64,000 bases of DNA from Nitrospirota bacterium. GTDB taxonomy: Bacteria; Nitrospirota; Thermodesulfovibrionia; Thermodesulfovibrionales; Dissulfurispiraceae. The stretch spans positions 160,001-224,000 of the forward strand of contig CAWBMP010000002.1 of the NCBI GenBank assembly GCA_963790025.1, in the 5' to 3' direction. Below, one piece after another: positions 1 to 64,000 of the stretch. Below the pieces are notes generated by a model, which had not been told where the DNA came from, searched no databases, and saw only the letters and a list, made by a program, of their open reading frames with translations. Made by a program: the position numbers and the translations under genes. The number at the start of each line of letters is the position of its first letter. Positions within the stretch are counted from its first letter, which is position 1.

Positions 1-1
1 A

Positions 2-112
2 GTATATTTCGCTTTCGGCGAGCCGCTCAGCATCAAGGGAAACGGTGCCGGAGAACACCACAAAATTATCGAATTCATAACGAGCAAGCTGCAAACCTGG
101 GAAGCAAGTTGA
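2..112 (+). CDS. 3' end of a gene, probably a lysophospholipid (1-acyl-sn-glycerol-3-phosphate) acyltransferase (partial)
   Basis: Manual translation of frame 2: VYFAFGEPLSIKGNGAGEHHKIIEFITSKLQTWEAS*. The FGEP motif followed by a terminal helix resembles PlsC-family C-termini. Confidence 0.5.
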   Translation, partial: VYFAFGEPLSIKGNGAGEHHKIIEFITSKLQTWEAS

Positions 113-193
113 AAGTCGCAATTATATGTGATAGATTATTAATTATATGTGGAGGATGGACCTGAAGCGCCAGGTTTTCAAAGGAGGGAGATC

Positions 194-379
194 ATGACGT
201 TGCAAGAGATTAAAAAGATTGCAAAGGAGAAAAACATTGCGACTGATAAAAAAATGAAAAAAGCGGACCTTATCAGGACAATACAAAGGCAGGAGGGCAA
301 TCCTGAATGTTTTGGAAAGTCAACAAAGGACGAGTGTGCAGAGATAAGCTGTTTATGGCGCAAGGATTGTTTGAAATAG
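194..379 (+). CDS. Small SAP/Rho-N-like domain protein with a C-terminal 4-Cys motif
   Basis: RBS AGGAGG before ATG 194; EIKKIAKEKNI...KKADLIRTIQ helix-extension-helix, then CFG..C...CLWRKDC. Confidence 0.75.
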   Translation: MTLQEIKKIAKEKNIATDKKMKKADLIRTIQRQEGNPECFGKSTKDECAEISCLWRKDCLK

Positions 380-436
380 CCTGTTCAGCCTATCAAAGGC
401 CCAAAGACTTTTATCCTCTTGCACTTTGACGCTGAC

Positions 437-1249
437 ATGGACCAAGAGCTAAGAGCTGAAAAAGCTCGAATCGGTCTTATAGGCGGAAGCGGACTATACG
501 ATATAGACGAATTTCAAATAAGAGAGGAAATCTCACTCTCCACTCCTTACGGTCCACCGTCATCTCTTTATAAACGTGGCAGCCTCGGCGGCACGGAATT
601 GGTGTTCCTTGCACGCCACGGCATTCCGCACAGTACCCCTCCCCACAAGGTAAACTACCGCGCGAACATATGGGGGTTCAAATCCCTGGGTGTGGAAAGA
701 ATAATCTCGATCAGTGCAGTGGGAGGCATAAACAGCGAAATGCCGCCAGGCTCCACCGTTATTCTCGACCAGATCATTGATATGACGATGGGCGCAAGAA
801 CAGCTACGTTCTATGATGAGGGCAAGGTTGTGCACATCGATTTTACGCATCCCTATTGCACCGGGTTGAGGGATATTCTGATACAAGCGGCAGGCGCTGT
901 CGGCCTCCCTGTTAAAAAAACCGGGACTTATGTCTGCGTCAATGGTCCGCGACTCGAGACAGCGAAGGAAATACAGTTTTTTTCGTTGATAGGTGCAGAC
1001 GTGGTCGGTATGACGGCGATGCCGGAAGCGGCCCTGGCTCGGGAGCTTGAGATGTGTTGTGCCGGGCTTTCCATTGTGACGAATTATGCCGCGGGAATTG
1101 CCGGTGAGAGGCTGACAACCACTGAGGTGGTGGAGACAATGAGAAATTCTCTCGATGCTCTAAAATCACTGCTCAGTGCAACTGTTGCCCTGATACCCGC
1201 AAAGCGGTCATGCATATGTAAAGATGCACTCAAAGATGCGGGAATGTAA
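437..1249 (+). CDS. mtnP: S-methyl-5'-thioadenosine phosphorylase (PNP/MTAP family)
   Basis: IGLIGGSG, TPYG, ARHG, NYRANIW, GPRLET, VVGMTAMPEAALARE motifs. Confidence 0.9.
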   Translation: MDQELRAEKARIGLIGGSGLYDIDEFQIREEISLSTPYGPPSSLYKRGSLGGTELVFLARHGIPHSTPPHKVNYRANIWGFKSLGVERIISISAVGGINSEMPPGSTVILDQIIDMTMGARTATFYDEGKVVHIDFTHPYCTGLRDILIQAAGAVGLPVKKTGTYVCVNGPRLETAKEIQFFSLIGADVVGMTAMPEAALARELEMCCAGLSIVTNYAAGIAGERLTTTEVVETMRNSLDALKSLLSATVALIPAKRSCICKDALKDAGM

Positions 1250-1257
1250 GCAGTAAA

Positions 1258-1360
1258 GAAAGTCAGCAGTAGGCAGTGGGCAGGAAAAAAAAGGGTAAAA
1301 ATTGATTCAGAGTAGTCTTTTCTATTTGTCTTTGCTGCCTACTACTTACTGCTTACTTTC
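1258..1360. repeat. Intergenic imperfect inverted repeat built from 7-bp CAGTA(G/A)G units
   Basis: Left arm gaaagtcagcagtaggcagtgggcag (1258-1283) is the near reverse complement of ctgcctactacttactgcttactttc (1335-1360). Confidence 0.8.
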
Positions 1361-1509
1361 TTTATTGCTTCCTTCGAACGCCTTGACAGTGTCTGCATAA
1401 TCCTACTATCATAATATATAATGTATTATTTATTTCAGTATTACCGGATCGCTATTTTTTTTCGCTATACCGCTGAACGCTCAACTCTCAGCTCTCACGG
1501 AGGACCAAT

Positions 1510-2262
1510 ATGTCGGGGCATTCCAAATGGTCACAGATAAAACATAAAAAAGCGAATACCGATGCCAAAAGAGGCAAATCTTTCACAAAAATCGTTAAGG
1601 AGATCTCCGTTGCTGCACGGGCCGGAGGCGGCGATCCAAACGGGAACCCTCGCCTAAGGACCGCCATTGAAAAAGCCAAAGAAGCAAACATGCCCTCCGA
1701 CAATATTAAAAAAGCCATCATGAAAGGCACGGGTGAATTGCCTGGTACGACCTATGAAGAAAGCACCTATGAGGGTTATGGACCCGGCGGTGCAGCCCTG
1801 CTCATAGAAACATTGTCCGATAACAAGAACAGGACCGTCTCGGAAATAAGGTATATCCTCTCAAAAAAAGGAGGCAGCCTAGGTGAGGCCGGGTGTGTTG
1901 CATGGATGTTTGAGAAAAAAGGGTATATCCTGGTCGAGAAATCCAAAGCTGATGAAGACACCCTGTTATCGCTGGCCCTTGACGCGGGGGCCGAAGACAT
2001 GAAAAACGACCCCGGAGAAGACAATTATGAGATCATAACACTACCGGAAAGCCTGAACTCCGTCAAAGAGGCCCTCGTCAAAGGGGGCGTGGAGGTCCAG
2101 GTTGCGGAAATAACCATGCTTCCGAAAAGTTATGTGCCTCTTGAAGGAAGCACGTCCGACCAGATGGTACGTTTGCTTGATGCACTGGAAGATAATGACG
2201 ATGTGCAAAACGTCTACAGCAATTTTGACATATCCGATGAAACAGTAAGCAACACGAAGTAG
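1510..2262 (+). CDS. yebC: YebC/PmpR family DNA-binding protein
   Basis: [15 protein letters not shown]-terminus, [17 protein letters not shown]. Confidence 0.97.
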
Positions 2263-2344
2263 ATGAGTATATGGACGAATGAGAACATGGGTTGGACGAA
2301 TGAGTTTTTAACTCGGGTGCTCATTCTCGCATAAACTCATCTAC
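2259..2344. repeat. Intergenic imperfect inverted repeat
   Basis: gtagatgagtatatggacgaatgagaac (2259-2286) pairs with gtgctcattctcgcataaactcatctac (2317-2344). Confidence 0.65.
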
Positions 2345-2372
2345 TGCCTTTTACTGAGTTGAGAAGGAATCT

Positions 2373-3035
2373 ATGGACGAATCCATTCGTATTACCTTTA
2401 GAAGGAAGTTCCTGGCGGGGCTCATCATCACCGTTCCTGTAGTTTTCACGGTGCTTGTCCTTGCAGGTCTTTTTAAGTTCGTCGACGGCATATTGAGTCC
2501 GTTCTTCGATATTCTTCTGGACAGACATATTGCCGGACTTGGCTTCATCGCCGCCATAGGGATCGTGTTCCTCATCGGCATAATTTCCACGAACGTCTTC
2601 GGTAAAAAACTGCTGGACCTTCTGGAGAAGATTTTCCTGAATATTCCAGTATTTAAGAGTATCTACACGTCGATCAAACAACTCGTCGACGCTTTTTCAC
2701 CCGAAAATAACAGCGCTTTCAAGCAATTTGTCATTGCCGAGTACCCCAGGACGGGTGCTTACGCCTTCGGCTTCCTGACCAAAGAATGCACTATCAAGTC
2801 AGATGGCCGGGACCTCTGCCTGAAAGCCGTATATATTCCTACCAATAACCTTTACCTCGGCGATATTGTTTTACTGGATGACAAAAGCATAACTTATACC
2901 GGTATCCCAATAGAAGAAGGGATCAGGATTATCCTCTCAGGTGGCATCGCTGCGCCTTCAATAATAACTGAATCGGGGTATGCCCTGAAAAATATCCCGT
3001 CCACCGCGCTGATGACTTCAAAGGGGACGCACTAA
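2373..3035 (+). CDS. DUF502 domain membrane protein
   Basis: FLAGL...P, two TM segments, IPVFKSIYTSIKQL, EYPR, PTNN, ILSGG motifs. Confidence 0.9.
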   Translation: MDESIRITFRRKFLAGLIITVPVVFTVLVLAGLFKFVDGILSPFFDILLDRHIAGLGFIAAIGIVFLIGIISTNVFGKKLLDLLEKIFLNIPVFKSIYTSIKQLVDAFSPENNSAFKQFVIAEYPRTGAYAFGFLTKECTIKSDGRDLCLKAVYIPTNNLYLGDIVLLDDKSITYTGIPIEEGIRIILSGGIAAPSIITESGYALKNIPSTALMTSKGTH

Positions 3036-3036
3036 G

Positions 3037-4443
3037 ATGAAACTGGCAGCGGTTGTCCTTTCGGCAGGACTCGGCACACGCATGAAATCTGCACTGCCCA
3101 AGGTGCTTCATCCACTTTCGGGTAAACCGATGGTGCAGTATGTTGTAGAGGCGCTCTGCGCATTGAAACCTCAAAAAATTATCTCTGTCATCGGCATGCA
3201 TGGTGACGGAATAAGGGATGCACTGCGGGGCTATCCCGTCTCTTTTGCCGTCCAGAAGGAACCTAAAGGAACGGGCGACGCCCTTAAGTCGGCGGCAAAA
3301 AAACTGCGTGGTTTTAAAGGCACTTTGCTGGTGGTAAGCGGTGATACCCCGCTTATTAAACCTTCCACTCTCCAGGATTTTTTGAGACTCCACCGGAAAC
3401 AGAGGAAGGCCCTCTCCCTGATCTCTTTCATTGCTGGCAACGCGAATTCCTACGGCAGGATCGTCAGGGAAGGGAATACGCTGAGCGCAATTATTGAGGA
3501 AAAAGATGCAAATGAGGAACAGAAAAGGATACGGGAAGTGAACAGCGGCATTTACGCCATTGAATCTCCTTTGCTGAAACTCCTGAACAAAATTGCCATG
3601 AACAATACCAAGGGCGAATACTATCTGACCGATATAGTCAGGATAGCAGTGGGTGCAGGACACCGCGCCGGCGCTTTTGTGCTGAGCAATGAAAACGAAT
3701 TGACTGGAATCAATACGCGCCAGGACCTTTACAGGGCATCTCATTATCTCAGGGATGAAATTGTGGCCGGGTTCATGGAGAAAGGTGTCACATTTATCGA
3801 TAAGACCTCTGTGTTTATACATCCCGAATCGGTTATCGGCGCTGAAACAGTGATCTACCCCAATGTGCAACTGGAAGGAAAGACCTCCATCGGCAGCGGG
3901 TGCATGGTGTATCCGAACTCCAGAATTATAGACAGCAGGATCGATAATAACGTCATCATCAAAGACTCGACGCTGATCGAATCATCTGCAGTCAATGAAG
4001 GTGCTTCGGTAGGGCCGTTTGCTCATATCAGGCCCGGGTCGGTCATCGGTGCTCATGCCAAAATAGGAAACTTTGTCGAAGTGAAAAAATCAGTAATCGG
4101 CGCCGGCTCAAAAGCATCGCATTTGAGTTACCTCGGAGATGCCGAGATCGGAGAGGAGGTCAACATCGGGGCAGGCACTATCACCTGCAATTATGATGGA
4201 AAGTTAAAGCATAAGACCCTGATAGAGGACAATGTATTTATCGGAAGTGACACACAGCTTGTTGCGCCGGTGAGAATCGGGAAAGGCTCTTATGTGGGCG
4301 CCGGCTCAACCATCACTAAAAATGTGCCCTCACTTGCCCTCGCCATCAGCAGAACACGACAAAGAAATATTGCGAATTGGACATCAAGAAGACCAGTGGG
4401 AAATGAGAAATCAGGAGTAAGAAATGACAAAAAGAAAAAATAA
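3037..4443 (+). CDS. glmU: Bifunctional UDP-N-acetylglucosamine pyrophosphorylase / glucosamine-1-phosphate acetyltransferase
   Basis: LSAGLGTRMKS...PKVLH, hexapeptide repeats, HLSYLGDA, NYDG. Confidence 0.97.
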   Translation: MKLAAVVLSAGLGTRMKSALPKVLHPLSGKPMVQYVVEALCALKPQKIISVIGMHGDGIRDALRGYPVSFAVQKEPKGTGDALKSAAKKLRGFKGTLLVVSGDTPLIKPSTLQDFLRLHRKQRKALSLISFIAGNANSYGRIVREGNTLSAIIEEKDANEEQKRIREVNSGIYAIESPLLKLLNKIAMNNTKGEYYLTDIVRIAVGAGHRAGAFVLSNENELTGINTRQDLYRASHYLRDEIVAGFMEKGVTFIDKTSVFIHPESVIGAETVIYPNVQLEGKTSIGSGCMVYPNSRIIDSRIDNNVIIKDSTLIESSAVNEGASVGPFAHIRPGSVIGAHAKIGNFVEVKKSVIGAGSKASHLSYLGDAEIGEEVNIGAGTITCNYDGKLKHKTLIEDNVFIGSDTQLVAPVRIGKGSYVGAGSTITKNVPSLALAISRTRQRNIANWTSRRPVGNEKSGVRNDKKKK

Positions 4444-4467
4444 CAAAAGGAGATAAAGTAAAAGACA

Positions 4468-6294
4468 GTGTGCGGAATAATCGGCTATATCGGCAGCAGG
4501 AATGCCATCCCCATAGTGATGGAGGGGCTTAAGCGCCTCGAGTACAGGGGGTACGATTCAGCAGGGATCGCCTTTTTAGAGGATGGCAAGATAAGCGTCA
4601 AGCGTTGCAAAGGAAAGATCAGCGCGCTGGATGCAATAACCTGCGAGATCGCGAAACCGAGCAATCTGGCCATAGGTCATACACGATGGGCCACTCACGG
4701 CAAACCTTCCGATGAAAATGCACATCCGCACCGCTCTGACGGGATAGTAGTCGTCCATAACGGCATAATTGAAAACTACGTGGAACTCAAACATACACTG
4801 CAGGGTGAAGGCTTTATCTTCACCTCCGAAACCGACACCGAGGTCCTCTGCCACCTGATCAACAAGCATGCGGCCAGGGAACCTTTTGAAGAGGCAGTGC
4901 GGAGGGCAATAAAGGAAGTAAAGGGCGCCTATGCATTTGCTGTAATCAATGAAAAGGAACCTGACAAAATCATTGTAGTGAGGAAAGAAAGTCCTCTGGT
5001 AATCGGGCTGGGTGATGGAGAATACTTTTTGGCCTCCGATGTGCCGGCCTTTCTGAATTATTCCAGAGAGGTGATATTCCTTGACAACAATGAAATAGCG
5101 GTGCTCCATAAAGAAGGAGTCACGGTGACGGATTTTGATGGGAAACCTTTGCATAAAAATGTTTCCACGATATCGTGGAACCCCTCGATGGCCGAGAAAG
5201 GCGGATACCGCCACTATATGCTCAAGGAAATATATGAGCAGCCCAGGGCGATCTCCGATACCATACGCGGAAGGATATTCCCTGATAAAGGCGAGGTGGC
5301 TCTGGATGAATTCGGACTGACGCCGGAGGAGATCACCGGTATCGACAAGATATTCATAGTCGCCTGCGGCACCTCCTACCATGCCGGCATGACAGGTAAG
5401 TACATGATCGAAGAACTGGCCAGGATTCCCGTGGAAGTCGATATCGCTTCGGAGTTCCGGTACAGGGACCCCATCATAACCGGCAGCACGTTATTTATCG
5501 CAATCACACAGTCCGGGGAGACCGCAGATACTCTGGCGGCCTCAAGGGAAGTTAAACGGCTGGGGGCCAAAGTATTGAGCATCTGCAATGTGATCGGCAG
5601 CACTGCCTCGCGGGAATCGGATTTTGTCTTCTATACACATTCAGGTCCGGAGATCGGTGTTGCTTCTACCAAGGCCTTCACCACTCAGGTGGTTGCGCTG
5701 TATCTTCTGGCAATCGCGCTAGGCGGCGTAAGAGGCACACTGGAGAAATCAGCGGCCTCGAAGCTGCTTGAGGACCTGCTTCACCTACCCCTGCAAGTAG
5801 AGCAGACGCTTGAAATGGACCCCTCCATAAACACCATAGCCAAAGAGCTTTTCAAGACAAAAGAATTTCTCTTCCTCGGCAGGGGCATAAATTATCCTAT
5901 TGCACTTGAAGGCGCCCTGAAACTAAAAGAGATATCATATATTCATGCTGAAGGGTATGCTGCCGGAGAAATGAAGCACGGTCCGATAGCTCTAATTGAC
6001 GAAGACCTTCCGGTTGTCGTCCTTGCACCCTCCGGAAAGCTTTACGACAAGGTCGTCTCCAATATGGAAGAGGTCAAGAGCAGGGGAGGCACCATAATAG
6101 CAGTCACCTCGGGTCATGGCGAACTGTTGAGGAGACTCGCAAAATACTCAATCTTTATAGAAGAAAGCAACCCTTTTTTGAATACAATTTTTTTGACGGT
6201 CTCGCTGCAGCTCCTTGCCTACCATATCGCTGTATTGAGGGGATGCGACGTGGACCAGCCGAGGAATTTGGCGAAAAGTGTAACGGTGGAATAA
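4468..6294 (+). CDS. glmS: Glutamine-fructose-6-phosphate aminotransferase
   Basis: MCGIIG start (GTG), GHTRWATHG, C-terminal PRNLAKSVTVE. Confidence 0.98.
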   Translation: MCGIIGYIGSRNAIPIVMEGLKRLEYRGYDSAGIAFLEDGKISVKRCKGKISALDAITCEIAKPSNLAIGHTRWATHGKPSDENAHPHRSDGIVVVHNGIIENYVELKHTLQGEGFIFTSETDTEVLCHLINKHAAREPFEEAVRRAIKEVKGAYAFAVINEKEPDKIIVVRKESPLVIGLGDGEYFLASDVPAFLNYSREVIFLDNNEIAVLHKEGVTVTDFDGKPLHKNVSTISWNPSMAEKGGYRHYMLKEIYEQPRAISDTIRGRIFPDKGEVALDEFGLTPEEITGIDKIFIVACGTSYHAGMTGKYMIEELARIPVEVDIASEFRYRDPIITGSTLFIAITQSGETADTLAASREVKRLGAKVLSICNVIGSTASRESDFVFYTHSGPEIGVASTKAFTTQVVALYLLAIALGGVRGTLEKSAASKLLEDLLHLPLQVEQTLEMDPSINTIAKELFKTKEFLFLGRGINYPIALEGALKLKEISYIHAEGYAAGEMKHGPIALIDEDLPVVVLAPSGKLYDKVVSNMEEVKSRGGTIIAVTSGHGELLRRLAKYSIFIEESNPFLNTIFLTVSLQLLAYHIAVLRGCDVDQPRNLAKSVTVE

Positions 6295-6400
6295 CGTACG
6301 GCAAGCCTGGATGCCCGACTAATAACTTCGGGTATGACCTTTATAAACACGGAACGCAGAACGCAGAACGTTATTTATGGTATAATTAGAAGAGTATTGT

Positions 6401-8518
6401 ATGGCAAAAGACGCCTTATTAGAAGAACTCAATACCCAACAAAAAGAAGCTATCCTGCATTCAAAGGGTCCGCTCCTTGTCCTTGCAGGAGCAGGCAGCG
6501 GAAAGACCAGGGTAATCGCGCATAAGTTCGCCTATCTTTTAAAAAAGAAAAAACTTTCTCCCGCATCAATTTTTACCGTCACTTTCACAAATAGGGCAGC
6601 CGATGAGATGAAAGCAAGAATCTGCCAGTGTATCGAAGAGGAAGTCAAAAATGCATGGATAGGTACCTTTCATTCACTGTGCAATAGAATATTGCGAAAA
6701 GAGATAAAGGCCCTCGGCTTCAAGCCTGATTTTACCATCTACGACGAAGATGATGAGTGCAACCTTATACGCCACATCCTAAAAGAGTTCAATATTTACG
6801 AGGCCCTTTATAAAGGAGTGGCTTCAAGAATAAGCATTCTGAAATCATCCCTTATTTCTCCCGAAGAATTCCTGTCGCAGGGGGACGGGTTCAGTTTTGA
6901 CGAAAAGCTCGGGAGGGTCTACCTCAAATATCAGGATGAGTTGAAACGGTGCAATGCCCTCGATTTCGATGATCTGATCATGCTGACCGCCAAATTATTC
7001 AGAGAGAACCCGAAGATACTCGAAAAGTATGCGGACATGTTTCCTTATATTCTTGTGGACGAATTTCAGGACACCAACCACGCTCAATACCGTCTCCTGC
7101 AACTGATGGTGTCGTCGCACAGGAATATCTGCGCTGTTGGAGACGATGATCAGAGCATATGCAAGTTCAGAGGGGCCGATGTCAGCAATCTGCTGAAGTT
7201 CGAAAAAGATTTTCCTGATGCTCAGGTCGTAAGACTCGAGCAGAATTACCGCTCTACACAGAACATCCTTCACGTTTCGAGTTCGGTGATCGCAAAAAAC
7301 GGAAACAGAAAGCCGAAAAGCCTTTGGACGGACAAAGGCCATGGAGAGAAAGTAATCTATTGCAGGCTGACTACGGAGGAGGAAGAGGCAAAATATGTTG
7401 CGAGGACCATAAAAGACCTCTACCTGAAAAACAACTACGACTACGACAGTTTTGCTATCCTCTACCGGGTCAATCCTCAGGCGAGAGCGATCGAGGACGC
7501 GCTCAGGGAAGAAGATATCCCTTACAAAGTGCTCAGCGGGATAAGCTTTTATCACAGGCGGGAAATAAAAGACCTCATTTCCTATATGCGGGTCGTATTA
7601 AACCGCGATGATAATGTCAGCCTGCGGCGTATTATCAATAGCCCTCCGAGAAACATCGGTGCAGCAGCCCTGTCAAAAATTGAGCAGGAAGCGAAAAAGA
7701 ACTCGGTTGGCCTCCTGTCCGCGGCCCAGACTATGCTCAAAGCAAATGTGCTGGCGGCATCCGTTAAAGAGAAATTGAGTGAATTTGTTAAAATCATCGC
7801 TCACCTGTCAACTACGACTTACAAGACCGCTGCGGACATGCTTAAGGATATTGTGGAGTTAACAGGCTATATTACGGACATTGAGGAAGATCGCCTGCAA
7901 AATATAATGGAGTTGATCGCCTATGCCGAAACAATACCGGTAAAGGATTTCGTCGAGAAGACGTCGCTGGCCCATACAACGGGCAATGGCGCGGCCCCGA
8001 AAAAGGCCACTGTGTCGCTTATGACGCTGCACTGCGCGAAAGGGCTGGAATTCCCGGTCGTATTCATTATCGGCATCGAAGAGGGTATCCTTCCTTATTT
8101 CAAGGCCGTGGACGACGAAGCCGAAATGCATGAGGAGCGAAGACTTTTCTATGTCGGCATGACCAGGGCCAAAGACATTCTCTGTCTGAATGGGGTCAAG
8201 AAAAGAAAACTGTATTCGAGGACCCAGGACCAGGAGCCTTCGCGGTTCCTTTGCGATATACCAAAAGATTGCTGTCACTGGGTGGAAAAAACGGTAGTTT
8301 CCAAGATGACTGCGTTGCCGCCCAGACCGGTCAAGCTCTGCGCCAAGAGGACTGCCCTTGTGTATTTGGTGGGAAGCAAGGTAAAACACCCGGCATGGGG
8401 GATCGGGATAGTCCGCGATTGCTGCGGTGACGAAAATGATTTGAAAGTAACGGTTAATTTCCAGAGTGTAGGACTGAAACGTCTTTCCGTCCGGCATGTG
8501 CACCTGGAAAGGGTATAA
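6401..8518 (+). CDS. pcrA: UvrD/PcrA superfamily 1 DNA helicase
   Basis: GAGSGKT, DEFQD, VGDDDQSI, LEQNYRS, KGLEF, EERRLFYVGMTRA, C-terminal Tudor-like domain. Confidence 0.93.
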   Translation: MAKDALLEELNTQQKEAILHSKGPLLVLAGAGSGKTRVIAHKFAYLLKKKKLSPASIFTVTFTNRAADEMKARICQCIEEEVKNAWIGTFHSLCNRILRKEIKALGFKPDFTIYDEDDECNLIRHILKEFNIYEALYKGVASRISILKSSLISPEEFLSQGDGFSFDEKLGRVYLKYQDELKRCNALDFDDLIMLTAKLFRENPKILEKYADMFPYILVDEFQDTNHAQYRLLQLMVSSHRNICAVGDDDQSICKFRGADVSNLLKFEKDFPDAQVVRLEQNYRSTQNILHVSSSVIAKNGNRKPKSLWTDKGHGEKVIYCRLTTEEEEAKYVARTIKDLYLKNNYDYDSFAILYRVNPQARAIEDALREEDIPYKVLSGISFYHRREIKDLISYMRVVLNRDDNVSLRRIINSPPRNIGAAALSKIEQEAKKNSVGLLSAAQTMLKANVLAASVKEKLSEFVKIIAHLSTTTYKTAADMLKDIVELTGYITDIEEDRLQNIMELIAYAETIPVKDFVEKTSLAHTTGNGAAPKKATVSLMTLHCAKGLEFPVVFIIGIEEGILPYFKAVDDEAEMHEERRLFYVGMTRAKDILCLNGVKKRKLYSRTQDQEPSRFLCDIPKDCCHWVEKTVVSKMTALPPRPVKLCAKRTALVYLVGSKVKHPAWGIGIVRDCCGDENDLKVTVNFQSVGLKRLSVRHVHLERV

Positions 8519-8521
8519 AAA

Positions 8522-8809
8522 ATGAAGATAACCGAGGACCAGGCTAAACATATTGTAAAACTCGCGAGGCTCTCTCTCTCTGAAGAAGAGCTGTCAACGT
8601 ATAGCGGGCAACTGAACACGATCATTGAGCATGTTGAACAATTAAACACGCTCGACACCAGCGGAATCGAACCCACCTCGCATGTGCTGCCTATCAACAA
8701 TGTTATGAGAGATGATATGCGGGAGCCATCGCTTTCGAACGAGGAAGCGTTAAAAAACGCCCCTGACCAGGCAGACAAGTTCTACAGGGTCCCGAAGATC
8801 ATCGAATAA
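8522..8809 (+). CDS. gatC: Asp/Glu-tRNA amidotransferase subunit C
   Basis: HIVKLARL, LDTSGIEPTSH, NAP...YRVPKII. Confidence 0.95.
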   Translation: MKITEDQAKHIVKLARLSLSEEELSTYSGQLNTIIEHVEQLNTLDTSGIEPTSHVLPINNVMRDDMREPSLSNEEALKNAPDQADKFYRVPKIIE

Positions 8810-8871
8810 GCATCGTCGGGCGCAAAAAACCAAAACGGAAAAATAAGGCGACAAATAAGGTATAATAAATT

Positions 8872-9219
8872 ATGCTTAGATGTTTTTTAAGATCGAAAAT
8901 ACATAGAGCCAGGATCACGGAAGCGGACCTGGCCTATGAGGGAAGCATTACTATTGACAGGGAAATCATGGACCGTGCCGGAATGCTCCCGTATGAGCAG
9001 GTTATGATAAGCAACCTGAACAACGGAGAGCGGTTTGAAACATATGTAATACCCGGCAAGCCGGGCTCCCGCGAATTCTGCCTGAACGGCCCCACTGCCC
9101 GCAAGGGCATGGTAGGCGATATAATCATCATATTTTCTTACTGCTACCTCGCCGAACAGGAGATTAAAGGGTTCGAACCCACAATCATTAAAATCGACAG
9201 CAACAATAACCCCGTCTGA
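8872..9219 (+). CDS. panD: Aspartate 1-decarboxylase
   Basis: KIHRARIT, YEG/SITID autocleavage site, NGERFETY, LNGPTAR. Confidence 0.96.
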   Translation: MLRCFLRSKIHRARITEADLAYEGSITIDREIMDRAGMLPYEQVMISNLNNGERFETYVIPGKPGSREFCLNGPTARKGMVGDIIIIFSYCYLAEQEIKGFEPTIIKIDSNNNPV

Positions 9220-9240
9220 ATACAAGTCAATAGCGTATTA

Positions 9241-9272
9241 AAAAGGGAGAGAGCGAAATCGCTCTCTCCCTG
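9241..9272. terminator. Intrinsic terminator hairpin between convergent panD and mtrB
   Basis: aaaa-gggagagagcga-aa-tcgctctctccc; T-tract on the minus strand. Confidence 0.8.
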
Positions 9273-9293
9273 CTCACAGGTCAAAACTATTAC

Positions 9294-11456
9294 TTAAAAC
9301 TTATAAGCGGCACTCAGGAAGACTATGCTTGCATTGTAACTCGGGTTTGCATAGGCGCCTGTCAGGTAAGTGTTGCTGGCCGCATTGAAATACTGATAAT
9401 TGGGGTTGGAAAGCGCATAATCGTTGTACTTGAACTGCTCGAATGAAGCCCCGACTGCCATCGTGAATGAGTTCGACAAGGCGTAGCTCAACTTGCACAT
9501 AAGAGAGCTCTTATGGTACGCATCCACGTCGCCCAGGTTGGGGTTGCCGACAGGGCCACTTGCTACGTTCGAGTTCACCCCGCCCACTTGATTGGGAACA
9601 GCGCTAAAGAAGCCGAAATCCTCGGTACCGTCCGAATTTACGTAATCGTACTGCACCCTGAGTGTCAGCTTTTTAGGCACCAGATAGACATCGACCCCTG
9701 CCCCGAATTCATAGGTATTGTCCTTCTGGGACAGGTTCCAGAGGTAGCCGTTGTTGCTGCTGCTGGTATAAAAATCCGAGGAAGTGTTGCAGACGCCGCT
9801 TGCGCTGGTGGTGTCGCAATCATGTAAATTCTGCTTGATATACTGTAAATCAAAATAGGCGTTCAGACGCACTATACCCCCGATCAGGTAATCGCCGTAA
9901 GTTTCCAGTTCATTCGTCGTGGCATTTTGAACGCCCAACAAGACATCCGGATATGTCGACTTCTTGTATTTGTAAGCAATCCCGACATTCAGATTGTCGA
10001 GAGGGGAGGAATCCGCCGCAACCTTGTATGTGTCCCTCCTCTGCGTCGCTGCATCAAAGATGGTGAACTGAGGGTAGTTAATATGTGACGTTGTAGAATC
10101 AATAGCATAAGGAGAACCAATTATAGCCTCCCTCGCCAGATGTTCATAGCCCATCTTCGGTGTCAGAAAATCCAGACCGTTCCACTTCAGTTCAGCGGAA
10201 TATACATTGTCTTTGGTGGAAGGGATATCTGGCCTGATTCTGTCTGTATCGATATAGGAATATCCTGCGTTCAAGCGAAATTGCGCAGGCAGTTTGAACC
10301 CGAAATCAGCGCCGTAGTTGTTCTTTTTGTAGTCAAAAAGAGGGACGACAATAGTAGGGGGGGTATTGCCGGCAATCGTCTGGTATATAGTGTCAGACTT
10401 GTTCGTCGTGCTGTAGTATTTGTAAAACAGCTTCACATCAAGAAACCTGACCGGATTGGAGGTCAGCGAAAAGGCATAATTCTCGACGTCCTTGCGTCCG
10501 TTGAAGGTAGTTGAACTCAAAGTGGTCTGGGCGTTACCGGGCACTGAATTGTTGAAATTAAGAATGGGGCTGAGATTGAAACTGGAACTCTCACGAGAGT
10601 TCGCAAGACTAACATTGAACCTGGTGTTCAGCGGAAGCTGCAATACGCCTTTAAACCCCAGTTTGTAAAAATGGTTGTCGGGTGGAAGCGACATCAGAGA
10701 AGCGGTAGAATTGGATATCGGGCCGGACCCGGCAATCAGCATGGTTTGGTTCGAATTTGTGAAATCGCCGTAGGAGAAAGTAAGCGCCGCAAACAACGGC
10801 TTGGCCCTGTATCCGATCTCACCTATGTAGTTGGTCGTCTCGTATTGGACAGGAGCAGGGATTTCAATCCCGTTCCCGTTACTATAAGGCAGAAGGCCGC
10901 TTCTGTCCTCCCTGGCCGCTGAGAAATCGACATAAAAAGGATTGAGCAAATCAACTTTGAGCCCGCCTCCGTACTGGTTCCTCTGGATAGAGTAATTAAA
11001 ACTGTTCCAGGTCGACGGATTGGTATTCGCAGGTAAATGCGAAGCGTTGAGCGTAGTTGTAAGCGAGTTGCCGCCCACGCCGGAATAAGGTGTCAGGGCG
11101 CCGAAAGTCGTATTATGCACAATCGAATTTTCGAAAGCGTTGAATTTGAATTTCCCGTACATCCCGGTGTCAAGGTTATAGCTTTGCGTATTATAGCCCA
11201 TATCAGAGGACCTGAACTTCAGGAAAAAGTCATCGCTGTCATAGCCCAGCCTGATGTTGTCGTAAAAGCCGCCCTGATTCACCATATCTCTGTATTCGCT
11301 GAATTTCGCCTTGCTGCCGTTTACATCAACAACCTCGGCAGTACCGCCTATCTCTCCATAAAATGTCCCGCCTGATCCGGTAGCATCGGCCGAAAACGCA
11401 CTGGCAAATGGCAGGAGGACAAATGCTGCTGCTAATGTCATTATTCTGAATTTCAT
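9294..11456 (-). CDS. mtrB: MtrB/PioB family outer-membrane beta-barrel porin
   Basis: Signal peptide, KFSEYRD motif, about 720 aa of amphipathic strands, C-terminal YKF; directly downstream of a decaheme cytochrome. Confidence 0.88.
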   Translation of the reverse strand: MKFRIMTLAAAFVLLPFASAFSADATGSGGTFYGEIGGTAEVVDVNGSKAKFSEYRDMVNQGGFYDNIRLGYDSDDFFLKFRSSDMGYNTQSYNLDTGMYGKFKFNAFENSIVHNTTFGALTPYSGVGGNSLTTTLNASHLPANTNPSTWNSFNYSIQRNQYGGGLKVDLLNPFYVDFSAAREDRSGLLPYSNGNGIEIPAPVQYETTNYIGEIGYRAKPLFAALTFSYGDFTNSNQTMLIAGSGPISNSTASLMSLPPDNHFYKLGFKGVLQLPLNTRFNVSLANSRESSSFNLSPILNFNNSVPGNAQTTLSSTTFNGRKDVENYAFSLTSNPVRFLDVKLFYKYYSTTNKSDTIYQTIAGNTPPTIVVPLFDYKKNNYGADFGFKLPAQFRLNAGYSYIDTDRIRPDIPSTKDNVYSAELKWNGLDFLTPKMGYEHLAREAIIGSPYAIDSTTSHINYPQFTIFDAATQRRDTYKVAADSSPLDNLNVGIAYKYKKSTYPDVLLGVQNATTNELETYGDYLIGGIVRLNAYFDLQYIKQNLHDCDTTSASGVCNTSSDFYTSSSNNGYLWNLSQKDNTYEFGAGVDVYLVPKKLTLRVQYDYVNSDGTEDFGFFSAVPNQVGGVNSNVASGPVGNPNLGDVDAYHKSSLMCKLSYALSNSFTMAVGASFEQFKYNDYALSNPNYQYFNAASNTYLTGAYANPSYNASIVFLSAAYKF

Positions 11457-11468
11457 CTTTATCCCCTC

Positions 11469-12434
11469 CTATTCTCTGAAAGAGCAGCCATTCGCAGATT
11501 TTAAACCGTTGCTGCCATGAATGGATGGATGGCAGTTCAGGCAGGCACGTCCGAACATATGGTTCGACTGGTTTGCGGCGGCAACGGCAGGATTTGATGT
11601 TGTGAAGAAGGTAAACGGCTGTCCACCCATGCCACTGCCATGACTACCCCCGGTTGCATGGCACTGCTCGCACAGCACCGGCACCCTCTGCGTCAGCATT
11701 CTGTCGTGATTGCTCCCGTGAGGGTTATGGCAATTCAGGCAATTCTCTTCGACAGGAGGATGTTCGTTCATATATGGACCTCTTTTTTCGGCGTGACACT
11801 TATAACAGAGCTCGTTGACGGAATCGGCCCTCAGCATCTTATCATTAAGCTCACCATGAGGGTTATGACAGTCAACGCATGCCACTTTGCCCTCCTTGAT
11901 GGGATGGTGGGACTGTTTGTTTACCATAGTCTTGATGTCCCTGTGGCACTGGAAGCAGACCTCGGACTTTTCAGCTTTCAGGAGTTTATCTCCCCCTTTG
12001 TGGGGCGAATGGCAATTGTCGCAGGAAACATCCTCCATTTTATGCTTGCTGGAATTCCAGAAAGCCTGGTCCTTCATAACTTCATGGCAGGCAAGACACT
12101 TTGCTGTCTTGGCCTTTGGATCAGTTTTTTTGTCAAAGGCAAAGATATCTACGCCCCTGCCGCCGCCTTTCTCAACATGCTTTGCACCTGGACCGTGGCA
12201 GGTCTCGCAGGCATCCTGCGATGCAGGCCCCTTCACATGTTTCTTGGAATGGATGGTCTTTGCATAAGACGCATATTGGGCCTCGTGACAGCCCTGACAG
12301 GTTTCAGCGCCGATGAAACCTTCTTTTTCCATCGTTCCTTCCTTTGTTTCCTTTTCACTGCTCCTGGACATGGAGACAAAGGTGAATAGAAAGACAAGAG
12401 GCATTAAAAGAAAAACTATGTATTTTTTTTGCAT
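11469..12434 (-). CDS. mtrA: DmsE/MtrA/MtoA family periplasmic decaheme c-type cytochrome
   Basis: Ten CxxCH motifs counted (CQGCH, CETCH, CLACH, CDNCH, CFQCH, CVDCH, CYKCH, CLNCH, CEQCH, CLNCH); CHAEKRGP..EHPPV and IHGSN signatures. Confidence 0.93.
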   Translation of the reverse strand: MQKKYIVFLLMPLVFLFTFVSMSRSSEKETKEGTMEKEGFIGAETCQGCHEAQYASYAKTIHSKKHVKGPASQDACETCHGPGAKHVEKGGGRGVDIFAFDKKTDPKAKTAKCLACHEVMKDQAFWNSSKHKMEDVSCDNCHSPHKGGDKLLKAEKSEVCFQCHRDIKTMVNKQSHHPIKEGKVACVDCHNPHGELNDKMLRADSVNELCYKCHAEKRGPYMNEHPPVEENCLNCHNPHGSNHDRMLTQRVPVLCEQCHATGGSHGSGMGGQPFTFFTTSNPAVAAANQSNHMFGRACLNCHPSIHGSNGLKSANGCSFRE

Positions 12435-12486
12435 CTCCAACCTCCGCTGTAATTTTTTCTATACAAAAAACCTGATAAGAGAAACA

Positions 12487-13314
12487 TCATTTGACCATCA
12501 CAAGGCGGAACCCGAGTGCATGATGACCGAATGTCGGAGTGAGAGGAACGCGATGAGAAACCCTTATACCCATGGGTCCGTTGCTCCAGCAGCCCCCACG
12601 CTCGACATGATACTCTCCGGACCCCGTGTATACGGGGTTGTTTTTCGGGAGCTGGGTATAGGCCGAACTGCTATAAACATCCTCGACCCACTGCCAGACA
12701 TTGCCGAGCATGTCGTATAGTCCAAAACCGTTTGGCTGAAAACTGCCGACAGGGGATGAGACCAGAAACTTGTCATCACAGTAAAAGGCCGTCCAGTTCT
12801 TCCAGCGCTTCTTTGCACTTATATCAGCCACGTTTGCATATTTACAGGCGTCGTCGGGATTATCGCCCCAGAAACGGCTTGTCTTTGTTCCCGCACGGGC
12901 AGCATATTCCCACTCGGCTTCTGTCGGCAGCCTATAGGTATGCCCTGTTTTTCCTGAAAGCCATTTGGCAAACGCAACGGCATCATACCATGAAACATCC
13001 ACTACCGGCTGTTTATCACCATTCAGCGATAAGCCGTCAAAATTGGCGCTTTTATGTTCTGGCTGAAATTTTCTGAACTGCTCATTGGTCACATCATACT
13101 TGCCCAAGAAGAAATCATTGACACATACCTCATGGACCGGCCTCTCGTTGCTGTCACCATCGCCGACCGAGTCCCCCATGTCATAACAGCCGCCTTTAAT
13201 AAATATAAACTCCATGCCTGTTTCGGAGTCCGTATTCGAAGTTTCTGCTTTGACAATGGCGGGAGAGACAATAAGGAAGAACATCAATGCGACAAACGGA
13301 ATTTTTAAAGACAT
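12487..13314 (-). CDS. Secreted formylglycine-generating enzyme (FGE/SUMF1) domain protein
   Basis: Signal peptide; RLPTEAEWEYAARAG, PNGFGLYDMLGNVWQW, GFRL motifs. Confidence 0.9.
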   Translation of the reverse strand: MSLKIPFVALMFFLIVSPAIVKAETSNTDSETGMEFIFIKGGCYDMGDSVGDGDSNERPVHEVCVNDFFLGKYDVTNEQFRKFQPEHKSANFDGLSLNGDKQPVVDVSWYDAVAFAKWLSGKTGHTYRLPTEAEWEYAARAGTKTSRFWGDNPDDACKYANVADISAKKRWKNWTAFYCDDKFLVSSPVGSFQPNGFGLYDMLGNVWQWVEDVYSSSAYTQLPKNNPVYTGSGEYHVERGGCWSNGPMGIRVSHRVPLTPTFGHHALGFRLVMVK

Positions 13315-13396
13315 TTTACACCCCCCTGATCCAAAAAATCAGATTTTGTGGCTTCGTTATATGTTTCATATCGTAACATATATTATTATTTCTACA

Positions 13397-13424
13397 ATTA
13401 TACAATAATTGTTTATATTGTCAA
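13397..13424 (-). promoter_or_regulatory. Consensus sigma70 promoter for the FGE-mtrA-mtrB operon
   Basis: Minus strand TTGACA-16 nt-TATAAT, both hexamers perfect; the spacer contains the palindrome acaat-a-attgt. Confidence 0.7.
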
Positions 13425-13520
13425 CAGTTATGTCAGTAATAACGTCGGGGTCACCGTCACTACGGAGGTTCATATGTTACACATCAAGAAATAGGCTGAT
13501 GCACCCGGATTTTTGTCTAT

Positions 13521-14216
13521 CTAAATCATTAAGCTCACCGCTTCATCGCCCAATGCATCTGCAACGGCATCGATAACACCAAGGGACGAAATGTGGGGCC
13601 CCATCCACGATATTGGCCCTATTATCGGTACAGGACATATGCGACGCAGCACATCTGGGTTTGTCCGCTCAGCCATTGTATCCCCTGAGGGCCCGCTGCT
13701 GTTGATAATGACCCCCCGTACTTCTATCCCTTCTCTAAGGGCATGGATGACTGTCAAGAGTGTATGATTGATAGTGCCCAATCCCTCTCTTGCAACTATA
13801 ACGGCAGGCAGGTCCAACATCTTGATCAGATCGGAGATAAAAAAAGATTCCTTTAGCGGCACCATAAGGCCGCCCGCTCCCTCCACGACGAGGAATTCAT
13901 ATTTTGCTTTAAGGACATCATACGCATGCATTATAGCATCCAGCTCAACGTGCTTCCCTTCCAGTTCCGCGGCAACCATAGGCGCAAGCGGGTTTGAAAA
14001 ACAAAGGGGCGTTATAAGCTCAACTGGGTCATCCATTCCGGCAATCTCCCTCAAAAACGTCCCGTCAGCAGGTATTGATTGAATGCAGCCTGTCTCGACA
14101 GGCTTCATTGCACCTACCTTAATCCCTTTCCGGCCCAGGGCGCGTATCAACCCGGCAGCTATGACCGTCTTGCCGACTCCTGTGTCCGTCCCAGTTATAA
14201 AAATGTCTTTTGCCAT
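13521..14216 (-). CDS. bioD: Dethiobiotin synthase
   Basis: FITGTDTGVGKT, KPVETG, VVEGAGGL, LGTINHTLLT. Confidence 0.96.
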   Translation of the reverse strand: MAKDIFITGTDTGVGKTVIAAGLIRALGRKGIKVGAMKPVETGCIQSIPADGTFLREIAGMDDPVELITPLCFSNPLAPMVAAELEGKHVELDAIMHAYDVLKAKYEFLVVEGAGGLMVPLKESFFISDLIKMLDLPAVIVAREGLGTINHTLLTVIHALREGIEVRGVIINSSGPSGDTMAERTNPDVLRRICPVPIIGPISWMGPHISSLGVIDAVADALGDEAVSLMI

Positions 14217-14362
14217 ATCCCTTCCCAGTCCTCAAGCTCCGTCTGTTATCACCATTGTCTTGTTCGTCACAATCATACGTATTCATGTTATAATTTCAAA
14301 CAATTTAAATCAAATGCGTTATAAGCTGTGAGAGGCTTACGGTTTTTTTGAGGGGAGGTATC

Positions 14363-14920
14363 ATGACACGTTTTGAAGAAGTGCAAATGAAGATCGCAGA
14401 ATCTGCAAAAAATTATCTTGAGATATTCAATATGCAGGTTTTCATAGAGCAGTTCACACTTGACAGGGAGAGCAGGTTCTCGCTCGTGCTGCCTCAGATG
14501 GAGCCGCCTTATGCACTGACAGCAACCGTATCCTTTACATACGACGCCTTTCAGACAGGAATGACTCTTTACGAGGAGGATGCTGAAGAAAGCACGATGG
14601 ACGCCGATACCTCGCTGGAACTCGAATTCGAAATAAAATTGCCTATGATGGAAGATCATCCGAATATTGAGGCATTGCTTACGGAAGTCGAAGAGGAATA
14701 TCCTGACACCCAGCCCGTGCTCTTTGTAAAAGAAATAATACCCAGCGAGCAGCCATCCAGGGAATACGAAATTTCTTACGTATATGATATCGAGGCAAAC
14801 GATCTGGACGATGATAAACTGTTCGATGAGATTTTCGAGGAACTCAGGGGCATTCTTGAACTCATCAACAAAAGGACGCGGGATTATATAGACCACTCCT
14901 GGTACAGCGCCGAAGAATGA
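14363..14920 (+). CDS. Acidic hypothetical protein
   Basis: GGGGAGG RBS before ATG 14363; very D/E-rich; followed after 10 nt by the HAD gene. Confidence 0.75.
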   Translation: MTRFEEVQMKIAESAKNYLEIFNMQVFIEQFTLDRESRFSLVLPQMEPPYALTATVSFTYDAFQTGMTLYEEDAEESTMDADTSLELEFEIKLPMMEDHPNIEALLTEVEEEYPDTQPVLFVKEIIPSEQPSREYEISYVYDIEANDLDDDKLFDEIFEELRGILELINKRTRDYIDHSWYSAEE

Positions 14921-14930
14921 TGACGGTCTC

Positions 14931-15599
14931 GTGTCAAAAATGATACCGATGAAGCAAATCGATTGCATACTGCTGGACATGGACGGGACTCTGCTGGACA
15001 AGTATTTCGATGATTATTTCTGGGAGCACCTTGTGCCTGAAAAATACGCTGAAAAGCATGGCGTCACTTTCGGGAAGGCAAAAGAAATATTGCTCGCCCT
15101 GTACAAATCCCACGAAGGCACTTTGAACTGGACCGATATCGATTTCTGGTCAAAGGAACTTCATCTGGACATCCCGGCGCTCAAGGAACAGATTAAACAC
15201 CTCATCGAAGTACATCCCCATGTCGAGGATTTCCTTAAAGCAATGAAGCAGCATAAAAAAAGAGTTTACATGCTCACTAATGCCCATTATAAGGTACTGG
15301 ACATCAAATTAAAAAAGACCGACATAGGCAGATACTTCGACAACTGCATCACGTCTTGTGAGATGGGCTATCCCAAGGAGATGATCGAATTCTGGGAGAA
15401 AGTAGCACTGATGCTGAAATTCGATAAGGAACGCACGCTCTTTATCGACGATACAGCCGAAGTACTGAAAACGGCAAAAACCTTCGGAATAAAATACCTC
15501 TTACTCAAAACAGGTGCAAGCTCAAAGAAAAAAGACAAGGTAACACACGAATTCCCTGTCCTGAAAGATTACCGTGAACTGATCAACGCTGCGGGCTGA
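14931..15599 (+). CDS. HAD-superfamily hydrolase, YrfG-like nucleotidase
   Basis: DMDGTLLD..FD..FW, TNAH, FIDD motifs. Confidence 0.85.
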   Translation: MSKMIPMKQIDCILLDMDGTLLDKYFDDYFWEHLVPEKYAEKHGVTFGKAKEILLALYKSHEGTLNWTDIDFWSKELHLDIPALKEQIKHLIEVHPHVEDFLKAMKQHKKRVYMLTNAHYKVLDIKLKKTDIGRYFDNCITSCEMGYPKEMIEFWEKVALMLKFDKERTLFIDDTAEVLKTAKTFGIKYLLLKTGASSKKKDKVTHEFPVLKDYRELINAAG

Positions 15600-15612
15600 T
15601 TCAGGGGTTGCC

Positions 15613-17808
15613 TTAAGGCAAATAGCTCTCGAACCCGCCAATTCTCCAGAAATCCCAGATGTTCATATAGAAAGCGTCAAAGCGCCTATGCCGCACCTGT
15701 TCCTCCTCGCGGCGCCAGAAAAAAAGATCGCTTGCAGTAAAGAGATAACCGAAATGATAGGCAGTGAAGTCCTTTCGCTGCCTGGCAATAAGGCTGACCG
15801 GATACCGGTAAATCTTCTCCTGAAGGTGTACTATCATCAGGGTTTTCTGTCGAACGCGCGCAGCCTGCTGCAGCAGCATTTCGGCCTCGGGGGTCGCTGG
15901 TTGCCACCATTGCCCTTTTCTCTGGGCCAGAAGAGCTCTAAGGGTCAAAGCACGGTGCTGTGCCCTGAGTGAGGTCACTTTAAGCGCCCATGTCAATTCG
16001 TGCGCTATCAAGGGAAGATCAGGAGTCATCCGGCTATTCCCCTCGTAAATCCGGCCGGTTTCACGTTCAAGCCCTTCCACCGCTGCGTTCATCTCATTGG
16101 CGTACATTTCCAGTTCTGATACAGTAGATGCCACGATGCGTTTTGCTTCCTCATCAGATGCTTGATATAGCAGCCACGAATTGGTAAAGGCCGGTCTCGG
16201 CTGAAAAGGGCTGTTAAAGGGCCAGGGAAGCTCTGCTGAAGGGTCACGTGCAGACATAAAAGCGATAAGTCCCCTGCCCTTCAACCAGTAGTTCTGAATG
16301 GACAGGGCCCTCTGAAATAACCGGTATATACGGGCATCTGGAAACAGGTCCTGCAGCACACTGAGAGGGGATGTCTTCTGCAAAGAACCGTTTTTATAAT
16401 GGTCCCAGGACCACCTGGCAATACTCCAGTTCACGAGCCAGTAGCCCCATTCCCAGCCCGAACTGAACGTGAGGTGATTATCAATGCCTGCCCTTTTCAT
16501 TGTTTGCATATCGGACCACCGCGCATCAAGATACGGAAGGAGAAGCAGCGGAACAGAATTATCGAAGGAGACCCAGTACGCTGCTTCAGGCCAGTACCAG
16601 GTCTCCCGCCGTTTGTTTTCCCATGTTGCACTGGCAAGCATATACCGAAGATTCCTGTTTCCATAGACAGGTGCACTTGTCTCGTCGATTGAATAAAACA
16701 TGACAGTATGTATCAATGTGCCCGCCTTGAAAGATTTGCCGTTTTGGCCGCCATGCTGACCGTTAATGACATGGGTCGGGACCATCACCTTGGTTTTATA
16801 TCTCTCATTGACCTGTCTGATGAGATACGTTTTCAGTTCAGGCATCAATTCACCAAGATTGGGCATATATTCACCCATACTGAAATCAACGGTGATAAAA
16901 TCCCAGTTCACCCGGAATATCCATGCTAGAGTGTTATCGATTTGCTGTTTATAGGAAGGAAGAAACCTTAATAGCTTTATGCTCTGAAAAGCCTTTTGCT
17001 GAACCATGAAGAGAGAGAATTCAATACCTGCAAGTATGCCTCTTTTATGCGCATATGCTGCGAGGTCACCGGCGTGCGTGATCCAGCGCGCACGATCAAT
17101 GTCCCTTAAAAGGTAAAACTGAAACACATTCTGCTGGTTTCTCGCCAGCCAGTCTATATACTCTCTGAGGTCTTCGGCAGCATGAGGGTAATCAGGATTA
17201 TGAAGTTGCTCGGTAAGTTCGACAGGATGAAGGGAATGGATATGAAACCCTTTCTTGTCAAAGCGCGGAAAGGCGTCCCACCGAAAGTTCACCGGCAGCG
17301 GCCAGTGTTTATGGAAAGGGACAAGGGTCCTTTTGGGATGGTAAAATTTAAACCCGAGTTTCTCCTGGAGCAGTGCGTAAAGTCCGCAACTCACCCCCTG
17401 AAAAGAGGGTGATGTAAGGGCAAGGACCACACCGCCGCCTTTGCCGGAGGAAACCCAGTGATACTCGTGGTCCGGGTATTGCAAATAATCGTAGACTCTT
17501 CCCTTTGCAAAACGGTCAGTTAGGGCTGTGTTTTCTCCGCCGCTTCTTGAAACAGCTATATGCACCCCGGCAGAAGGATTATTCAGAGACACGGACGCGG
17601 AGGGAAATCCCTTCTTCAGAAGACTTACAACGTCCCTTATCGTAATGGCAGTAATGGAATTATTGAGGAATACCTGCGGGACGTCGATACTGATGGAGCG
17701 CACAGGAACCCCTTTGCCGGAGGCAAGCCCATCAGATGCGGAAATAAAAATCAGAATAAAAAGCAAGGCACATTTTACAATCATATAGTTAAAGTTTTTA
17801 TCCATCAC
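15613..17808 (-). CDS. Large exported hypothetical protein, possibly a glycoside-hydrolase-like fold
   Basis: 731-aa ORF with N-terminal signal; GLYALL...GFKFYHP and PRF..KGFHIH patterns resemble the hexosaminidase domain-2/TIM-barrel junction. Confidence 0.6.
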   Translation of the reverse strand: MMDKNFNYMIVKCALLFILIFISASDGLASGKGVPVRSISIDVPQVFLNNSITAITIRDVVSLLKKGFPSASVSLNNPSAGVHIAVSRSGGENTALTDRFAKGRVYDYLQYPDHEYHWVSSGKGGGVVLALTSPSFQGVSCGLYALLQEKLGFKFYHPKRTLVPFHKHWPLPVNFRWDAFPRFDKKGFHIHSLHPVELTEQLHNPDYPHAAEDLREYIDWLARNQQNVFQFYLLRDIDRARWITHAGDLAAYAHKRGILAGIEFSLFMVQQKAFQSIKLLRFLPSYKQQIDNTLAWIFRVNWDFITVDFSMGEYMPNLGELMPELKTYLIRQVNERYKTKVMVPTHVINGQHGGQNGKSFKAGTLIHTVMFYSIDETSAPVYGNRNLRYMLASATWENKRRETWYWPEAAYWVSFDNSVPLLLLPYLDARWSDMQTMKRAGIDNHLTFSSGWEWGYWLVNWSIARWSWDHYKNGSLQKTSPLSVLQDLFPDARIYRLFQRALSIQNYWLKGRGLIAFMSARDPSAELPWPFNSPFQPRPAFTNSWLLYQASDEEAKRIVASTVSELEMYANEMNAAVEGLERETGRIYEGNSRMTPDLPLIAHELTWALKVTSLRAQHRALTLRALLAQRKGQWWQPATPEAEMLLQQAARVRQKTLMIVHLQEKIYRYPVSLIARQRKDFTAYHFGYLFTASDLFFWRREEEQVRHRRFDAFYMNIWDFWRIGGFESYLP

Positions 17809-18009
17809 CAGATTGCCTTATTTTTATCGATTACTATATGTAATATTGTGATAAAACGCAAGATAGACAGGTGCGGGGCAGTGGGGTGTCGGCAGAGTGC
17901 ACCCCACAATATTGTCTAAAATATTTGGAATAGTGTATAATTATGGAAATTATATGGAGCACCTTAGTTGCTCTGTTTTTAAATTACAATATAAGGAGGT
18001 GAACAAAGC

Positions 18010-18276
18010 ATGAGGATGAAATCAATTATCGCTTTATTAGTAGCTTTGGTATTTACGCTCGGTATGGTCAGCTTTACATTTGCAGCTGATATGAAGGAAA
18101 TGAAGGGCACCGTTACAAAGATGGACGCTAAGTCCGTCACCATTAAGGACGCAGCCGGAAAAGAGACAAAGGTCGATGCGGTATGCAAAGATGTAAAGGT
18201 CGGCGATAAGATCACTGTTAAAGACGGCAAGTGCATGAAAGAAGCGCCTGCTAAGAAGAAGAGCAGCGGTTATTAA
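18010..18276 (+). CDS. Small exported OB-fold-like protein
   Basis: AAGGAGGT RBS, signal peptide, GTVTK.D...VKVGDKITV pattern, one Cys pair. Confidence 0.75.
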   Translation: MRMKSIIALLVALVFTLGMVSFTFAADMKEMKGTVTKMDAKSVTIKDAAGKETKVDAVCKDVKVGDKITVKDGKCMKEAPAKKKSSGY

Positions 18277-18296
18277 TAGCAGTTGTCGCAGTACAT

Positions 18297-18331
18297 AAGA
18301 GGGTGAGAGTCCAAAGCTTTCACCCTTTTTT
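18297..18331 (+). terminator. Intrinsic terminator
   Basis: aagagggtgagag-tccaaag-ctttcacccttttt. Confidence 0.7.
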
Positions 18332-18341
18332 ATTAAGAGAC

Positions 18342-18433
18342 AGGTATAGGCATAAGTAAAGGTATAGACAAAAATATTGATATCCTTCCTTTGTCTTTTA
18401 TTTTTTTCTTTACCTTTACCTCTACCTTTGCCT
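18342..18433. repeat. Intergenic imperfect inverted repeat built from 6-bp AGGTA(A/T) units
   Basis: aggtataggcataagtaaaggtatagacaaa ... tttacctttacctctacctttgcct. Confidence 0.6.
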
Positions 18434-18437
18434 AATT

Positions 18438-19196
18438 ATGTCAAACTGGAAAGATAATGTCTCTTTCGTACTCGTCGAGCCGCGTGAGCCCGCCAATATC
18501 GGCGCATCTGCACGGGCAATGAAAAACATGGGCTTCAAGGGCCTCTGCCTTGTAAAGCCGCCAGAAATCAACGACGAGGCACGGTCGCTTGCCCATAACG
18601 CCCTTGATGTCCTGGAAGGGGCAAGGCATTATGCCTGTCTTACTGATGCGCTTGACGATAAATCGCTTGTTGTCGCCGTAGCACGAAGGACCGGCAAGAA
18701 GCGAGGGTTAATCCTCGGACCGGACGAGACCGCGCAAAGAGTGTATGAAATTGCCTCCCATAATAAAGTGGCGCTTCTCTTCGGCAGGGAGGACAGGGGG
18801 TTGTATAACGAAGAGGTCAATGAGTGCGGCCTGCTCCTGACCATTCCTGCAAACAAGGAGCACCCCTCTTTAAACCTCTCCCACGCCATAATGGTTGTGG
18901 CCTATGCCCTTTCGAGGGTCCAATACAGAAAAGATCTTGTCCAAGCCGTGCCGGTGAAATCAAGGCGCGGGCAGAGCGGCCTTATCACCCACGGAGAACT
19001 TTCCGCGCTTTATGAGCGGATGGCAAACATCATCACGCTGCTCGAATACATCCCCCGGGGGGACAGAAACCTGAAGAAGCAAATAATGGATAACTTAAAG
19101 CATTTTATCGGCAGGGCGGGACTCAACGACTGGGAGATGAAAATGCTCCACGGCTTTTGCTCGCAGATAGAGCGCAAGTTGGGGAAAGGTGAGTGA
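18438..19196 (+). CDS. trmJ: TrmJ/LasT family SPOUT RNA methyltransferase
   Basis: VLVEP...NIGASARAMKNMG, LFGREDRGL, SLNLSHA. Confidence 0.88.
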   Translation: MSNWKDNVSFVLVEPREPANIGASARAMKNMGFKGLCLVKPPEINDEARSLAHNALDVLEGARHYACLTDALDDKSLVVAVARRTGKKRGLILGPDETAQRVYEIASHNKVALLFGREDRGLYNEEVNECGLLLTIPANKEHPSLNLSHAIMVVAYALSRVQYRKDLVQAVPVKSRRGQSGLITHGELSALYERMANIITLLEYIPRGDRNLKKQIMDNLKHFIGRAGLNDWEMKMLHGFCSQIERKLGKGE

Positions 19197-19201
19197 AGTT
19201 G

Positions 19202-19294
19202 TGTTCACGAAAAATAAAGTTGGTAACTGAAAAATAAAGTCGGTAATTAGAAAATAGAGTTGGTAATTGAAAAATAAAGTCGGCAACTGAAAAA
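19202..19294. mobile_element. Tn7-like transposon end: TGT terminus plus four tandem 20-bp putative TnsB-binding sites
   Basis: TGTTCACG, then aaaataaagttggtaactga / aaaataaagtcggtaattag / aaaatagagttggtaattga / aaaataaagtcggcaactga (19211-19290); marks the core-to-accessory boundary. Confidence 0.7.
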
Positions 19295-19431
19295 CTTCCT
19301 GTATTTACCGGTATTAGCTAATTCAGTAAATTAATCAAGTTGACCAATTTAGTAATATCGTTAAAGTACTATTAAGTGTGGAGTCTGTTATCGGAAGAAA
19401 AATACATTATCGAGCCGTAACAGATGTTTCT

Positions 19432-20130
19432 GTAGAGTAGAGAGCTGGCGTAGTAGTCGGAGACCCTATCTCCAGCTCCCCCTCGTCGAACCGGACGGTC
19501 GCTTTTCGCGAATACGGTTCTCCAATCATCTTCTTCCAGAGGCTTTCGCTCTCGCTTGGCCTTCTGGTATAGCTTCCACTAGAAATTCCGGAACTTCTGG
19601 AGTTTATAGCGTTACCGCAATCTCCTTTCCTTTTTTCCTTCAGAAGCGCGATGAAGGCATTGCCCCTTCCCTCTCCCAAAGTTATGTTGTCTTTGAGATG
19701 CAAACGGTACAATATGAGCAACTCCGATTCCCTTGCCGACCCAGTGAAACTTCGTTACCTTATATCCACCAGTTGCTGCTCTCGCAGCATCGTCAAGGGT
19801 CTCCCGTGTTCATTGTCGTATGACTTCCCCTGCGTGTCACCCCTGACACCCCGGGAGTCCATCTATCGGTTACGGTAGTTTTTGTCAGGATAGATGCTAC
19901 GGCCTTCCCCTTTCTGTGACAGGGTCGGCAACTCCGTCTCGTGTTTCGAGGCTACATCTGGGTTCGCTTGCGCTGCAACCCGCAGGTTTGCTCAACTCCC
20001 TTTAGGAGCCTTTGTCAGGAAACTTAGTGCTTCAGGTTACCCTTTACACCTCCCTCAAGCTACGTGGGCGAGCTACCAAACTCCCACGATCGGACTTTAA
20101 CCGATAAGTCATACGTTTTACACGGCATAC
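19432..20130 (-). ncRNA. ORF-less group II intron (699 nt) with internally deleted RT ORF
   Basis: Minus strand: 5' GTATG; domain V gagaaccgtattcgcgaaaagcgaccgtccggttc; domain VI ending ctactctAC; EBS1 loop cacagaaa (19911-19918) is complementary to the 5' exon end tttctgtg (20131-20138). Confidence 0.9.
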
Positions 20131-20396
20131 CACAGAAAAACGCACAGCAGTCATGCCGCCAGGGGCTGCATGTTTCAAATGGAATCCATTTTATTGTAGT
20201 CCCCTCCTCAGAGAGGGTTAGGGGTGGGTTTAGGCCGTGGTCGTATTGTCGTCACTGCGAGCGAAGCTTGGCAATCTCGTCTTTTCCCGATCTCTAGATT
20301 CACGAAATCAAGCCTGACCCGATTTGCTGCATCTATTTGCTCTGACTTACAGACTGCAAGATAGGCAAACTCAATATGGACCCCGAATTACTAATT

Positions 20397-21869
20397 TCAC
20401 CTGGAGTAAAAACTAGGTTTAGGAAAGCCACCCCGGACAACAACAACTACAATTACAATTGGGGACTGTCCGGTCTGATGAACAAAGACCTCAATATCGT
20501 CTTCTACAACACCAACTGGTGCAGATTTCGGTGAGGCTTCGAGTACGGACAACACGCCAACTCGCTTCCCCAGCCCGATTGCATAAGCTGCTGTCTGATC
20601 AAAAAATTTAGAGAGATCCTTAGGAAACAGAACTTTGCTGTTCTCGACTTTCAATTCGATCGGGATATCCCGGAATGTGAGATCAGTGATCCCACCTGCT
20701 GCTTCGGGGTGACCTTGCAAGTGCTCACCAATATCACACCGGTTTCGAAGCATCTCAGTGGCTTTGTTTTGGAATTGCGATTCTGACGTACCAGCCTCGA
20801 ACAAGCCGCCTTTCAAAGCTTGTGCAGCGATGTTGCCCAACCCACCAAGTACTATCATTGTGTTGGCAACATCATCTGAATGCAAACCGGGGAAGCTTCT
20901 CAACTTGTCGCGAACGCTGAGGAGATGTCTATCAACATTTGAAAACCCAGTCAAAGGGTTTTTAGTAACATCACATCCCTCCAAGAGTAGACGGCGATGC
21001 CCTACAATTGCAACATCCTGGCAATTACTCGTGTCGTCGAATTCAGCTGCGTAAAGGAATTCGTATGGCCTTGAGCCGAACGAATGAGCCACCTCCAGAA
21101 CTGCCCGACCGGTGCCAGTAAGAAAGAAAGGGCCATCACCTTCGGGTTTCTCGAACTTGAAACTGGGCAACCAATCCCGCTCGCGTATGTCGATCGTTAC
21201 AGGTGTTAACGAGAGGACACTGGCACCTGTGGGCCAATTTGAAACCCTGACTTCTATCGTAAGGTCGTAAGACATCCCCGGCTTAAGATAGTTCCAGTGT
21301 TTAGCCGGCTCGCCGTCGATATCAAACTTCAAGAACGCTACGGTCGTTTCGGTTTTCTCAGTCTCTGCTGAACTTCCGTTGGAGACAGGAACGCGGAACC
21401 CTCCAAAACCTCGATCCCGAAGATTGGCGAACAAAAGAAGGGGCAGGGTCCATCGTTTCAACTGATCCTGTATGAGGGTCAATTCGTCCACGTTCTTGAG
21501 ACCTTCGACTTGATCCAGAAACGCGTTCAGCCGCTCATCAGCAGCGAAACTCAAAGACTTGTCAAGCTCTGACGCCTTTAGCTTCGCCGAACTCAAGAAC
21601 CTTTGAGCATCTGGTTCAGCATTGCGTACGGCATGCTTCCACTCAGCCAAGAGCACAAAGATGGCAATGGCCCTGTGATATGAGCGGTACTGATCCTCGA
21701 CATCACCTTGACCGATCTCAGAGATTGTTGCTTCAAGCTCCAAACAGGCTCTTTTTAGGCGCTCAAGGTCATGCGGCGAAGGCTTCAGAGCCCCCGCAAG
21801 TGTTGCAGCAACCTCAATCCTCGAAGAAAAAGCTCGGTGGAAAATCTCGAAGTTTGGCTCGTTTCTCAT
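20397..21869 (-). CDS. Hypothetical protein with a C-terminal PD-(D/E)XK nuclease-like domain
   Basis: ESQFQ...GGITDL...IELK...QTAAY motif arrangement; 490 aa. Confidence 0.65.
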   Translation of the reverse strand: MRNEPNFEIFHRAFSSRIEVAATLAGALKPSPHDLERLKRACLELEATISEIGQGDVEDQYRSYHRAIAIFVLLAEWKHAVRNAEPDAQRFLSSAKLKASELDKSLSFAADERLNAFLDQVEGLKNVDELTLIQDQLKRWTLPLLLFANLRDRGFGGFRVPVSNGSSAETEKTETTVAFLKFDIDGEPAKHWNYLKPGMSYDLTIEVRVSNWPTGASVLSLTPVTIDIRERDWLPSFKFEKPEGDGPFFLTGTGRAVLEVAHSFGSRPYEFLYAAEFDDTSNCQDVAIVGHRRLLLEGCDVTKNPLTGFSNVDRHLLSVRDKLRSFPGLHSDDVANTMIVLGGLGNIAAQALKGGLFEAGTSESQFQNKATEMLRNRCDIGEHLQGHPEAAGGITDLTFRDIPIELKVENSKVLFPKDLSKFFDQTAAYAIGLGKRVGVLSVLEASPKSAPVGVVEDDIEVFVHQTGQSPIVIVVVVVRGGFPKPSFYSR

Positions 21870-24381
21870 TTTCTTTCTCCAAGTCAGACAGAAGGCTGCT
21901 CCATTTTTCGATCAACTCGACAAACGCCCCTCCGCCTCCTATTGTGTGTTCAATCTCGGAAGCCGTCGCGACTAAAGCGGTTTCAAGTCGCCACTGTTCA
22001 TTTCGATCTTCTACTGGGATGCTTGCCATCAGTTCCCTAAAACAAGTGCTTGCAGCTGCATGGTTTCCTGCCTTAGTCAAGGCGGCAGCATAAAGAAGCG
22101 CTTCAACAAAGCCTTCTGGCCTGAATGGCCGGAGTGCTTCGAATGCCTTTTTAATTTCGTCTATACAGTTTTGAAGCTCATTGTGTGGGGCTCTTAAGAT
22201 CGCGGACACGCAGTCGTCGGTAGAAATGGAGCGCGTATAGTCATCTTGAATTGACTTCAGCGCCACTTTGGCAAAGCCAGGAACCTCCCCAAAGCCATAG
22301 TGCAACCGATCAACAGCATGGTAAAGGGCACTTCCCTCCAAGCTGAGCAAGATACCCGAGAGCAGCAGGCCGAGTTTCCCTTTTCTTTCTTCAGGCGAAA
22401 GGCAGAGAAACGCAAATGCGTCGATACAGTCGACAACGAAGTCCTCTTGCTTGCTTTGTTGGGAGTAGTAAACAATCAGGCTCCAGAGCCCGTGCTTAAT
22501 AAGGCTTCGTTTCTCTTTAGGAAATGATCTACGCCTCAGAGAATGAACGGCCGACCGATGAACAATGACATATGGGTCAGTAAGCAAGACGGAAAATGCT
22601 TCAAAGAACAGATCGGGAAAGTTCTTCACCAAGTCGTATGGGACATCCCCCCATGCTTGTACAGCGCTGGCACGGATCAATGTGCTCTCGTCCATAAGTG
22701 CACGATACCAATCGGAGAGCACTATCGTTAGGCTTTCGACCCCGGCCAACAATTTTGAAACATGAACTATCATGTTTCCACGCATTTGCGTTTGGTTCTC
22801 GGGCAACTTCCGATACAGTTCTAGGAGCTGTTCAATTCCTTCACGTCCCTTGGATTTTGCTCCAACTGCAGCCCATTCGATCAGTGCGCTCTGCAAGCCG
22901 TCAATTGCTCCGCGTTTGTTCGTTTTATCCATATGAGCGAGCACATCGCCAGTCAGTTCGAGAGAGCGCTCTGTATCTACTTGCTCATACTTCTCGCTAA
23001 GTGTAGCCGCTGCACCGATCAGATTATCAAAATGCTCGACTGCGAGCTGAGCAAACTCGTCCCAAGAATGTCTGAAGAACTGTCCCGCTTCATCCATGCC
23101 GTTCTCTGGGCTTTCTATGGCAGCCCAAAGCAATCTTCTAAATCCTATCCTTTGTGCTGTTCCTATCTGTGCCTTTTCCCGATAGCTGTGTTTCAGCACT
23201 GATCTATAGGTTCTATTAGCTTCTTCTCTTCCGGTATTGTCGTTGTCAGCAAGGAACGATTGGATGATCTTGTCCGTTTCCTCTGGAAAACGTTCGAGGC
23301 ACTTCGAGGCCGCTTCCCGAAGATAGTAGAGTACGCTGCTATCCCGGCGCACTCTCGGAAGCAGAAATCGCCTGCGCATAAGCTTGGCGAAGATACTTTC
23401 AGTATGTCTTGAAAGCAGCTCGTCACTATCCGTCGCAAGTATGATCTCAACGGCATCCCCAATTTTTTCTGGGTTCGCGTTACTTAGAAGTGCGTCGACC
23501 TCCGCACAAATCTGAGCACGCCTTTTCTGGAAGAGCGCGTGAATTGGCGCAGCATCAAGCCTTATTGGTTCGCTTCCTCCAAAATGCACTCCGGGTGGCG
23601 GTCCTAAGGCCATTGACACAAAGGGACGTAAAACCTTTTTCAAGTCGTCTTGGGAAAGCTTTTCCGCCCCCGACAAAACCAGGTCGATAGCCGCTGAAGA
23701 TTTCTCATAGCTGTTCACCAAGCTCACCGCCACTGAAAGCTTTTCTTCTGATTCTAACGGTGCCCTGAGTAATGCCTTCGCGGCAGGTCTAGAATACGGC
23801 AAGTTCTCGTGTAGCACTGCTGGCAAGAGATGTTCGATCACCTTTCTGGTAAATGTCTCAGGAGCAAGGTTTGCGAGTTGCTCCAGACGCGGATCGTTCC
23901 TTTCTATATCTTCCTGATCAAGCTCATCCAACAGATCGAAAACGAAGGTTTCCTCTAGAGAGAGTTCGTAGCGAAGTTTCGCCCGTTCTTGGCGCCTGTC
24001 GGTCTGCTTCTGCTTTCTCTCCCTTTCTTCTTCTTCGCGCGCTTCCTTTAGGTTTTCGGCAGCTTGTTCCCTCGGGTCAACAAAACTCATAATATTAGGA
24101 AATCCTACGGGAACCCGTTCCTCACAACCCTTGCAGTTGTTCTGGTAGAAGTCATAAGCTGCATCTTCCAGCAGCCAACAATACATGGAGTTTTTCTTAG
24201 AGAATTTGCACTGGACGCCCATGTGCCCAATTGGGAGACCAGTTGCAGCTTCAATCATTCCCCTTCCATGAGACCTTACGAACTCGGCATGGAAACACCA
24301 ATTTCTTAGAAGCTTTGTTGTTCGGAGATTGCGCTGGCCTGCTTCTATTGCATTTTTATAGCTGTCTTCAAAATCATCCAT
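21814..24381 (-). CDS. Large helical-repeat (HEAT-like) protein with an N-terminal Cys-rich domain
   Basis: 855 aa; WCFH...QC...C...CKGC cluster, coiled coil, HEAT-like LMDESTLIRASAV and LTDPYVIVHRSAV units. Confidence 0.65.
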   Translation of the reverse strand: MDDFEDSYKNAIEAGQRNLRTTKLLRNWCFHAEFVRSHGRGMIEAATGLPIGHMGVQCKFSKKNSMYCWLLEDAAYDFYQNNCKGCEERVPVGFPNIMSFVDPREQAAENLKEAREEEERERKQKQTDRRQERAKLRYELSLEETFVFDLLDELDQEDIERNDPRLEQLANLAPETFTRKVIEHLLPAVLHENLPYSRPAAKALLRAPLESEEKLSVAVSLVNSYEKSSAAIDLVLSGAEKLSQDDLKKVLRPFVSMALGPPPGVHFGGSEPIRLDAAPIHALFQKRRAQICAEVDALLSNANPEKIGDAVEIILATDSDELLSRHTESIFAKLMRRRFLLPRVRRDSSVLYYLREAASKCLERFPEETDKIIQSFLADNDNTGREEANRTYRSVLKHSYREKAQIGTAQRIGFRRLLWAAIESPENGMDEAGQFFRHSWDEFAQLAVEHFDNLIGAAATLSEKYEQVDTERSLELTGDVLAHMDKTNKRGAIDGLQSALIEWAAVGAKSKGREGIEQLLELYRKLPENQTQMRGNMIVHVSKLLAGVESLTIVLSDWYRALMDESTLIRASAVQAWGDVPYDLVKNFPDLFFEAFSVLLTDPYVIVHRSAVHSLRRRSFPKEKRSLIKHGLWSLIVYYSQQSKQEDFVVDCIDAFAFLCLSPEERKGKLGLLLSGILLSLEGSALYHAVDRLHYGFGEVPGFAKVALKSIQDDYTRSISTDDCVSAILRAPHNELQNCIDEIKKAFEALRPFRPEGFVEALLYAAALTKAGNHAAASTCFRELMASIPVEDRNEQWRLETALVATASEIEHTIGGGGAFVELIEKWSSLLSDLEKENEKRAKLRDFPPSFFFED

Positions 24382-25196
24382 TTTGACTAACCTTCTTGCG
24401 CTTTTTTCAAAAATGCCAGTAGGTAATACGCATTAGCGGCACCCGTAAGAAGAGGAGTTCAGGGTAAGCTCTACTGTTGTTGCTTTGCACCTTTCAGTTG
24501 ACCTTCTTCATTTCTACATAGCCAGTTATTAAGTGATTACCCCGCTAACACCAGGGGATGTTGATTTATGCAAACCCATAAATATTCATGATTTGCTGTA
24601 ACTGTCTGCTTTAATACAATTACTCCCGTGACTAATATTCAACTCCCTACTTCCCTGCCACGAATGTTTGCGAAATAAAATAGTCTATAAACATCGGCGA
24701 GAAAAGTAAAGAGAGTTTATGAGTAGATATCCGGCCGGATTGTGACAGTTATTTTAGGAAACCTCTTCATCTGGCGATATCGCATTAATGCGAAGTATTC
24801 AGGTTACTTTGCCGAGTCAGGTCCTCACAGTACTGTTGAGTTTCGATAAGTCGCAACTCAATGAAGAGTACACGTGGAAATCGTTATGACGGTCGCTGTG
24901 GACCCGCAGGTTGGTATCTATTACGCGCGGATGATAAGGATTTCATTTTTAATGACTTGGTAGCGGACCGCCATATTTAACATTTGGCAGCAATGTCAGG
25001 TCATGAAGAGCCCAAACTACAGCACTCATTTCGAGTTGTCCCAATTCCTTGAGGGTGTCCCACATTACGTCTCCTCCTATATTAGGATAAATACGACGAA
25101 GCTGATTGAAGTTTAATCTGTTTTCCAACTCAAAATTGTTAACTCGAGAAGCAGTAATAAATACAAAAAGCGAACCTATTAAGATACCAACAGTCT

Positions 25197-26243
25197 GTGT
25201 ATTTTTTCTCATGCCACCAAGAGGAGGTGTTGGACCGGCCGGGGAAAGCGCCAATAATTTATGGAAGAAGCAAAAAGGTAGATAAAGCAATAACTGCGGT
25301 AAAGAATATTTTCTTAAAGTTTGGTTGGGAAGGAGATGGGAAAATACGTGTAATTTGGATCCCACCTTTTTTGGATCAATCTAGTGATCCCAATTATGGC
25401 TCCTTTATTTGGCATGTTAAACAATACAATAACGGAACTTCTTTCTTAGGTTTTAAGGAACCTATTCAATCAGCAAGATTATTAGATCAGAATGTGGTTT
25501 TTAAGCAGAATGATAGAGATGTAAAACCCATAAACCTAATATACACGGAAGAAAAAAACTTATTACTGCAACTCAAAAAAAAGAAAAAACTGCTACAAGA
25601 AGTGATAGGGCATGTAGAATCAAATATTTTGAGTAGCGAATTAATAAACTCGACATTGGGTTATATTCAAAATGACGTGATGTCAGAATTCAACGATTTC
25701 ATTGATGAGTGTTATTTGCAGTATTTGGTACACGTCTTAAGCGATAATAATCCTGACTCTATAAAGCTTAAATCTATAAATGTAAGAATTGGCCTTGATC
25801 ACATTTCGGAACAACCTAGCTTTGGAATAGGAGATAATTGGCTAACAATACGTGAAATTATTAGTAACATTTGGAGGGATTTCAAATTCTTGTCGTTTAA
25901 AGACAAGTTTAAGGAGATAATGAACTGTATAGATTTTAAGTATGATGCAAAACAAATAGCAGATATTAATAAACATGTAGTCATAAGGAACTGCATTCAA
26001 CATCATCAATGGGCATTAGCCGCTGATGTCTTAAAAACAATAGGGTTAAATAAAATAGAAATATTGAATGAAAAAGGAAAATATACAACAATCCAAAAAT
26101 GGAACAAAATTGTGCTGACATCTCAAGAAGTTAGCTCTATAATTGATAACCTCGCCCATTTCTGTGTTGAATATGTAAAGCATGTAAAACATAGAATTAA
26201 AACCAGACATTTTTTGCACAACTTTAAAAAAGAAGATTATTAA
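25197..26243 (+). CDS. AT-rich protein: N-terminal GWEGDG/WIPPF/WHVKQ domain fused to a HEPN-like domain (start uncertain)
   Basis: RNCIQH matches the HEPN Rx4H motif in a helical C-terminal half; visibly AT-rich DNA. Confidence 0.6.
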   Translation: MYFFSCHQEEVLDRPGKAPIIYGRSKKVDKAITAVKNIFLKFGWEGDGKIRVIWIPPFLDQSSDPNYGSFIWHVKQYNNGTSFLGFKEPIQSARLLDQNVVFKQNDRDVKPINLIYTEEKNLLLQLKKKKKLLQEVIGHVESNILSSELINSTLGYIQNDVMSEFNDFIDECYLQYLVHVLSDNNPDSIKLKSINVRIGLDHISEQPSFGIGDNWLTIREIISNIWRDFKFLSFKDKFKEIMNCIDFKYDAKQIADINKHVVIRNCIQHHQWALAADVLKTIGLNKIEILNEKGKYTTIQKWNKIVLTSQEVSSIIDNLAHFCVEYVKHVKHRIKTRHFLHNFKKEDY

Positions 26244-26549
26244 GATTTATTAGTTCAAACACTCATGGTTAAAGCAATTGAATGCAATCGTTGAACTATA
26301 GTAAAGGAGATTAAAGAAGGGATTTATCGAGCAAATATCAGAAATTTATGCTGCTATGAACAAACAGGACAAGAAAGGCAAAGAGAATTTTACTGCGTGG
26401 GACTTTCATCTCTTCAGATTAATTCTATGGTAGTTATTTTCGCAAGTCTGCAGCAGTTGCGCGGTCGCGAAACTGTGGATTATTCAGGTACATCCGTACT
26501 GCAAGGCTATTTTCAAATACGAGGATTACAGGAAGAACCACATGTCAGC

Positions 26550-26825
26550 CTATTCTTTTATCCTTGAAAGTCTGTAAGTCACGAAACCGTCCGGACAAAT
26601 GACATTAACGTGCTCAGCCTTCTCCCACTCCATCTTCTCCGACCACCGCATGGCAAATGCCATTGGATGTAAAGAAGCAAATGCCCGACCGCACATCCCG
26701 CTGGGTTCAGGTGTTCGAGCTGTTATTATATAATTTTCTCCCTTTCGGCATTTGGCTGAACCTGGGCAAGTTCCGGATTCACTGCGAACGTCGATAGCTT
26801 CACATTTGATCTTATAATTAGCCAT
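26550..26825 (-). CDS. Small Cys-rich protein, TIGR04076-like
   Basis: GGAGGA RBS; C...P.GMC..AF..L.P...CPDG pattern. Confidence 0.7.
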   Translation of the reverse strand: MANYKIKCEAIDVRSESGTCPGSAKCRKGENYIITARTPEPSGMCGRAFASLHPMAFAMRWSEKMEWEKAEHVNVICPDGFVTYRLSRIKE

Positions 26826-27143
26826 TCTTCCTCCTCTTTCCCATTGAGTAATGAATATGAAAAATACTGATTGTATTCCTCACCATTTTAGCAGAGAAGG
26901 CAGATAAATGTTAGGAAGCAAATCACCGGGTATGTTCCGGGATGAAGCCGACGCTTCCCTCGCCAGGGTTGGAAGGTTCGTTTGCTCCGGAAGAGGTGAC
27001 AAATTGGAATGGGCCTGGGCCGTATCATCCTTAGGTCACTTTCAGATATCGCCTACAGCTAATTCTAATATAAATTTAAAATATTCCCAATCTATTTCTC
27101 AATGTGATACAATTCGTTTAAACTAAAATTAAGAGGAGGCAAC

Positions 27144-27254
27144 ATGGCAACAGCAATGAAAGCGAAATGTGCTGGAAAGACGAAAGAAGGAAAGCAATGT
27201 AAGAAGTCCGCAAGTGGGAAATCTAAATTCTGTGCATCTCACAAGAAAAAATAG
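27144..27254 (+). CDS. 36-aa basic C3H zinc-finger-like protein (below the ORF-track cutoff)
   Basis: AGAGGAGG RBS; MATAMKAKCAGKTKEGKQCKKSASGKSKFCASHKKK*. Confidence 0.7.
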   Translation: MATAMKAKCAGKTKEGKQCKKSASGKSKFCASHKKK

Positions 27255-27727
27255 CTGTAAACTGTAAAAGCATTTAAGAAAACTCTCAGAGGAGAGGATT
27301 GTCTATTAACAGCGTGTAAATTCTGATTCTACACGAAATGCTGTTTTATACCTTATTCCAACCAACATATTTCTCAGGGGTGCCAGAGACTCACCAAGTT
27401 CTTCCTGGAAGCCACAGTTTAAGATTGTCGCAACTTTATGCACAATTCTCCAAGTAATCAACTCTCCAGACATCTCAGTAACAGTGTTGATTCCCAAGAG
27501 AATATGTTAAAAACCAGTTGCGTGTTTCATCGCAGTAACAAGCGGTCCGGAAATGCTGTCAAAAAGTATAGGTAGCTATTAATTCTTATTAATGTCATAC
27601 TAACCAAAGAAGGTTCAGAGGTTTTTTAACTAAGAGATGGCCACGGAGACTTTTAGCTCTGTGGCTATTTTATTTTGGTTTACTATAAATCTGATACTTT
27701 ACTTTAGTATAAAAGGAGGTATGCACG

Positions 27728-27928
27728 ATGGTTAACGGAACAGTAAAGTGGTTCAATGACTCAAGAGGCTTCGGCTTTATTACAGGCGACGACGGAGGGG
27801 ATGTTTTTGTCCACCACTCGTCGATCCAGGGTGAGGGATTCAAGTCCCTTGCCGAGGGTGACAGGATCAGCTTTGATACGGAAAAAGGCCCTAAGGGTCC
27901 CAAGGCGATCACGGTAATTAAACAGTAA
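27728..27928 (+). CDS. cspA: Cold-shock protein
   Basis: GTVKWFN, GFGFI (RNP1), VFVH (RNP2), GPKGPKA; AAGGAGGT RBS. Confidence 0.96.
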
Positions 27929-27982
27929 GTAACCGAAGGTCCTCTGCGTTAAGCAGGGGACACTCCCCTTCAAGGAGGAATC

Positions 27983-28531
27983 ATGAAGATTAAAAAGCAG
28001 GACAAAAAAAATATGATAAAAGAAACCGGCGAAATCAACGGAAGAATTACTGAAAAAACTCAAACTGTCGAAAAACCTTTAAGAGCCAAGAAACTTCTGG
28101 CGCAGAAAACCTTTTCTGAGAAAGCCAGTTCGACGGAGAAACCCGATACCACCAAGAGCCCCAAAACGGCTGCAAATTCTGCAACCTGTGCAAATCCGAA
28201 ATCGGAACCCCCTGGGATGAAAAAAAAGTATATAGAGTCTCGCAATATCTGCGAAGTTACATTCAGATTGCATAGTGAGGCATCACCCGGGGCAAAGAAG
28301 GCAACCGTAGTAGGAGACTTTAATAATTGGGAGAAAGAGGCCACACCTTTAACGAAACAGGAAAACGGCGACTTCATTATAGCACTCGAACTCGATACAG
28401 GGACTGAATACCGTTTCCGCTATTTCATTGATGGGCAGCGGTGGGAAAATGACTGGCATGCAGACAAATATGTCAAGAGCCCTTATGATGTCGAAGATTC
28501 GGTAGTAGTGTGCGCAGCCATTGAAGGGTAG
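27983..28531 (+). CDS. CBM48/AMPK-beta-like glycogen-binding (isoamylase early set) domain protein
   Basis: VVGDFNNW, YRFRYFIDG..WENDW.AD; Lys-rich disordered N-terminus. Confidence 0.85.
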   Translation: MKIKKQDKKNMIKETGEINGRITEKTQTVEKPLRAKKLLAQKTFSEKASSTEKPDTTKSPKTAANSATCANPKSEPPGMKKKYIESRNICEVTFRLHSEASPGAKKATVVGDFNNWEKEATPLTKQENGDFIIALELDTGTEYRFRYFIDGQRWENDWHADKYVKSPYDVEDSVVVCAAIEG

Positions 28532-28567
28532 AATGTAATGATTCCGTAAATACGAAGGAGGCATCTA

Positions 28568-28678
28568 ATGAGTAAAGAAAAAGACAAGAAAAGGACAACT
28601 GAAAAGAAAAAACCACAGCATACACTTAAAGAGAAAAAACAATTGAAAAGAGAAAAAAACAGCACGCTAACAACGTAG
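28568..28678 (+). CDS. 36-aa Lys-rich small protein (below the ORF-track cutoff)
   Basis: GAAGGAGG RBS; MSKEKDKKRTTEKKKPQHTLKEKKQLKREKNSTLTT*; terminator-like hairpin follows. Confidence 0.65.
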   Translation: MSKEKDKKRTTEKKKPQHTLKEKKQLKREKNSTLTT

Positions 28679-28792
28679 TGCACTGAATAAAAGCGGGGCT
28701 GTCCCCTTTTGTCTGCTCCCAAAGCCATTTGTGCGAGTGTGAAGGACAACTCCAAATAAATATTATTGGCATAGTTTTAGGAGGCACATACC

Positions 28793-29203
28793 ATGATTAA
28801 GGACGTTGTCGAGATTGAAGAGCTTCGCTGCAAGTACGAGGATGGGCAGGAAGAGGAAGAAAGGCAGATGATAGCAAAAGGTAAAGCATTAGATGCAATC
28901 AGGAATGATGGTTTTAATGGTGCAATCATAGAGGCTAAATGGGGCGAGGCGTCAGATAGGCTTGCCGTTAGTTGGGAACCCGGCAGGGAGTTGGAAAACA
29001 CGATGTTTCAGGTTGCCGATGCCGAGCATGATTATTGGGGGGCGGCAAAATTACTGGAGATCGAGGAAGACGGGATCGGGATAATCAACACATATCGTGA
29101 CAACGATAAGAGCCAATGGGTAACGATAGGTAAGGTGTTAGACGCCGACGGTAAAGAAACGTATCTATACAACTCTCAGGAAGAGGAAGATGGCGGACAA
29201 TAA
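28793..29203 (+). CDS. Acidic hypothetical protein
   Basis: AGGAGG RBS; 136-aa ORF. Confidence 0.65.
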   Translation: MIKDVVEIEELRCKYEDGQEEEERQMIAKGKALDAIRNDGFNGAIIEAKWGEASDRLAVSWEPGRELENTMFQVADAEHDYWGAAKLLEIEEDGIGIINTYRDNDKSQWVTIGKVLDADGKETYLYNSQEEEDGGQ

Positions 29204-29729
29204 ATTTCCCTGTTAGAATAAGGAGTGATTATGTCAGATTCCGCAACTAAGAAGCCAAAGATTCAGTCGCTTTTATCGGAACAGATTAAGCTAAACCCTT
29301 TGCAGTTTGTGCAAGGGCTTCGGAGAAAATATTCTTTTGGTCTGCCTGCATCGTGCCACTATCGTAGACTGGTTGCCGAGCATCTGGGTGCCAAGCTTAA
29401 TGCCAAGTTTGATGTGCCACAGGATTTTATAACGGCATATAAGAAAGTCTCCGGGGGTAAATAATAGCGCCGTATTTCCAGTAGAAGCGGGTGAAGTCGA
29501 GAAGCGCCAGTTGGACCCCTCTGAAATTTATCTGATTAGCATTGGCGGAAAGATTGCCGATAACATTCACCTGTCACTGTATTGAGGCGTTATGTAACGG
29601 AAATTAAGTGTGCAGCACTGAAGGAATATCTTGAGCCGTTACTATGGAAGGCAGTCACGTAATCTTAAGCACTGCAAATTGTCATCCACATTTCACTCCT
29701 CAAAGGAGGATTCCATACAGGAGAAAATA

Positions 29730-30821
29730 ATGAATAATGCAGATAATGCCATACCGGAGACTCCATCTCCGGAAGAGTGTGCTAACAAGATCTTTGAGAT
29801 CAGCGGCGCCAAGCTTGATTCCGATATCGCTGCGGACCTATGGCAAAAAATATTGCAGCATAAATGGCTCATGTCTGAAAAGCTCAGCCGTGATGTAGGA
29901 TTGAGGACCGCATGTATCGACTTTCTTGAAAACATGGACCAGGCCCTCAGGGAATACATAGACTATAAACGGAAAGATGTTTTAGCCGAAATGGGAGCTC
30001 AAAAGATTAGAGCTGAAATATGGGATACGATATCCGATTCGCAGCCTCCAAAGCAATTGGTACAACGAAGAATTATTCTTCCGCTTAAAGAAGATGGCCT
30101 ATCCAAAAAGCATGGGGTGATTCCTCCTAAAACCATCATCTTCTTTGGACCTCCGGGTACGGGGAAGACTCATTTTGTAAAGGCTATAGCAGGAGTCCTG
30201 TCATGGTGGTACATCGAGATTTTGCCCAGCATGCTTATGGTGGACGGCGTAGAAAGGATAGGCGCTAATTTGCACAACGTAATGGAAAAGGCGCGTACTT
30301 TGGAGGATGTCGTTGTCTTTATAGACGAGTTTGAAGAGATTGCCGCGAGCAGGAATGAAGCAAACCGGATTGACAAGTCCATTACTAACGAATTCCTCAA
30401 ACAGGTTTCTTTGCTGAAAAATCAGGGGAATAAGGTATTATTTATATGTGCGACCAACTATATCCGGCTGTTGGACGCCGCACTGCTTCGACCGGGAAGA
30501 TTTGATTGCATTATTCCTGTCGGCGGGCTGGACGAGGATGGAAGGCGAACTATTTTGGAACAATTCCTGTCCAACCTTAATGCGGAGAACGTCGACCTCA
30601 ATCTCATTGTAAAGATGACAGCACGATTTACGCCGGCTGATATCGAATATCTCTTCCAGCAAGTGGCCCAATTTGCCTTTGAACAGGAGTATGCAAGCAA
30701 ACATAATTATCTTGTTACCACAGATACGTTTGTTGAAATTGTACCGAAAATTAAGCCATCTCTCACCGACGAGATTATTGATGAATTTCAAAAAGACGTT
30801 ATCACATATTCTCGAACATAG
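29730..30821 (+). CDS. AAA+ ATPase (CDC48/FtsH-type domain) with a DUF4032-like N-terminus
   Basis: GPPGTGKT, FIDEFE, ATN...LDAALLRPGRFD; N-terminal W..ILQHKWLMSE...RDVG. Confidence 0.85.
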   Translation: MNNADNAIPETPSPEECANKIFEISGAKLDSDIAADLWQKILQHKWLMSEKLSRDVGLRTACIDFLENMDQALREYIDYKRKDVLAEMGAQKIRAEIWDTISDSQPPKQLVQRRIILPLKEDGLSKKHGVIPPKTIIFFGPPGTGKTHFVKAIAGVLSWWYIEILPSMLMVDGVERIGANLHNVMEKARTLEDVVVFIDEFEEIAASRNEANRIDKSITNEFLKQVSLLKNQGNKVLFICATNYIRLLDAALLRPGRFDCIIPVGGLDEDGRRTILEQFLSNLNAENVDLNLIVKMTARFTPADIEYLFQQVAQFAFEQEYASKHNYLVTTDTFVEIVPKIKPSLTDEIIDEFQKDVITYSRT

Positions 30822-30895
30822 GCTTGTGCGTTTTTGGTGTAAGACTTCTCAGGGCGCTGTTTGCTTTCGGGAGATACAAAAGGTGAGATACCAAG

Positions 30896-31966
30896 ATGTT
30901 TGAAGATATTGTAGAGACAGTGCGTGAACCTCTTATTGTACTGGATTCAGACCTGAGGGTCCTTTTAGCAAACCGTAGCTTCTATGATTTATTCAAGGTA
31001 ATGCCCGAATCGACTATAGGTAGTCTGATCTATGATGTCGGAAATCGGCAATGGGATATTCCGAAGCTTCGGACGTTGCTTGAGGATATTCTTCCCGGAA
31101 ACACTAAGTTCGATGACTATGAAGTTGAACATACATTTCCTGATATCGGGCACAAAATAATGCTTCTCAATGCCCGCAGTATCATTCACAAAGAAAAAGG
31201 TTCTCAGATGATCCTCCTTGCTATTGAAGACATTACTGAACGCAGACGGTTAGAAGAGATGGCAAGGCTGTATTCGAAGAAGTTGGAGGAAAGCAACAGA
31301 GAACTGGACAATTTTGCATCGATTGCAGCACATGATTTAGGTGCTCCGCTCCGTGTGGTTTCGGGATTTGCAAGCCTGCTTAAGAAACATTACAAAGACA
31401 AGCTCGATGCCAATGCTGATCAGTACATTTCACATATTGTCGAGGGGACCGAGCGCATGCGCCATCTGATCGATGACCTCCTTCAGTATGCACGGGTAGC
31501 AACACGAGAAAGCCCCCTTGCCCCAGTGAACGTCAACACCATTCTTGAAAACACTTTGGCTAATCTCACGTTTGAGATCAAAGAGAGCAAGGCTGTAATT
31601 ACTGTCGACCCTCTTCCGACGGTATCTGCAGATAGTACGCAGCTCATTCAGTTGTTCCAAAATCTTATTGGGAACGCTATCAAGTATCGCAGCAATACGC
31701 CGAGTATTCATATTTCTGCTGAACTAAAGGATGAGGAGTGGCTTTTTCATATCAGTGACAACGGTATCGGCATTGATCCACAGTACTTTGATAGAATCTT
31801 TCAAATATTCCAGCGCCTGTACGCCAGCGATGAATACTCCGGTACCGGTATAGGGCTGGCAACATGCAAAAAGATTGTGGAGAGGCTTGGAGGACGTATC
31901 TGGGTGGAATCGAAGCCTGGTGAGGGATCAACCTTCTTTTTTACACTCCCGGCAGCAGGGACATAG
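30896..31966 (+). CDS. Cytoplasmic PAS-domain sensor histidine kinase
   Basis: PAS domain, AAHDL.APL H-box, NLIGNAIKY, DNGIGI, GTGIGL. Confidence 0.92.
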   Translation: MFEDIVETVREPLIVLDSDLRVLLANRSFYDLFKVMPESTIGSLIYDVGNRQWDIPKLRTLLEDILPGNTKFDDYEVEHTFPDIGHKIMLLNARSIIHKEKGSQMILLAIEDITERRRLEEMARLYSKKLEESNRELDNFASIAAHDLGAPLRVVSGFASLLKKHYKDKLDANADQYISHIVEGTERMRHLIDDLLQYARVATRESPLAPVNVNTILENTLANLTFEIKESKAVITVDPLPTVSADSTQLIQLFQNLIGNAIKYRSNTPSIHISAELKDEEWLFHISDNGIGIDPQYFDRIFQIFQRLYASDEYSGTGIGLATCKKIVERLGGRIWVESKPGEGSTFFFTLPAAGT

Positions 31967-32379
31967 TCACGGCGGAAATTATTTCGTTAAGAAACTTATA
32001 CCGTTATAGAGCCGCCCCGCTGCGGAGACGTTAGGGAGTAATTGATACTCTTTTGTGGCACGCCTAAAAGCAAGACTTGGGCGAAACCGAGAAACGACCC
32101 CCGAGCATTACGGGTTGCAACAAACAGCCCCAAAACAAAAGATTCGCCCTGTCAGTTTCTTGGTGCAGTATTGCAGAATGCTGCCTTTTTTAATATGGCA
32201 GGGTACGGTTAAATATCCGTAAATCCGTTTTGACAACTTCTTCTATAATTGACCGTTGAGTAATAACCGACATCATACGGTATTTCCTCCAGCCACCAGT
32301 TTTTGCCCAGTTGCGTTTTAACAGACTTGTGCAAAAATAATTTTGATAAGCTAAAATTACGCCAAGAGGAATCTTGAAT

Positions 32380-32920
32380 ATGAGTGTGTTACATTTATTT
32401 ATTGTGGGATTGGCCGCGGTTGCAGGAGGCATGGTAAATGCTCTCGCCGGCGGTGGAACACTAATTACATTCCCCATGCTTACGGCTGTAGGCATTCCTG
32501 TTGTTGCTGCCAATATAACCAATACAGTGGCCCTTTGTCCGGGCTATCTTGGCGCAACCCTTGCGCAAATGAAGGACCTGCGTGTACAATCTCTCCGCTT
32601 GTGGCTCCTTCTTCCGATTGGCGTGCTTGGAGGAATAGGCGGAGGCATTTTGCTCCTTCACACGGATGATCAAATCTTTAGGAAGATTGTTCCGTATCTG
32701 ATCATTATGGCAGTTGTTCTCCTGGCTATCCAGGATAAAGTGCGGGCATGGCTTATTCGTAGTACAGGCAAGTCAGAAAAGGTTACATTACACGATGCGT
32801 GGTCTATAATTCCGATTATTCTTGCCGCTATTTATGGTGGTTATTTCGGGGCCGGAGTAAGCGTAATAGTCATTGCGTCGTTCGGAGTTGTCATAGTAGA
32901 CTCGCTTATACGCCTCAATG
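32380..32920 (+). pseudogene. TauE/SafE family exporter truncated at a MITE
   Basis: [21 protein letters not shown] motifs; homology stops at RLN where the MITE begins, and the C-terminal part is not seen after it. Confidence 0.8.
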
Positions 32921-33082
32921 TGTTAATCGGCGTCGAATTCTGACCCATATATACACTTAATTTAGACTCAGAGCAATTTGCCATTGTATCTTTGATTTTA
33001 GGACATTGGTTACACATAGGGGGGATCAACACTCGACGCCGAAAAGTGCCAAAAGTGGGTCAGGATCAGATGCCGATTAACA
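32921..33082. mobile_element. IS21-family-like MITE (162 bp)
   Basis: Terminal IRs TGTTAATCGGCgtcgaattcTGACCCA ... TGGGTCAggatcagatGCCGATTAACA; no transposase. Confidence 0.8.
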
Positions 33083-33298
33083 ATCAAACCCGCTGTCGAT
33101 GATCTTTGCTATTTCAGAGCGGTACTTGATTGTAAACTCGTTTCACAGAAAGGGATGGTTAAACCACGAGACAGGCAGTACTACATGCATGCCGACCTTC
33201 GAATCTTTCACCTTTATCGTCTGGATCTCACAGCTACTTTATAACATAACTATATGGTTTTGAAAAAGAGGCATTCTGAAATACCATCGGGCAAGTCT

Positions 33299-33826
33299 TT
33301 AGGGTGACTTGTAGTGATCTATAAACTGTATTAGCCCGGTCAGTATATCCATGGGAGAAGGAGGGCATCCCTTGATATAGAAGTCGACAGGGATTACCCC
33401 GGCAACTCCATTTGTGACCGCATAACTCCCTTTATATATCCCCCCGTCGATTGTGCAATCGCCGCACGCAACGACAAATTTCGGCCCGGGTGTTGCAATG
33501 AATGTCTTTTTAAGGGCCAGTTCCATCTGCCTTGAAACAGGACCGGTAACGAGCAGGAGATCGGCATGTCTCGGTGATGCCACGAAATCGATACCGAATC
33601 TCTGGATATCATAGACGGGGTTGATCAGCGCAGTGCACTCCCATTCACAGGCATTGCACGAGCCTGCGTCCACCTGCCTTATCCTCAAGGACCTGCCGAA
33701 GATACTGTCAATCTTTTCCTTAAATGAAGCAATCCGTGCCGCTTCTTCAGGAGAAATCACGGGACCTTCCGGAAGGGGAAGCGCACTTTTCCTGCCTGTA
33801 ATGTTCCGCAATATTTCTTTAATCAC
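33299..33826 (-). CDS. ehrS: Ehr small subunit (NuoB/HycG-like Fe-S protein)
   Basis: GSCNACE, ASPRHAD, ACGDC, GCPP motifs. Confidence 0.85.
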   Translation of the reverse strand: MIKEILRNITGRKSALPLPEGPVISPEEAARIASFKEKIDSIFGRSLRIRQVDAGSCNACEWECTALINPVYDIQRFGIDFVASPRHADLLLVTGPVSRQMELALKKTFIATPGPKFVVACGDCTIDGGIYKGSYAVTNGVAGVIPVDFYIKGCPPSPMDILTGLIQFIDHYKSP

Positions 33827-35355
33827 ATGTCACATCCCGAGTAAGATAAATTAAAGCTCTTGTTGCACAGGGGAAAATCAGGCACTATATTTCCATGAAC
33901 TGCAAACGGGACCACGGGCCAGTTGCAATAGGAGGGAGACCTTAATTTTACACGCAATGGTTTCCCGTCCTTATCCGACTTGACCCAATAGAACACCGAC
34001 CCCCTTGGCGTCTCCGTATAACCCAAAGCGGAAGAAAAAGCCGGGACCTCTTTGGGACCTGCCGACAATCCCCCGTCATATTTTTTTTCGAGAAGCTCAT
34101 TGACCAGAGACATTGAGCATTCTGTCTCGCTTGCCCGGACCATCATCCGAGCATAAACATCTCCTTTAAGCTTTGTGTGCACTTCAAAAACAAGCCTGTC
34201 ATAAAGCAGGTGGGGATGGGCTCTTCTAATATCATCGTTGATCCCCGAGGCCCTTGCCGTTATGCCGGTTGCGCCCAACTTCCTTGCAATATCCTTTGAC
34301 AGCACGCCCGCATTTTCGAGCCTCTCAGTATGCGAAACCGTGCCCAGCAGCAACTTCATGAATGCCTTGTATTCTGACGATACGGCATCGATCGTCGACC
34401 GAATATCGTCCCTTTGCAAAAATATATCTTTTTCAACTCCGCCGATAATGTTGATCCCTCTCAGAAATCTGCTCCCTGTGAGTCTTCCGTTAAGCTGCAT
34501 AAGCCTTTCTTTGATGACGGCCCCTCTTGCGTATCCCACCGCAAGGCCGGTGCCGGCGCACATATTCCCGATGTCTCCGATGTGGTTATAGAGTCTTTCA
34601 AGCTCCACGAGAAGGGTCCTCACCGCTTTTGCGTTTTCCGGTATTTCAATTCCCGACATTTTCTCCACCGCCATGCAATAGGCGGACGAATGAGAGAAGG
34701 AAGATGTTCCTGAAACCCTTTCCGCAAGCCTGACACCGGCATGGAACCCGATATGCTCGAAATGCTTCTCGGTCCCTTTGTGAGTATAAAACAATCTCGG
34801 CTCAAGGAAAAGAATCGTTTCACCGACGGCGCTGAACCTGAAATGGCCGGGTTCGATGACGCCGGCGTGAACAGGACCGACAGGGATTTCGTAAATCCCT
34901 TCTCCCTCAACCTCGATAAAATTGTACGGCTCTTTTATGACAGTGCCTTCCCCCCATTCCTTCAAATCCGCGTCTGTAATATTCCAGTCCTTTCTCAACG
35001 GGTATGAGCCGGTGGGGAAGGAATCGTGGAACATAAGCCTCCGCAAGTCAGGATGTCCCACCGGCGTCAGGCCGAACATGTCCCGGATCTCGCGTTCATA
35101 CCAGTGCACTGCAGGGATATCGGGTGTCAGGCTCTTGTATGAAGGGTCATCTTCGCTAAGCCGCATGAATGGGACATGGAAAATATCCTTACCCTGCTCA
35201 GAAAAAACAGCATATACTTTAAAGCTTCCATCATCCGCCCTCTCGTCTGTCGCAAACATAAGGCGCGGAATGAATTTGCCGCCCTCCGAAAGGGAGATGC
35301 AGTGGTCCCTGAATTCATCCTTTCCAAATTCTTTATAAAGTTCGTTTTCAGGCAT
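33823..35355 (-). CDS. ehrL: Ehr large subunit (NuoC/D-HycE-like) lacking NiFe-binding CxxC motifs
   Basis: GPVHAGVIEPGHFRF; ERVSGTSSFSH in place of RxCGxC; DFPLCNKSFNLSYSG in place of DPCxxC. Confidence 0.87.
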   Translation of the reverse strand: MPENELYKEFGKDEFRDHCISLSEGGKFIPRLMFATDERADDGSFKVYAVFSEQGKDIFHVPFMRLSEDDPSYKSLTPDIPAVHWYEREIRDMFGLTPVGHPDLRRLMFHDSFPTGSYPLRKDWNITDADLKEWGEGTVIKEPYNFIEVEGEGIYEIPVGPVHAGVIEPGHFRFSAVGETILFLEPRLFYTHKGTEKHFEHIGFHAGVRLAERVSGTSSFSHSSAYCMAVEKMSGIEIPENAKAVRTLLVELERLYNHIGDIGNMCAGTGLAVGYARGAVIKERLMQLNGRLTGSRFLRGINIIGGVEKDIFLQRDDIRSTIDAVSSEYKAFMKLLLGTVSHTERLENAGVLSKDIARKLGATGITARASGINDDIRRAHPHLLYDRLVFEVHTKLKGDVYARMMVRASETECSMSLVNELLEKKYDGGLSAGPKEVPAFSSALGYTETPRGSVFYWVKSDKDGKPLRVKLRSPSYCNWPVVPFAVHGNIVPDFPLCNKSFNLSYSGCDM

Positions 35356-35359
35356 TATC

Positions 35360-36814
35360 TTAAACTCCCAAAATTACCTTCACTGAATTTTGCAGCATAT
35401 TCCCGAGAACGACCGGAATATAAAGTCCGCCTAAAAGCATTACAGCGGCCATTACAACCAGGACCGCACTGACCGGCTTTCTCTCTTTTCCGGTCTCGGC
35501 GCCTTCGCAATTGCCAAAGGCCATGGCGCCGAAATGATGCAGGATCCCGCCGAAGATGATTGCAGCGAAGATGATGAAAAGCGCAAAGGTTGTCCAGTCG
35601 CCAAAATCGGCAGCAGCCTTAAGGATAATGAATTCGCTCAGGAATATATTGAACGGGGGCGCCCCTGCAATCGCCAGCGCAGCGAGCAGCATTATGGTAC
35701 CTGAAACAGGCATTCTTGTTATTACACCTTTGACCTTTTCTATCTTTGTAGAATGATACTTGAGCTTTACCCTTCCGGTTGTAAAAAACAGGAGTGTCTT
35801 TACAATTGCATGGTTAAAGATGTGCAGCAAAGAACCGTATAAACCCCAGAAACCGCCTATCCCCACACCCGTTGCTATGATGCCTATGTGTTCGATGCTG
35901 CTGTATGCAAGAAGCCTCTTGTAGTTGTTTTGAAGCAGTATGAAGGCAGTTGCGATTCCCATAGATAACAGTCCAAAAAAAAGCATGAGCCGGTTCGCAT
36001 AAGAATCTCCCGTGGCCTTGTTAACTATAATAATGAACCTGATGATCCCGATGAATGAGCATTTAAGAAGTATGCCCGAGAGCAGCGCGCTTATCGGTGT
36101 GGGGGCCTGGCTGTGGGCATCGGGAAGCCAATTGTGAACAGGCGCCAGACCGGCCTTTGCGCCGTATCCGACGAGAATAAAAATGAACGCCAATTTCATG
36201 GTTGACGGATTTAACTTATATGCCATGTCCCTGAGTTCCGTCCAGTTCAGTGTGCCGCCTCCTCCCATAATGGTGGCAGAGGCATAATATGTGATGAAAA
36301 TGCCGAGGAGCGCAAAGGTTATGCCGACCGTGCAAAGCATTATATATTTCCACGCGGCTTCTATTGACTGCCTGGTCTTATAAAAACCTACCAGAAGCGC
36401 AGACACCAGTGTTGTAGCTTCTACTGCTATCCAGAATACCGCAAGGTTGTTCGAGACCGTTGTAAGAAGCATTGTAAATATAAAAAGATGCATTAAGGCA
36501 TAGTAATGCCGTAAGTCCTTCATCTGCAATATCCCTTCCTCAAACTCCTGTCCCATATAATCCATCGAATATATTGCCGCAAGGAGAGAAAGAAGGACCA
36601 CGATCGCCATGATATATGAAGAAAGCGCGTCCATATACAACATACCGCCAAGAAAAAGCCGGGGCGCAGTTAGCGCGGCGCTTATCGGGTGGATAGAAAC
36701 CCCGGCCAGCAGGACAGTTCCCAAAAGGCTGCTATATTCAACAGCTCTTTTATTTCTGAAAGACCAGCATAAGAAAGCCGTAAAAACCGGAATGAAAAGC
36801 AAGGCCGCTATCAT
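35360..36814 (-). CDS. hyfF: HyfF-like antiporter subunit of the Ehr complex
   Basis: EATTL, EAAWKY, KAGLAP.H.WLPDAHSQAP, KRLLAYSSIEH. Confidence 0.88.
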   Translation of the reverse strand: MIAALLFIPVFTAFLCWSFRNKRAVEYSSLLGTVLLAGVSIHPISAALTAPRLFLGGMLYMDALSSYIMAIVVLLSLLAAIYSMDYMGQEFEEGILQMKDLRHYYALMHLFIFTMLLTTVSNNLAVFWIAVEATTLVSALLVGFYKTRQSIEAAWKYIMLCTVGITFALLGIFITYYASATIMGGGGTLNWTELRDMAYKLNPSTMKLAFIFILVGYGAKAGLAPVHNWLPDAHSQAPTPISALLSGILLKCSFIGIIRFIIIVNKATGDSYANRLMLFFGLLSMGIATAFILLQNNYKRLLAYSSIEHIGIIATGVGIGGFWGLYGSLLHIFNHAIVKTLLFFTTGRVKLKYHSTKIEKVKGVITRMPVSGTIMLLAALAIAGAPPFNIFLSEFIILKAAADFGDWTTFALFIIFAAIIFGGILHHFGAMAFGNCEGAETGKERKPVSAVLVVMAAVMLLGGLYIPVVLGNMLQNSVKVILGV

Positions 36815-36823
36815 AAATGATCG

Positions 36824-37483
36824 TTATCCTTTTAGTATCGTTAGTTTATCGAGATCGGCGGAGGCAAAGGCCCGCTTTATCTGGACAGAAAAAATCCCGA
36901 GAATTATCACTCCCATCAGCATATCGAACAAGACGCCGAGCTCCACAATAATCGGCATACCGAACGTCAGGGAAAAACCGGCCAGGAAAAGCCCGTTCTC
37001 CATGCATAATAATCCGATGACCTGGGTTATCGCTTTTTTCCTTGTTATCATTATGAACAGTCCGATCAGTATTACGGCAATCGATATCTGAAGCACGTTT
37101 CTTGAAAAGCCGCTCACAAAAATACCTTCACTTAACGATGTGTAAACAACAGCGACCAGGATTCCCGATATGGTGAGTGAAAGGGTATGACTGATATATG
37201 GTTCGGCATCATAAGTGACGTCCATCTGCCGGACTATCTTCTTCAGCAGCAGGGGAATAACAATCCCCTTGCTTACCAGGGTAGTAACGGATGCGATGTA
37301 AAGGTGTGTCTCGCCGACCATGAATGCCACTATGGCTATTAACGATGAAAGAAGCCATGAGTTGCAGATATAGGCCCGTATGTAAGATTCGAGTCTCCTG
37401 AAGGCATTCATGGCGATGGCGGTCAGCAATATGCCTACCGAGACGAAATCAATTACCGAAAAAACCTGGATCCAGTTTTTCAT
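36824..37483 (-). CDS. hyfE: HyfE-like membrane subunit
   Basis: K...IP, ENG, ELG..FD, L..LKG C-terminus. Confidence 0.85.
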   Translation of the reverse strand: MKNWIQVFSVIDFVSVGILLTAIAMNAFRRLESYIRAYICNSWLLSSLIAIVAFMVGETHLYIASVTTLVSKGIVIPLLLKKIVRQMDVTYDAEPYISHTLSLTISGILVAVVYTSLSEGIFVSGFSRNVLQISIAVILIGLFIMITRKKAITQVIGLLCMENGLFLAGFSLTFGMPIIVELGVLFDMLMGVIILGIFSVQIKRAFASADLDKLTILKG

Positions 37484-37484
37484 T

Positions 37485-38402
37485 TTATTTCCCCATCATC
37501 AGATACGTTAAAAGAGATAGCACTGCAAGCACAAAGGCCCCTCCGAGCAATGACGGCAACTGAAAGAACCTCATTTTGGACCTTGTTGTCTCTGCCAATG
37601 CCATCAAAACAGACAGAAAAAGCATTTTAAGAAGATAAAGGCCGAAGGATAAAGCGAGGCCCGGTACCTCCAAAGTATTTGAAATCCCCACCGGGAAGAA
37701 AATGTCGACGACAATGGTAAACAGCAGCATCTGTTTCATGTAATGGGCCCATTCCATAAGCGCGAGATATTTTCCGGAGTACTCAAGGACCATGCCTTCA
37801 TGGATCATGGTAAGTTCCAGATGCGTATCAGGGTTGTCAACCGGTATTCTGCCGGTTTCTGCAATTATCGCTATCATGAAAGCGGAGAGTGCTAGCATAT
37901 GGGATGGTGAATACAAAATACTATGTGTTGCTGCGATCCGGGCCACATTCGTTGAACCTGCCGATATCGCTGAAGTGAATATGCTGAGCACCATCATCGG
38001 CTCCACAAGAATTGCCACTGTCATTTCCCTGCTGCTGCCCTCTCCGCCAAAAGCTGTTCCCGCATCAAGGCCCGCAAGCGCCATAAAAAACCGTCCCAGT
38101 GCAAACAGGTAGATCAGCGCTATAACATCGCCCATCATTCCAAAGCGATAGCTTGTCGTCATAACGGGCACAATCATGGCAGCAGCAGCGGTTGACGCAA
38201 ATACTATGTAGGGAGTTGCCTTGAATATCCATGACGTGATACCGGAAATAACCATATCTTTATGGAAAAGCCTTATCAGGTCATAGTACGGCTGAAAAAC
38301 ACCGGGACCCACCCGGCCCTGCATGTTCGCCTTGAGTTTCCGTATGACGCCCTGAATCAACGGAGAAAAAAGAATGATTACTATGAATTGCAAATATTCC
38401 AT
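37485..38402 (-). CDS. hyfC: HyfC/HycD (NuoH-like) membrane subunit
   Basis: QGRVGP..FQPYYDL, ETGRIPVDNP.THLELTMIHE, EYSG. Confidence 0.88.
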   Translation of the reverse strand: MEYLQFIVIILFSPLIQGVIRKLKANMQGRVGPGVFQPYYDLIRLFHKDMVISGITSWIFKATPYIVFASTAAAAMIVPVMTTSYRFGMMGDVIALIYLFALGRFFMALAGLDAGTAFGGEGSSREMTVAILVEPMMVLSIFTSAISAGSTNVARIAATHSILYSPSHMLALSAFMIAIIAETGRIPVDNPDTHLELTMIHEGMVLEYSGKYLALMEWAHYMKQMLLFTIVVDIFFPVGISNTLEVPGLALSFGLYLLKMLFLSVLMALAETTRSKMRFFQLPSLLGGAFVLAVLSLLTYLMMGK

Positions 38403-38403
38403 G

Positions 38404-40395
38404 TCAGTGTCCGAATATAAGAAGCAGAATTAAAGTGACTAATATATACAACAGATACAGATGAAGACTTCCTGATTGCAGGGGTCTCACCTTTCCGGCA
38501 ACTTTGAAAATAAGGACCGTAACAGGCTCGTAAATATATTTTTCAAAAAATGGTGTTATCTCTGCCCTGTATTTTATCGCTTTTATAAAGAACGGCTTGA
38601 CATAATAAGAGACCTTGAGTTCTCTCCTTGGGAGATATATCTTCTTGAATATCATCCTTATGGGTTTTGTGAATCCTGTCGCTGAATATTGCATTCTTGG
38701 GGTCAGCGAAGGTATTCCGCAGTCCCACGAAGCGCCATATGTTATTTTCCTTCTGCCTCCAATCCCGAAGACAAAAACAATTGAAGCAAGAGCCATGACA
38801 AGCAGCGTTATAAGTATCGATAAAGGCGCCAGGGTGGCCACGGTATCGTTGATATAAAGGGACCAGTTTCCCGACGCTATGCCGTAGGAACCTGTAAGCT
38901 GAAGTGCAGAGGGAGAAATCATCCTGATTGCCACATTGGGGAATATTCCGAAGATGAGGCATAGCATGGCAAGTATAATCATGCCGGCTATCATGGATGG
39001 CGGCGCTTCTTTGGCATTCTCTGCATGATGGCTTCGTGGCATCCCGAGAAACGCTATGCCGAAAGCCTTTACAAAGCATGCAGCGGCAAGCGCGCCTGTA
39101 AGCGCAAGTGCAGCAGCGCCCATTGGTGAGATAATCTTAGATACCATGGACGATGATTTGAAGCCGAGTATCAATGATTGGTAGGTGAGCCACTCGCTTA
39201 TGAACCCGTTGAAAGGAGGAAGCGCGCATATTGAAATAGATCCTATCAGGAAGGACATTGCTGTAAGAGGCATCGACTTTATCAGACCACCCAGGCCTTC
39301 CATATCTTTTGTATGCGTAGCATGCATTACAGAGCCCGCGCCGAGAAAGAGCAGACCTTTAAAAATTGCGTGATTCAATGTATGGTAAAGTCCCGCTACC
39401 ACGGCTATTGCCGCCAGTGTGTAAAAGCCGTTACTCCTGAACATCATCGAAGCCCCGATCCCGAGGAGAATGATTCCGATGTTTTCAACACTATGGTAGG
39501 CCAGGAGCCTTTTCATATCATGCTCCATAAGGGCATATAACACACCAAGTATTGAAGAGATGGCTCCGATCACAATGATGGTGATTCCCCACCACTCCGG
39601 GCCCTGTCCCATAATATCCATGCCTACCCTAATAAACCCGTAGATCCCCGTCTTTATCATTATCCCCGACATTAGTGCCGAGATATTCGATGGCGCCGCG
39701 GGATGCGCCTTTGGAAGCCAGGCGTGAAGGGGTATAATGCCGGCCTTTGTACCAAATCCGATCACTGAAAAAATAAAGACCATTGATTTAATGCCGGCAG
39801 ATAACTTCGGCATTAAGGTCTTTATGGCTGCGAAGTCCATTTGCCCGGTATTTTTATAAAGCACTAAAAAGAGCACAATTATGAATGCAGTCCCAATATG
39901 AGTCATAACAGCATATATCAGTCCGGCCTTTGCAGATTGTTCAGTCCTGTCAAATGTCACCAGGAAGTATGAAACAAGAGACATGGTCTCCCATGATACG
40001 AGGAACGTAATTATATTACCCGACAGAATTACCGCATACATGCTCAAAATAAAAAGGTTATAGAGAAAACCGATTGACCCTTTGTTGGCGATGTCTTTTG
40101 TATAGCCGATAGAATACATTGAAACCGGCAGGACCAGGATAGACATTACAGTTACAAAAAAACCCGAGAGGGGGTCTCCGCGAAATACAAACTCAAGGGC
40201 TGATGTTATCGGGATGGAAGGTAAATGCAGCTCGATCCCCGAGGAAAGATATAACCCCGAAACAAGAAGGTTAACTGCCCCTAAGGCTGAGAGGACATAA
40301 GTATATCGTTTCGCTTTCTGGAAGATTAGTAGGGAACCAACTGCACCCGAAAGGAAAAAAAGAAGCCCTGTATTGAAATAAAATTCCGCGTCCAT
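38404..40395 (-). CDS. hyfB: HyfB-like antiporter subunit of the Ehr complex
   Basis: WETMS, KAGIIPLH.WLP.AHPAAPS, KRLLAYHSVENIG, WDCG, QSGSLHLYL. Confidence 0.9.
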   Translation of the reverse strand: MDAEFYFNTGLLFFLSGAVGSLLIFQKAKRYTYVLSALGAVNLLVSGLYLSSGIELHLPSIPITSALEFVFRGDPLSGFFVTVMSILVLPVSMYSIGYTKDIANKGSIGFLYNLFILSMYAVILSGNIITFLVSWETMSLVSYFLVTFDRTEQSAKAGLIYAVMTHIGTAFIIVLFLVLYKNTGQMDFAAIKTLMPKLSAGIKSMVFIFSVIGFGTKAGIIPLHAWLPKAHPAAPSNISALMSGIMIKTGIYGFIRVGMDIMGQGPEWWGITIIVIGAISSILGVLYALMEHDMKRLLAYHSVENIGIILLGIGASMMFRSNGFYTLAAIAVVAGLYHTLNHAIFKGLLFLGAGSVMHATHTKDMEGLGGLIKSMPLTAMSFLIGSISICALPPFNGFISEWLTYQSLILGFKSSSMVSKIISPMGAAALALTGALAAACFVKAFGIAFLGMPRSHHAENAKEAPPSMIAGMIILAMLCLIFGIFPNVAIRMISPSALQLTGSYGIASGNWSLYINDTVATLAPLSILITLLVMALASIVFVFGIGGRRKITYGASWDCGIPSLTPRMQYSATGFTKPIRMIFKKIYLPRRELKVSYYVKPFFIKAIKYRAEITPFFEKYIYEPVTVLIFKVAGKVRPLQSGSLHLYLLYILVTLILLLIFGH

Positions 40396-40553
40396 TTTTT
40401 AAAACAACTTTTTATTCTAACATATTACGATCAAAATAATGAGGTAGCGAGGGTCGTGAAAGATTCCTTTTTCTCGATATATGGGCGATGAGAGGCGGCT
40501 CGATTAGCGCAGACCTCGCATGCCGTGATATTACCATCAACGCGACATTGTTT

Positions 40554-40853
40554 ATGGAAATAATGGATGATTACGGAGCAAAACTCGGCAAGCAATTTTG
40601 CCGCCGCTGTGAATATTGCCAGCCCTGTCCTAATGGTGTAATGATTACAGTTGCTATGGGTTACAGCATCCTTGCCTCACGAATGTCTCCGGCTGTATCT
40701 GTTGATTTTGCGAGGCTGGCAATGGAAAGCGTAAGATCATGTGTCGATTGTGGTGAATGCCTGGAGCGTTGTCCATACGAACTTCCTATCCCTCAAATTC
40801 TGAAGACAAATCTGGATCTCTATGAGTCACACCGCGCCCAACTTTGGAAGTAG
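40554..40853 (+). pseudogene. C-terminal 4Fe-4S fragment of an aldo/keto reductase
   Basis: CRRCEYCQPCP...CVDCGECLERCPYELPIP with no AKR barrel upstream. Confidence 0.7.
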
Positions 40854-41001
40854 ACTGGTGTATGCGAGACAGAAGCTTTTTCGCTACAGTGCTAAGGTTA
40901 CACTTGGAATTAAACGCCAGTTGCTCTGAAAGCAACCGCAGACTTCCCCTCCAACTCTGAAAATCAGCCCCCGGCATAGCAGCCAATTCCAAGGGTGACT
41001 C

Positions 41002-42483
41002 TCACTCACCCGCCCCTCCGCCGAGCACCTTGTAGAGCGTCACCAGATTGGTGAGACGGGAGAGGTGAACAGCAATCAGTCCTTGCTGCGCGCCGTAAAG
41101 GGAGCGCTGAGAGTCAAGGACATCCAGATAGCTCGATATGCCTTTGCTGTAACGCGCCTGGGATAAACGATAAGTTGCGGCGGTGGCATCCGTTAGAGCC
41201 TGCTGGGCCTCCAGTTGAGCGCCGAGCGTACCATGTTGAGCAAGGGCGTCCACCACTTCCCTGAAGGCGCTCTGGATCGCCTTCTCATATTGGGCAAGAA
41301 AGATTTCGCGGTCGACTTTTGACACTTTCAGATTGGCCTTGTTTCGCCCTGCATCGAAGATGGGCAAAGTGATCTGCGGCGCGAAGCTCCATACGCCGGA
41401 TCCTCCCTTGAAGAGTCCGGTCAACTCAGCGCTTGAGAGGCCAAGGCTGCTCGTGAGAGTTATGCGCGGGAAGAATGCGGCGCGTGCCGCGCCGATGTCG
41501 GCGTTGGCAGCCTTGAGAAGGTGCTCCGCCTGCATGATATCGGGCCGGCGCTGCAGCACATCGGAAGGCAGGCCCGGGCTGAGATCTTTAAGTGCGGTAA
41601 TTGCACTGAGCCCGGACGGCAGGAGATCCGGCGGTACCGCCGAGCCTATCACGAGAGTCAGCGCGTTTTCGTCCTGGGCTACCCGGCTCGTAAAAGCAGC
41701 AATGTCCACCCGTGCTGTATCAACACTCGTCTCGGCTTGACGGACATCCAACTCCGACGAGGCGCCTGCTTTGAAGCGACTATTAATAAGGTTGTATGAA
41801 GCCTGCTGGCTTTCGAATGTCTGCTGAGCGATTTTCAGATGCTCTTCATCAGCCGCAAGGGTCAGGTAGTCGCTTGCTACCTCAGCCACAAGGCTGATCT
41901 GCGCGCTGCGGCGCACCTCCGCGGTGGCGAAGAACTGCTCCAGCGCCTGTTCTTTAAGGCTTCGTACCCTGCCGAACAGATCGAGCTCGTAGCCGCTGAA
42001 ACCGAGACCGACACTGTATTGATGTGATGCGACCACTTGGCCGGTTGTAGAGAGGCTTGCAGGTATTCGTTGGTCGAGGCCGGCGCCGGCCGCAACCACC
42101 GTTGGAAAGAGATCGGCGCGCTGGATTCGATAAACCGCCTGAGACCTTTCTACATTGAGTGCCGCTATCCGCAGATCCCGGTTGTTGTTCAGTGCGAGTG
42201 CAATCAACTTTTGCAGTTGTTCGTTAACAAAAAACTCCTGCCATTTAATGTCGGCAACGGCCTTACCGGTCGGCTTGACTTCGCCTTGCTTATAAGCAGG
42301 ACCGCTCGGCCACCCGGCCGGGACAGGCGCTTCCGGCCGCGTATATTCAGGAATCATTGTGCAGCCCGAAAGAGCAAATAGAACAAGACCAATAGTTACA
42401 CTGCGGAATACAAAGCATTCCGAGCGTGAATGGTCGGCGGCTTGATGGCTCGGAGGCTTATCGGCGATGAAAAGTCTTTTCAT
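41002..42483 (-). CDS. RND outer-membrane lipoprotein (OprM/NodT family)
   Basis: LSGC lipobox, [27 protein letters not shown]. Confidence 0.92.
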
Positions 42484-42484
42484 T

Positions 42485-45400
42485 TCACTCCTCCGCAACA
42501 GCAGTGCCGACAGCTGGCGCCGTCACGTGTGCTTTGTATTTTTCACGACCCAACAAGCGCGATACCATCACGAAGAAGAATGGAATGAAGATCAGGTCGA
42601 TAAAGGTGGCAGAGAGGAGTCCGCCCGTTACGGCCGTGCCTATCGCGTTCTGGGCCCCGGCGCCGGCCCCCTTGGTCAGCGCGAGCGGCAACGTGCCGAA
42701 GAAGAAGGCAAGGGAAGTCATGAGAACCGGACGGAGTCTGATTTTCACGGCGTTCAACGTCGCCTCCACAAGTTCGTGCCCCTGGAGCATCTGTTCCTTG
42801 ATGAACTGGATGATCAGGATGGCGTTCTTGGTCGAAAGCCCGACTGTCGTAAGCAGACCGATCTGGAGATAAACGTCATTGGGAAGGCCGCGGAGCGTAA
42901 CCATGCTGACAGCGCCAACCAGACCGAGCGGCAGCATCAGCATATTCACAAAAGGAATCGTCCAGCTTTCATACAATGCTGCAACCGCGAGAAAGACAAC
43001 GAGGAGGGAGATTGCATAAAGCGCAGGCGCCTGCTCACCGGCATTCTTTTCCTCGTACGAAAGGCCGGTCCATTCGTATCCGATTCCTGGCGGGAGCTGA
43101 GCCGCCATCTTCTCCATCTCGGCCATTGCCTCGCCTGTGCTTACACCTGGAACGGCCTGCCCCAGGATCTCGACCGACGGGAGGCCGTTGTAACGCTCAA
43201 GGCGGGGCGAGCCGTACTGCCAGCGGGCTGTAGCAAAGGCGGAGAACGGCACCATCTGGCCGTCTTTGTTGCTGACGTACCAGCTGTTGATGTCCTCCGG
43301 CAGCATCCGGTAGCGTGGATCGGACTGGAGATAGACCTTCTTCACCCGGCCGTCCTGGATGAAGTTGTTAACGTAGGTGCTCCCCCATGCGGCAGAGAGA
43401 ACGTCGTTGATATTACTCAACGAGACCCCGAGCGCACCGGCCCTTACGTCATCGATATCCAGCTTGAACTGGGGAGAATCGTCCTGGCCATTGGGGCGCA
43501 CCGCAGTCAGTTTCGGATCCTTCATTGCCATGCCGAGCAGTTGGTTGCGCGCCTCCATCAGCTTCTCGTGCCCTACCCCTCCCCGATCCTGCAACTGGAA
43601 GTCGAAGCCGTTGGCCACCCCCAACTCAAGCACCGCCGGCGGGGCAAAGGCAAAGGCGATGCCGTCACGGATTTGCGAGAACGCCTTCATCGCCCGCGCC
43701 GCAATGGCAGGGGCCTTCAGGTCCGGGGTTTTGCGCACATTCCAGTCCTTGAGCCTCACCCATGCGAGCCCCATGTTCTGCCCGCGGCCGGCAAAGCTGA
43801 ACCCGGACACGGTGATAATCCCCTCCACCGTCTTCTTCTCGTCCTCCAGGAAGTGGCGCTCCATCTGTTTCAGGGACTGCAGCGTTCGTTCCACGGTGGC
43901 GCCGGGGGGGAGCTGTATCTGGCAGAGCAGGAATCCCTGGTCCTCGTCCGGCAGGAACGAGGTGGGGAGGTTGTGGAAGAAGTACCCCATCGCGACCACG
44001 ATAGCGCCGTAAACCACCAGGTAGCGCACCGGCTTTCCAAAGGAACGGCCGACGATCCCTTCGTATTTGCCCCGGCAGAAGTCGAATCCCCGATTGAAAT
44101 AACGGAAAAACCAGGCAAGCCAGCCGGTCTCGCCGGCATGTTGTCCCTTTGCGACAGGCTTCAGGATAGTGGCGCATAGGGCCGGGGTCAGGATCTGGGC
44201 CACCAGCACTGACAGGATCATGGCCGAGATTATAGTGATGGAGAATTGGCGATAGATGACGCCAGTAGAACCGCCGAAGAACGCCATCGGGAGGAAGACC
44301 GCCGAAAGGACGGTGGCGATCCCCCACAGGGCGCTGGTTATCTGTCCCATGGACTTGATGGTAGCGTCACGGGGGGAGAGCCCCTCCTCGGTCATGATCC
44401 TCTCCACGTTCTCAACCACCACGATGGCGTCGTCCACCAGGAGGCCGATGACGATGACTAGGGCGAACATGGTAAGGGTGTTGATGGAGAACCCGCTGGC
44501 AGCCAGCACTCCCATGGTTCCCAGGAGTACCACCGGCACGGCGATGGTCGGTATAAAGGTAGCCCGGATGTTCTGCAGGAACAAGAACATGATGATAAAT
44601 ACCAGGCAGATAGCCTCCAACAGCGTGTGTACCACTTCTTCAATGGAAATCTTCACGAAGGGGGTGGAATCGTAGGGATAGACTACCTTCATTGCTGGCG
44701 GGAAGTACTTTGAGAGTTCCGCCATCTTAGCCTTAACCCGGTTTGCGGTATCCAGGGCGTTGGCCCCGGCCGCCAGCCGGAGCGCCACTCCCCCCATCGG
44801 CTTCCCATTGTAGAACGACTGAATGTCGTAATTTTCGGTGCCGATCTTGCACTCAGCCACATCCCTAACTTTTACGGTAGAGCCGTCGGTGTTGGTGCGA
44901 AGGATGACATTATTGAACTGATCGGGCGTCTGCAGCAAGGTGCGGGCCGTGATCGTAGCATTCAGTTGCTGCCCTTTGACGGCAGGAGTCCCGCCGAACT
45001 GGCCGGCCGATACCTGGACATTCTGGGACTGCAGGGCACTTATAACGTCATTCGTGGTCAGATGGTAGTTGTTGAGCTTCGCCGGGTCGAGCCATATCCT
45101 CATGGCGTTCTGGGTGCCGAACACCAACACTTCGCCTACCCCGTCCAGGCGGCTGATGGTATCCTGAATATTCGAAACCATGTAGTCGGTCAGGGTATTG
45201 CGGTCCATGGAGCCATCTTCCGAAACCAGACCCACGATCAGCATGTAGTTCCGGCCGGACTTGACCACCTGAATCCCCTGCTGCTGCACGATCTGGGGGA
45301 GAAGCGGCATGGCCAGCTGGAGCTTATTCTGCACCTGCACCTGGGCGATGTTCGGGTCAGTCCCCGCCTTGAAGGTCAGAGCGATGCTAACCGCCCCGGC

Positions 45401-45652
45401 CGAGTCGCTCGTGGAGGCCATGTAGATCATGTTATCGATACCATTCAGCTTCTGTTCGATCACTTGGGTGACCGTATCCTGCGCCGTCTGCGCCGAGGCG
45501 CCCGGATAGGTTGCGTTAATGGCAATCTGGGGCGGTGCGATGGGGGGGTACTGAGAAACCGGCAGTGTTTTGATCGACAGGAGGCCCGCCAGCATGACCA
45601 TGATGGCGATTACCCATGCAAAGATAGGACGATTTATAAAGAATCTGGACAT
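42485..45652 (-). CDS. acrB: RND efflux permease, HAE1 (AcrB/MexB-like)
   Basis: [42 protein letters not shown]; 1055 aa. Confidence 0.95.
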
Positions 45653-45662
45653 GAACTCTCCT

Positions 45663-46886
45663 TTACTTCTTTGCTTCCGCCGTCTTCACCGGGCCTGCAG
45701 GCGAGCTGTCTACCTTACTCGCGAACGTAACGGCCTTTACGGGCATTCCCGAACGCACCCTTTGAATTCCTTCGAGGATAACCCGGTCGCCTGTTTTAAG
45801 TCCGTCGCTGACCAGCCAGCAGTCGCCGACTGTACGGACGACCTTTATGGCGCGCGGCTCCGCCTTTTCTTCGCTTTCTACTACCGTAACCATTGGGTCT
45901 CCGGCAGGGTTGCGTGTCACCCCTCTCTGAGGAACAAGAATCGCATGTTCATTGACCCCTTCCTCTATGACCGCGCGGACGAACATCCCCGGAAGCAGGG
46001 TCTGCTTTGGGTTCGGGAAGACCGCGCGCAGTGTTATGGAGCCGGTACTTTGGTCAACCGTAACTTCAGAAAACTTGAGCGTTCCGGTCAGCGGATACAT
46101 ACTGCCGTCCTCCAGCAAAAGCTTCACCCGGGTCTGCGCTGCGCCACTGCTTTTCATAAGGCCGCTGGCCATGTCCTGTTTCAGGTGGAGCAGGTCTGCG
46201 CTGGACTGGGTGACATCAACATATATGGGACTGAGCTGCTGGATCGTGGCCAGCGCGGCGGGCTGACTTGCCGTTACGAGAGCGCCATTGGTCACTGATG
46301 ACCGGCCTATCCGTCCTGAGATGGGTGCAGTTACCTTCGTATATGCCAGGTTTATCCGCGCGGATTCGAGCGCTGCCTTTCCTGCCTCTACATCGGCCTC
46401 AGCCTGCTTGACCGCTGCACTTGCATCATCGTAGTCCTGCTGACTGACCGCGTTGATTTCGACGAGATCTTTATAGCGCTCGGCCTTAAGCCGGGCCGGC
46501 ACGAGATTGGCTTCAACTTTATCAAGTGCGGCCTTTGCACTGTTGAAAGATGCCTGGTACGTGGCCGGATCTATCTGATAGAGCACCTCTCCCGCCTTGA
46601 CATCAGCACCTTCGGTAAACAGTCGCTGTTTGATAATGCCGCTTACCTGTGGTCTCACCTCGGCTATAAGGTATGCAGATGTCCGGCCCGCAAGCTCTGT
46701 TGAAAGCGCCACGCGCTGAGGCCTCACCACAACAACGCTTACCTCGGGAGGTGCGCTCGGCGTCTTTGCGATTGCAGTACTCCGTTTTGCGCATCCTGCA
46801 ATTAAAAGAAATGTGGCAAGTATCCCGGTGACAGCAATTATGCCAGATTTCCTCTTGCTCAGTACAAGAATCTCCAAAAGCGTCAT
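45663..46886 (-). CDS. acrA: RND periplasmic adaptor (AcrA/MexA-like)
   Basis: IAGC lipobox, [28 protein letters not shown]. Confidence 0.93.
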
Positions 46887-46930
46887 GTCAACTTCCTCCA
46901 TATGTGAGACATACGTAACAACGTAATAAG

Positions 46931-47542
46931 TTACTTCAGGTACCCTTTAAGCAAACATTCAACCAGAGCAGCAGCTAACACATTCCGATCCGCCCATGGA
47001 AAACTTTTTCTGTACATTGTCATCAGGATCAGACCCTGAACTGCTACAGCAAGAGACTGCGTCATCACATCTGTATCCATCGCCTGAAGCCTGCCTGCAT
47101 CAATGCAATCCTGTACAATTTCTCTGAATATGAAATATGAATTTCGTGCCATGGACTCCTTTCCCATGAATTCTTCCTGTTTGCCATAAACATCGGGTCT
47201 CGTGAAGAAAAATACTTTATATTGGTGCGGGTTATTGAATCCGAATTCTATAAAATAGAGTAAAGCTTGACGAAGGGTATTAAGAGGATCGGTGTAACGC
47301 GCTCTTATATGTTTGAGATTTGCAAGATATTGTTCAGCAACTTCTTCACATATAGCTAATAGCAAATCGTCCTTGTCTTTGAAATAAAGATAGATGGTGG
47401 TAGGTGAATAGTCTATTTTTTCGGCGAGCTTACGCATAGAGAAGTTTTCATAGCCCTCAGCTATAAAAAGTTCGCGGGCCTCATCCAGAATCTCCCGACG
47501 GAATTCCTCCCTGTACTTGGTCCTCTTTTCTTTGACTCCCAT
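46931..47542 (-). CDS. TetR/AcrR family transcriptional regulator
   Basis: GYENFSMRKLA...YSPTTIYLYFKDK helix-turn-helix. Confidence 0.93.
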   Translation of the reverse strand: MGVKEKRTKYREEFRREILDEARELFIAEGYENFSMRKLAEKIDYSPTTIYLYFKDKDDLLLAICEEVAEQYLANLKHIRARYTDPLNTLRQALLYFIEFGFNNPHQYKVFFFTRPDVYGKQEEFMGKESMARNSYFIFREIVQDCIDAGRLQAMDTDVMTQSLAVAVQGLILMTMYRKSFPWADRNVLAAALVECLLKGYLK

Positions 47543-47570
47543 TAATTCACCTTAACGAAGATATCTTAAC

Positions 47571-47612
47571 TTAACACTGTTAAATTTAACTCGTCACATT
47601 TATTTTTGTCAA
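47571..47612 (-). promoter_or_regulatory. Promoter and palindromic operator for the tetR-RND operon
   Basis: Minus-strand TTGACA at 47607-47612; palindrome ttaaca-c-tgttaa (47571-47583) just downstream of the -10 region. Confidence 0.55.
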
Positions 47613-47937
47613 ACCTCCCGAGAAGTGCAACAGAAAATATCTCTCTTGGCCGGCAGAGCACCCGGATATCGGAGCACTCGGGATTGCCTGCATCCCGGAG
47701 CTGGCCCAGGGTATACGGCTTTGCATCAATCTTGGAATTGCCCCCTTAGGAATACCTCTGAACGCCAACCGATGTGCGATATGGATGAAACAGGCTCGCC
47801 AGAGTTTATTCAGCCTTGAGGAGCTTGAGGAACTGGTAAAATAAACCTTACCCTGTCTTTTTTTCGTTGCGAAGTCGACGCCGGCGGTTTCTGTCATAAT
47901 ATAAGCTGAAGTTAATAGGTGAAAAAGGATAATAGTA

Positions 47938-48231
47938 ATGAAGTGCAAAATCATCGCAGAGCAGACACTCTTGGCCTCGATTATTTTTGACAATACCAGG
48001 TTTGTTGAGGCACGAGCGCTTATTGGCCCGGATGATTTTTCTCAGGACGTGCACAGACTAATCTATGAGGTGATGCTCGTGCTCTATGCAAACAATGAGT
48101 TCATCGATTTCATTAATCTTTCTGAGAAACTTCTCAGCAAGGGGCAGATAGCGGCATTCTCCTATCTTAAGAATTTTTATACCTGGCCGGTTTCGGAAGA
48201 CATAGGTGATCTTGCTGAAAACATCCTCTAA
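47938..48231 (+). CDS. Stand-alone DnaB helicase N-terminal-like domain protein
   Basis: AEQTLLASII...DF...VHRLIYEVM..L....IDFINL pattern. Confidence 0.7.
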   Translation: MKCKIIAEQTLLASIIFDNTRFVEARALIGPDDFSQDVHRLIYEVMLVLYANNEFIDFINLSEKLLSKGQIAAFSYLKNFYTWPVSEDIGDLAENIL

Positions 48232-48258
48232 ACGACTCTTTAGGAAGCACCTGCATTG

Positions 48259-49329
48259 TCACTTTTGAGGACGCAGCAACAAGTTCTCGGTCTGTAGCTC
48301 CAATTCTGCCCAGCGAACCTTGTAGTCCATGGCTTGCCCCAGATCGTATCGTGATATACCCTCTTCACACAACCACCTTACCTTTTCCATTTGCAGCAGG
48401 TTGCCTATAGAATATCTGCTCCAATCCTCCGCATAGCTGAATTGCTGGCCCCGATAATATCTCCCGGTTATGCCGCCAAACATAAACCCGATATCCCGGC
48501 CGCCTTTTTTTGCAAAAATAACTCTGCCCATCCCGGAAAGGCTGAGCCGCCGGAGCATCAGCCAGTAGAAGTCACGGGAAGGCTGAACAGTCATGCCGCA
48601 CTGTCCTATACCTTTCCAACTTGCCTCTTCAACAGCCAGCATCCGCGCATAAGCTTCGTCTGCCTGCTCTATAGACATGGGCAGACAACGCTCAAAAACC
48701 ACACCTCTGTCGGCCAGCTGCAAGGCTGCCCTCCTAAGATTCCGGCGCAGGTTGGCTGACCGCCTGGACAAGTATCCATCCACATTCCCGGCGAGTGAGG
48801 CACATTGAAAAATAGAGGGCTCCAGTTGAACAACATCGTAATGTTTGTTAAAAGTCGTCAGTACCTTAATTAACAAAGAGGATCCATAAATAATACCGCT
48901 CAGCAGGACAAACGGTTGGCTGTGACAAAAGGATTCCTCCTGCAGCAGCAATGCCAGTAGTTCAACAGCATCCGGCCCAAGCAAAGGACAGCCAAAAAAC
49001 CAGTTCGACTCGATCGGTTCCAAGATAAACCCAATGTTCGGGAGTTCATAACCTGCAAAGGCAATAATACTATTATTAGAACTACGGAAATACAATTCCC
49101 TATGAGGGCTGAACGCTTCGTGGAAAGAGAACTGCCACTCAGTCCGGCAACAGAAAGGATCGGCTTGCTCAGTATTTCCGGCAATCTGGTTCAGGAACGA
49201 GTTTGCATGATCCAGCATTTCCTTCGTAAAATATGCAAGGTCCTGGCGTTCCGGTTGCCCGACACGACGATTGCACCCACCTGGACTTAACTGCATGAGC
49301 TCCCGATGCACATTAACGGCATTACACAC
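48259..49329 (-). CDS. GNAT-fold (CelD/BcsL-like) acetyltransferase domain protein, start uncertain
   Basis: YLSRRSANLRRNLRR, SWKG, SIGNLL, YDLG..MDYK.RW. Confidence 0.75.
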   Translation of the reverse strand: MCNAVNVHRELMQLSPGGCNRRVGQPERQDLAYFTKEMLDHANSFLNQIAGNTEQADPFCCRTEWQFSFHEAFSPHRELYFRSSNNSIIAFAGYELPNIGFILEPIESNWFFGCPLLGPDAVELLALLLQEESFCHSQPFVLLSGIIYGSSLLIKVLTTFNKHYDVVQLEPSIFQCASLAGNVDGYLSRRSANLRRNLRRAALQLADRGVVFERCLPMSIEQADEAYARMLAVEEASWKGIGQCGMTVQPSRDFYWLMLRRLSLSGMGRVIFAKKGGRDIGFMFGGITGRYYRGQQFSYAEDWSRYSIGNLLQMEKVRWLCEEGISRYDLGQAMDYKVRWAELELQTENLLLRPQK

Positions 49330-49515
49330 ATTGAATTCTTAGAAAATTGCTTTCTCAGCACAAAAAAAGAATAACACGCGTCACAAAATTTATCAAAATA
49401 GCTCACATGATACGCAATCGCTATAACAACTCTAACTGTTAAAATAAAGTTAAATATGGACAGACCTTTCCACGTGATAGTGTCAGAGAAGCGGTTTGAG
49501 ATTTTTGGGGGGGAA

Positions 49516-50271
49516 TCATATTAAAAGTCGTATGGCCACACAGACGAGAACTATATCTACAAGAATATAAAATGTTTTTATGTTTATCCTTTCAATAATC
49601 CTGCCTGATAACAATATTGAAATTAAAACACAAGGGAGGCTAATCAGCGTATACTTAAATGGAAGCAAGAGAGATTGATGTAAAACCGAGTAGTATAAAA
49701 TTAACCATATCGTGTCGAATGCCATCCAAACCAGAAGAAGCGTTGTTCGAAAAGAAGAAATCCGCTTAAATGTGTTTTTAGCTGCTATCGTGACCAACGG
49801 GCCTCCAATTGCTATGGCGCTATTGACGACGCCTCCGGCAAAAGAACATATAACGGCGTATATCCTATTGTCTTTGAGAAAGCTGTTTTTCAATTTAAGG
49901 CTTATCAGATTAAAAATTACGTTTCCAAGGATAAAAAAGCCAAGGATTGTTTTAAGAACATTGCTGTCAAAATATGAATAGACAAAGAAACCAAAAGGCA
50001 ATCCGAATAGTGCCGGAAATAGTATCCATGATAGTTTTGTGTAATTGATGCCGGTCTTTTCTTTAATCAATAATATACCCGATGTTATAACTGAGAGCAT
50101 CATTGTTGTCGGAATTAACACGATTTTTATGTCAAATAGAAACGAAAGAAAGGGGAGAACTATCAGTGTGTTGCCAAAACCGAGTACCGCGTATACAACG
50201 TGTGCGGCGAACATTACGATGCAGAATATCAGCCACTTGACCATTATGTAGTATACTGTGAATGATGTCAA
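49516..50271 (-). CDS. TauE/SafE family sulfite exporter
   Basis: GFGNTL..LP, GG......IGGPL, multiple TM segments; AT-rich. Confidence 0.8.
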   Translation of the reverse strand: MTSFTVYYIMVKWLIFCIVMFAAHVVYAVLGFGNTLIVLPFLSFLFDIKIVLIPTTMMLSVITSGILLIKEKTGINYTKLSWILFPALFGLPFGFFVYSYFDSNVLKTILGFFILGNVIFNLISLKLKNSFLKDNRIYAVICSFAGGVVNSAIAIGGPLVTIAAKNTFKRISSFRTTLLLVWMAFDTIWLILYYSVLHQSLLLPFKYTLISLPCVLISILLSGRIIERINIKTFYILVDIVLVCVAIRLLI

Positions 50272-50718
50272 AAAGAGTCCCTAAAAAAATCTCTTATCTC
50301 AAGATTAAAACCGGGGCTGTCACTTCGAATAGTCCGAAACATAGCTGGCAGGCTTCTGCATCACTTGAAGGGATTAGAGCCAGGAAGTCGAACTCTCCTC
50401 TGTATTGTCAGAGTTATTCATGAAAGAGATACCCGCAGTTACAGGCGGCATCTTCCCAAAGGCCTTTTTGTAATAATTTACTATATTTATTTCTTCCTCG
50501 CGCCATTTTTCCGATCTGTTCCTCTCCAGCCTCAAGCACTATATATTTCATCTGCCTAAAACTTGGGCTCAGGATTGTCCTGTCTTTGTGCAGTCTCAAA
50601 ATAGCTACCACTTAAAAGAGTACACATACCAAGTCCACACTTTTGACACGACTATAGTACTCTCGATTTTCGTAGGAGGTGCGCCAACTTCGGTCAAAAA
50701 TTCAATGCTGATTAACAC

Positions 50719-51585
50719 TCACACGCTCAGAACTGGAATCGGCACCGCGCAAATGATTGCGTAGCCGTGGGTCCGCAGGTGACCTCCATAAGGCCGGCAA
50801 CCGGTAACCAGCAAGTCCGCCTTCGTCTGTTTCGCAGCTTGACTCAGCACCTTGGGCACGTCACCACTACCGATAAATACGTCTGCCTTGATGCCCATGA
50901 CTTGCTGGAACTCTGCTATATGCCGAGAAGCATTGCCGACAAGCGCCTCTTTCAACTCTCCATCAACGTTGCTGCCGCCCGGCCCCCACAACTCCACCCC
51001 GGGAGTGACGTGGGCAAGCGTAAGACGGGCACCAAATTCGGCGGCCATTTGAGAGGCACATGACACAGCTTTATGATTATAGGTTGTGAAATCGACTGCG
51101 CACAGGACATTGCGGATAGCAAACTTCTGCACTGACAGTTCTTCCACGTGGGCGTCGGTCCAAACCGGGCACTCGGTCCCGTGTAAAACTTTCGCCGTCA
51201 CAGAGCCCAGAAGAAACTGGCTGAACGTGTGGCCATAGGACGGCATCATTATCAGGTCGGCTTTTTCCTTCTCGGCCGTCTGCACAATTGCCTGGGCCGC
51301 GTTGCCTTTGACCAATACGCGCTGAATGGCAAGGTCATCAAGCTCCGGCCCGAGAGACCGGTCCAGGTTTTTCTCGGCCTCTCTGGTGATCTCCGTGAGC
51401 ATATCCCAACCAGCCAGCCCTGGACCATCCTCTGGCACACCGGCGGTGTGGCTCAGCGCTGTCAGGACATGGAGCATCACGATCTCAGAGTGGAAATGAC
51501 GGGCCAATGCCGCAGCCTGATGAATCACATGCAGCGAGGTATCCGGGAAATCAACCGGAAGAAGAATTTTTTTAATATTCAGCAT
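50719..51585 (-). CDS. Tandem universal stress protein
   Basis: KKILLPVDF, ADLIMM, LLGSVTAKVL, second USP domain ending PIPVLSV. Confidence 0.92.
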   Translation of the reverse strand: MLNIKKILLPVDFPDTSLHVIHQAAALARHFHSEIVMLHVLTALSHTAGVPEDGPGLAGWDMLTEITREAEKNLDRSLGPELDDLAIQRVLVKGNAAQAIVQTAEKEKADLIMMPSYGHTFSQFLLGSVTAKVLHGTECPVWTDAHVEELSVQKFAIRNVLCAVDFTTYNHKAVSCASQMAAEFGARLTLAHVTPGVELWGPGGSNVDGELKEALVGNASRHIAEFQQVMGIKADVFIGSGDVPKVLSQAAKQTKADLLVTGCRPYGGHLRTHGYAIICAVPIPVLSV

Positions 51586-51609
51586 CGCTCTGCCTGTTTA
51601 TGGTCCACT

Positions 51610-51975
51610 TTAGGGCTGACTTCCCCCTTTACTCTTTCTATGCGTACTGTCAGCAAATGAATAGCCGACAGCCTTAATAGTACTGAGGAATTCCGGTGAT
51701 TGCCCGCTGATTGTAACATGCTTGCCCAGCCTATTCCCCATTTTGTAACATATTGAAATTATGTCCAGGCATGAAGTATCTATTACCGTCACTTTTCCAA
51801 AATCCAGAAAAAGATTATCCACGGATAAGAGTGCCTCTAAAATTGCCGATTTCAGGTTTGCCTCCTGCTGCAAGGTCAATTCACCGGATACAGATAAAAT
51901 CCCAACAGTATTTGTTTCGGCCCTACTAAATGATATCACAGGAATCCTCGAATTAAGTTGATCAAAACAATTCAC
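51610..51975 (-). CDS. STAS domain protein
   Basis: LSVSGELT...LDFGKVTVIDTS. Confidence 0.75.
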   Translation of the reverse strand: MNCFDQLNSRIPVISFSRAETNTVGILSVSGELTLQQEANLKSAILEALLSVDNLFLDFGKVTVIDTSCLDIISICYKMGNRLGKHVTISGQSPEFLSTIKAVGYSFADSTHRKSKGGSQP

Positions 51976-52408
51976 TGATGTGGGCTATTATATTTTTTCT
52001 TATGTATCGACTATTTGCTAAATTTCTTGTCACCACATAAGACTTAATCACGCGCATGGCATGTTCTCCTCCAATATTAAATTTAAGTCGCATATTACTG
52101 CCGAAAAGTTACACAAAAGCGTCATAGACTATTTTTTTTGCCTCCACTTGAACGTAGGGAGAGCAAGCGGTGTGCAATTCTATAAATCCTAAAATTGTTT
52201 GGTTTCATTGTAACTTTCTGATTATCCCCTCCGACTTATTTAATATGAAATCCGTCAAGGGGTGGAACATTCATTTTGAAAGCCTGTCCACAGAAATTAA
52301 AACTGCAGTGATGGATCTCTTATTCCACCTCAACAGGGCACTGCTGATTTCCAGTTTTAACATCGTACTTGCCTTTGCCCTTTTATTCCTTGAAAGAAAA
52401 GGGGATGC

Positions 52409-52870
52409 ATGATGTTTGCAAGGCACGGGAGTTATCTGAGAAATCTTATCTATGGAGGATATGCTTTGTTCTTTTGTTTTTTTTCAGTTGTGTTGCCTTT
52501 TCCAGCTCAGGCCGCTGATCCTTCAAATGTGGATACAACGCCTGATCAGATAATCTCAAAATTGAAAGATCGCCTCCATCTTACGGAAGACCAGGAAACA
52601 AGGGTAAGGCCTGTCATTGAGGAATTTGTCAATAAACGCGGCCAGATTATGGGAAACAGCATGATGGATGCAAAAACGAAAAGAAGTTCATTACAGCAGC
52701 TTCAATGGTCCACGGATATGCGGCTCGGCCAGATTTTTACAGAGGATCAGATGACGGTGTACCAAAGGCTACGGGAGGAACAGAATGAACGCCAGCATGG
52801 CGACACGCGACAAGGCGGTGACATGCAACGTAGCAGAGGCTCGCGCTCAGGCGGACAAATTGGTTTCTGA
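52409..52870 (+). CDS. Exported helical protein, Spy/CpxP-like
   Basis: Signal peptide ending AQA; L.LTEDQ and IFTEDQ (LTxxQ) motifs. Confidence 0.7.
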   Translation: MMFARHGSYLRNLIYGGYALFFCFFSVVLPFPAQAADPSNVDTTPDQIISKLKDRLHLTEDQETRVRPVIEEFVNKRGQIMGNSMMDAKTKRSSLQQLQWSTDMRLGQIFTEDQMTVYQRLREEQNERQHGDTRQGGDMQRSRGSRSGGQIGF

Positions 52871-52918
52871 GTAAAGTGATTGCTCATTCTGGCCAATTTG
52901 AGCGGGCATTAGGAGAGC

Positions 52919-53196
52919 TTGGATCTGATCGACGATAAATGCACAACAAAAAAGGTAACCTTTGAGCAAAGGATCAACGGCTCTCTGTTCATCCTAAGCA
53001 ATGGCGTGAGACTCACCTATAAGGTGATTACTGAAAGACCAAAAATTTCACAGAAGAAAACAGTGCGACGCAAAAAATCCAGCGTTCCCTCGAAGGATCA
53101 TCCCTGGAGAAAAAGCATAATTCAGAACAGCCTTCCCAAAAGAAAATTTAACCCTTACTCATACTGAAAAGGGGACATTTCTAAATTGGCGTAACA
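52919..53196 (+). mobile_element. Right-end remnant of an IS (ISNCY/IS1202-like transposase C-terminus plus terminal IR)
   Basis: KVTFEQRINGSL...LTY..ITERP...P.KDHPWRK; followed by ggggacatttctaaattggcgtaACA. Confidence 0.65.
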
Positions 53197-53320
53197 GAAA
53201 TAAGAAGCTGGAAGCTATTCTGACATTGTGGAGAGTCAAAAGTGCGGACTCATATTTGATCCCGATACGGGACAGTGTGCCACATCTCTGAAGATTATGA
53301 ATTCATACTAGACTGAAGAT

Positions 53321-53483
53321 TGCAAATCGGCAGTGATTTTTGACCCATCATCGGCGTCCAATTGACCCGCTCATTCTGATGTTAACTGCTTTTTGCAGCA
53401 ATAGGTTACTATGTCAAATGACGGGTCACAGTTAAGTGCCGATAATGCCAAAATGTGGGTCAAATTTGCCGCGCCTGTCAACA
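53321..53483. mobile_element. IS21-family-like MITE (163 bp)
   Basis: TGCAAATCGGCagtgattttTGACCCA ... TGGGTCAaatttgccgcgcctgtcaACA, with internal repeated TGACCC sites. Confidence 0.7.
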
Positions 53484-53576
53484 TATGCTGCATTGTTGCG
53501 CACCAGGTCTGATATAATTACAATAGTATGAATGAAAATTATTACGTAAGTAATCTTTCATTTTAAGGAGGATTCG

Positions 53577-54134
53577 ATGAAGAAATCGCTTGGTGCAAAA
53601 ACACTTGCCTACCCGACCCCGGTATGGGTCATAGGAACATACGATAAGAGCGGAAAGCCAAACGTGATGACTATAGCATGGGGAGGAATTTGCTGTTCTA
53701 AGCCACCCTGTGTTGCTATATCTCTCAGAAAAGCTACTTATACTTATGGCAATATTATTGAACGGAAAGCATTTACTGTAAATATTCCCTCCGAGACTTA
53801 TGCAAAGGAGACTGATTATTTTGGCATAGTTTCAGGTAAGGACACAGATAAGTTTTTAACGACAGGGCTTACTGCAACTAAAGGTGACTTAGTAGATGCT
53901 CCTTATGTAAAAGAATTTCCAATTATTTTAGAATGCAGGGTTAATCATACAATAGAAATCGGCTTACACACCCAATTTATAGGCGAAATCATGGATGTTA
54001 AAGCAGATGAATCCGTGCTTGACGACGATGGACGCCCTGATATAGAGAAGATTAGACCTATCGTTTTTAGTCCCGAAGTGCGCAAATATCATAAAATTGG
54101 AGACTGTATTGGCGAAGCTTTCAAGATTTTTTGA
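53577..54134 (+). CDS. Flavin reductase (flavoredoxin-like) family protein
   Basis: [35 protein letters not shown]. Confidence 0.9.
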
Positions 54135-54145
54135 ACTATAAAGCC

Positions 54146-54790
54146 TCATCCCTTTGATAGTCTTTGTCCCATCTCAAATGCTTTATTACAATCAAGAGGA
54201 AACACTTCCTTACGCCTCTTAGCCTTACTCTCAGGATCAAATCTGGGAGCAAAATATTTGGAGTAGTCCTTAAACTGAAAAGTGTCAAAGGAGCACAGTG
54301 ACTCTGAAGACCCAAATGTCCTTGTCAGGAACATTGAAATCAAATTCATGAACTGACTGTAGGCCAACTGGTTCATGCCTTCTTCAGTAACACCCATCGT
54401 ATAGATGAACCCAGTTTTTATTTGCCGGTTAAAAAGCGAGCCTGGGGGGTCCGTATATGTCAGATACTGAAATACGAGCCGTTCCAAAAATGAGCGCATC
54501 TCTCCTGTAACATTTCCCAAATAAATGGGCGAGCCAAAAATGAGAGTATCAGCGCCCTCAATTTTCTGGAAAACAGGCTTAAGGTCATCAGTGACAACGC
54601 ATTTTCCATAACTCTTTCCACCCTTTTCCTTACATGCAAAACAGCTTATACATCCTCTGTAGTTGAGATCGTAGAGGTGAATAAGTTTTGTTTTTGCTCC
54701 CTGAGATTTTGCTCCTTCCAATGCTTTTTCAAGCAACATTGCTGTGTTCCAGTGCTTTCGTGGACTACCATTAAATGCAATAACTTTCAT
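54146..54790 (-). CDS. Flavodoxin-fold NADPH-dependent FMN reductase / iron-sulfur flavoprotein
   Basis: NGSPRK..NT, GCISCFAC...C, GSPIY. Confidence 0.9.
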   Translation of the reverse strand: MKVIAFNGSPRKHWNTAMLLEKALEGAKSQGAKTKLIHLYDLNYRGCISCFACKEKGGKSYGKCVVTDDLKPVFQKIEGADTLIFGSPIYLGNVTGEMRSFLERLVFQYLTYTDPPGSLFNRQIKTGFIYTMGVTEEGMNQLAYSQFMNLISMFLTRTFGSSESLCSFDTFQFKDYSKYFAPRFDPESKAKRRKEVFPLDCNKAFEMGQRLSKG

Positions 54791-54862
54791 ATGTAACCCT
54801 CCTTTGCCCACCTTCTATAGCTGCGAATGATGTTGACTGTGGATTTCTGAGATAATGTGTCA

Positions 54863-56923
54863 CTATGACCCAATCTTGGGAAGACTGAAATAAAATGTGG
54901 CACCCTGTTCCTTAACGCCTTCAGCCCATGTCATACCGTTATGGCGCGAAATAATGCGCCTGACGCTGGCAAGGCCGATGCCTGTGCCTTCAAATTCATC
55001 CTGCGTATGTAGACGCTGGAATACCCCGAACAGCTTATCCGCGGATGCCATGTCAAATCCCACGCCATTGTCTTTCACGAAAAATACGATCGCGTTCCCC
55101 TCGTCTTTGCACCCAATGCTGATTTCAGCCTCAGTACGTGTACGAGTATATTTCACAGCATTCGACACAAGATTGACAAGTACCAGCCTCAGCATCGATT
55201 GATCGCCATATACGTCAGGCAGTTCATTGATTTTCCATATAATATTGCGGTCTTTTGCAGCAGTTTGAATTTCAAATACCACTTCCCTTATGATAATATT
55301 GAAATTAATTTTTTCCATTTTCATTTCTGAACGCCCAACGCGAGAAAAGGCGAGCAGATCATCAATAAGCACCTCCATCCTCTTTGCGGCGCCGACTATT
55401 GTTGCCGCATATCCATGAGCTTTTTCATCAGGGTGTTCAAGCAGTCTTTTTTGCAACAGTTCCGCAAAACCCGTCATATGTCGAAGTGGAGCGCGAAGAT
55501 CGTGGGAAACCGAGTAGCTGAATGCATCAAGCTCTTTGTTTGCAGCTTCAAGCTTCTCGATTATTTCCTTCAATTTCTCTTCCGCACGCTTTCGCTCGGT
55601 GATGTTTCTTGCAATCGCCGAGGCCCCCGTTATTTTGCCGGTGGAATCCTTAACGGGTGATATTGTTACAGAAACATCTATAATATCGCCGCCTTTTTTC
55701 ATGCGCGCCGTTTCGTATTGATCGACTCGTTTTCCATATCTGACCTGTTCAAGAAGAAAAAAAACTTCATCGCTATGATCAGGCGGGACCAAGAATGATA
55801 TGGGACGTCCAATGGCTTCCTCTTTTGTATAGTCATAAAGCCTTTCCGCGCCGGAGTTCCAGCTTGTAACGATACCATCCAAAGTTTTGCCTATAATAGC
55901 ATCATCAGATGATTCAACAAGGGCTGCCAGTTTGGAAATAGCTTCCTCGGCTTGCTTGCGCTCATGTATGTAACGGTAAAGCAGCCATGCCCCCAAAAGT
56001 GTTAAAAGGAAAAACAGTACCAGTATTGCCGACATTTTTGTATTTTCGTTCCGCCACTCGGCAAGATAATCCTCTCTGGCTAATCCGACAAGTATATAAA
56101 GCGGGTAGGCGTAGATTTTTCGGAAAGAATATATTCGTTGGATTCCATCAATAGTAGAACGGGCTTCATACGTTACTGACGTTTGACCCCTTCTAAAAAA
56201 TCCCAGGATATCGGCAGATTTTGACTTCTTGCCGATGATACCGCCATCCCGTTGCGGTTCCGGATAACGAGAAAGAATAGTGATTTCATTGTCGAATAAT
56301 GTGACAACACCGTGTTTGCCCACGTTAACCCTTGAGAATGCCTCGGCAAACTTCTCCAGTATGATCGCCGTATAGACTATACCTGCAAATGAACCGTTGG
56401 GGTGATTAAACCGGCGGGCAATGACTACTACCCTTTTACCGGAGATGCGACCAATAATCGGCTTTGAGATGAAAATTCCACTTTTGGAGTTATTGGATAG
56501 GGAAATGAAATAATCGCGGTCGGCAACATTTATCGGAGAGCTTGGCACCACAGATGTCCCGTATAAAACAAAACCCTGTGCATTGCTCATTCTCAGACTG
56601 TCAATTTCCGGTATAAGGGCTTTCTGCCGGGCTATATATGCATTAAATACTCGCCTATTGATACCTCCGCCGGCAAGCTGTTTCTCAGCTTCATCTGCTA
56701 CTGTCAGCAGTGCATTATCAGTCTTTGTAATGACTCCATTGATATACTCCTCAAGTACCTGTGACAGGTTCTGGGTCGTAATAGCAGCCGTTTCCTCATA
56801 CTGAAGACGGCTTTGACGGATGGAAATGCCAACTAATACAAGAATGACAAGGTTGACCAGCAGGACCCATATTGCCAATTGCTTTCGAAAAGCAGCGGTA
56901 GAGGCTGTTTCTTCCATTGGCAA
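54863..56923 (-). CDS. Membrane sensor histidine kinase (dCache plus PAS)
   Basis: Two TM segments flanking a Cache domain (VADRDYF), PAS, SVSHDLRAPL, DNGVGF, GTGIGL. Confidence 0.92.
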   Translation of the reverse strand: MPMEETASTAAFRKQLAIWVLLVNLVILVLVGISIRQSRLQYEETAAITTQNLSQVLEEYINGVITKTDNALLTVADEAEKQLAGGGINRRVFNAYIARQKALIPEIDSLRMSNAQGFVLYGTSVVPSSPINVADRDYFISLSNNSKSGIFISKPIIGRISGKRVVVIARRFNHPNGSFAGIVYTAIILEKFAEAFSRVNVGKHGVVTLFDNEITILSRYPEPQRDGGIIGKKSKSADILGFFRRGQTSVTYEARSTIDGIQRIYSFRKIYAYPLYILVGLAREDYLAEWRNENTKMSAILVLFFLLTLLGAWLLYRYIHERKQAEEAISKLAALVESSDDAIIGKTLDGIVTSWNSGAERLYDYTKEEAIGRPISFLVPPDHSDEVFFLLEQVRYGKRVDQYETARMKKGGDIIDVSVTISPVKDSTGKITGASAIARNITERKRAEEKLKEIIEKLEAANKELDAFSYSVSHDLRAPLRHMTGFAELLQKRLLEHPDEKAHGYAATIVGAAKRMEVLIDDLLAFSRVGRSEMKMEKINFNIIIREVVFEIQTAAKDRNIIWKINELPDVYGDQSMLRLVLVNLVSNAVKYTRTRTEAEISIGCKDEGNAIVFFVKDNGVGFDMASADKLFGVFQRLHTQDEFEGTGIGLASVRRIISRHNGMTWAEGVKEQGATFYFSLPKIGS

Positions 56924-57041
56924 CTATTTTATCACAGGGCTTTATCCGCGGTCACCATGCTGCTATACAATGACATATCATTACGCTAATGGCAACAAAT
57001 TCCAGGCGTGCTCTTCATATAGTCGAAGTACTCTGTCGAGC

Positions 57042-57290
57042 CTACTCCTCGACAAGTTGCCACTCAGCGTAACCGTCTTTCCTATCAAGAAACTTCCTAC
57101 CGGTTAATCTGACGCCGGCTATTGTAGGATGCGTCTTGATATTTATATAGGCTCTTATCAGATTGGCTATTGTCGCTTCTTGCAGTGTAAATTCCGTATC
57201 ATCTTGAAGTACAATAGTTGTCCTCAGGTGCTTATGACCCTCCGGTATCTCAACCAGTAATTCCTTCACATCTTCATTTCTAATTATCAT
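57042..57290 (-). CDS. Small hypothetical protein, divergent from the peptide/radical SAM locus
   Basis: AAGGAG RBS; IPEGHKHLR...QEATIA...RAY...THP...GYAEWQL. Confidence 0.75.
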   Translation of the reverse strand: MIIRNEDVKELLVEIPEGHKHLRTTIVLQDDTEFTLQEATIANLIRAYINIKTHPTIAGVRLTGRKFLDRKDGYAEWQLVEE

Positions 57291-57413
57291 GAAAGCTCCT
57301 TTTCACTCGCCACGCTAACCGTTTTACAATGATTTTAGCATACAATTGAATTATGCCGACCCCGGTACACGTTGTGGCACATTCCCGTATATTAAATAGA
57401 AAAATTCTGGCAT

Positions 57414-57456
57414 TTGACAAACAGTAAAAATAAGTTATTCTATAGATATAATCTAT
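57414..57456 (+). promoter_or_regulatory. Promoter for the peptide/radical SAM operon with an overlapping palindrome
   Basis: TTGACA (57414-57419)-16 nt-TATTCT; palindrome ATAGAT-ata-ATCTAT (57442-57456). Confidence 0.5.
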
Positions 57457-57498
57457 TTGTATCGGTAAACCTATAGACTGAAGGGAGGTGAAAGAAGG

Positions 57499-57621
57499 AT
57501 GAAAAAGACATTGTCCGCAAGGGCCCTCGCGAAAGAAACTGCTTTCTGGGATAACCTGAAACAGACTGCAAAAGAAAATCCTGGGAAAACATGTCACAAG
57601 TGAAAGGGTTGAAAGAGTTAA
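57499..57621 (+). CDS. Putative selenocysteine-containing RiPP precursor (40 aa with U35 and U38; 34 aa if the first UGA is a stop)
   Basis: GGGAGGTG RBS; MKKTLSARALAKETAFWDNLKQTAKENPGKTCHK-TGA-KG-TGA-KS-TAA. Confidence 0.7.
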
Positions 57622-57622
57622 A

Positions 57623-57639
57623 GTTGCCGGTTCGGCAAC
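57623..57639 (+). promoter_or_regulatory. Bacterial SECIS-like hairpin
   Basis: gttgcc-GGTTC-ggcaac; 16 nt and 25 nt separate the two UGAs from the loop, and the loop starts with G. Confidence 0.6.
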
Positions 57640-57647
57640 GAAAAAAA

Positions 57648-57703
57648 AGGCAGATATGAACGCTAAATACCGGCAGAATTGGTACCAATCGTCATATCTG
57701 CCT
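57648..57703 (+). other. Intergenic stem-loop between precursor and maturase genes
   Basis: Perfect 12-bp IR aggcagatatga / tcatatctgcct. Confidence 0.65.
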
Positions 57704-57719
57704 GTTATTTTGATAATAA

Positions 57720-58808
57720 ATGGCAATGATGGATGCTAAATCTGAAATCATACGGAAACCAATGTCAATAAACGAACCTCTGGAATTCTTCATTCAGCTG
57801 CATCTTACGGAGAGATGTAACCTCAAATGCACGCACTGCTATCAATCCGGAGAGAGCCCGGATGAGATGTCTTTGGCCGAGATAAGAAGTGTAATCAGTG
57901 AGGTTGCTGATATGCTCAGGGAATGGTCAGCGGCTTACGATGTTACTTTTTCTTCCAGTTTCAATATCACCGGCGGTGAGCCGTTTCTTAGACAGGACAT
58001 TTTCGATGTACTGGAGGAACTAACCAAGCAAGGAATTGATGCCTATTTGCTTTCTAACGGGATACTCATCAGTCGGGATAAGGCTGAAATGCTTGCTCAG
58101 TTGGGAGTGAAAGGAGTACAGGTAAGCATTGAGGGCCCGGAAGATATTCATGACGCAATAAGAGGCAAGGGAAGTCTGAAGCGGTCTCTTGCAGGAATAA
58201 AATACCTCCTTGATGCTGGAATAGAAGTGACCTTGAATACAACGCTTTCCGATATAAATGCCCCGTATTTTTTGGACGTAATAGCCCTGGCATCTTCAAT
58301 AGGCGTTCAGAAGTTGGGGTTTTCAAGGCTGGTACCGTCCGGAAGTGCGAGAAAATTATTGAATAGAATGCTTACTAAAGAAGTCCTGGAGGTTTTGTAC
58401 AGCAAAATATTTTCGCTGAATACCGGCAACCTGAAAATTGTCACGGGTGACCCCGTAGCGTCACAGTTTAGAAAACCAGTGAGTGAAGAGGGTAATAACT
58501 CCTTTCCATCCGGTGGATGCGCGGCAGGTGTCTCGGGCTTGACAATCCTGCCTGATGGAACAGTAACTCCATGCAGAAGACTTCCTGTTCCTATTGGAAA
58601 TGTAAGAACAGATTCTCTGAGGGAGATATGGTCGACATCGGAGGTCTTAAACTCACTGAGGGACAGGTCCGGATACGATGGGAAATGCGGCGGATGCAAA
58701 AAATGGTCAGCATGCAGAGGGTGCAGAGCAATAGCTTATGAATTTTCATGTTCTCATGGGACAACAAATTACCTGGCAGAGGACCCACAGTGTTTTCTGC
58801 AAAACTGA
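57720..58808 (+). CDS. Radical SAM/SPASM domain enzyme, putative peptide maturase
   Basis: CNLKCTHC, TGGEP, SPASM cysteines CAAG...TPC...CGGC..WSACRGC...C. Confidence 0.9.
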   Translation: MAMMDAKSEIIRKPMSINEPLEFFIQLHLTERCNLKCTHCYQSGESPDEMSLAEIRSVISEVADMLREWSAAYDVTFSSSFNITGGEPFLRQDIFDVLEELTKQGIDAYLLSNGILISRDKAEMLAQLGVKGVQVSIEGPEDIHDAIRGKGSLKRSLAGIKYLLDAGIEVTLNTTLSDINAPYFLDVIALASSIGVQKLGFSRLVPSGSARKLLNRMLTKEVLEVLYSKIFSLNTGNLKIVTGDPVASQFRKPVSEEGNNSFPSGGCAAGVSGLTILPDGTVTPCRRLPVPIGNVRTDSLREIWSTSEVLNSLRDRSGYDGKCGGCKKWSACRGCRAIAYEFSCSHGTTNYLAEDPQCFLQN

Positions 58809-58814
58809 AAAAGG

Positions 58815-59357
58815 ATGGTTGAAATGGCTAAATGGATTATAGATTCTGATCACTCAGTAGCAGCATTTTCTGTCCACCACATGATGATTGCGTATGTTCG
58901 CGGTCAGTTCAATAGAATTGAAGGGACTATTTTTTTTGATCCTCTGAACATTAATAACTCTTCAATCGCGCTGTCCATCGATGCCTCAAGCATTTTTACG
59001 GGGATACAGAAACGTGACGACCACCTGAAAAGCCCCGATTTTTTTGATATCGATACTTATCCCACCATCTCTTTTAAATCCAGCCGGATAGATTCAGGGA
59101 ATGGTAACAAGGTAAAAGTGACCGGCGGCTTAACAATACATGGCATAACACGTGAGACATCTGTCTTGGCAGAATTTTCAGGGCCTGTAAAAGACCCTTT
59201 TGGAGACGGATTAAGCATGGGCTTTTCAGTATCAGCCACAATAAACCGCGAAGACTATAAGATTATGTGGAATCAGCCAATGGCCGACAATGGCATCATG
59301 GTTGGCAGGGAAGTCCAGCTTTTTATAGATGTGGAAGCTGATCTTGACACTGAATAA
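58815..59357 (+). CDS. yceI: YceI family protein
   Basis: W.ID.DHS..FSV.HMM...VRG.F, RDDHLKS.DFFD...YP.I.F. Confidence 0.92.
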   Translation: MVEMAKWIIDSDHSVAAFSVHHMMIAYVRGQFNRIEGTIFFDPLNINNSSIALSIDASSIFTGIQKRDDHLKSPDFFDIDTYPTISFKSSRIDSGNGNKVKVTGGLTIHGITRETSVLAEFSGPVKDPFGDGLSMGFSVSATINREDYKIMWNQPMADNGIMVGREVQLFIDVEADLDTE

Positions 59358-59403
59358 AATAGTATCGATCTTTTAAAATCAACCGACCCTTGATTTTCGC
59401 TGC

Positions 59404-61164
59404 CTAACTTAACTCCGTTTCCAACAAATCGAGGGGAAGATCGATCTGGTCAGTACTCTCAGGTGAAGCAGGAAGATAGACATGAACAACTGTCCCTTTC
59501 ACAGGTTCAGATTCGACAGTAATATATCCTTTGTGTCCTTTTACTATGGCATAACAAAGAGCAAGGCCGAGTCCGACCCCACTCCTGTAATCCATTTGTT
59601 TCGTCGTAAAATACGGCTCAAAGATGTTTGAGAGATTTTCCTTTGGTATCCCAACTCCGTGGTCCTTCACGGATATTTTTATATAGTGTCCTTCTTGCAA
59701 AGGGAGCAGGTCGCGGCTGCTGATGACTGTGTTTTTTGCAACGATATCAATAACCCCGCCGTTGGGCATTGCTTCACCGGCATTTTCAAGCAGTTCATGC
59801 ATCACCTGGAAAATCTGTCTCTCATCTATTTCAGCAGACCATAGATTGTCCGGAATCGATATATTGACCCTGAAGTTTGCATTTGTCGATAACAATCCGG
59901 ATGAATCCTGTAATAGGTGTGCCAGTGACAATGTCTTTCTTTCTAATTTGACACCTGATGCAAAATTATCTAATTGGTGAGTCAACTCCTTCGCTTTCAC
60001 GCAGGCATTTTCCGCAATCGTCAGATACTTATACACCTCATCGGAGGGTGGAACGAGTGCCCTGGAAAGAGATACGAAGCCTAAAACTGACGTCAATAGG
60101 TTGTTAAAATCATGGGCTATGCCTTTTGAAAGTATAGAAACTGATTCCAGTTTTCTGCTTTTTAAAAGGTCCTCCTCCATTTTTTTCCGCTCGGTTATGT
60201 CATTAAATATCACTATATTTACATCTTGCAGTGATGCCATCCTGAATTCAATGTCGCGCAAAGACCCGTCCTTACACCTTACTCTCCATTCATGATTTTC
60301 TGTCTCTTTTCCGTCTTTTATAGCTTTCCTTGCGGCAGATCTCCAACTATTTATGACCTTCTGCCTATATTCCGGTTCCGGGTAAGCAAGAGGCCACCAA
60401 TCATCTACAGTGGGAATATCTGCTATAGTGTAGCCGAACGTTTCTACGAATTTATTGTTAAAATGTATAAATTTGCCGGTTTTGTCTGCCACTGCCATTG
60501 CAACTGGATTGCGCTCTATCAACCGTCTGAAATTATCTTCATTTTTGCTGAGTTCATATTGAGTTCTCTCGAAAAAGATAATTATGATGCCTATTGCAAC
60601 TGATATTGCAAAAAACCCTCCAATAATGAATCCGAACGGAGCAAACCATTGCACGGGGCGAAGCAGCGGGTAATCAAGTTGATGAATACCCCAGGCAATA
60701 AAAAGCCAACCAACAATGCGGGCTGTAAATTCACCTTTATTGATATTCTTTATAATGAGGTAACCGGTAAGGATGTATATTAGTCCCTGAAATCCGAAAA
60801 CTACAATATTGATAAACAAGACTGGAAAACTGTGAAATAATGAAAAGACAACGAAGGGACCCATAATTGTCCCTGTAATGATGGGCCATTTTGCGGGGGT
60901 TTGCCCAATCAATATTACAGTACCGTTCAGAAGGAAAATGGCACTTATTACGATGAAAAGATAGTATCCTGTGCTAAGAAGGAGAGAGTCATGCCAGAGT
61001 AACGAAATGATCAGACATGCAAACCGCAGAAAATAAATGCCCCACGATATCGCCCAAAACTTTATTGACCTTTGCCGATGCTGGACATATAGGTAGGTGT
61101 TGATGACTACCAATATGAATACACCAGTTGCGTACGCAATGGTGGCAGGCAAAAGCCACTGCAT
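59404..61164 (-). CDS. Multi-TM PAS sensor histidine kinase
   Basis: About 7 N-terminal TM segments, PAS, GIAHDFNNLL, D.GVGI, FEPYFTTK, GLGLA. Confidence 0.9.
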   Translation of the reverse strand: MQWLLPATIAYATGVFILVVINTYLYVQHRQRSIKFWAISWGIYFLRFACLIISLLWHDSLLLSTGYYLFIVISAIFLLNGTVILIGQTPAKWPIITGTIMGPFVVFSLFHSFPVLFINIVVFGFQGLIYILTGYLIIKNINKGEFTARIVGWLFIAWGIHQLDYPLLRPVQWFAPFGFIIGGFFAISVAIGIIIIFFERTQYELSKNEDNFRRLIERNPVAMAVADKTGKFIHFNNKFVETFGYTIADIPTVDDWWPLAYPEPEYRQKVINSWRSAARKAIKDGKETENHEWRVRCKDGSLRDIEFRMASLQDVNIVIFNDITERKKMEEDLLKSRKLESVSILSKGIAHDFNNLLTSVLGFVSLSRALVPPSDEVYKYLTIAENACVKAKELTHQLDNFASGVKLERKTLSLAHLLQDSSGLLSTNANFRVNISIPDNLWSAEIDERQIFQVMHELLENAGEAMPNGGVIDIVAKNTVISSRDLLPLQEGHYIKISVKDHGVGIPKENLSNIFEPYFTTKQMDYRSGVGLGLALCYAIVKGHKGYITVESEPVKGTVVHVYLPASPESTDQIDLPLDLLETELS

Positions 61165-61194
61165 GTTTGAGCACCCCGATAGAGTTTTGTAAGA

Positions 61195-61229
61195 ACGGGG
61201 CGCCGGAACTTCCGGCGCCGCCTTTTATT
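61195..61229. terminator. GC-rich hairpin, likely the terminator of the Spy-like gene
   Basis: ggcgccggaa-c-ttccggcgcc inverted repeat with an adjacent T-rich flank. Confidence 0.6.
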
Positions 61230-61263
61230 TCCGCATCAAGTCGGCAAAAATACGGTGCACCGG

Positions 61264-61896
61264 CTATTTCATCATTTTCTCGTGGTCATGATGCTCCATT
61301 CCCTTCATCATGTCGCCCTTCATCATACCGCAGCCGCATCCCTCGCCGCCCTTCATCATGCCGCCGCACATACCGCCCTCCATCATACCGCCGCCCATCA
61401 TGTGCTTTTCCATCATCTCTTTGAGTTTTGCTCTCTGTTCGGGGGTCAACACTGCCTTGCCTTCCTGAACAGCACTCAGGCGCGCAAGGGTCATGGCCGT
61501 CTTCATGGATTCTATCTCTTTCAGCTTCGATTCCGCTGCTTTCATATCTACGGGATCTTTGCTGATAATATCTTCGAGGTCAACTTCCGCTATCTTCAGT
61601 TCGGCCTTCCTTTTGATCATATCTTTCTTTGTTCTGAGGATTATTCTGTCTATTTGTTCCTTTTGCTTTTGATCGAGACCGAGGTGACTAAGCATCATCC
61701 TGATATGATGTTCGCTCATCATCATACCGCCGCCCATCAGACCACCCATCTTGCCGCACATCATGCCGCCGCCCAGTGGGGGATCGTCCTGCATCCCAAC
61801 ATTCTGTCCCATCGGCTGTGCAACAGCGCCGGTAATGCCGAATCCCATGACCAGTAATAAAATTGCCAAAATCGTTATGTAACGTTTCATCTTCAA
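61264..61896 (-). CDS. Spy/CpxP-family periplasmic protein with Met/Gly/Cys/His-rich tails
   Basis: Signal peptide, LGLDQKQ and VLTPEQ motifs, GGGMM repeats. Confidence 0.85.
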   Translation of the reverse strand: MKMKRYITILAILLLVMGFGITGAVAQPMGQNVGMQDDPPLGGGMMCGKMGGLMGGGMMMSEHHIRMMLSHLGLDQKQKEQIDRIILRTKKDMIKRKAELKIAEVDLEDIISKDPVDMKAAESKLKEIESMKTAMTLARLSAVQEGKAVLTPEQRAKLKEMMEKHMMGGGMMEGGMCGGMMKGGEGCGCGMMKGDMMKGMEHHDHEKMMK

Positions 61897-61937
61897 TGCC
61901 TCCTGTTTAGTATTATTGTTTTTCGGACGACATTACA

Positions 61938-61965
61938 ATTATAGTGTTTCCAGCCTCAATGTCAA
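61938..61965 (-). promoter_or_regulatory. Consensus sigma70 promoter for the Spy-like gene
   Basis: Minus strand TTGACA-16 nt-TATAAT. Confidence 0.65.
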
Positions 61966-62029
61966 GACACCGACAATATTTTACATTTGTTGCCTTGACA
62001 CCTTGGCCGCCCTCTTGATACTTTAACTT

Positions 62030-62419
62030 ATGGACGCCTTCACCAAAATTGCCGAACAGAGAATCAAAGAGGCCATCGATAACGGCGATTTCGATAACCT
62101 GAGCGGGTCCGGTAAGCCTCTTGTTTTCGAGGATGAGAGCTGGATTCCGGAAGATTTGAGGCTCGCTTACAGGATACTGAAGAATAACGGCTTCATTCCG
62201 CCCGAACTGGAACTGAGAAATGAGATAATCAACCTTCAGCGGTTCATAGAAACGATCGACGATGATAAGGAGCGGCTGAAAAAGCTCAGGGAGCTTAACT
62301 TCAAGATTACGAAATTCGAGCTTACCAGGAAAACGCCGCTCCATCTGGAACGGTTCCCCGAATACGAAAGTCGCTTTTACGAAAAAACGCTGAGCCAGCA
62401 AGTAAGCAGTAGGCAGTAA
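62030..62419 (+). CDS. DUF1992 domain protein
   Basis: IAEQRIKEA...GDFDNL.G.GKPL, LRLAYRILKN.G..PPE. Confidence 0.9.
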   Translation: MDAFTKIAEQRIKEAIDNGDFDNLSGSGKPLVFEDESWIPEDLRLAYRILKNNGFIPPELELRNEIINLQRFIETIDDDKERLKKLRELNFKITKFELTRKTPLHLERFPEYESRFYEKTLSQQVSSRQ

Positions 62420-62523
62420 GCAGCAAAAACCAAAAGCCTATATCATTGAAAAGACTAATTGATTAATTCTTTTCTTTTTTTCTCTTCTTTTGCTTCCTAC
62501 TGCTTACTGCCTGCTGCTTACTT
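62400..62523. repeat. Second 7-bp-unit inverted repeat, same family as 1258-1360
   Basis: aagtaagcagtaggcagtaagcagcaaaa ... ttttgcttcctactgcttactgcctgctgcttactt. Confidence 0.8.
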
Positions 62524-63999
62524 TTACGGCGTTGGGCCCTGGATTACCTGCGCAAAACCTTTTGGCCGAATCCAGCGTGCAAATGCCGCTCGTATGTCTT
62601 TTGCCTTGATCTTCAGGTAATTCCGTGCAGCAACGAAAGGCTCATCCAGGGGCAGTCCTGCCACCGAGCGTTCGAGTAGGCCCGATGCAATGCTTTCCAC
62701 GCTAGCTTCTGAAAGAGGGATCTGACGTATGAGCAGTGTTTTAGCCCTCTGCAATTCCGCAGGTGAAACCGGATTTGTCTGCATAAGGCGAAGGTTGTGT
62801 TCAACGAGCGTCCTCGCCTTGTATACGTTTGGCGGGTCGCAGGCATAAAAGACCGCGAAGAGTGCCCGTGTCTTTCTGGCCTGGATGAAGGACTCCACTG
62901 TGTAAACCAGCCCTGCCTGTTCGCGCAGATCGTGGTAGAGACGCGTGGCGTAAAAGGCCCCTGACAGCACATGGTTACCGACCTCCAACTTATAGAAGTC
63001 TGGATGTGAGCGGGTTATGCCGAGGGTCTCGGCGAGTATCACCGCGTCCTGCACACGGCTTTTATCGGACACTACTGAAGAGGACGGCTTGTTCCGGGGC
63101 ACCCGCGGCTCCTCAGTCACCGGTCTGGGTCCAGCGGCCTTCCATCCACCGAAGGCCTTTTCGATTACCTCCCTCGCCTCCTCCGGCTTAACCTTGCCTG
63201 CGATAACGATAGTGGTCAAATCAGGCCTGAAGTTTTTTTGGTAGTATTCCTTCACATCTTCGATAGTCAGACGCCCAACGGTTTCAGGCGTCGCCTGCCG
63301 CAACGAGGGGTCTCCCGGAGGATACAGTTCCTTTCGGAGGGTGTGCTTTGAAAGATAGTCGGGGCTCTGTAATTTTCCCGCAAGCATGCCTCCAGCCTCC
63401 TCCTTCACCACGGCGAAAGCAGTTTCCGGGAGTGCGGGATGCAGAAGATCATCTGCGATCAGCTGCGCACCTCTTTCAAAATGATCAGCGGTTACTTTGA
63501 GAGAAAAAGTCGACCCCACCGAGACATCCGCACCGATATCGTCCAGGGCCGCTCTCAGGGCCAGCCGGTCAAGGGTAGTGGTCCCGTAAGAAAAGAGGTT
63601 GTCCAGTACCATAGAGACGCCCTCTTTCCCATCCGGTTCCTGCATGCCGGGATTGTTCTTGATCATGCCATAGATGCTTACCGTAGGACTGACGGCTATG
63701 GGCTGGACAATAAGCCGCAAGCCGTTGGGCAGCCTGAAATCCGCGGGTCTTACATTGGAAACCGGTATTATGGGGGGGTTCTCTACCGTCCTCGCCCATG
63801 CCGGAAGGCGCACAGGCTTCGCGTGTTTGGGAGTAAATGATTCCTTGCCGCCGAAACCCTTTGAAGAGACCGGCTGCCCGGACGGCTGAGGAGAAAGCAC
63901 AGCTTCAATGGCGGTGTCATTCGCAAGATAGGTCCTGGCGACCCTGTTTACGTCTTCTACCGTAACTTTTTTCATTGCCTCAACATCGTCCTCCGGCGA
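62524..63999 (-). CDS. M16 family (pitrilysin-like) zinc peptidase, C-terminal part; runs off the window
   Basis: LPNGLRLIV, RL...LREQAGLVY; frame is open to the window end. Confidence 0.88.
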   Translation of the reverse strand, partial: SPEDDVEAMKKVTVEDVNRVARTYLANDTAIEAVLSPQPSGQPVSSKGFGGKESFTPKHAKPVRLPAWARTVENPPIIPVSNVRPADFRLPNGLRLIVQPIAVSPTVSIYGMIKNNPGMQEPDGKEGVSMVLDNLFSYGTTTLDRLALRAALDDIGADVSVGSTFSLKVTADHFERGAQLIADDLLHPALPETAFAVVKEEAGGMLAGKLQSPDYLSKHTLRKELYPPGDPSLRQATPETVGRLTIEDVKEYYQKNFRPDLTTIVIAGKVKPEEAREVIEKAFGGWKAAGPRPVTEEPRVPRNKPSSSVVSDKSRVQDAVILAETLGITRSHPDFYKLEVGNHVLSGAFYATRLYHDLREQAGLVYTVESFIQARKTRALFAVFYACDPPNVYKARTLVEHNLRLMQTNPVSPAELQRAKTLLIRQIPLSEASVESIASGLLERSVAGLPLDEPFVAARNYLKIKAKDIRAAFARWIRPKGFAQVIQGPTP

Positions 64000-64000
64000 G

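Follow-up and report, generated by a model that had tools for sequence, protein, structure and literature searches.

This locus raises the question of what left four crisp tandem repeats directly behind the stop codon of an RNA methyltransferase gene. The window, by which we mean the whole stretch of 64,000 nucleotides analysed, comes from a genome (G000) whose assembly consists of 5 contigs and is 98.8% complete; all coordinates below without a contig label or other genome are positions in the window. The answer that we consider very probable is that a Tn7-like cut-and-paste transposon was targeted to trmJ and that positions 19202–19289 are its right end, the rest of it having been deleted.

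The gene at 18438–19196 (+ strand, TGA stop at 19194–19196) encodes a SpoU RNA methyltransferase of the TrmJ/YjtD family according to both Pfam (SpoU_methylase, 7.9e-26) and NCBIfam (TIGR00050 'TrmJ/YjtD family', 200 bits against a cut-off of 167). Because it passes TIGR00050 and fails the NCBIfam TrmJ equivalog models, we use 'trmJ' here as a family-level name only. Orthologues are present in 36 of 41 relatives. The stop codon is followed on the + strand by AGTTG (19197–19201), a candidate 5-bp target sequence in single copy, then directly by the 8-bp terminus TGTTCACG (19202–19209) and by four contiguous head-to-tail 20-bp units with the consensus AAAAATAAAGTYGGTAAYTG (19210–19229, 19230–19249, 19250–19269 and 19270–19289), which are candidate transposase-binding repeats. 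The first-pass annotation of this DNA had described the same succession of stop codon, AGTTG, terminus and repeats, and we see every part of it in place.

The repeats stand out clearly from their background. Tandem Repeats Finder reports a period of 20, 4.3 copies, 81% matches and a score of 116, the top score of the whole window, and a repeat search gives start-to-start spacings of 20, 20 and 20. When we allowed one mismatch at most, the repeat motif occurred five times in forward and never in reverse orientation in the whole genome, with four of the five occurrences lying in the array at 19210–19289; a control motif read backwards occurred 0 times forward and once in reverse. In a weight-matrix scan of C2:150,001–300,000, which reaches about 120 kb past the array, the units scored 27–34 bits compared to at most 17 bits at all other positions. 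We take the repeat core to resemble the TnsB sites of Tn7 itself. The first-pass annotation also placed a promoter-like motif, TTGACC...TAAAGT, behind the repeats. The motif is indeed present (TTGACC-16-TAAAGT, 19340–19367, + strand) and would point into the former element, but as a promoter it is weak, with 9/12 matches and with six such sites in the 2.2-kb region where 2.2 are expected. Passages of PMC9308760 and PMC8649781 describe Tn7 ends as an 8-bp end sequence followed by 22-bp TnsB sites, of which the right end has four that partly overlap and the left end three that are spaced. The 8-bp TG(T) terminus and four closely set sites found here agree with this definition of a right end, which is how the layout had first been read.

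If the array is a transposon end, some feature of trmJ should have guided it. A candidate recognition sequence for a target selector is the coding block ATGCTCCACGGCTTTTGCTCGCAGAT (MLHGFCSQI; 19143–19168, + strand), the best-conserved stretch in the 3' part of the gene, with a mean column conservation of 0.85 compared to 0.66 for the whole gene (21 genes). Counted from the centre of AGTTG, this block occupies +31 to +56. For Tn7 at glmS, the relevant passages of PMC2918618 give a TnsD footprint of +23 to +58, insertion about 25 bp beyond the TnsD binding site at a point that needs no particular sequence, and a canonical attTn7 about 20 bp past the glmS stop. In G000 that canonical site is unoccupied, as had been claimed at the outset: glmS (4468–6294, + strand; NCBIfam glmS, 1.5e-256) is followed by a 106-bp spacer that reaches 6400, and since a pcrA/uvrD-type helicase gene starts only 106 bp past glmS, at 6401, no element has settled there.

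The same arrangement recurs behind trmJ in related bacteria. We inspected the trmJ 3' flanks of 25 genomes picked regardless of the motif (19 + 6) and found an array or an array relic directly past trmJ in 12 of them. The other 13 are free of arrays (G002, G006, G007, G010, G263, G239, G016, G021, G014, G023, G037, G017 and G020), and in G263 a plain terminator hairpin takes the array's place. A search of 401 genomes of the phylum for a two-site pattern matched 10 genomes and added three trmJ-adjoining arrays, in G236, in G013 (four sites) and, from another family, in G065. At the places inspected in the matching genomes, those of G042, G061 and G505 aside, every strong array either adjoins trmJ or belongs to its stack, with one exception, in G064, which is at a contig end.

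At least three array sequence types occupy this one spot. Type 1, TG(T/A)TCACG followed by AAAATAAAGTNGGTAAC sites, is found in G000, G001, G012 and G310, with a single site in G313; the terminus 8-mer TGTTCACG itself also ends the arrays of G001 and G012. Type 2, with GACAAAAAAGTWTAACAGTAG sites, is found in G004, G005 and G018, and type 3 (TGTCYAAAAAGAATAAAGTCGTRTRCTCAG) in G003, G295 and G009, with a decayed copy in G008. Different arrays can also be stacked: in G004 a type-1 relic is preceded by a type-2 array, in G295 a type-2 piece by a type-3 array, and in G236 an older array by a fresh one of type 1.

When flanks are anchored on ATGCTNCAYGG-N10-CAGAT (MLHGxCSQI, 19143–19168 in the window), the array terminus lies 30–34 bp past the conserved block in 14 genomes, always in the same orientation. 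The commonest offset is +32 (G001, G012, G310, G313, G018, G295 and G009), with 33 in G000, 31 in G003 and G008, 34 in G236, and values within 30–34 in G013, G004 and G005. In G065, the genome from another family, the offset is +36 to +39, and a (GCT)n run is found next to the terminus. The trmJ stop codon ends at +25 to +31 in the six genomes counted, and the bases between stop and terminus vary. Arrays of at least three types that recur at a fixed offset bear out the first-pass proposal that the trmJ 3' end is the target.

Comparison of the arrays with the gene that they adjoin is informative about how they came to be there. The arrays of G000 and G310 are 94% identical over their first 48 nt and 91% over their first 68 nt, compared to an identity of 59% for trmJ overall and of 38% at its third codon positions. 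The arrays are therefore far too alike to have diverged with the gene and must have arrived horizontally, and the pattern as a whole fits repeated horizontal arrival rather than inheritance. Past the arrays, the only similarity is a stretch of about 60 bp common to G001, G004 and the older copy in G236. The gene order upstream of trmJ in G000 is shared with G002, G003 and G007, that downstream is matched by none of the genomes compared, and the break falls exactly at the array, where a switch from core to accessory genes had been noticed in the sequence.

The number of sites also varies. Partial arrays retain two sites in G012, three in G310, two in G236 and one each in G313, G008 and G009; every one of them keeps the sites nearest to the terminus and lacks inner ones. 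This suggests that erosion proceeds from the inside of the element and that the outer end is sheltered by its closeness to trmJ.

One of the checks proposed with the first-pass annotation, a search for an empty allele among relatives, did not succeed: there is no clean empty site within the genus because the array-free alleles of G002, G006 and G007 likewise diverge from about +30. Many of the relatives' assemblies are split into tens to hundreds of contigs, and in G003, G013 and G012 the contig ends soon past the array, so that the absence of an element in relatives may sometimes be an assembly effect. Two further candidates were set aside. In G313 an inverted end lies 3.6 kb from trmJ, and we rejected the pair of ends as a single insertion event because the flanking 5-mers, GAGAG and GGTTC, do not match. 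In G065, a contig break at the array might have signalled an active transposon; this was rejected, as an unrelated three-copy repeat, about 100 bp long, accounts for the break.

Ends of this type do transpose, as shown by two complete elements that carry them between 5-bp duplications, the size that the first-pass annotation had named. One is at trmJ in G236. Read from left to right, trmJ is followed by ATAAT, by TGATTGCG with two sites, by 13.6 kb and by spaced inverted sites resembling type 2; then come ...CCAAATCA, a second ATAAT, and TGATCATG with the two sites of an older relic. The left terminus of this element was placed with the help of the ATAAT duplication, and the placement is backed by the terminal CA, by the inner inverted sites and by the likeness of TGATTTGG to the left terminus in G313, TGTTTTGG.

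The other complete element, at locus L051, belongs to a member of the Desulfuromonadales, in another phylum, and was found via the exact 18-mer terminus. Here glmU and glmS (4881–6710 of that locus) are followed by 19 nt, GTTTG, and TGATTAGG with one site at 6744. The 3.3-kb element contains one sensor-kinase gene and ends with two spaced inverted sites at 9921 and 9990 and ...CGTGAACA, which finishes at 10018 and is followed by the second GTTTG. The element lies about 20 bp past the glmS stop, which is the canonical Tn7 position, and its left end carries the same terminus 8-mer as the array of G000. Neither of the two elements contains tns genes, and in whole-genome family searches of G236 the sole matches belong to another element, about 330 kb away.

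Compared to these elements, G000 has retained very little. The whole genome yields 0 matches to each of PF09299, PF00665, PF06527 and PF08722 (Mu-transpos_C, rve, TniQ and TnsA_N) and 0 to Mu-transpos_C_2 (PF22483). Where the first-pass annotation had supposed that the tns genes were lost or lay outside the window, they are thus, as far as these families show, missing from the genome altogether. There are no inverted repeat copies in the window and no reverse copy of the strict repeat motif (one mismatch at most) in the whole genome. The weight matrix finds no left-end sites over C2:150,001–300,000 (about 120 kb downstream), and inverted patterns resembling type 1 or type 2 are absent up to 250 kb downstream of the array. 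A search for reverse-complement sites together with a second AGTTG on the contig had been suggested as a check. It came back empty: no '...CA + AGTTG' junction with adjoining sites occurs in the 250 kb downstream, and the whole genome has no near-match to a ...CGTGAACA+AGTTG junction with adjoining sites. Since G000 lacks tnsA, tnsB and tniQ, and neither an inverted left end nor another AGTTG junction turned up, the array is a solo end.

We looked more widely for an autonomous element with these ends. Sets of tnsA, tnsB, tnsC and tniQ do exist in the same genus and family (G001, G002, G012, G236 and G247); 16 of the 68 family genomes have matches to TnsB (PF09299), and 14 of 301 genomes of the order have matches to TniQ. 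No TnsB-type match of about 640 aa or longer lies near trmJ on the trmJ contigs of the 68 family genomes. Conversely, no arrays of type-1, type-2 or type-3 sites accompany ten tnsB/tniQ loci and two flank loci, a scan that took in G001:C59, G002 (twice), G012:C110, G236 and G247 as well as G010:C43, G263:C1, G065:C80, G003:C2 and G004:C3. The exact 18-mer terminus occurs at 30 loci in 185,579 species genomes. Three are real arrays, all without tns genes, and the other 27 are unrelated single matches without a further site; the chance expectation is about 17 loci. The two-site pattern matched a single metagenomic locus, a left end abutting a right end, again without tns genes, and a scan of a viral collection gave 0 matches. 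A plasmid 'TnsB' match was considered as a canonical Tn7 end and dropped, since it lies in a mercury-resistance transposon, which we take to be of the tniA type.

The downstream regions of trmJ in relatives had likewise been proposed as a place to look for tnsA, tnsB, tnsC and tniQ. No tns genes follow any array there (G001, G004, G005, G009, G012, G018, G236, G310 and G313), and the well-kept four-site arrays of G000, G001 and G013 lead straight into non-tns DNA. The first-pass annotation had counted relatives with the same repeats and no tns genes as evidence against a Tn7-like element, and such relatives are exactly what we found. We judge this to be too strict a refutation because the arrays vary in type and number, form stacks and keep a fixed offset, and because they exceed neutral DNA in conservation and have inverted partners and duplications elsewhere. 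Because these searches turned up no autonomous element with such ends, we infer the family of the transposase; the term 'Tn7-like' reflects the anatomy of the end, the targeting behaviour and the duplications in relatives.

How could such a solo end have arisen? In the Tn7-like reading, the 8-bp terminus and the four tandem sites would be bound by a TnsB-type transposase, and a selector of the TnsD/TniQ type would have read the conserved block at 19143–19168 near the trmJ end and directed insertion about 32 bp downstream of it. AGTTG would then be the target sequence that was duplicated. Because the insertion point lay 5 bp past the stop codon, trmJ would have stayed intact. The transposition genes and the left end would have been deleted later, and the outer end, less than 100 bp from trmJ, could have been spared because deletions from the inside of the element stop earlier. 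A solo end in a cell without the transposase would be immobile.

It is tempting to speculate that the trmJ 3' end is a dedicated site used mostly by non-autonomous cargo elements, which would have both ends and a duplication but no tns genes and would be moved in trans, and that solo ends are more than debris, being kept there because they confer target immunity and protect the host against renewed insertion of the cognate element. Passages of PMC9308760 describe Tn7 target immunity as working via TnsB sites in the target DNA, and part of PMC11014353 reports that an immobile mini-Tn6022 in its att site lowers insertion from ~100% to ~2x10^-5 %. If true, this idea would explain both the stacks of differing arrays, with fresh arrays before eroded ones, and the persistence of crisp arrays without any transposase. 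We nevertheless regard it as unlikely.

Other origins for the array have to be weighed. Termini of the form TG...CA, multiple transposase sites per end and duplications of 5 bp are also found in the IS21, Tn5053/Tn402 and Mu-like families, and so an IS21-family IS, a TniABQ transposon of the Tn5053/Tn402 type or a Mu-like element could have left an end of similar appearance. None of the arrays has tnsA after it, and IstA (PF22483, 1e-15) and IstB (PF01695, 7e-73) adjoin the older array in G236. However, comparing the copies in G236, G310, G012 and G003 mapped the borders of this IS: it is a 2761-bp multi-copy element with ends of its own (TGGTTTTGATAACC...), inserted in G236 77 bp inside the array and flanked by its own duplication, ACGAC there and TAGCT in another copy. 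G000, moreover, has no PF22483 match. We therefore rejected the arrays as ends of this IS21-family element. Insertion at a fixed distance past a conserved gene, which here includes glmS, is the hallmark of Tn7-like elements directed by TnsD/TniQ, and an origin from another multi-repeat DDE element seems quite improbable to us, although a relative of the TniABQ type is conceivable.

The array might also be host DNA, such as an operator array or a terminator substitute, that is kept past trmJ for a regulatory or structural role. Its occurrence at the same position in several genera, a conservation far above that of neutral DNA and the lack of a transposase in G000 would all be in keeping with such a role. 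The downstream genes differ in every genome, however, more than half of the 25 inspected genomes do without an array, and others have different types or stacks. In a member of another phylum, an end of the same type at glmS has its inverted counterpart, and the two are flanked by a 5-bp duplication; arrays also erode from the inside. We consider a host function very improbable.

Even less probable, in our view, is that the repeats are arm-type sites (attL/attR) of a tyrosine-recombinase island. The idea comes from G310 and G003, which have the same tandem pair of tyrosine recombinases about 200 bp inside their arrays (Phage_integrase, 1e-37 and 7e-34), with 86% nucleotide identity over about 1 kb. 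The arrays beside this shared module differ, G310 having one of type 1 and G003 one of type 3; a scan of the 26 larger ORFs of the window from 18.4 to 51.6 kb yields no Phage_integrase match; and instead of a common att core there are 5-bp duplications with TG...CA termini. Least probable is that the repeats, which resemble iterons in being tandem and about 20 bp long, served the replication of an integrated plasmid or phage: the locus is on the chromosome and recurs at a constant distance from trmJ, the same 26 ORFs include no rep or phage gene by Pfam or PADLOC, inverted partners and duplications occur elsewhere, and the viral collection gave no match.

The array is thus most likely a Tn7-like relic at an attachment site of the TnsD type, a reading that upholds the first-pass proposal of a Tn7-like element aimed at the trmJ 3' end, given the anatomy, the targeting and the relatives' duplications. 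Similar to Tn7 at attTn7, it has an 8-bp terminus and four close sites at the gene-proximal end, lies just past a stop codon at a fixed distance from a conserved block (+31 to +56 here, +23 to +58 for TnsD) and has complete relatives with 5-bp duplications, one of the same type at glmS itself. Unlike Tn7, it adjoins a TrmJ/YjtD-family gene, in a genome without tnsABCD and without a left end, and whereas tnsA adjoins the right end of Tn7, the arrays here adjoin non-tns DNA.

Two other systems invite comparison. In Acinetobacter baumannii, part of PMC11014353 describes Tn7-like remnants past nrdB as decayed insertions at a recurrent site. The arrays resemble these remnants in that old insertions are fixed at a conserved gene and islands grow through repeated insertions and through other mobile elements; they differ in their crisp outer end, in the gene concerned, in the stacking of at least three end types and in the lack of a copy that bears tns genes. 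The complete elements in G236 (13.6 kb) and at L051 (3.3 kb) resemble mini-Tn7 and mini-Tn6022 in having both ends and a duplication and no tns genes, although unlike those constructs they are natural. They may have been moved in trans, or their tns genes may have been lost afterwards. This raises the question of whether access to attachment sites depends in part on natural mini-elements and on ends left behind.

The trmJ-family 3' end is apparently an unlisted attachment site. In the Tn7 literature searched we found no mention of trmJ or an RNA methyltransferase in this role; the word 'methyltransferase' is absent from the main texts of PMC10293859 and PMC8649781, and the publications that pair Tn7 with trmJ concern, in their available portions, tRNA modification in Pseudomonas and Acinetobacter and not transposon targeting. 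Our results would add the TrmJ/YjtD-family 3' end, in a poorly studied host lineage, as a candidate safe-harbour site of Tn7-like transposons, and a selector that reads this site would give programmable or site-specific insertion tools a new specificity.

The solo end probably also marks an integration hot spot, now occupied by a pair of defence genes and a group II intron without an ORF. The intron lies at approximately 19433–20145 (− strand) and is either a later arrival or cargo. It matches Rfam RF02005 with 72.6 bits (gathering 49) over 19839–20098 and RF00029 with 34.5 bits, below the gathering value of 40, over 19432–19522; the sequence GTGCG is at 20145–20141, directly past a stem-loop, and G000 has no second copy. 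The genes resemble oloB (20397–21869, − strand; PADLOC OloB, 3.6e-56) and oloA (21814–24381, − strand; PADLOC OloA, 4.1e-73), with no Pfam match to either; together they presumably form the system named Olokun, and they are likely cargo of the island. An AT-rich ORF of 348 aa (25197–26243, + strand; GC 31–38% compared to about 45–51% around it) also lies within the non-syntenic stretch and has no match in Pfam, PADLOC or NCBIfam. We did not rely on cspA (27728–27928) as the right border of the island, as its position varies and it may be multi-copy. It lies 1.3 kb from trmJ in G004, and in G007 it is inverted and 10 kb away.

Parts of PMC8649781 describe defence systems as typical cargo of Tn7-like elements. 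For annotation, solo arrays that keep a constant distance from a core gene could flag integration hot spots that gather defence systems. In one relative, the hot spot holds a pair of genes for an AAA ATPase and a subtilase.

Tn7-like elements that have both ends and no tns genes of their own were found at two attachment sites. One of them, a 3.3-kb Tn7-like element with two ends and the duplication GTTTG, occupies the canonical glmS site in an assembly from the Desulfuromonadales (L051, 6730-10023); it contains no tns genes, and its sole cargo is one sensor-kinase/response-regulator gene. A second tns-less element, 13.6 kb long, lies at trmJ in the relative G236 (L103, G236:C5:552000-569500), where ATAAT is present on both sides and the cargo comprises PAS/kinase genes, a DinB-family gene, a tyrosine recombinase and an IS91-type transposase. 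This element forms a stack with an older solo end, and that end was itself struck by a 2761-bp IS21-family IS that left the duplication ACGAC; the same IS is present in two copies in G236 and six in G310. Two Tn7-like ends also abut in a 9.3-kb metagenome contig that has no tns genes (L088, 4600-4830). Its left end has spaced inverted sites and the terminus ...TTCTACA, and only GTT separates it from the TGTTCACG right end, so that the ends stand back to back without the 5-bp spacer that would be expected.

Tn7-like gene sets were recovered from the relatives G012 (L083, G012:C110) and G002 (L087, G002:C2:838000-857999). Both sets consist of a gene for a 915-919-aa protein followed by TniB-like and TniQ genes, with an HTH or S24 repressor-like gene upstream in divergent orientation. 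In G002 this protein combines TnsA_N, rve and Mu-transpos_C domains in one chain and, judged by these matches, is an apparent TnsA-TnsB fusion, whereas its G012 counterpart shows rve and Mu-transpos_C matches only.

Other mobile sequences occur at the trmJ-adjacent arrays of relatives. G310 (L097, 988-2935) and G003 (L079, 10128-11022) share a tandem tyrosine-recombinase gene pair, 86% identical in nucleotides over ~1 kb and placed ~200 bp inward of the array in both genomes, yet the arrays themselves differ in type. The pair is probably a separate mobile module with a preference for the trmJ-adjacent spot. In G065, the third site of the trmJ array is interrupted by a ~100 bp repeat ending ...AAACTCCTGT, which occurs three times in that genome (L105, 1-99; L112, 10133-10246; L113, 6-104) and is probably the end of some IS.

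Beside the solo transposon end in the window lies an ORF-less group II intron of ~710 nt (19433-20145, minus strand), for which Rfam gave 72.6 bits for D1-D4 and 34.5 bits, below gathering, for D5-D6. A stem-loop (20161-20145) immediately precedes the intron 5' end, GTGCG. Because the intron is present in a single copy in the genome, it is either dead or dependent on a maturase that would have to work in trans.

Immediately inside the solo end, two overlapping minus-strand genes (20397-24381) match the PADLOC models OloB (E = 3.6e-56) and OloA (E = 4.1e-73) and have no Pfam matches; they form a predicted two-gene anti-phage system. The window also contains a plus-strand IetA-like AAA ATPase gene (29631-30821; PADLOC, 2.6e-25); the gene after it encodes a histidine kinase rather than a protease. 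Downstream of trmJ in G018 (L042, 1356-4263), AAA ATPase and S8 subtilase genes form a putative IetAS-like pair.

Elsewhere in the window, several CCGCC-rich tandem repeats with periods of 12-27 (61321-61769) fall within overlapping ORFs of both strands (61255-61896).

Follow-up and report, generated by a model that had tools for sequence, protein, structure and literature searches.

The two overlapping genes described here are a new copy of Olokun, a named anti-phage system, and not a new system, and we put at roughly nine in ten the probability that they encode an intact Olokun-family anti-phage nuclease complex. Both lie on the minus strand of a 64,000-nt stretch of DNA from a Nitrospirota bacterium (hereafter the window). 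The first gene, oloA (21814..24381), encodes a protein of 855 amino acids (96.9 kDa) with a predicted N-terminal Cys4 domain, a long helix at residues 97-137 and a HEAT-like solenoid. The second, oloB (20397..21869), encodes a protein of 490 amino acids (54.2 kDa) with a predicted helical N-domain, a beta-rich middle and a C-terminal nuclease of the PD-(D/E)XK type. The ORF listing places the start of oloB inside oloA, and the co-oriented reading frames overlap by 56 nt, exactly as a first-pass annotation of this DNA had described them.

That annotation had taken the pair for one that could not be assigned to a named system. On this point it was mistaken, as the PADLOC run that it had itself proposed made clear: both proteins match PADLOC Olokun models near full length. 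With a bit score of 245.6 (E 4.1e-73), the OloA model (PDLC03925) aligns from position 11 to 577 of its 596 with residues 21-853 of the longer protein, a span of 95% of the model and 97% of the protein. The OloB model (PDLC03926) matches the 490-aa protein at E 3.6e-56 (189.4 bits; residues 8-490, model positions 2-551 of 556), and the two matches together span 95-99% of their models. Even with the cut-off relaxed to E 1, OloA is the only PADLOC model to match the longer protein. All 48 relatives tested match the OloA profile, and the window protein outscores every one of them, the best reaching 232.6 bits. The assignment to Olokun is thus one by match to the individual PADLOC profiles of the two proteins. 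What had been said of the architecture, an NTPase-free HEAT-repeat protein co-occurring with a PD-(D/E)XK nuclease, is borne out by profiles, gene order, the fold matches of OloA and conserved residues.

Neither protein gave a meaningful match in Pfam, NCBIfam or PDB sequence searches. With an E cut-off of 0.01 OloA matched nothing in Pfam, and therefore not Adaptin_N, which we take to be the Pfam label carried by the OloA of Olokun. The E. coli homologues are labelled hypothetical in RefSeq, and the family keeps looking new because Pfam, NCBIfam and RefSeq all leave it unnamed. At 596 positions the OloA model is shorter than the window protein (855 residues), and a 2:2 complex of the window pair has a predicted mass of 302 kDa, where 278 kDa was measured for PfOlokun; the form of Olokun that has been tested may therefore be somewhat shorter. 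Otherwise the window pair resembles Olokun in having two genes with A before B, an adaptin/HEAT-like A without Walker A, a B combining a helical N-domain with a PD-(D/E)XK nuclease, and full-length profile matches. The available portion of Hochhauser et al. 2023 (PMC10121019) attributes Olokun to Millman et al. 2022 (Cell Host Microbe). In the available portion of a preprint (bioRxiv 10.1101/2025.07.10.664194), Olokun is listed among the PD-(D/E)XK systems, OloA is called adaptin-like, and Olokun is not named among the systems with Walker A.

The AlphaFold2 model of OloA (mean pLDDT 81; residues 1-101 mostly below 50) is all-helical, with the long helix at 97-137 followed by helical repeats. 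Its best Foldseek matches are the HEAT solenoids CAND1, Kap121 and PP2A A (E about 5e-6 to 1e-5, with TM-scores of only 0.2-0.3). OloA is predicted on this model to be a HEAT solenoid, in line with the coiled coil and HEAT-like repeats that the first pass had read from the sequence. Its remark that the protein has no Walker A motif holds up as well: a pattern scan found none in OloA, in OloB or in any of 97 full-length distant OloA relatives.

The N-terminal Cys/His cluster noted at the same time narrows to a set of four cysteines. Residues C29, C58, C83 and C86, a putative zinc site, are kept in all 98 aligned sequences, which share 20-52% identity with the query; the codons from C29 to C86 occupy 24124..24297 on the minus strand, as computed from the ORF start. 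Among the same sequences H31 is conserved in 84%, H53 in 64%, H38 in 1% and C68 in 12%. This Cys4 domain is the best conserved part of OloA and is without any family match; an ESM Atlas search with residues 1-110 was uninformative (best score 0.78). Judged by residue conservation, the domain very probably binds zinc, and a role for it as a sensing module is doubtful.

The predicted catalytic set of OloB, placed by alignment, comprises E363, D396, E405, K407, Q425 and Y429 (codons E363 to Y429, 20583..20783, minus strand). It is invariant in all 13 aligned sequences (28-76% identity), 8 of which were taken from the C-terminal half of a fusion (28-33% identity), and the PD-(D/E)XK active site appears to be intact. 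These residues make up the E..D..ELK..Q...Y signature that had been recognized by eye, and the domain layout described with it recurs in the low-confidence model of OloB (pLDDT 58), which has a helical N-terminus, a beta-rich middle and an alpha/beta C-terminus. A VIA-align search with OloB was filled by its N-terminal helical bundle, a common arrangement (best Z 10.5), and a Foldseek search with the same model had no match at E 0.001 or better; neither search returned a nuclease, and the nuclease fold was thus not confirmed from structure. In the ESM Atlas the clusters nearest to OloB were unnamed, and PDDEXK_9 clusters appeared only at 0.77-0.79.

At the level of profiles, the nuclease effector domain of Lamassu, LmuA (PADLOC PDLC03853), matches OloB residues 356-489 at E 1.8e-9. 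Unlike Lamassu, however, the window pair has no SMC-like LmuB or LmuC; the partner of its nuclease lacks Walker A and matches no such PADLOC model, only OloA. Avs/AVAST systems also join a helical-repeat module to a nuclease effector, but the window pair has no STAND NTPase, and its repeat module and nuclease are encoded by separate genes.

Co-occurrence of the homologues, a proposed check, was found: oloB lies directly 3' of oloA in 22 of 25 related loci from many phyla. The other three comprise one locus at a contig edge (L008) and two with only a partial oloA (L021 and L028). In a further locus, L027, both genes are broken. For oloA and oloB alike, dN/dS is about 0.15-0.22 against all three relatives compared, which shows purifying selection on both genes. 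Single-chain OloA-OloB fusions of 1311-1330 aa make up 8 of 149 distant representatives, and the three that were tested match both PADLOC models. E. coli carries copies that are 66% and 70% identical, with the same 56-nt overlap and an integrase beside them. DNA matches occur in 8 of 5426 E. coli genomes, oloB was found in two of the 68 genomes searched from the same family, and 72,556 plasmid records yielded three partial OloB matches, none covering 80%. The spread of the pair is patchy, and we take it to have been acquired horizontally.

Enrichment of the homologues in defence islands, also proposed as a check, received a divided answer. With control blocks taken from this genome only, not from matched genomes, and with the three loci without oloB left out, the preset cut-off of E up to 1e-10 gave defence neighbours in 11 of 22 related loci against 8 of 20 control blocks, so that the blocks were not separated, and defence matches in 23 of 121 proteins against 9 of 120 controls. 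At E up to 1e-50, a cut-off set after the data had been seen, strong defence-gene neighbours were present in 8 of the 22 loci and in none of the 20 blocks. Within the window, nine other ORFs scanned with PADLOC gave no real match (best E 0.013), and the adjoining 348-aa ORF was rejected as a third component, with a homologue in none of 26 related loci. None of the neighbouring ORFs that were scanned came up as a DNA methyltransferase, in agreement with the first-pass annotation; the nearest methyltransferase is an RNA methylase, trmJ/SpoU, 1.2 kb away. A promoter and terminator scan returned counts at chance level.

We propose that oloA and oloB would be co-translated via their overlap and that the proteins would form one complex. 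By analogy this would be a 2:2 assembly, with the helical N-domain of OloB clasped by the HEAT solenoid of OloA; the two PD-(D/E)XK domains would come together and cut DNA, with no NTPase step. The natural fusions of the two proteins lend such a complex indirect support. OloA, we infer, would silence the nuclease towards host DNA and license cutting when phage DNA or some phage cue is encountered, while the Cys4 domain would bind zinc as a structural or sensing module. According to the available portion of the preprint (bioRxiv 10.1101/2025.07.10.664194), PfOlokun is a 2:2 OloA-OloB complex of about 278 kDa that, when purified, degrades T7, SECphi17 and SPO1 DNA in vitro without any phage protein and spares E. 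coli chromosomal and plasmid DNA, the plasmid being only nicked. The same portion reports activity only at 1 uM and a cleavage in vitro that matches defence in vivo only partly. We lean slightly towards a defence that acts mainly by destroying the incoming genome, with OloA restraining the nuclease on host DNA.

Abortive infection, which the first-pass annotation had in view, is a serious competitor, if a somewhat less probable one. Here the OloA solenoid would bind a phage protein and turn on OloB, host and phage DNA would both be degraded, and the cell would die. HEAT/TPR solenoids do sense phage proteins in Avs systems, and the OloB nuclease domain matches LmuA (E 1.8e-9), an effector type tied to abortive infection in the available portion of Millman et al. 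(bioRxiv 2022.05.11.491447). What speaks against such a course is the reported behaviour of purified PfOlokun, which cut phage DNA with no phage protein present and spared E. coli DNA.

How the pair reached its present site is a separate matter. The first-pass annotation had called it the first cargo inside a Tn7-like end. The end itself is real: a solo TnsB-family transposon end lies at 19202..19290 (plus strand), 5 bp after the trmJ stop, with an 8-bp terminus beginning TGT and four sites spaced by 20 nt, and a TGT terminus with tandem TnsB-type sites is the architecture of Tn7 ends. Delivery as cargo of a Tn7-like transposon inserted at trmJ would agree with the position of this end, 1.1 kb from oloB, with the recurrence of such ends in relatives at a constant spacing behind trmJ, and with the variation among relatives of the 62.5 kb between trmJ and an M16 peptidase gene. 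We nevertheless consider it unlikely. Searches of the window and the genome yielded no partner end: the minus strand of the window and of the rest of its contig held no clustered or TGT-led site at the scores used, which might overlook an end that has diverged strongly. A candidate at G000:C2:239297 was rejected, being a single site in the same orientation inside a 500-aa ORF. Nor was a tns gene found, TniQ (PF06527), Mu-transposase C (PF09299) and TnsA (PF08722) giving no match in the 98.8% complete genome, in a search whose built-in controls were likewise without a match. The TniQ model was matched in 5 of 41 genomes, and no link could be made between the trmJ ends and the TniQ-bearing elements of relatives, which are distant or on different contigs. 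Moreover, an ORF-less group II intron of 699 nt (19432..20130, minus strand, ends set by eye) sits between the end and oloB; it matches Rfam RF02005 at 19839-20098 (72.6 bits) and is single-copy in the genome by blastn. Both end and intron are context and not parts of the system. Also against transposon delivery, a genome of the same genus (G008) has the pair on a contig other than that of its trmJ, no other of 68 genomes searched has oloB at trmJ, and the leader of the pair can be aligned with copies bounded by attC as far as the edge of that site.

This 5' leader (24382..24513, minus strand), common to related copies, was defined by blastn and by alignment with L007, L010 and L027. In blastn to L010 and L027 it reaches 24513, and the similarity to L010 stops at the end of an attC-like site of that locus. 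A 3' trailer (20329..20396, minus strand) is shared with L010, with no attC-like site after it in the window. Sites of the attC type flank both sides of the pair in 2 of 22 related loci (L007 and L010) and lie upstream only in two more, by a looser heuristic that was written after viewing the flanks and that missed a downstream site in L018 seen by eye; our first heuristic had given one site in the 22 loci and none on both sides. Neither heuristic found a site in the window. The IntI integrase profile TIGR02249 is matched in two of five genomes, those of L007 and L010, with no match in those of L011 and L018 or in the genome of the window. Some related Olokun copies appear to be integron cassettes, and the leader edge in the window is possibly a cassette remnant.

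The attC-bounded copies would also suit a toxin-antitoxin-like pair, in which a labile OloA holds a toxic OloB nuclease and defence sets in as OloA disappears after the phage has shut down host expression. Integron arrays often hold toxin-antitoxin cassettes, the partner gene comes first with a tight overlap, and 2 of the 25 loci have a partial oloA and no oloB. We regard this arrangement as very improbable: the natural fusions (8 of 149) are ill-suited to a labile-antitoxin design and therefore count against it, and the purified OloA-OloB complex is itself active in the account given by the available portion of the preprint. Least credible of all is a distinct, unnamed system merely sharing domains with Olokun, to which the short OloA model (596 positions against 855 residues), the want of Pfam, NCBIfam or PDB sequence matches and the hypothetical E. 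coli homologues might point, since both genes match the two Olokun models end to end in the same order and, of 49 family members scanned, none scores higher than the window OloA.

In conclusion, Olokun already has a name, PADLOC models and a biochemical study in vitro. Our additions, the Cys4 domain, the fusions and the cassette form, are small; the available portions of the literature on Olokun make no mention of this domain, of fusions or of copies bounded by attC, and the word zinc occurs 0 times in the main text of the preprint (10.1101/2025.07.10.664194). These additions provide handles on how Olokun is triggered, namely four invariant cysteines for mutation and a clade with E. coli members at 66-70% identity, and the natural single-chain fusions would ease purification and structure work. 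A bolder and, we think, improbable proposal is that the Cys4 domain is a new zinc module that would read a phage cue, DNA structure or phage protein, and release the paired OloB nucleases, while the clade would also travel as a two-gene integron cassette of about 4.3 kb, of which the window copy would be a decayed descendant. If this were true, Olokun would be an NTPase-free nuclease gated by a zinc finger and a HEAT solenoid.

The two overlapping reading frames described in the first-pass annotation lie on the minus strand, oloA at 21814-24381 (855 aa) and oloB at 20397-21869 (490 aa), with a confirmed overlap of 56 nt. That annotation could assign them to no named system; PADLOC, when run on both proteins, names them as OloA (E 4.1e-73, 245.6 bits, spanning residues 21-853 and positions 11-577 of the 596-position model) and OloB (E 3.6e-56, spanning residues 8-490 and model positions 2-551 of 556). 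The pair is thus a new copy of the already known Olokun system. The strength of the OloA match was tested on 48 relatives that spanned the ranked lists, the closest at about 70% identity and the others reaching to the distant end; the model matched all 48, the best at 232.6 bits, below the score of the window protein. The proteins are longer than the OloA model, perhaps because shorter members or trimmed columns lie behind it. A secondary PADLOC match (E 1.8e-9) revealed a resemblance between the OloB nuclease domain and the Lamassu effector LmuA. Searches of Pfam, NCBIfam and PDB returned nothing useful for either protein, and RefSeq labels the E. coli homologues hypothetical. Each gene occurs once in the genome, and their G+C contents (oloA 0.49, oloB 0.50) are close to that of the genome (0.47-0.48). 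Both genes are under purifying selection, since dN/dS was 0.15-0.22 against all three relatives compared.

Hochhauser et al. (PMC10121019), in the portion available, attribute Olokun to Millman et al. 2022 (Cell Host Microbe), and the word is absent from the accessible text, figures excluded, of the bioRxiv version (10.1101/2022.05.11.491447). The only item found to treat Olokun, phage and OloA together was bioRxiv 10.1101/2025.07.10.664194, whose main text contains "zinc" 0 times; the available parts of two reviews (PMC12926258, PMC13223576) merely name the system.

The predicted structure of OloA (pLDDT 81, pTM 0.66; first 100 residues poorly predicted) would comprise a single long helix at 97-137 followed by a helical solenoid. 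The HEAT-like repeats previously proposed are borne out in this model by the best Foldseek matches, which are HEAT proteins; because TM scores were low, these matches tell the type of repeat rather than kinship. An alignment of the window protein and 97 full-length representatives, at 20-52% identity, showed C29, C58, C83 and C86 to be invariant in 98/98 sequences and residues 1-100 to be the best conserved stretch, with a further conserved patch at 555-620. The invariant cysteine pattern suggests that this Cys4 domain binds zinc. A Walker A pattern was absent from all 98 sequences; the first-pass annotation had likewise seen none in the window protein. In OloB, residues E363, D396, E405, K407, Q425 and Y429 were invariant in 13/13 sequences and, read from sequence, make up the pattern of a putative PD-(D/E)XK nuclease, including a QxxxY helix (Q425, Y429). 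The weak OloB model (pLDDT 58) predicts a helical region at 7-139, a beta-rich part at 178-277, helices at 310-353 and an alpha/beta domain at 363-479; fold searches with it did not confirm the nuclease fold.

The two genes co-occur, oloB lying immediately 3' of oloA in 22/25 related loci, one of the 22 (L027) being broken; of the three others, one stops at a contig edge and two carry only partial oloA. Moreover, among 149 new OloA representatives clustered at 50%, all 8 proteins longer than 1200 aa (P0257, P0267, P0268, P0329, P0353, P0360, P0363 and P0371; 1311-1330 aa) are single-chain OloA-OloB fusions with intact nuclease residues. Record titles place the related loci, at 57-87% identity, in several phyla. 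The clade is present in 8/5426 E. coli genomes, and in the one inspected an integrase adjoins the copy (66% and 70% identity). Within the host's family, oloB was detected in 2/68 genomes, the second belonging to the same genus and having its trmJ on a different contig.

The claim that the pair is cargo of a Tn7-like element is not supported, though the end itself is real (19197-19290), starting 5 bp past the stop of the RNA methylase gene trmJ. At the scores used, no partner end was found in the window or its contig, and TniQ, Mu-C and TnsA had no match in the genome; because of these absences, and with an ORF-less group II intron between the end and oloB, the end looks solo. The intron (19432-20130, minus strand; Rfam RF02005) occurs once in the genome; by eye, its EBS1 loop pairs 6/6 with the final six bases of the exon on its 5' side, and that exon ends a terminator-like hairpin. 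Between intron and oloB, at 20180-20330, short palindromic stretches resembling REP elements were seen by eye. A weight matrix trained on the window's end and that of a family locus, L036, placed the first end site 53-56 nt past a fixed trmJ codon in 10/30 family loci (L044-L073), irrespective of stop-codon position, and in 8/28 without the two training loci; one further locus had it at 159 nt, and random windows scored 4/3000. In L034 and L035 a second end type was seen by eye. TniQ/TnsD-guided elements appear to use trmJ as an attachment site. No tns-bearing element could be tied to the trmJ ends, and no literature was found on TniQ Tn7-like elements at trmJ or on TnsD attachment at an RNA methyltransferase. 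A family locus, L038, encodes at 3152-5059 a 636-aa TniQ protein with extra HTH_17 domains in a tnsB-tnsC-tniQ cluster; a trmJ end is also present in its same-genus genome, on another small contig.

Elsewhere the pair appears to take the form of an integron cassette. In the loci L007 (about 7790-12080) and L010 (about 7800-12200), attC-like sites flank it on both sides, delimiting a cassette of two genes and roughly 4.3 kb, and in L011 and L018 they lie upstream of 8001. A stricter heuristic gave 1 site; the looser one devised after it counted sites on both sides in 2 and upstream in 4 of 22 loci, against a background of 4/1000. IntI was found in the genomes of L007 and L010, not in those of L011, L018 or the window. 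In the window, which contains no attC, the similarity of the leader to L010 extends as far as the edge of the attC-like site of L010; this suggests that the window copy may have descended from such a cassette. Integrons carrying defence cassettes are known (10.1101/2024.07.02.601719, accessible part); for Olokun as a cassette, the partly available literature yielded only reviews.

Enrichment in defence islands depended on the cut-off. With up to 3 ORFs per side in 22 loci compared with 20 evenly spaced blocks of the window's genome, the E 1e-10 threshold fixed beforehand gave defence neighbours in 11/22 loci versus 8/20 blocks, no clear block-wise separation, and 23/121 versus 9/120 proteins. 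At E 1e-50, picked after seeing the data, the figures were 8/22 versus 0/20, matching type I R-M, GajB, PD-Lambda-5, Dsr1 and PDC models.

Other features mark the region. An AT-rich ORF at 25197-26243 (plus strand, 348 aa, GC 0.33) has a HEPN-like R264-N-C-x-Q-H-H motif, kept by 33-34/35 sequences in the alignment. Its N-terminal domain is conserved too, and its relatives carry about 14 additional residues at that end. Pfam and NCBIfam had no match, PADLOC no real one, and no homologue lay near Olokun in 26 loci. It is possibly a stand-alone RNase-type defence or toxin gene. A 162-bp element at 32921-33082, with 27-bp inverted ends starting TGT and finishing ACA, looks like a MITE and runs through the final part of a TauE-like ORF region. 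A TetR and RND efflux block (41002-47542, GC 0.55-0.59) sits within a variable region bounded by trmJ and an M16 peptidase gene.

Membership of the Olokun family, gene coupling and the active site are established here for the window pair. By analogy with another Olokun member, the source of both the complex and its DNA preference, the proteins would assemble into an NTPase-free OloA2-OloB2 nuclease with a solenoid that keeps hold of two nuclease domains and gates their activity; this gating, the trigger and the part played by the Cys4 domain in Olokun are what we infer. Defence would then proceed mainly by cutting phage DNA, the main rival being abortive infection instead at this last step. 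Modest gains of the analysis are the Cys4 domain, the single-chain fusions and the cassette form, all of use in studying Olokun triggering.

Follow-up and report, generated by a model that had tools for sequence, protein, structure and literature searches.

A tiny gene in the 64,000-nucleotide stretch of Nitrospirota DNA analyzed here (the window) most likely encodes a peptide with two selenocysteines, and together with the radical SAM/SPASM enzyme encoded next to it most likely represents, judging from sequence, a distinct selenocysteine-peptide/radical SAM system of the SbtA/SbtM kind that is widespread in anaerobic bacteria. The peptide is absent from the 2026 table of 119 selenoprotein families and is described in no literature that we found among open-access papers and preprints. 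The anatomy of the locus, its conservation, the co-occurrence of its two genes and the predicted binding of their products were computed, and they are described below with the alternatives that they bear on.

The open reading frame, uncalled in the annotation track, reads MKKTLSARALAKETAFWDNLKQTAKENPGKTCHKUKGUKS when both of its TGAs are taken as selenocysteine (U). It consists of 34 sense codons, the first TGA, AAG GGT, the second TGA, AAG AGT and a TAA at 57619-57621. The original prediction had described a strong ribosome-binding site, an ORF missing from the track, a C32-x2-U35-x2-U38 spacing and a terminal TAA, and all of these are present in the sequence (Table 1). With translation table 11 the precursor gene is called as 34 aa, and gene callers and selenoprotein surveys miss the peptide because its ORF is cut to 34 codons. 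A GGAGGTG-like Shine-Dalgarno sequence stands at the equivalent place in all 15 listed sequences (as GGAGG in L024). TTGACA-type hexamers were seen by eye, unscored, upstream of the peptide gene in several orthologous loci. The invariant residues of the peptide are E13, W17, C32, K34, U35, U38 and K39; M1 and K2 are also invariant in a 15-row alignment and nearly so among 39 sequences. As for the enzyme, its ORF spans 57720-58808 (362 aa), and M15 is the likely start because homologues are mostly 345-351 aa long and cover 96% of this ORF.

Table 1. Features of the selenocysteine-peptide locus in the window. Positions are counted from the first nucleotide of the window.
Feature	Position	Strand	Description
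Promoter-like site	57414..57441	+	TTGACA, 16 nt spacer, TATTCT; 10/12 consensus positions
Shine-Dalgarno sequence	57483..57490	+	GGGAGGTG, 8 nt before the ATG (57499)
Putative precursor gene	57499..57621	+	40 codons + TAA; TGA at codons 35 and 38 read as selenocysteine
First UGA (putative Sec35)	57601..57603	+	19 nt before the hairpin stem, ~25 nt before the loop
Second UGA (putative Sec38)	57610..57612	+	10 nt before the stem, ~16 nt before the loop
SECIS-like hairpin	57623..57639	+	GTTGCCGGTTCGGCAAC; 6-7 bp GC-rich stem, G-G-U loop, just 3' of the stop codon
Terminator-like long hairpin and U-rich tract	57648..57712	+	Between precursor and enzyme genes
Radical SAM/SPASM enzyme, 348 aa	57762..58808	+	Alternative upstream ATG at 57720
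YceI-like protein	58815..59357	+	Optional third module gene; Pfam YceI 150 bits

The peptide and the enzyme are tightly associated. In each of 14 loci from other species, the orthologous enzyme is preceded by the peptide, its two TGAs and the hairpin; in one of them (L020) the peptide lies about 1.45 kb upstream. This recurrence is far beyond chance. Among 401 sampled genomes of the phylum, both partners were detected in 72, the peptide alone in 1, the enzyme alone in 2 and neither in 326. The concern that radical SAM homologues might never have this peptide upstream is thus answered by the 14 loci and by the presence of the peptide in 72 of 74 enzyme-bearing genomes; one of the genomes with the enzyme and no detected peptide (G024) is complete. 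The two genes adjoin each other in 43 of 44 loci. A YceI gene follows the enzyme in 16 of 44 short-flank and 7 of 27 long-flank loci, and no tailoring, protease, exporter or immunity gene is conserved near the pair in the long-flank loci.

The sequence of the enzyme agrees with the predicted radical SAM protein with a full SPASM domain (Pfam Radical_SAM, 84 bits; SPASM, 45.1 bits). The CX3CX2C motif corresponds to C19, C23 and C26, and the SPASM part contains C253, C271, C309, C312, C318, C321 and C344, all conserved in 41 sequences. Among solved structures, its closest relatives in sequence are SkfB, anSME, CteB and PqqE, and each of these modifies a peptide or a protein. An N-terminal RRE or PqqD-like recognition domain is absent, as the enzyme starts 18 residues before the first cluster cysteine, and no PqqD-like gene occurs among the conserved neighbors. 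Solved RiPP maturases such as SkfB, CteB and SuiB do have a recognition domain, and their alignment with the enzyme begins only at about residue 100-160 of the chain; that of anSME begins at residue 14.

The predicted complex of enzyme and peptide supports binding of the leader. Computed from the enzyme alignment together with the 34 residues that table 11 gives for the peptide, which end before the first selenocysteine, it scores 0.79, against 0.01 for the best of three controls; this level is reached by 116 of 157 solved complexes and by 2 of 215 mismatched pairs. At least 73% of contacts are shared between runs, and the pLDDT of the partner is at least 70. The predicted interface brings peptide residues 2-27 (W17, F16 and E13) against enzyme residues 55-61, 245-251, 285-300 and 316-317, and takes in the invariant enzyme residues W55 and R300. 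The enzyme apparently recognizes its leader without an RRE domain, as far as predicted binding can tell.

From these properties we infer the following mechanism, including the insertion of selenocysteine, the modification, its chemistry and its role. It is fairly probable that a UGA-decoded peptide with two selenocysteines docks on the radical SAM/SPASM enzyme, which modifies its Cys/Sec core. Both UGAs would be translated as selenocysteine, with a single hairpin past the stop codon directing SelB. The product would be a basic peptide of 40 residues, in which a helical leader containing a conserved K-E-A-A-F-W precedes the core, C-x-K-U-K-[GS]-U-K-S, at the C-terminus; the leader would dock directly on the 348-aa enzyme, with no separate recognition domain, and the enzyme would then modify the core. 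In the most likely chemistry, a selenolate or thiolate would ligate an auxiliary Fe-S cluster, and abstraction of a hydrogen atom would be followed by formation of a carbon-selenium (or carbon-sulfur) bond, giving selenoether cross-links; an SbtM-type heterocycle would be the second option. Such Se-C or S-C cross-links, which the original prediction had also raised, are purely conjectural. Conservation is higher in the core than in the leader, most genomes have a single copy of the gene (G344 has extra copies), and there is no conserved protease, exporter or immunity gene; these features point to a conserved intracellular redox or metal-binding peptide, whose logic would be closer to that of the PQQ or mycofactocin precursors than to that of a bacteriocin.

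Part of this evidence would suit an unmodified product equally well. The peptide could be a small selenoprotein with a C-x2-U-x2-U tail on a helix, acting as a partner of the enzyme (an electron or selenium donor, or a cluster-facing cofactor peptide) and not as its substrate. The greater conservation of the core and the missing protease and exporter agree with such a role; in the 2026 table, UxxU and CxxU are characteristic motifs of selenoproteins with a redox or metal-binding role; in 4 of 27 long-flank loci the pair is followed by genes for YceI and a pyridine nucleotide-disulfide oxidoreductase; and predicted binding suits a partner as well as a substrate. However, where SPASM radical SAM enzymes encoded beside a short conserved peptide have been characterized, they modify that peptide, the four solved relatives named above all act on peptides or proteins, and a leader-like helix followed by a short C-terminal core is the classic layout of a precursor. 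We regard an unmodified selenoprotein as unlikely, though well worth keeping in view.

Modified or not, the peptide depends on the decoding of its two UGAs. The source genome encodes the machinery whose presence the original prediction had asked to be checked, namely selA (608.9 bits), selB (355 bits), a selD that itself contains an in-frame TGA, and tRNA-Sec. The peptide profile matched 73 of the 401 sampled genomes of the phylum, and these real matches have TGA at codons 35 and 38 whenever they extend over both. No full-length match shows TAA or TAG in place of the first TGA, a change that would have spoken for a 34-residue product. In a set of 66 distinct tails, gathered with a regular expression that selects U at both places, the codons past the first TGA evolve as coding sequence. 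Codon 36 is AAG in 55 tails, AAA in 5, AAC in 3 and AGC in 3; codon 37 encodes Gly through three codons in 38 and Ser through AGT, AGC or TCC in 26; codon 39 is AAG in 55, AAA in 10 and AGA in 1; and codon 40 encodes Ser in 62, through AGT, AGC, TCT, TCC and TCA, that is, both Ser families. An in-frame stop follows 2-4 codons past the second UGA (TAA in 33, TGA in 22, TAG in 11).

The distribution of the peptide follows that of selenocysteine use. Of the 73 peptide-bearing genomes, 67 have selA, and at least one Sec marker is present in 70, the other three being 63-86% complete. Those with a marker and no intact selA include one with selB and a frameshifted selA (G212) and two with a Sec-containing selD (G111 and G127). 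Conversely, five named families without selA (133 genomes) have no real match to the peptide, the single match in one of them (G028, family f30) being spurious, and a genome of the same genus as the source (G322) lacks selA, the peptide and the enzyme alike.

The expected interchange of Cys and UGA was not borne out. A Cys homologue at the Sec position, a criterion for a bacterial selenoprotein gene, occurs in none of the 73 genome matches and none of the 115 library representatives. The sole full-length match among 12 inspected (P0123) has its TGAs translated as W and is not a Cys form, and three other candidates (P0209, P0212 and P0229) are repeat proteins that resemble the peptide by chance and are unrelated to it. 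A word-index protein search with the peptide returned only the window's own 34-aa form. At one Chlorobium locus (L027), the gene for an enzyme 37% identical to that of the window comes immediately after one for a 70-residue peptide. This peptide has an F-W motif in its leader and six C-[RK]-S repeats, and it aligns with the leader described above with an hhalign probability of 80% over 12 columns. We take this possible Cys counterpart only as a lead, because its enzyme was found in a single genome of the 301 sampled in its phylum, the one it came from. Under a crude filter, the other radical SAM homologues of 30-37% identity (Poribacteria, Kiritimatiellia and others) showed no comparable upstream peptide.

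The hairpin announced by the original prediction lies right after the ORF, with a folding energy of -10.3 kcal/mol. Published models of bacterial SECIS elements describe a loop of 3-9 nt with a G in its first two positions, a stem of 4-16 bp, a distance of 16-37 nt from the UGA and an MFE of at most -7.5. The window hairpin agrees with this consensus in loop, stem, G position, UGA distance and MFE, and the idea that one hairpin could serve two UGAs fits the published 16-37 nt rule, as they lie about 25 and 16 nt away. Over the 66 tails the MFE ranges from -14.0 to -5.2 kcal/mol (median -8.2), a minority being weaker than -7.5, and the second UGA lies 9-13 nt from the hairpin in 65. The stem is conserved as a structure: 97.6% of cells are paired, two of six pairs change on both sides, and none of 500 shuffles reaches the covariation score. 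Two selenoprotein genes of the same genome served as controls, with hairpins of the same build as that of the window: formate dehydrogenase alpha (TIGR01591, 875 bits against a cut-off of 666), with 11 nt between UGA and stem, a 7-bp stem and a GGTCT loop, and a Thioredoxin_2 UxxC protein, with 16 nt, an 8-bp stem and a GGTC loop. The gap of 19 nt between the first UGA and the stem exceeds that of both controls.

These data also bear on the simpler possibility that translation ends at the first UGA, yielding a 34-aa peptide, while the TGA-AAG-xxx repeats and the hairpin form an RNA element with another role. In almost all library entries the called ORF does end at codon 34, and nearly all short representatives stop at profile position 34, the site of the first TGA. 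The lack of a Cys form would be expected on this reading, no SECIS family of Rfam matches positions 57400-57800 (four chance-level matches only, at E up to 10), and the stretch resembles a 9-nt tandem repeat of TGAAAG plus three letters. A mere repeat, however, would not explain why the variable triplet encodes Gly, Ser or Ala with only two single exceptions, Ser coming from both codon families, why the Lys codons vary synonymously (AAG/AAA) or to Arg, or why an in-frame stop always follows within 2-4 codons. Moreover, the hairpin matches the proven-type SECIS elements of the genome in build and spacing, and the element is confined to lineages that use selenocysteine. Termination at codon 34 is accordingly improbable.

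Between the two genes lies a second, terminator-like hairpin, not listed by a simple terminator scan because its loop is too long for that scan. The 125-nt stretch that was folded has an MFE of -38.3 kcal/mol (z = -4.56), and none of 200 shuffles folds as well; a strong hairpin at the terminator position is visible by eye in orthologous loci. In the mechanism that we favor, it would leave more precursor transcript than enzyme transcript. The order of the parts (a two-UGA ORF, a hairpin, a terminator-like hairpin and the enzyme gene) would also fit a selenium-sensing leader peptide, in which insertion of selenocysteine at the two UGAs sets transcription past the terminator into the radical SAM gene. 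We reject such an attenuator because unlinked copies of the peptide exist: in at least five genomes the peptide gene, with its own hairpins, stands alone more than 3.5-5 kb from the enzyme gene, and G344 carries its extra copies. The leader is conserved at the amino acid level and has a predicted interaction with the enzyme, and the stop codon, 26 nt before the terminator stem by its coordinates, would be too far away for ribosome masking, which together make selenium sensing very improbable.

That the enzyme is a heme-pathway radical SAM protein of the AhbD or NirJ type beside an incidental ORF, the AhbC/AhbD/NirJ clustering against which the original prediction had warned, can be dismissed as extremely improbable: AhbD (181.4 bits) and NirJ2 (177.7 bits) are its best NCBIfam scores and some homologues are labelled 'AdoMet-dependent heme synthase', but neither score comes near the 500-bit cut-offs, the genome has a much stronger AhbD candidate elsewhere (441 bits, C4:283968-284990), none of the conserved neighbors was seen to be an Ahb or Nir gene, and the co-occurrence of enzyme and peptide is near-perfect.

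The enzyme falls below every NCBIfam cut-off, and the 40-aa peptide, with U written as C, has no NCBIfam match at E up to 0.1 and no Pfam family. The closest parallel is SbtA/SbtM, a thio(seleno)oxazole system: here too a UGA-encoded Sec peptide stands beside a radical SAM/SPASM enzyme in anaerobes, and the enzyme cores are homologous. The proposed distinctness from this family held when its models (TIGR04081/TIGR04082) were run, as the peptide has no TIGR04081 match and the enzyme reaches only 133.9 bits with TIGR04082 (SbtM), against a cut-off of 350, over model positions 198-516 of 516; the first 197 positions have no counterpart in the enzyme. In addition, the core here is C-x-K-U-K-[GS]-U-K-S at the very C-terminus, whereas SbtA, listed in the 2026 table as 'Selenobacteriocin' with 2 Sec, has an SGUG motif, and in the window gene one hairpin after the stop codon would serve both UGAs.

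Precursor-enzyme pairs that lack selenium offer a second comparison. PqqA/PqqE and MftA/MftC likewise combine a short precursor, a highly conserved C-terminal core and an adjoining SPASM radical SAM enzyme, on the chromosome and without immunity or export genes. They use a separate PqqD-type chaperone and several further enzymes, unlike the pair described here, and the enzyme stays below the cut-offs of their models (MftC, 122.4 of 265 bits; PqqE, 88.9 of 381 bits). PapB (ranthipeptide) and Tte1186 (SCIFF) are radical SAM/SPASM enzymes that act on Cys in short repeated motifs, and they are reported (PMC10177961) to take SeCys as well, which they bind at an auxiliary cluster and join in Se-C bonds. 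Selenocysteine is not natural in their substrates, however; the window peptide lacks their Asp/Glu acceptor motif, its chalcogen neighbors being Lys, Gly and Ser, and the PapB model scores 72.5 bits against a cut-off of 340. Among the selenoproteins of the 2026 table, the UxxU families (Prx-like, FmdB-family and NF041115 metal-binding) also have two Sec three positions apart, and the C-terminal 'star' families have Sec near the C-terminus, as in the peptide, but they are folded proteins of known domains, and no 40-residue peptide with a radical SAM partner is among them.

Within the phylum of the window, the peptide was found in 67 of 192 selA-bearing genomes, and in a second phylum 19 of the 351 genomes sampled have it. 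As a tentative extension, which we hold to be unlikely, the product of the pair might be a genetically encoded organoselenium redox cofactor derived from the peptide, a 'mini-redoxin' of the diselenide, selenylsulfide or selenoether type. Many sulfate-reducing and syntrophic anaerobes would use it, and it would be recycled by YceI and a class-I flavoprotein disulfide reductase, whose genes come after the pair in some genomes. One SECIS would then decode two UGAs nine nt apart, and the third in-frame UGA found nine nt past the second in 22 of the 66 tails would terminate translation because it lies too close to the hairpin. Since selenocysteine appears obligatory at two positions and no Cys form was found, the enzyme or its product seems to need selenium chemistry, and the pair would be well suited to finding out what Se can do and S cannot. 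The mRNA would also put the SECIS distance rule to a natural test, since within 21 nt it would hold two UGAs that are decoded and, in one gene out of three, another that terminates. In the 2026 inventory, SbtA/SbtM is the only family of natural selenocysteine-containing ribosomal peptides; if our reading is true, the peptide described here would be a second, unrelated and common one.

The small gene under study, 40 codons long, contains two in-frame TGAs and is followed by a hairpin and then by a radical SAM/SPASM gene, exactly as the original prediction had described. With TGA read as selenocysteine (Sec, U), its translation is MKKTLSARALAKETAFWDNLKQTAKENPGKTCHKUKGUKS. The enzyme probably starts at M15, since its homologues are mostly 345-351 aa long and cover 96% of the ORF. 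The 125-nt stretch with the long hairpin folds at -38.3 kcal/mol (z = -4.56). The 82-aa ORF has no Pfam or NCBIfam family match and is not kept beside the peptide in other genomes, and the 210-aa ORF, as judged from the ORF list, is like metal-binding periplasmic proteins.

Features of the locus in the window, of the Chlorobium locus L027 and of the window's genome (contig C4)
Feature	Position	Strand	Remark
Promoter-like site	57414-57441		TTGACA, 16 nt, TATTCT
Shine-Dalgarno sequence	57483-57490		GGGAGGTG
Peptide gene start	57499		ATG
First TGA	57601		after 34 sense codons; then AAG GGT
Second TGA	57610		then AAG AGT
Peptide gene stop	57619		TAA
SECIS-like hairpin	57623-57639		GTTGCCGGTTCGGCAAC; one base past the stop
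Long hairpin with U-rich tail	57648-57712		between the SECIS-like hairpin and the enzyme gene
Radical SAM/SPASM gene	57762-58808	+	ORF opens at 57720; probable start M15 at 57762; 348 aa
YceI-like gene	58815-59357		downstream of the enzyme
82-aa ORF	57042-57290	-	divergent from the peptide gene
210-aa ORF	61264-61896	-	signal-like N-terminus; long Met/Gly-rich runs (repeated G-G-M-M) at both ends
70-aa peptide, Chlorobium sp. MAG	L027:2282-2491	+	F-W leader motif; six C-[RK]-S repeats (Cys every third residue)
337-aa radical SAM/SPASM enzyme	L027:2501-3511	+	37% identical to the window's enzyme
Selenoprotein genes of the window's genome, as listed	C4:691601-694444 (-), C4:1019114-1022242 (+), C4:1010726-1011319 (-), C4:824216-825151 (-)		two formate dehydrogenase alpha subunits (TIGR01591, TIGR01553), Thioredoxin_2 UxxC protein, SelD; one in-frame TGA each

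Loci were fetched around relatives of the enzyme, one genome per species, and the small gene is present in all 14 loci with enzymes 56-84% identical, with both TGAs, the SECIS-like hairpin and a second strong hairpin. Its Shine-Dalgarno sequence is strong, being GGAGGTG-like in 14 of 15 sequences and GGAGG in L024, a locus from a second phylum. In another locus, about 1.45 kb, a possible mobile element, is inserted between the peptide and enzyme genes (L020:1026-2500). Using a profile of 15 peptides, we searched all six frames, with stops read through, of 401 genomes sampled from the window's phylum. Matches were found in 75 genomes, of which 73, the window's own among them, were kept; those in G028 and G381 were dropped as weak, partial and inside long ORFs. 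Wherever a match spans both profile position 35 and position 38, it contains exactly two TGAs. The phylum of L024 has the peptide in 19 of 351 sampled genomes, with two TGAs wherever the match is full (three matches end near position 36-37) and with tail variants that include UKKUKA, UKSUKA and UKEUKGKP. The spread is vertical but patchy, covering 51 of 162 sampled genera. One genome, G344, has three copies of the peptide (L160, L161, L133): one adjoins the enzyme, another is alone, and the third is degenerate, its start being unclear, with YceI and a pyridine nucleotide-disulfide oxidoreductase (flavoprotein) downstream of it.

We also ran the profile exhaustively against 1.84 billion representative proteins (E up to 0.001), which yielded 115 representatives; nearly all the short ones end at position 34 because gene callers stop at the first TGA. 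Twelve of them were fetched, and the sole full-length match was P0123, in which the pipeline reads all three TGAs as Trp (W). Three long repeat proteins (P0209, P0212 and P0229), whose motif D-W-E-T-L...N-P-G-K-I-C-P-K scores against profile positions 17-34, were judged unrelated and their likeness due to chance. The interchange of Cys and UGA that the original prediction expected was not seen: profile searches found no Cys form at either Sec position in the 401 and 351 genomes or the 115 library representatives.

To describe the tails, 66 distinct sequences were collected from 80 loci by a regular expression that demands U at both places, so that the constancy of the TGAs in this set is by construction. 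Codon 36 is AAG in 55 tails, AAA in 5, AAC in 3 and AGC in 3, while codon 37 encodes Gly in 38 (GGT, GGC, GGG), Ser in 26 (AGT, AGC, TCC), and Lys and Glu once each. Codon 39 is AAG in 55, AAA in 10 and AGA in 1, and codon 40 encodes Ser in 62 of the 66, through five codons of both Ser families, and otherwise Gly or Ala. An in-frame stop lies 2-4 codons past the second UGA (TAA in 33, TGA in 22, TAG in 11). By this usage, the codons beyond the first UGA show the pattern of coding sequence.

The bacterial SECIS model, as given in PMC13188914, has a loop of 3-9 nt, a stem of 4-16 bp, a G in the first two loop positions, a UGA-to-loop distance of 16-37 nt and an MFE at or below -7.5. The window hairpin conforms to this published description, with a stem of 6-7 bp, a loop opening with G-G-U and an energy of -10.3 kcal/mol. 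Its loop is 16-17 nt from the second UGA and 25-26 nt from the first, both inside the model's range, which fits the proposal of one hairpin for two UGAs. As controls, two other genes of this genome that encode selenoproteins of known families carry a hairpin of like build. In the gene for a formate dehydrogenase alpha subunit (TIGR01591; 875 bits, cut-off 666), the UGA is followed by 11 nt and GTGGCCGGTCTGGCCAC; in that for the Thioredoxin_2 UxxC protein, 16 nt separate the UGA from a stem of 8 bp with a GGTC loop. Their UGA-to-loop distances are 18 and 24 nt, respectively. The distances in the peptide fall 1-2 nt outside this span on either side, and more nucleotides separate its first UGA from the stem than in either control, which counts against decoding. 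Among 14 distinct sequences, 97.6% of stem cells are paired and two of the six pairs change on both sides (C-G, U-A or A-U in one; U-A or C-G in the other); the covariation score was reached by none of 500 shuffles, and slid registers collapse. Also against it are the absence of any Rfam SECIS match over the peptide region, the lack of a Cys homologue in the searches above, and the energies of hairpins in other genomes, which range from -14.0 to -5.2, some being weaker than the model's energy limit. Where the stop is TGA (22 of 66 tails, e.g. L013:2409-2411), three TGAs fall within 21 nt and the last of them is 1-3 nt before the stem; that distance, well short of the 16-nt minimum, would account for translation ending there.

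The sel machinery presupposed by such decoding is found in the window's genome, which holds selA, selB, selD with its own in-frame TGA, and tRNA-Sec. The selA gene is present in 67 of 73 peptide-bearing genomes vs 125 of 328 peptide-free ones, given as counts with no probability because related genomes are not independent. The exceptions are G212, with selB and a frameshifted selA; G111 and G127, with a selD carrying an in-frame TGA; and G151, G218 and G260, with completeness of 86, 86 and 63%. Among the 133 sampled genomes of the five named families that have no selA, there was no real peptide match, the single match in family f30 being the spurious one of G028, and a genome of the same genus (G322, 98% complete) is without selA, peptide and enzyme alike. 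The peptide element is confined to Sec users, and we consider it very probable that the peptide carries two Sec residues.

In 43 of 44 loci, including that of the window, the enzyme gene comes after the peptide (exception, L115). A search of the same 401 genomes with the enzyme (E at or below 1e-90) matched 74, giving 72 genomes that have both genes and 326 that have neither; one has the peptide alone (G182, 88% complete) and two the enzyme alone, in line with the expected presence of the peptide upstream of enzyme homologues. In the enzyme-only G131 (L180, G131:C3:8300-11000), the enzyme is 5'-truncated with a TAA, the peptide gene is gone and a tRNA-like stretch lies just upstream, which looks like a deletion or integration scar; G024 is a complete genome with an intact enzyme and no peptide within 700 nt. 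Both genes share one contig in 64 of the 72 genomes. Six of the other eight, which include G288 and G390, were examined in full. In G356 the separation is due to the assembly, as a contig end there carries the peptide together with enzyme residues 1-197; in G396, G235, G378, G138 and G366 the two genes are truly unlinked on both sides within flanks of ~3.5-5 kb.

A complex was predicted from the enzyme (41-sequence alignment) and the 34-residue table-11 part of the peptide (39-sequence alignment), from which the Sec core is absent. It scored 0.79, the best of three controls scoring 0.01; 116 of 157 solved complexes come up to the mark for this score, as do 2 of 215 mismatched pairs, a calibration that holds only roughly because our own alignments were used. 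Contact agreement between runs was at least 73% and partner pLDDT at least 70. The predicted confident interface comprises peptide residues 2-27, with W17 placed against enzyme residues 55, 58, 59 and 61, and F16 and E13 against 287-292 and 300; among 41 enzymes, W55 and R300 never vary, and R287, E288 and W290 hardly do. The model supports binding of the peptide leader to the enzyme, and we consider it probable that the peptide is either the enzyme's substrate or its working partner.

By Pfam, the enzyme carries the Radical_SAM and SPASM domains, and C19, C23, C26 and seven C-terminal cysteines are conserved in 41 sequences. It reaches the cut-off of no NCBIfam family (bits/cut-off: AhbD 181/500, NirJ2 178/500, ACGX 166/400, TIGR04053 149/395, GeoRSP 140/400, SbtM 134/350, MftC 122/265, PapB 72.5/340). 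Assignment to the heme-pathway enzyme AhbD was rejected on this score, a far better candidate (441 bits) being encoded elsewhere in the genome. The nearest solved structures by sequence are SkfB, anSME, CteB and PqqE. Of these, anSME aligns from residue 14, whereas in the peptide maturases the alignment begins only at about residue 100-112 of the chain, which points to a minimal anSME/AhbD-like build without an N-terminal recognition domain.

In the mechanism that we propose, SelB with Sec-tRNA would bind the hairpin loop. The ribosome would meet UGA-35 with the hairpin entirely outside the mRNA channel; by UGA-38, three codons on, the stem would have come up to the channel entrance, and a second SelB complex would have to load between. 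Once released, the 40-mer would bind the enzyme through its helix, its C-terminal tail would reach the active site, and a selenolate or thiolate would ligate an auxiliary cluster; H abstraction by the 5'-deoxyadenosyl radical would then lead to a C-Se or C-S bond. PapB and Tte1186 are described as carrying out the same cluster ligation and C-Se bond chemistry on artificial SeCys substrates (PMC10177961). Selenoether or thioether cross-linking is a tentative assignment, to which we give somewhat less than an even chance; an SbtM-like heterocycle is unlikely, and the remaining probability falls to reactions other than these two.

A possible relative comes from the Chlorobium locus, where the peptide gene ends 6 nt (two codons) before the enzyme start. 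Neither product reaches an NCBIfam cut-off, and a Nif11-type precursor with a second SPASM maturase lies 1-2 kb downstream. From its sequence, this pair may be a sulfur counterpart of the Sec peptide family.

In 27 loci surveyed with flanks of ~5 kb, no consistent linkage beyond the enzyme was found, and conserved genes for a protease, an exporter, a PqqD-like protein or immunity are absent. Seven loci have YceI downstream, and in 4 of them it is succeeded by a 454-aa pyridine nucleotide-disulfide oxidoreductase with a dimerisation domain; one lineage has a nitroreductase and an OmpA-family gene there.

The closest known system, the selenopeptide precursor SbtA and its maturase SbtM, works alike in outline, but neither our peptide nor our enzyme belongs to TIGR04081/TIGR04082 by the NCBIfam membership tests. 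The original prediction of a distinct Sec peptide/radical SAM system is supported, apart from its proposed chemistry and the expected Cys forms. Table 1 of a May 2026 review (PMC13188914) compiles 119 prokaryotic selenoprotein families, among which the sole peptide is 'Selenobacteriocin' (TIGR04081, SGUG), and the C-x2-U-x2-U peptide is absent from that table; full-text search of open-access literature and preprints found no description of the Sec peptide/radical SAM pair. Taking the whole statement together, we lean towards a two-Sec peptide with a radical SAM partner as a second, unrelated and common family of Sec-containing ribosomal peptides. An intracellular redox or metal role for its product is suggested by the strong conservation of the core, by a spread that is vertical though patchy, and by the absence of export genes.
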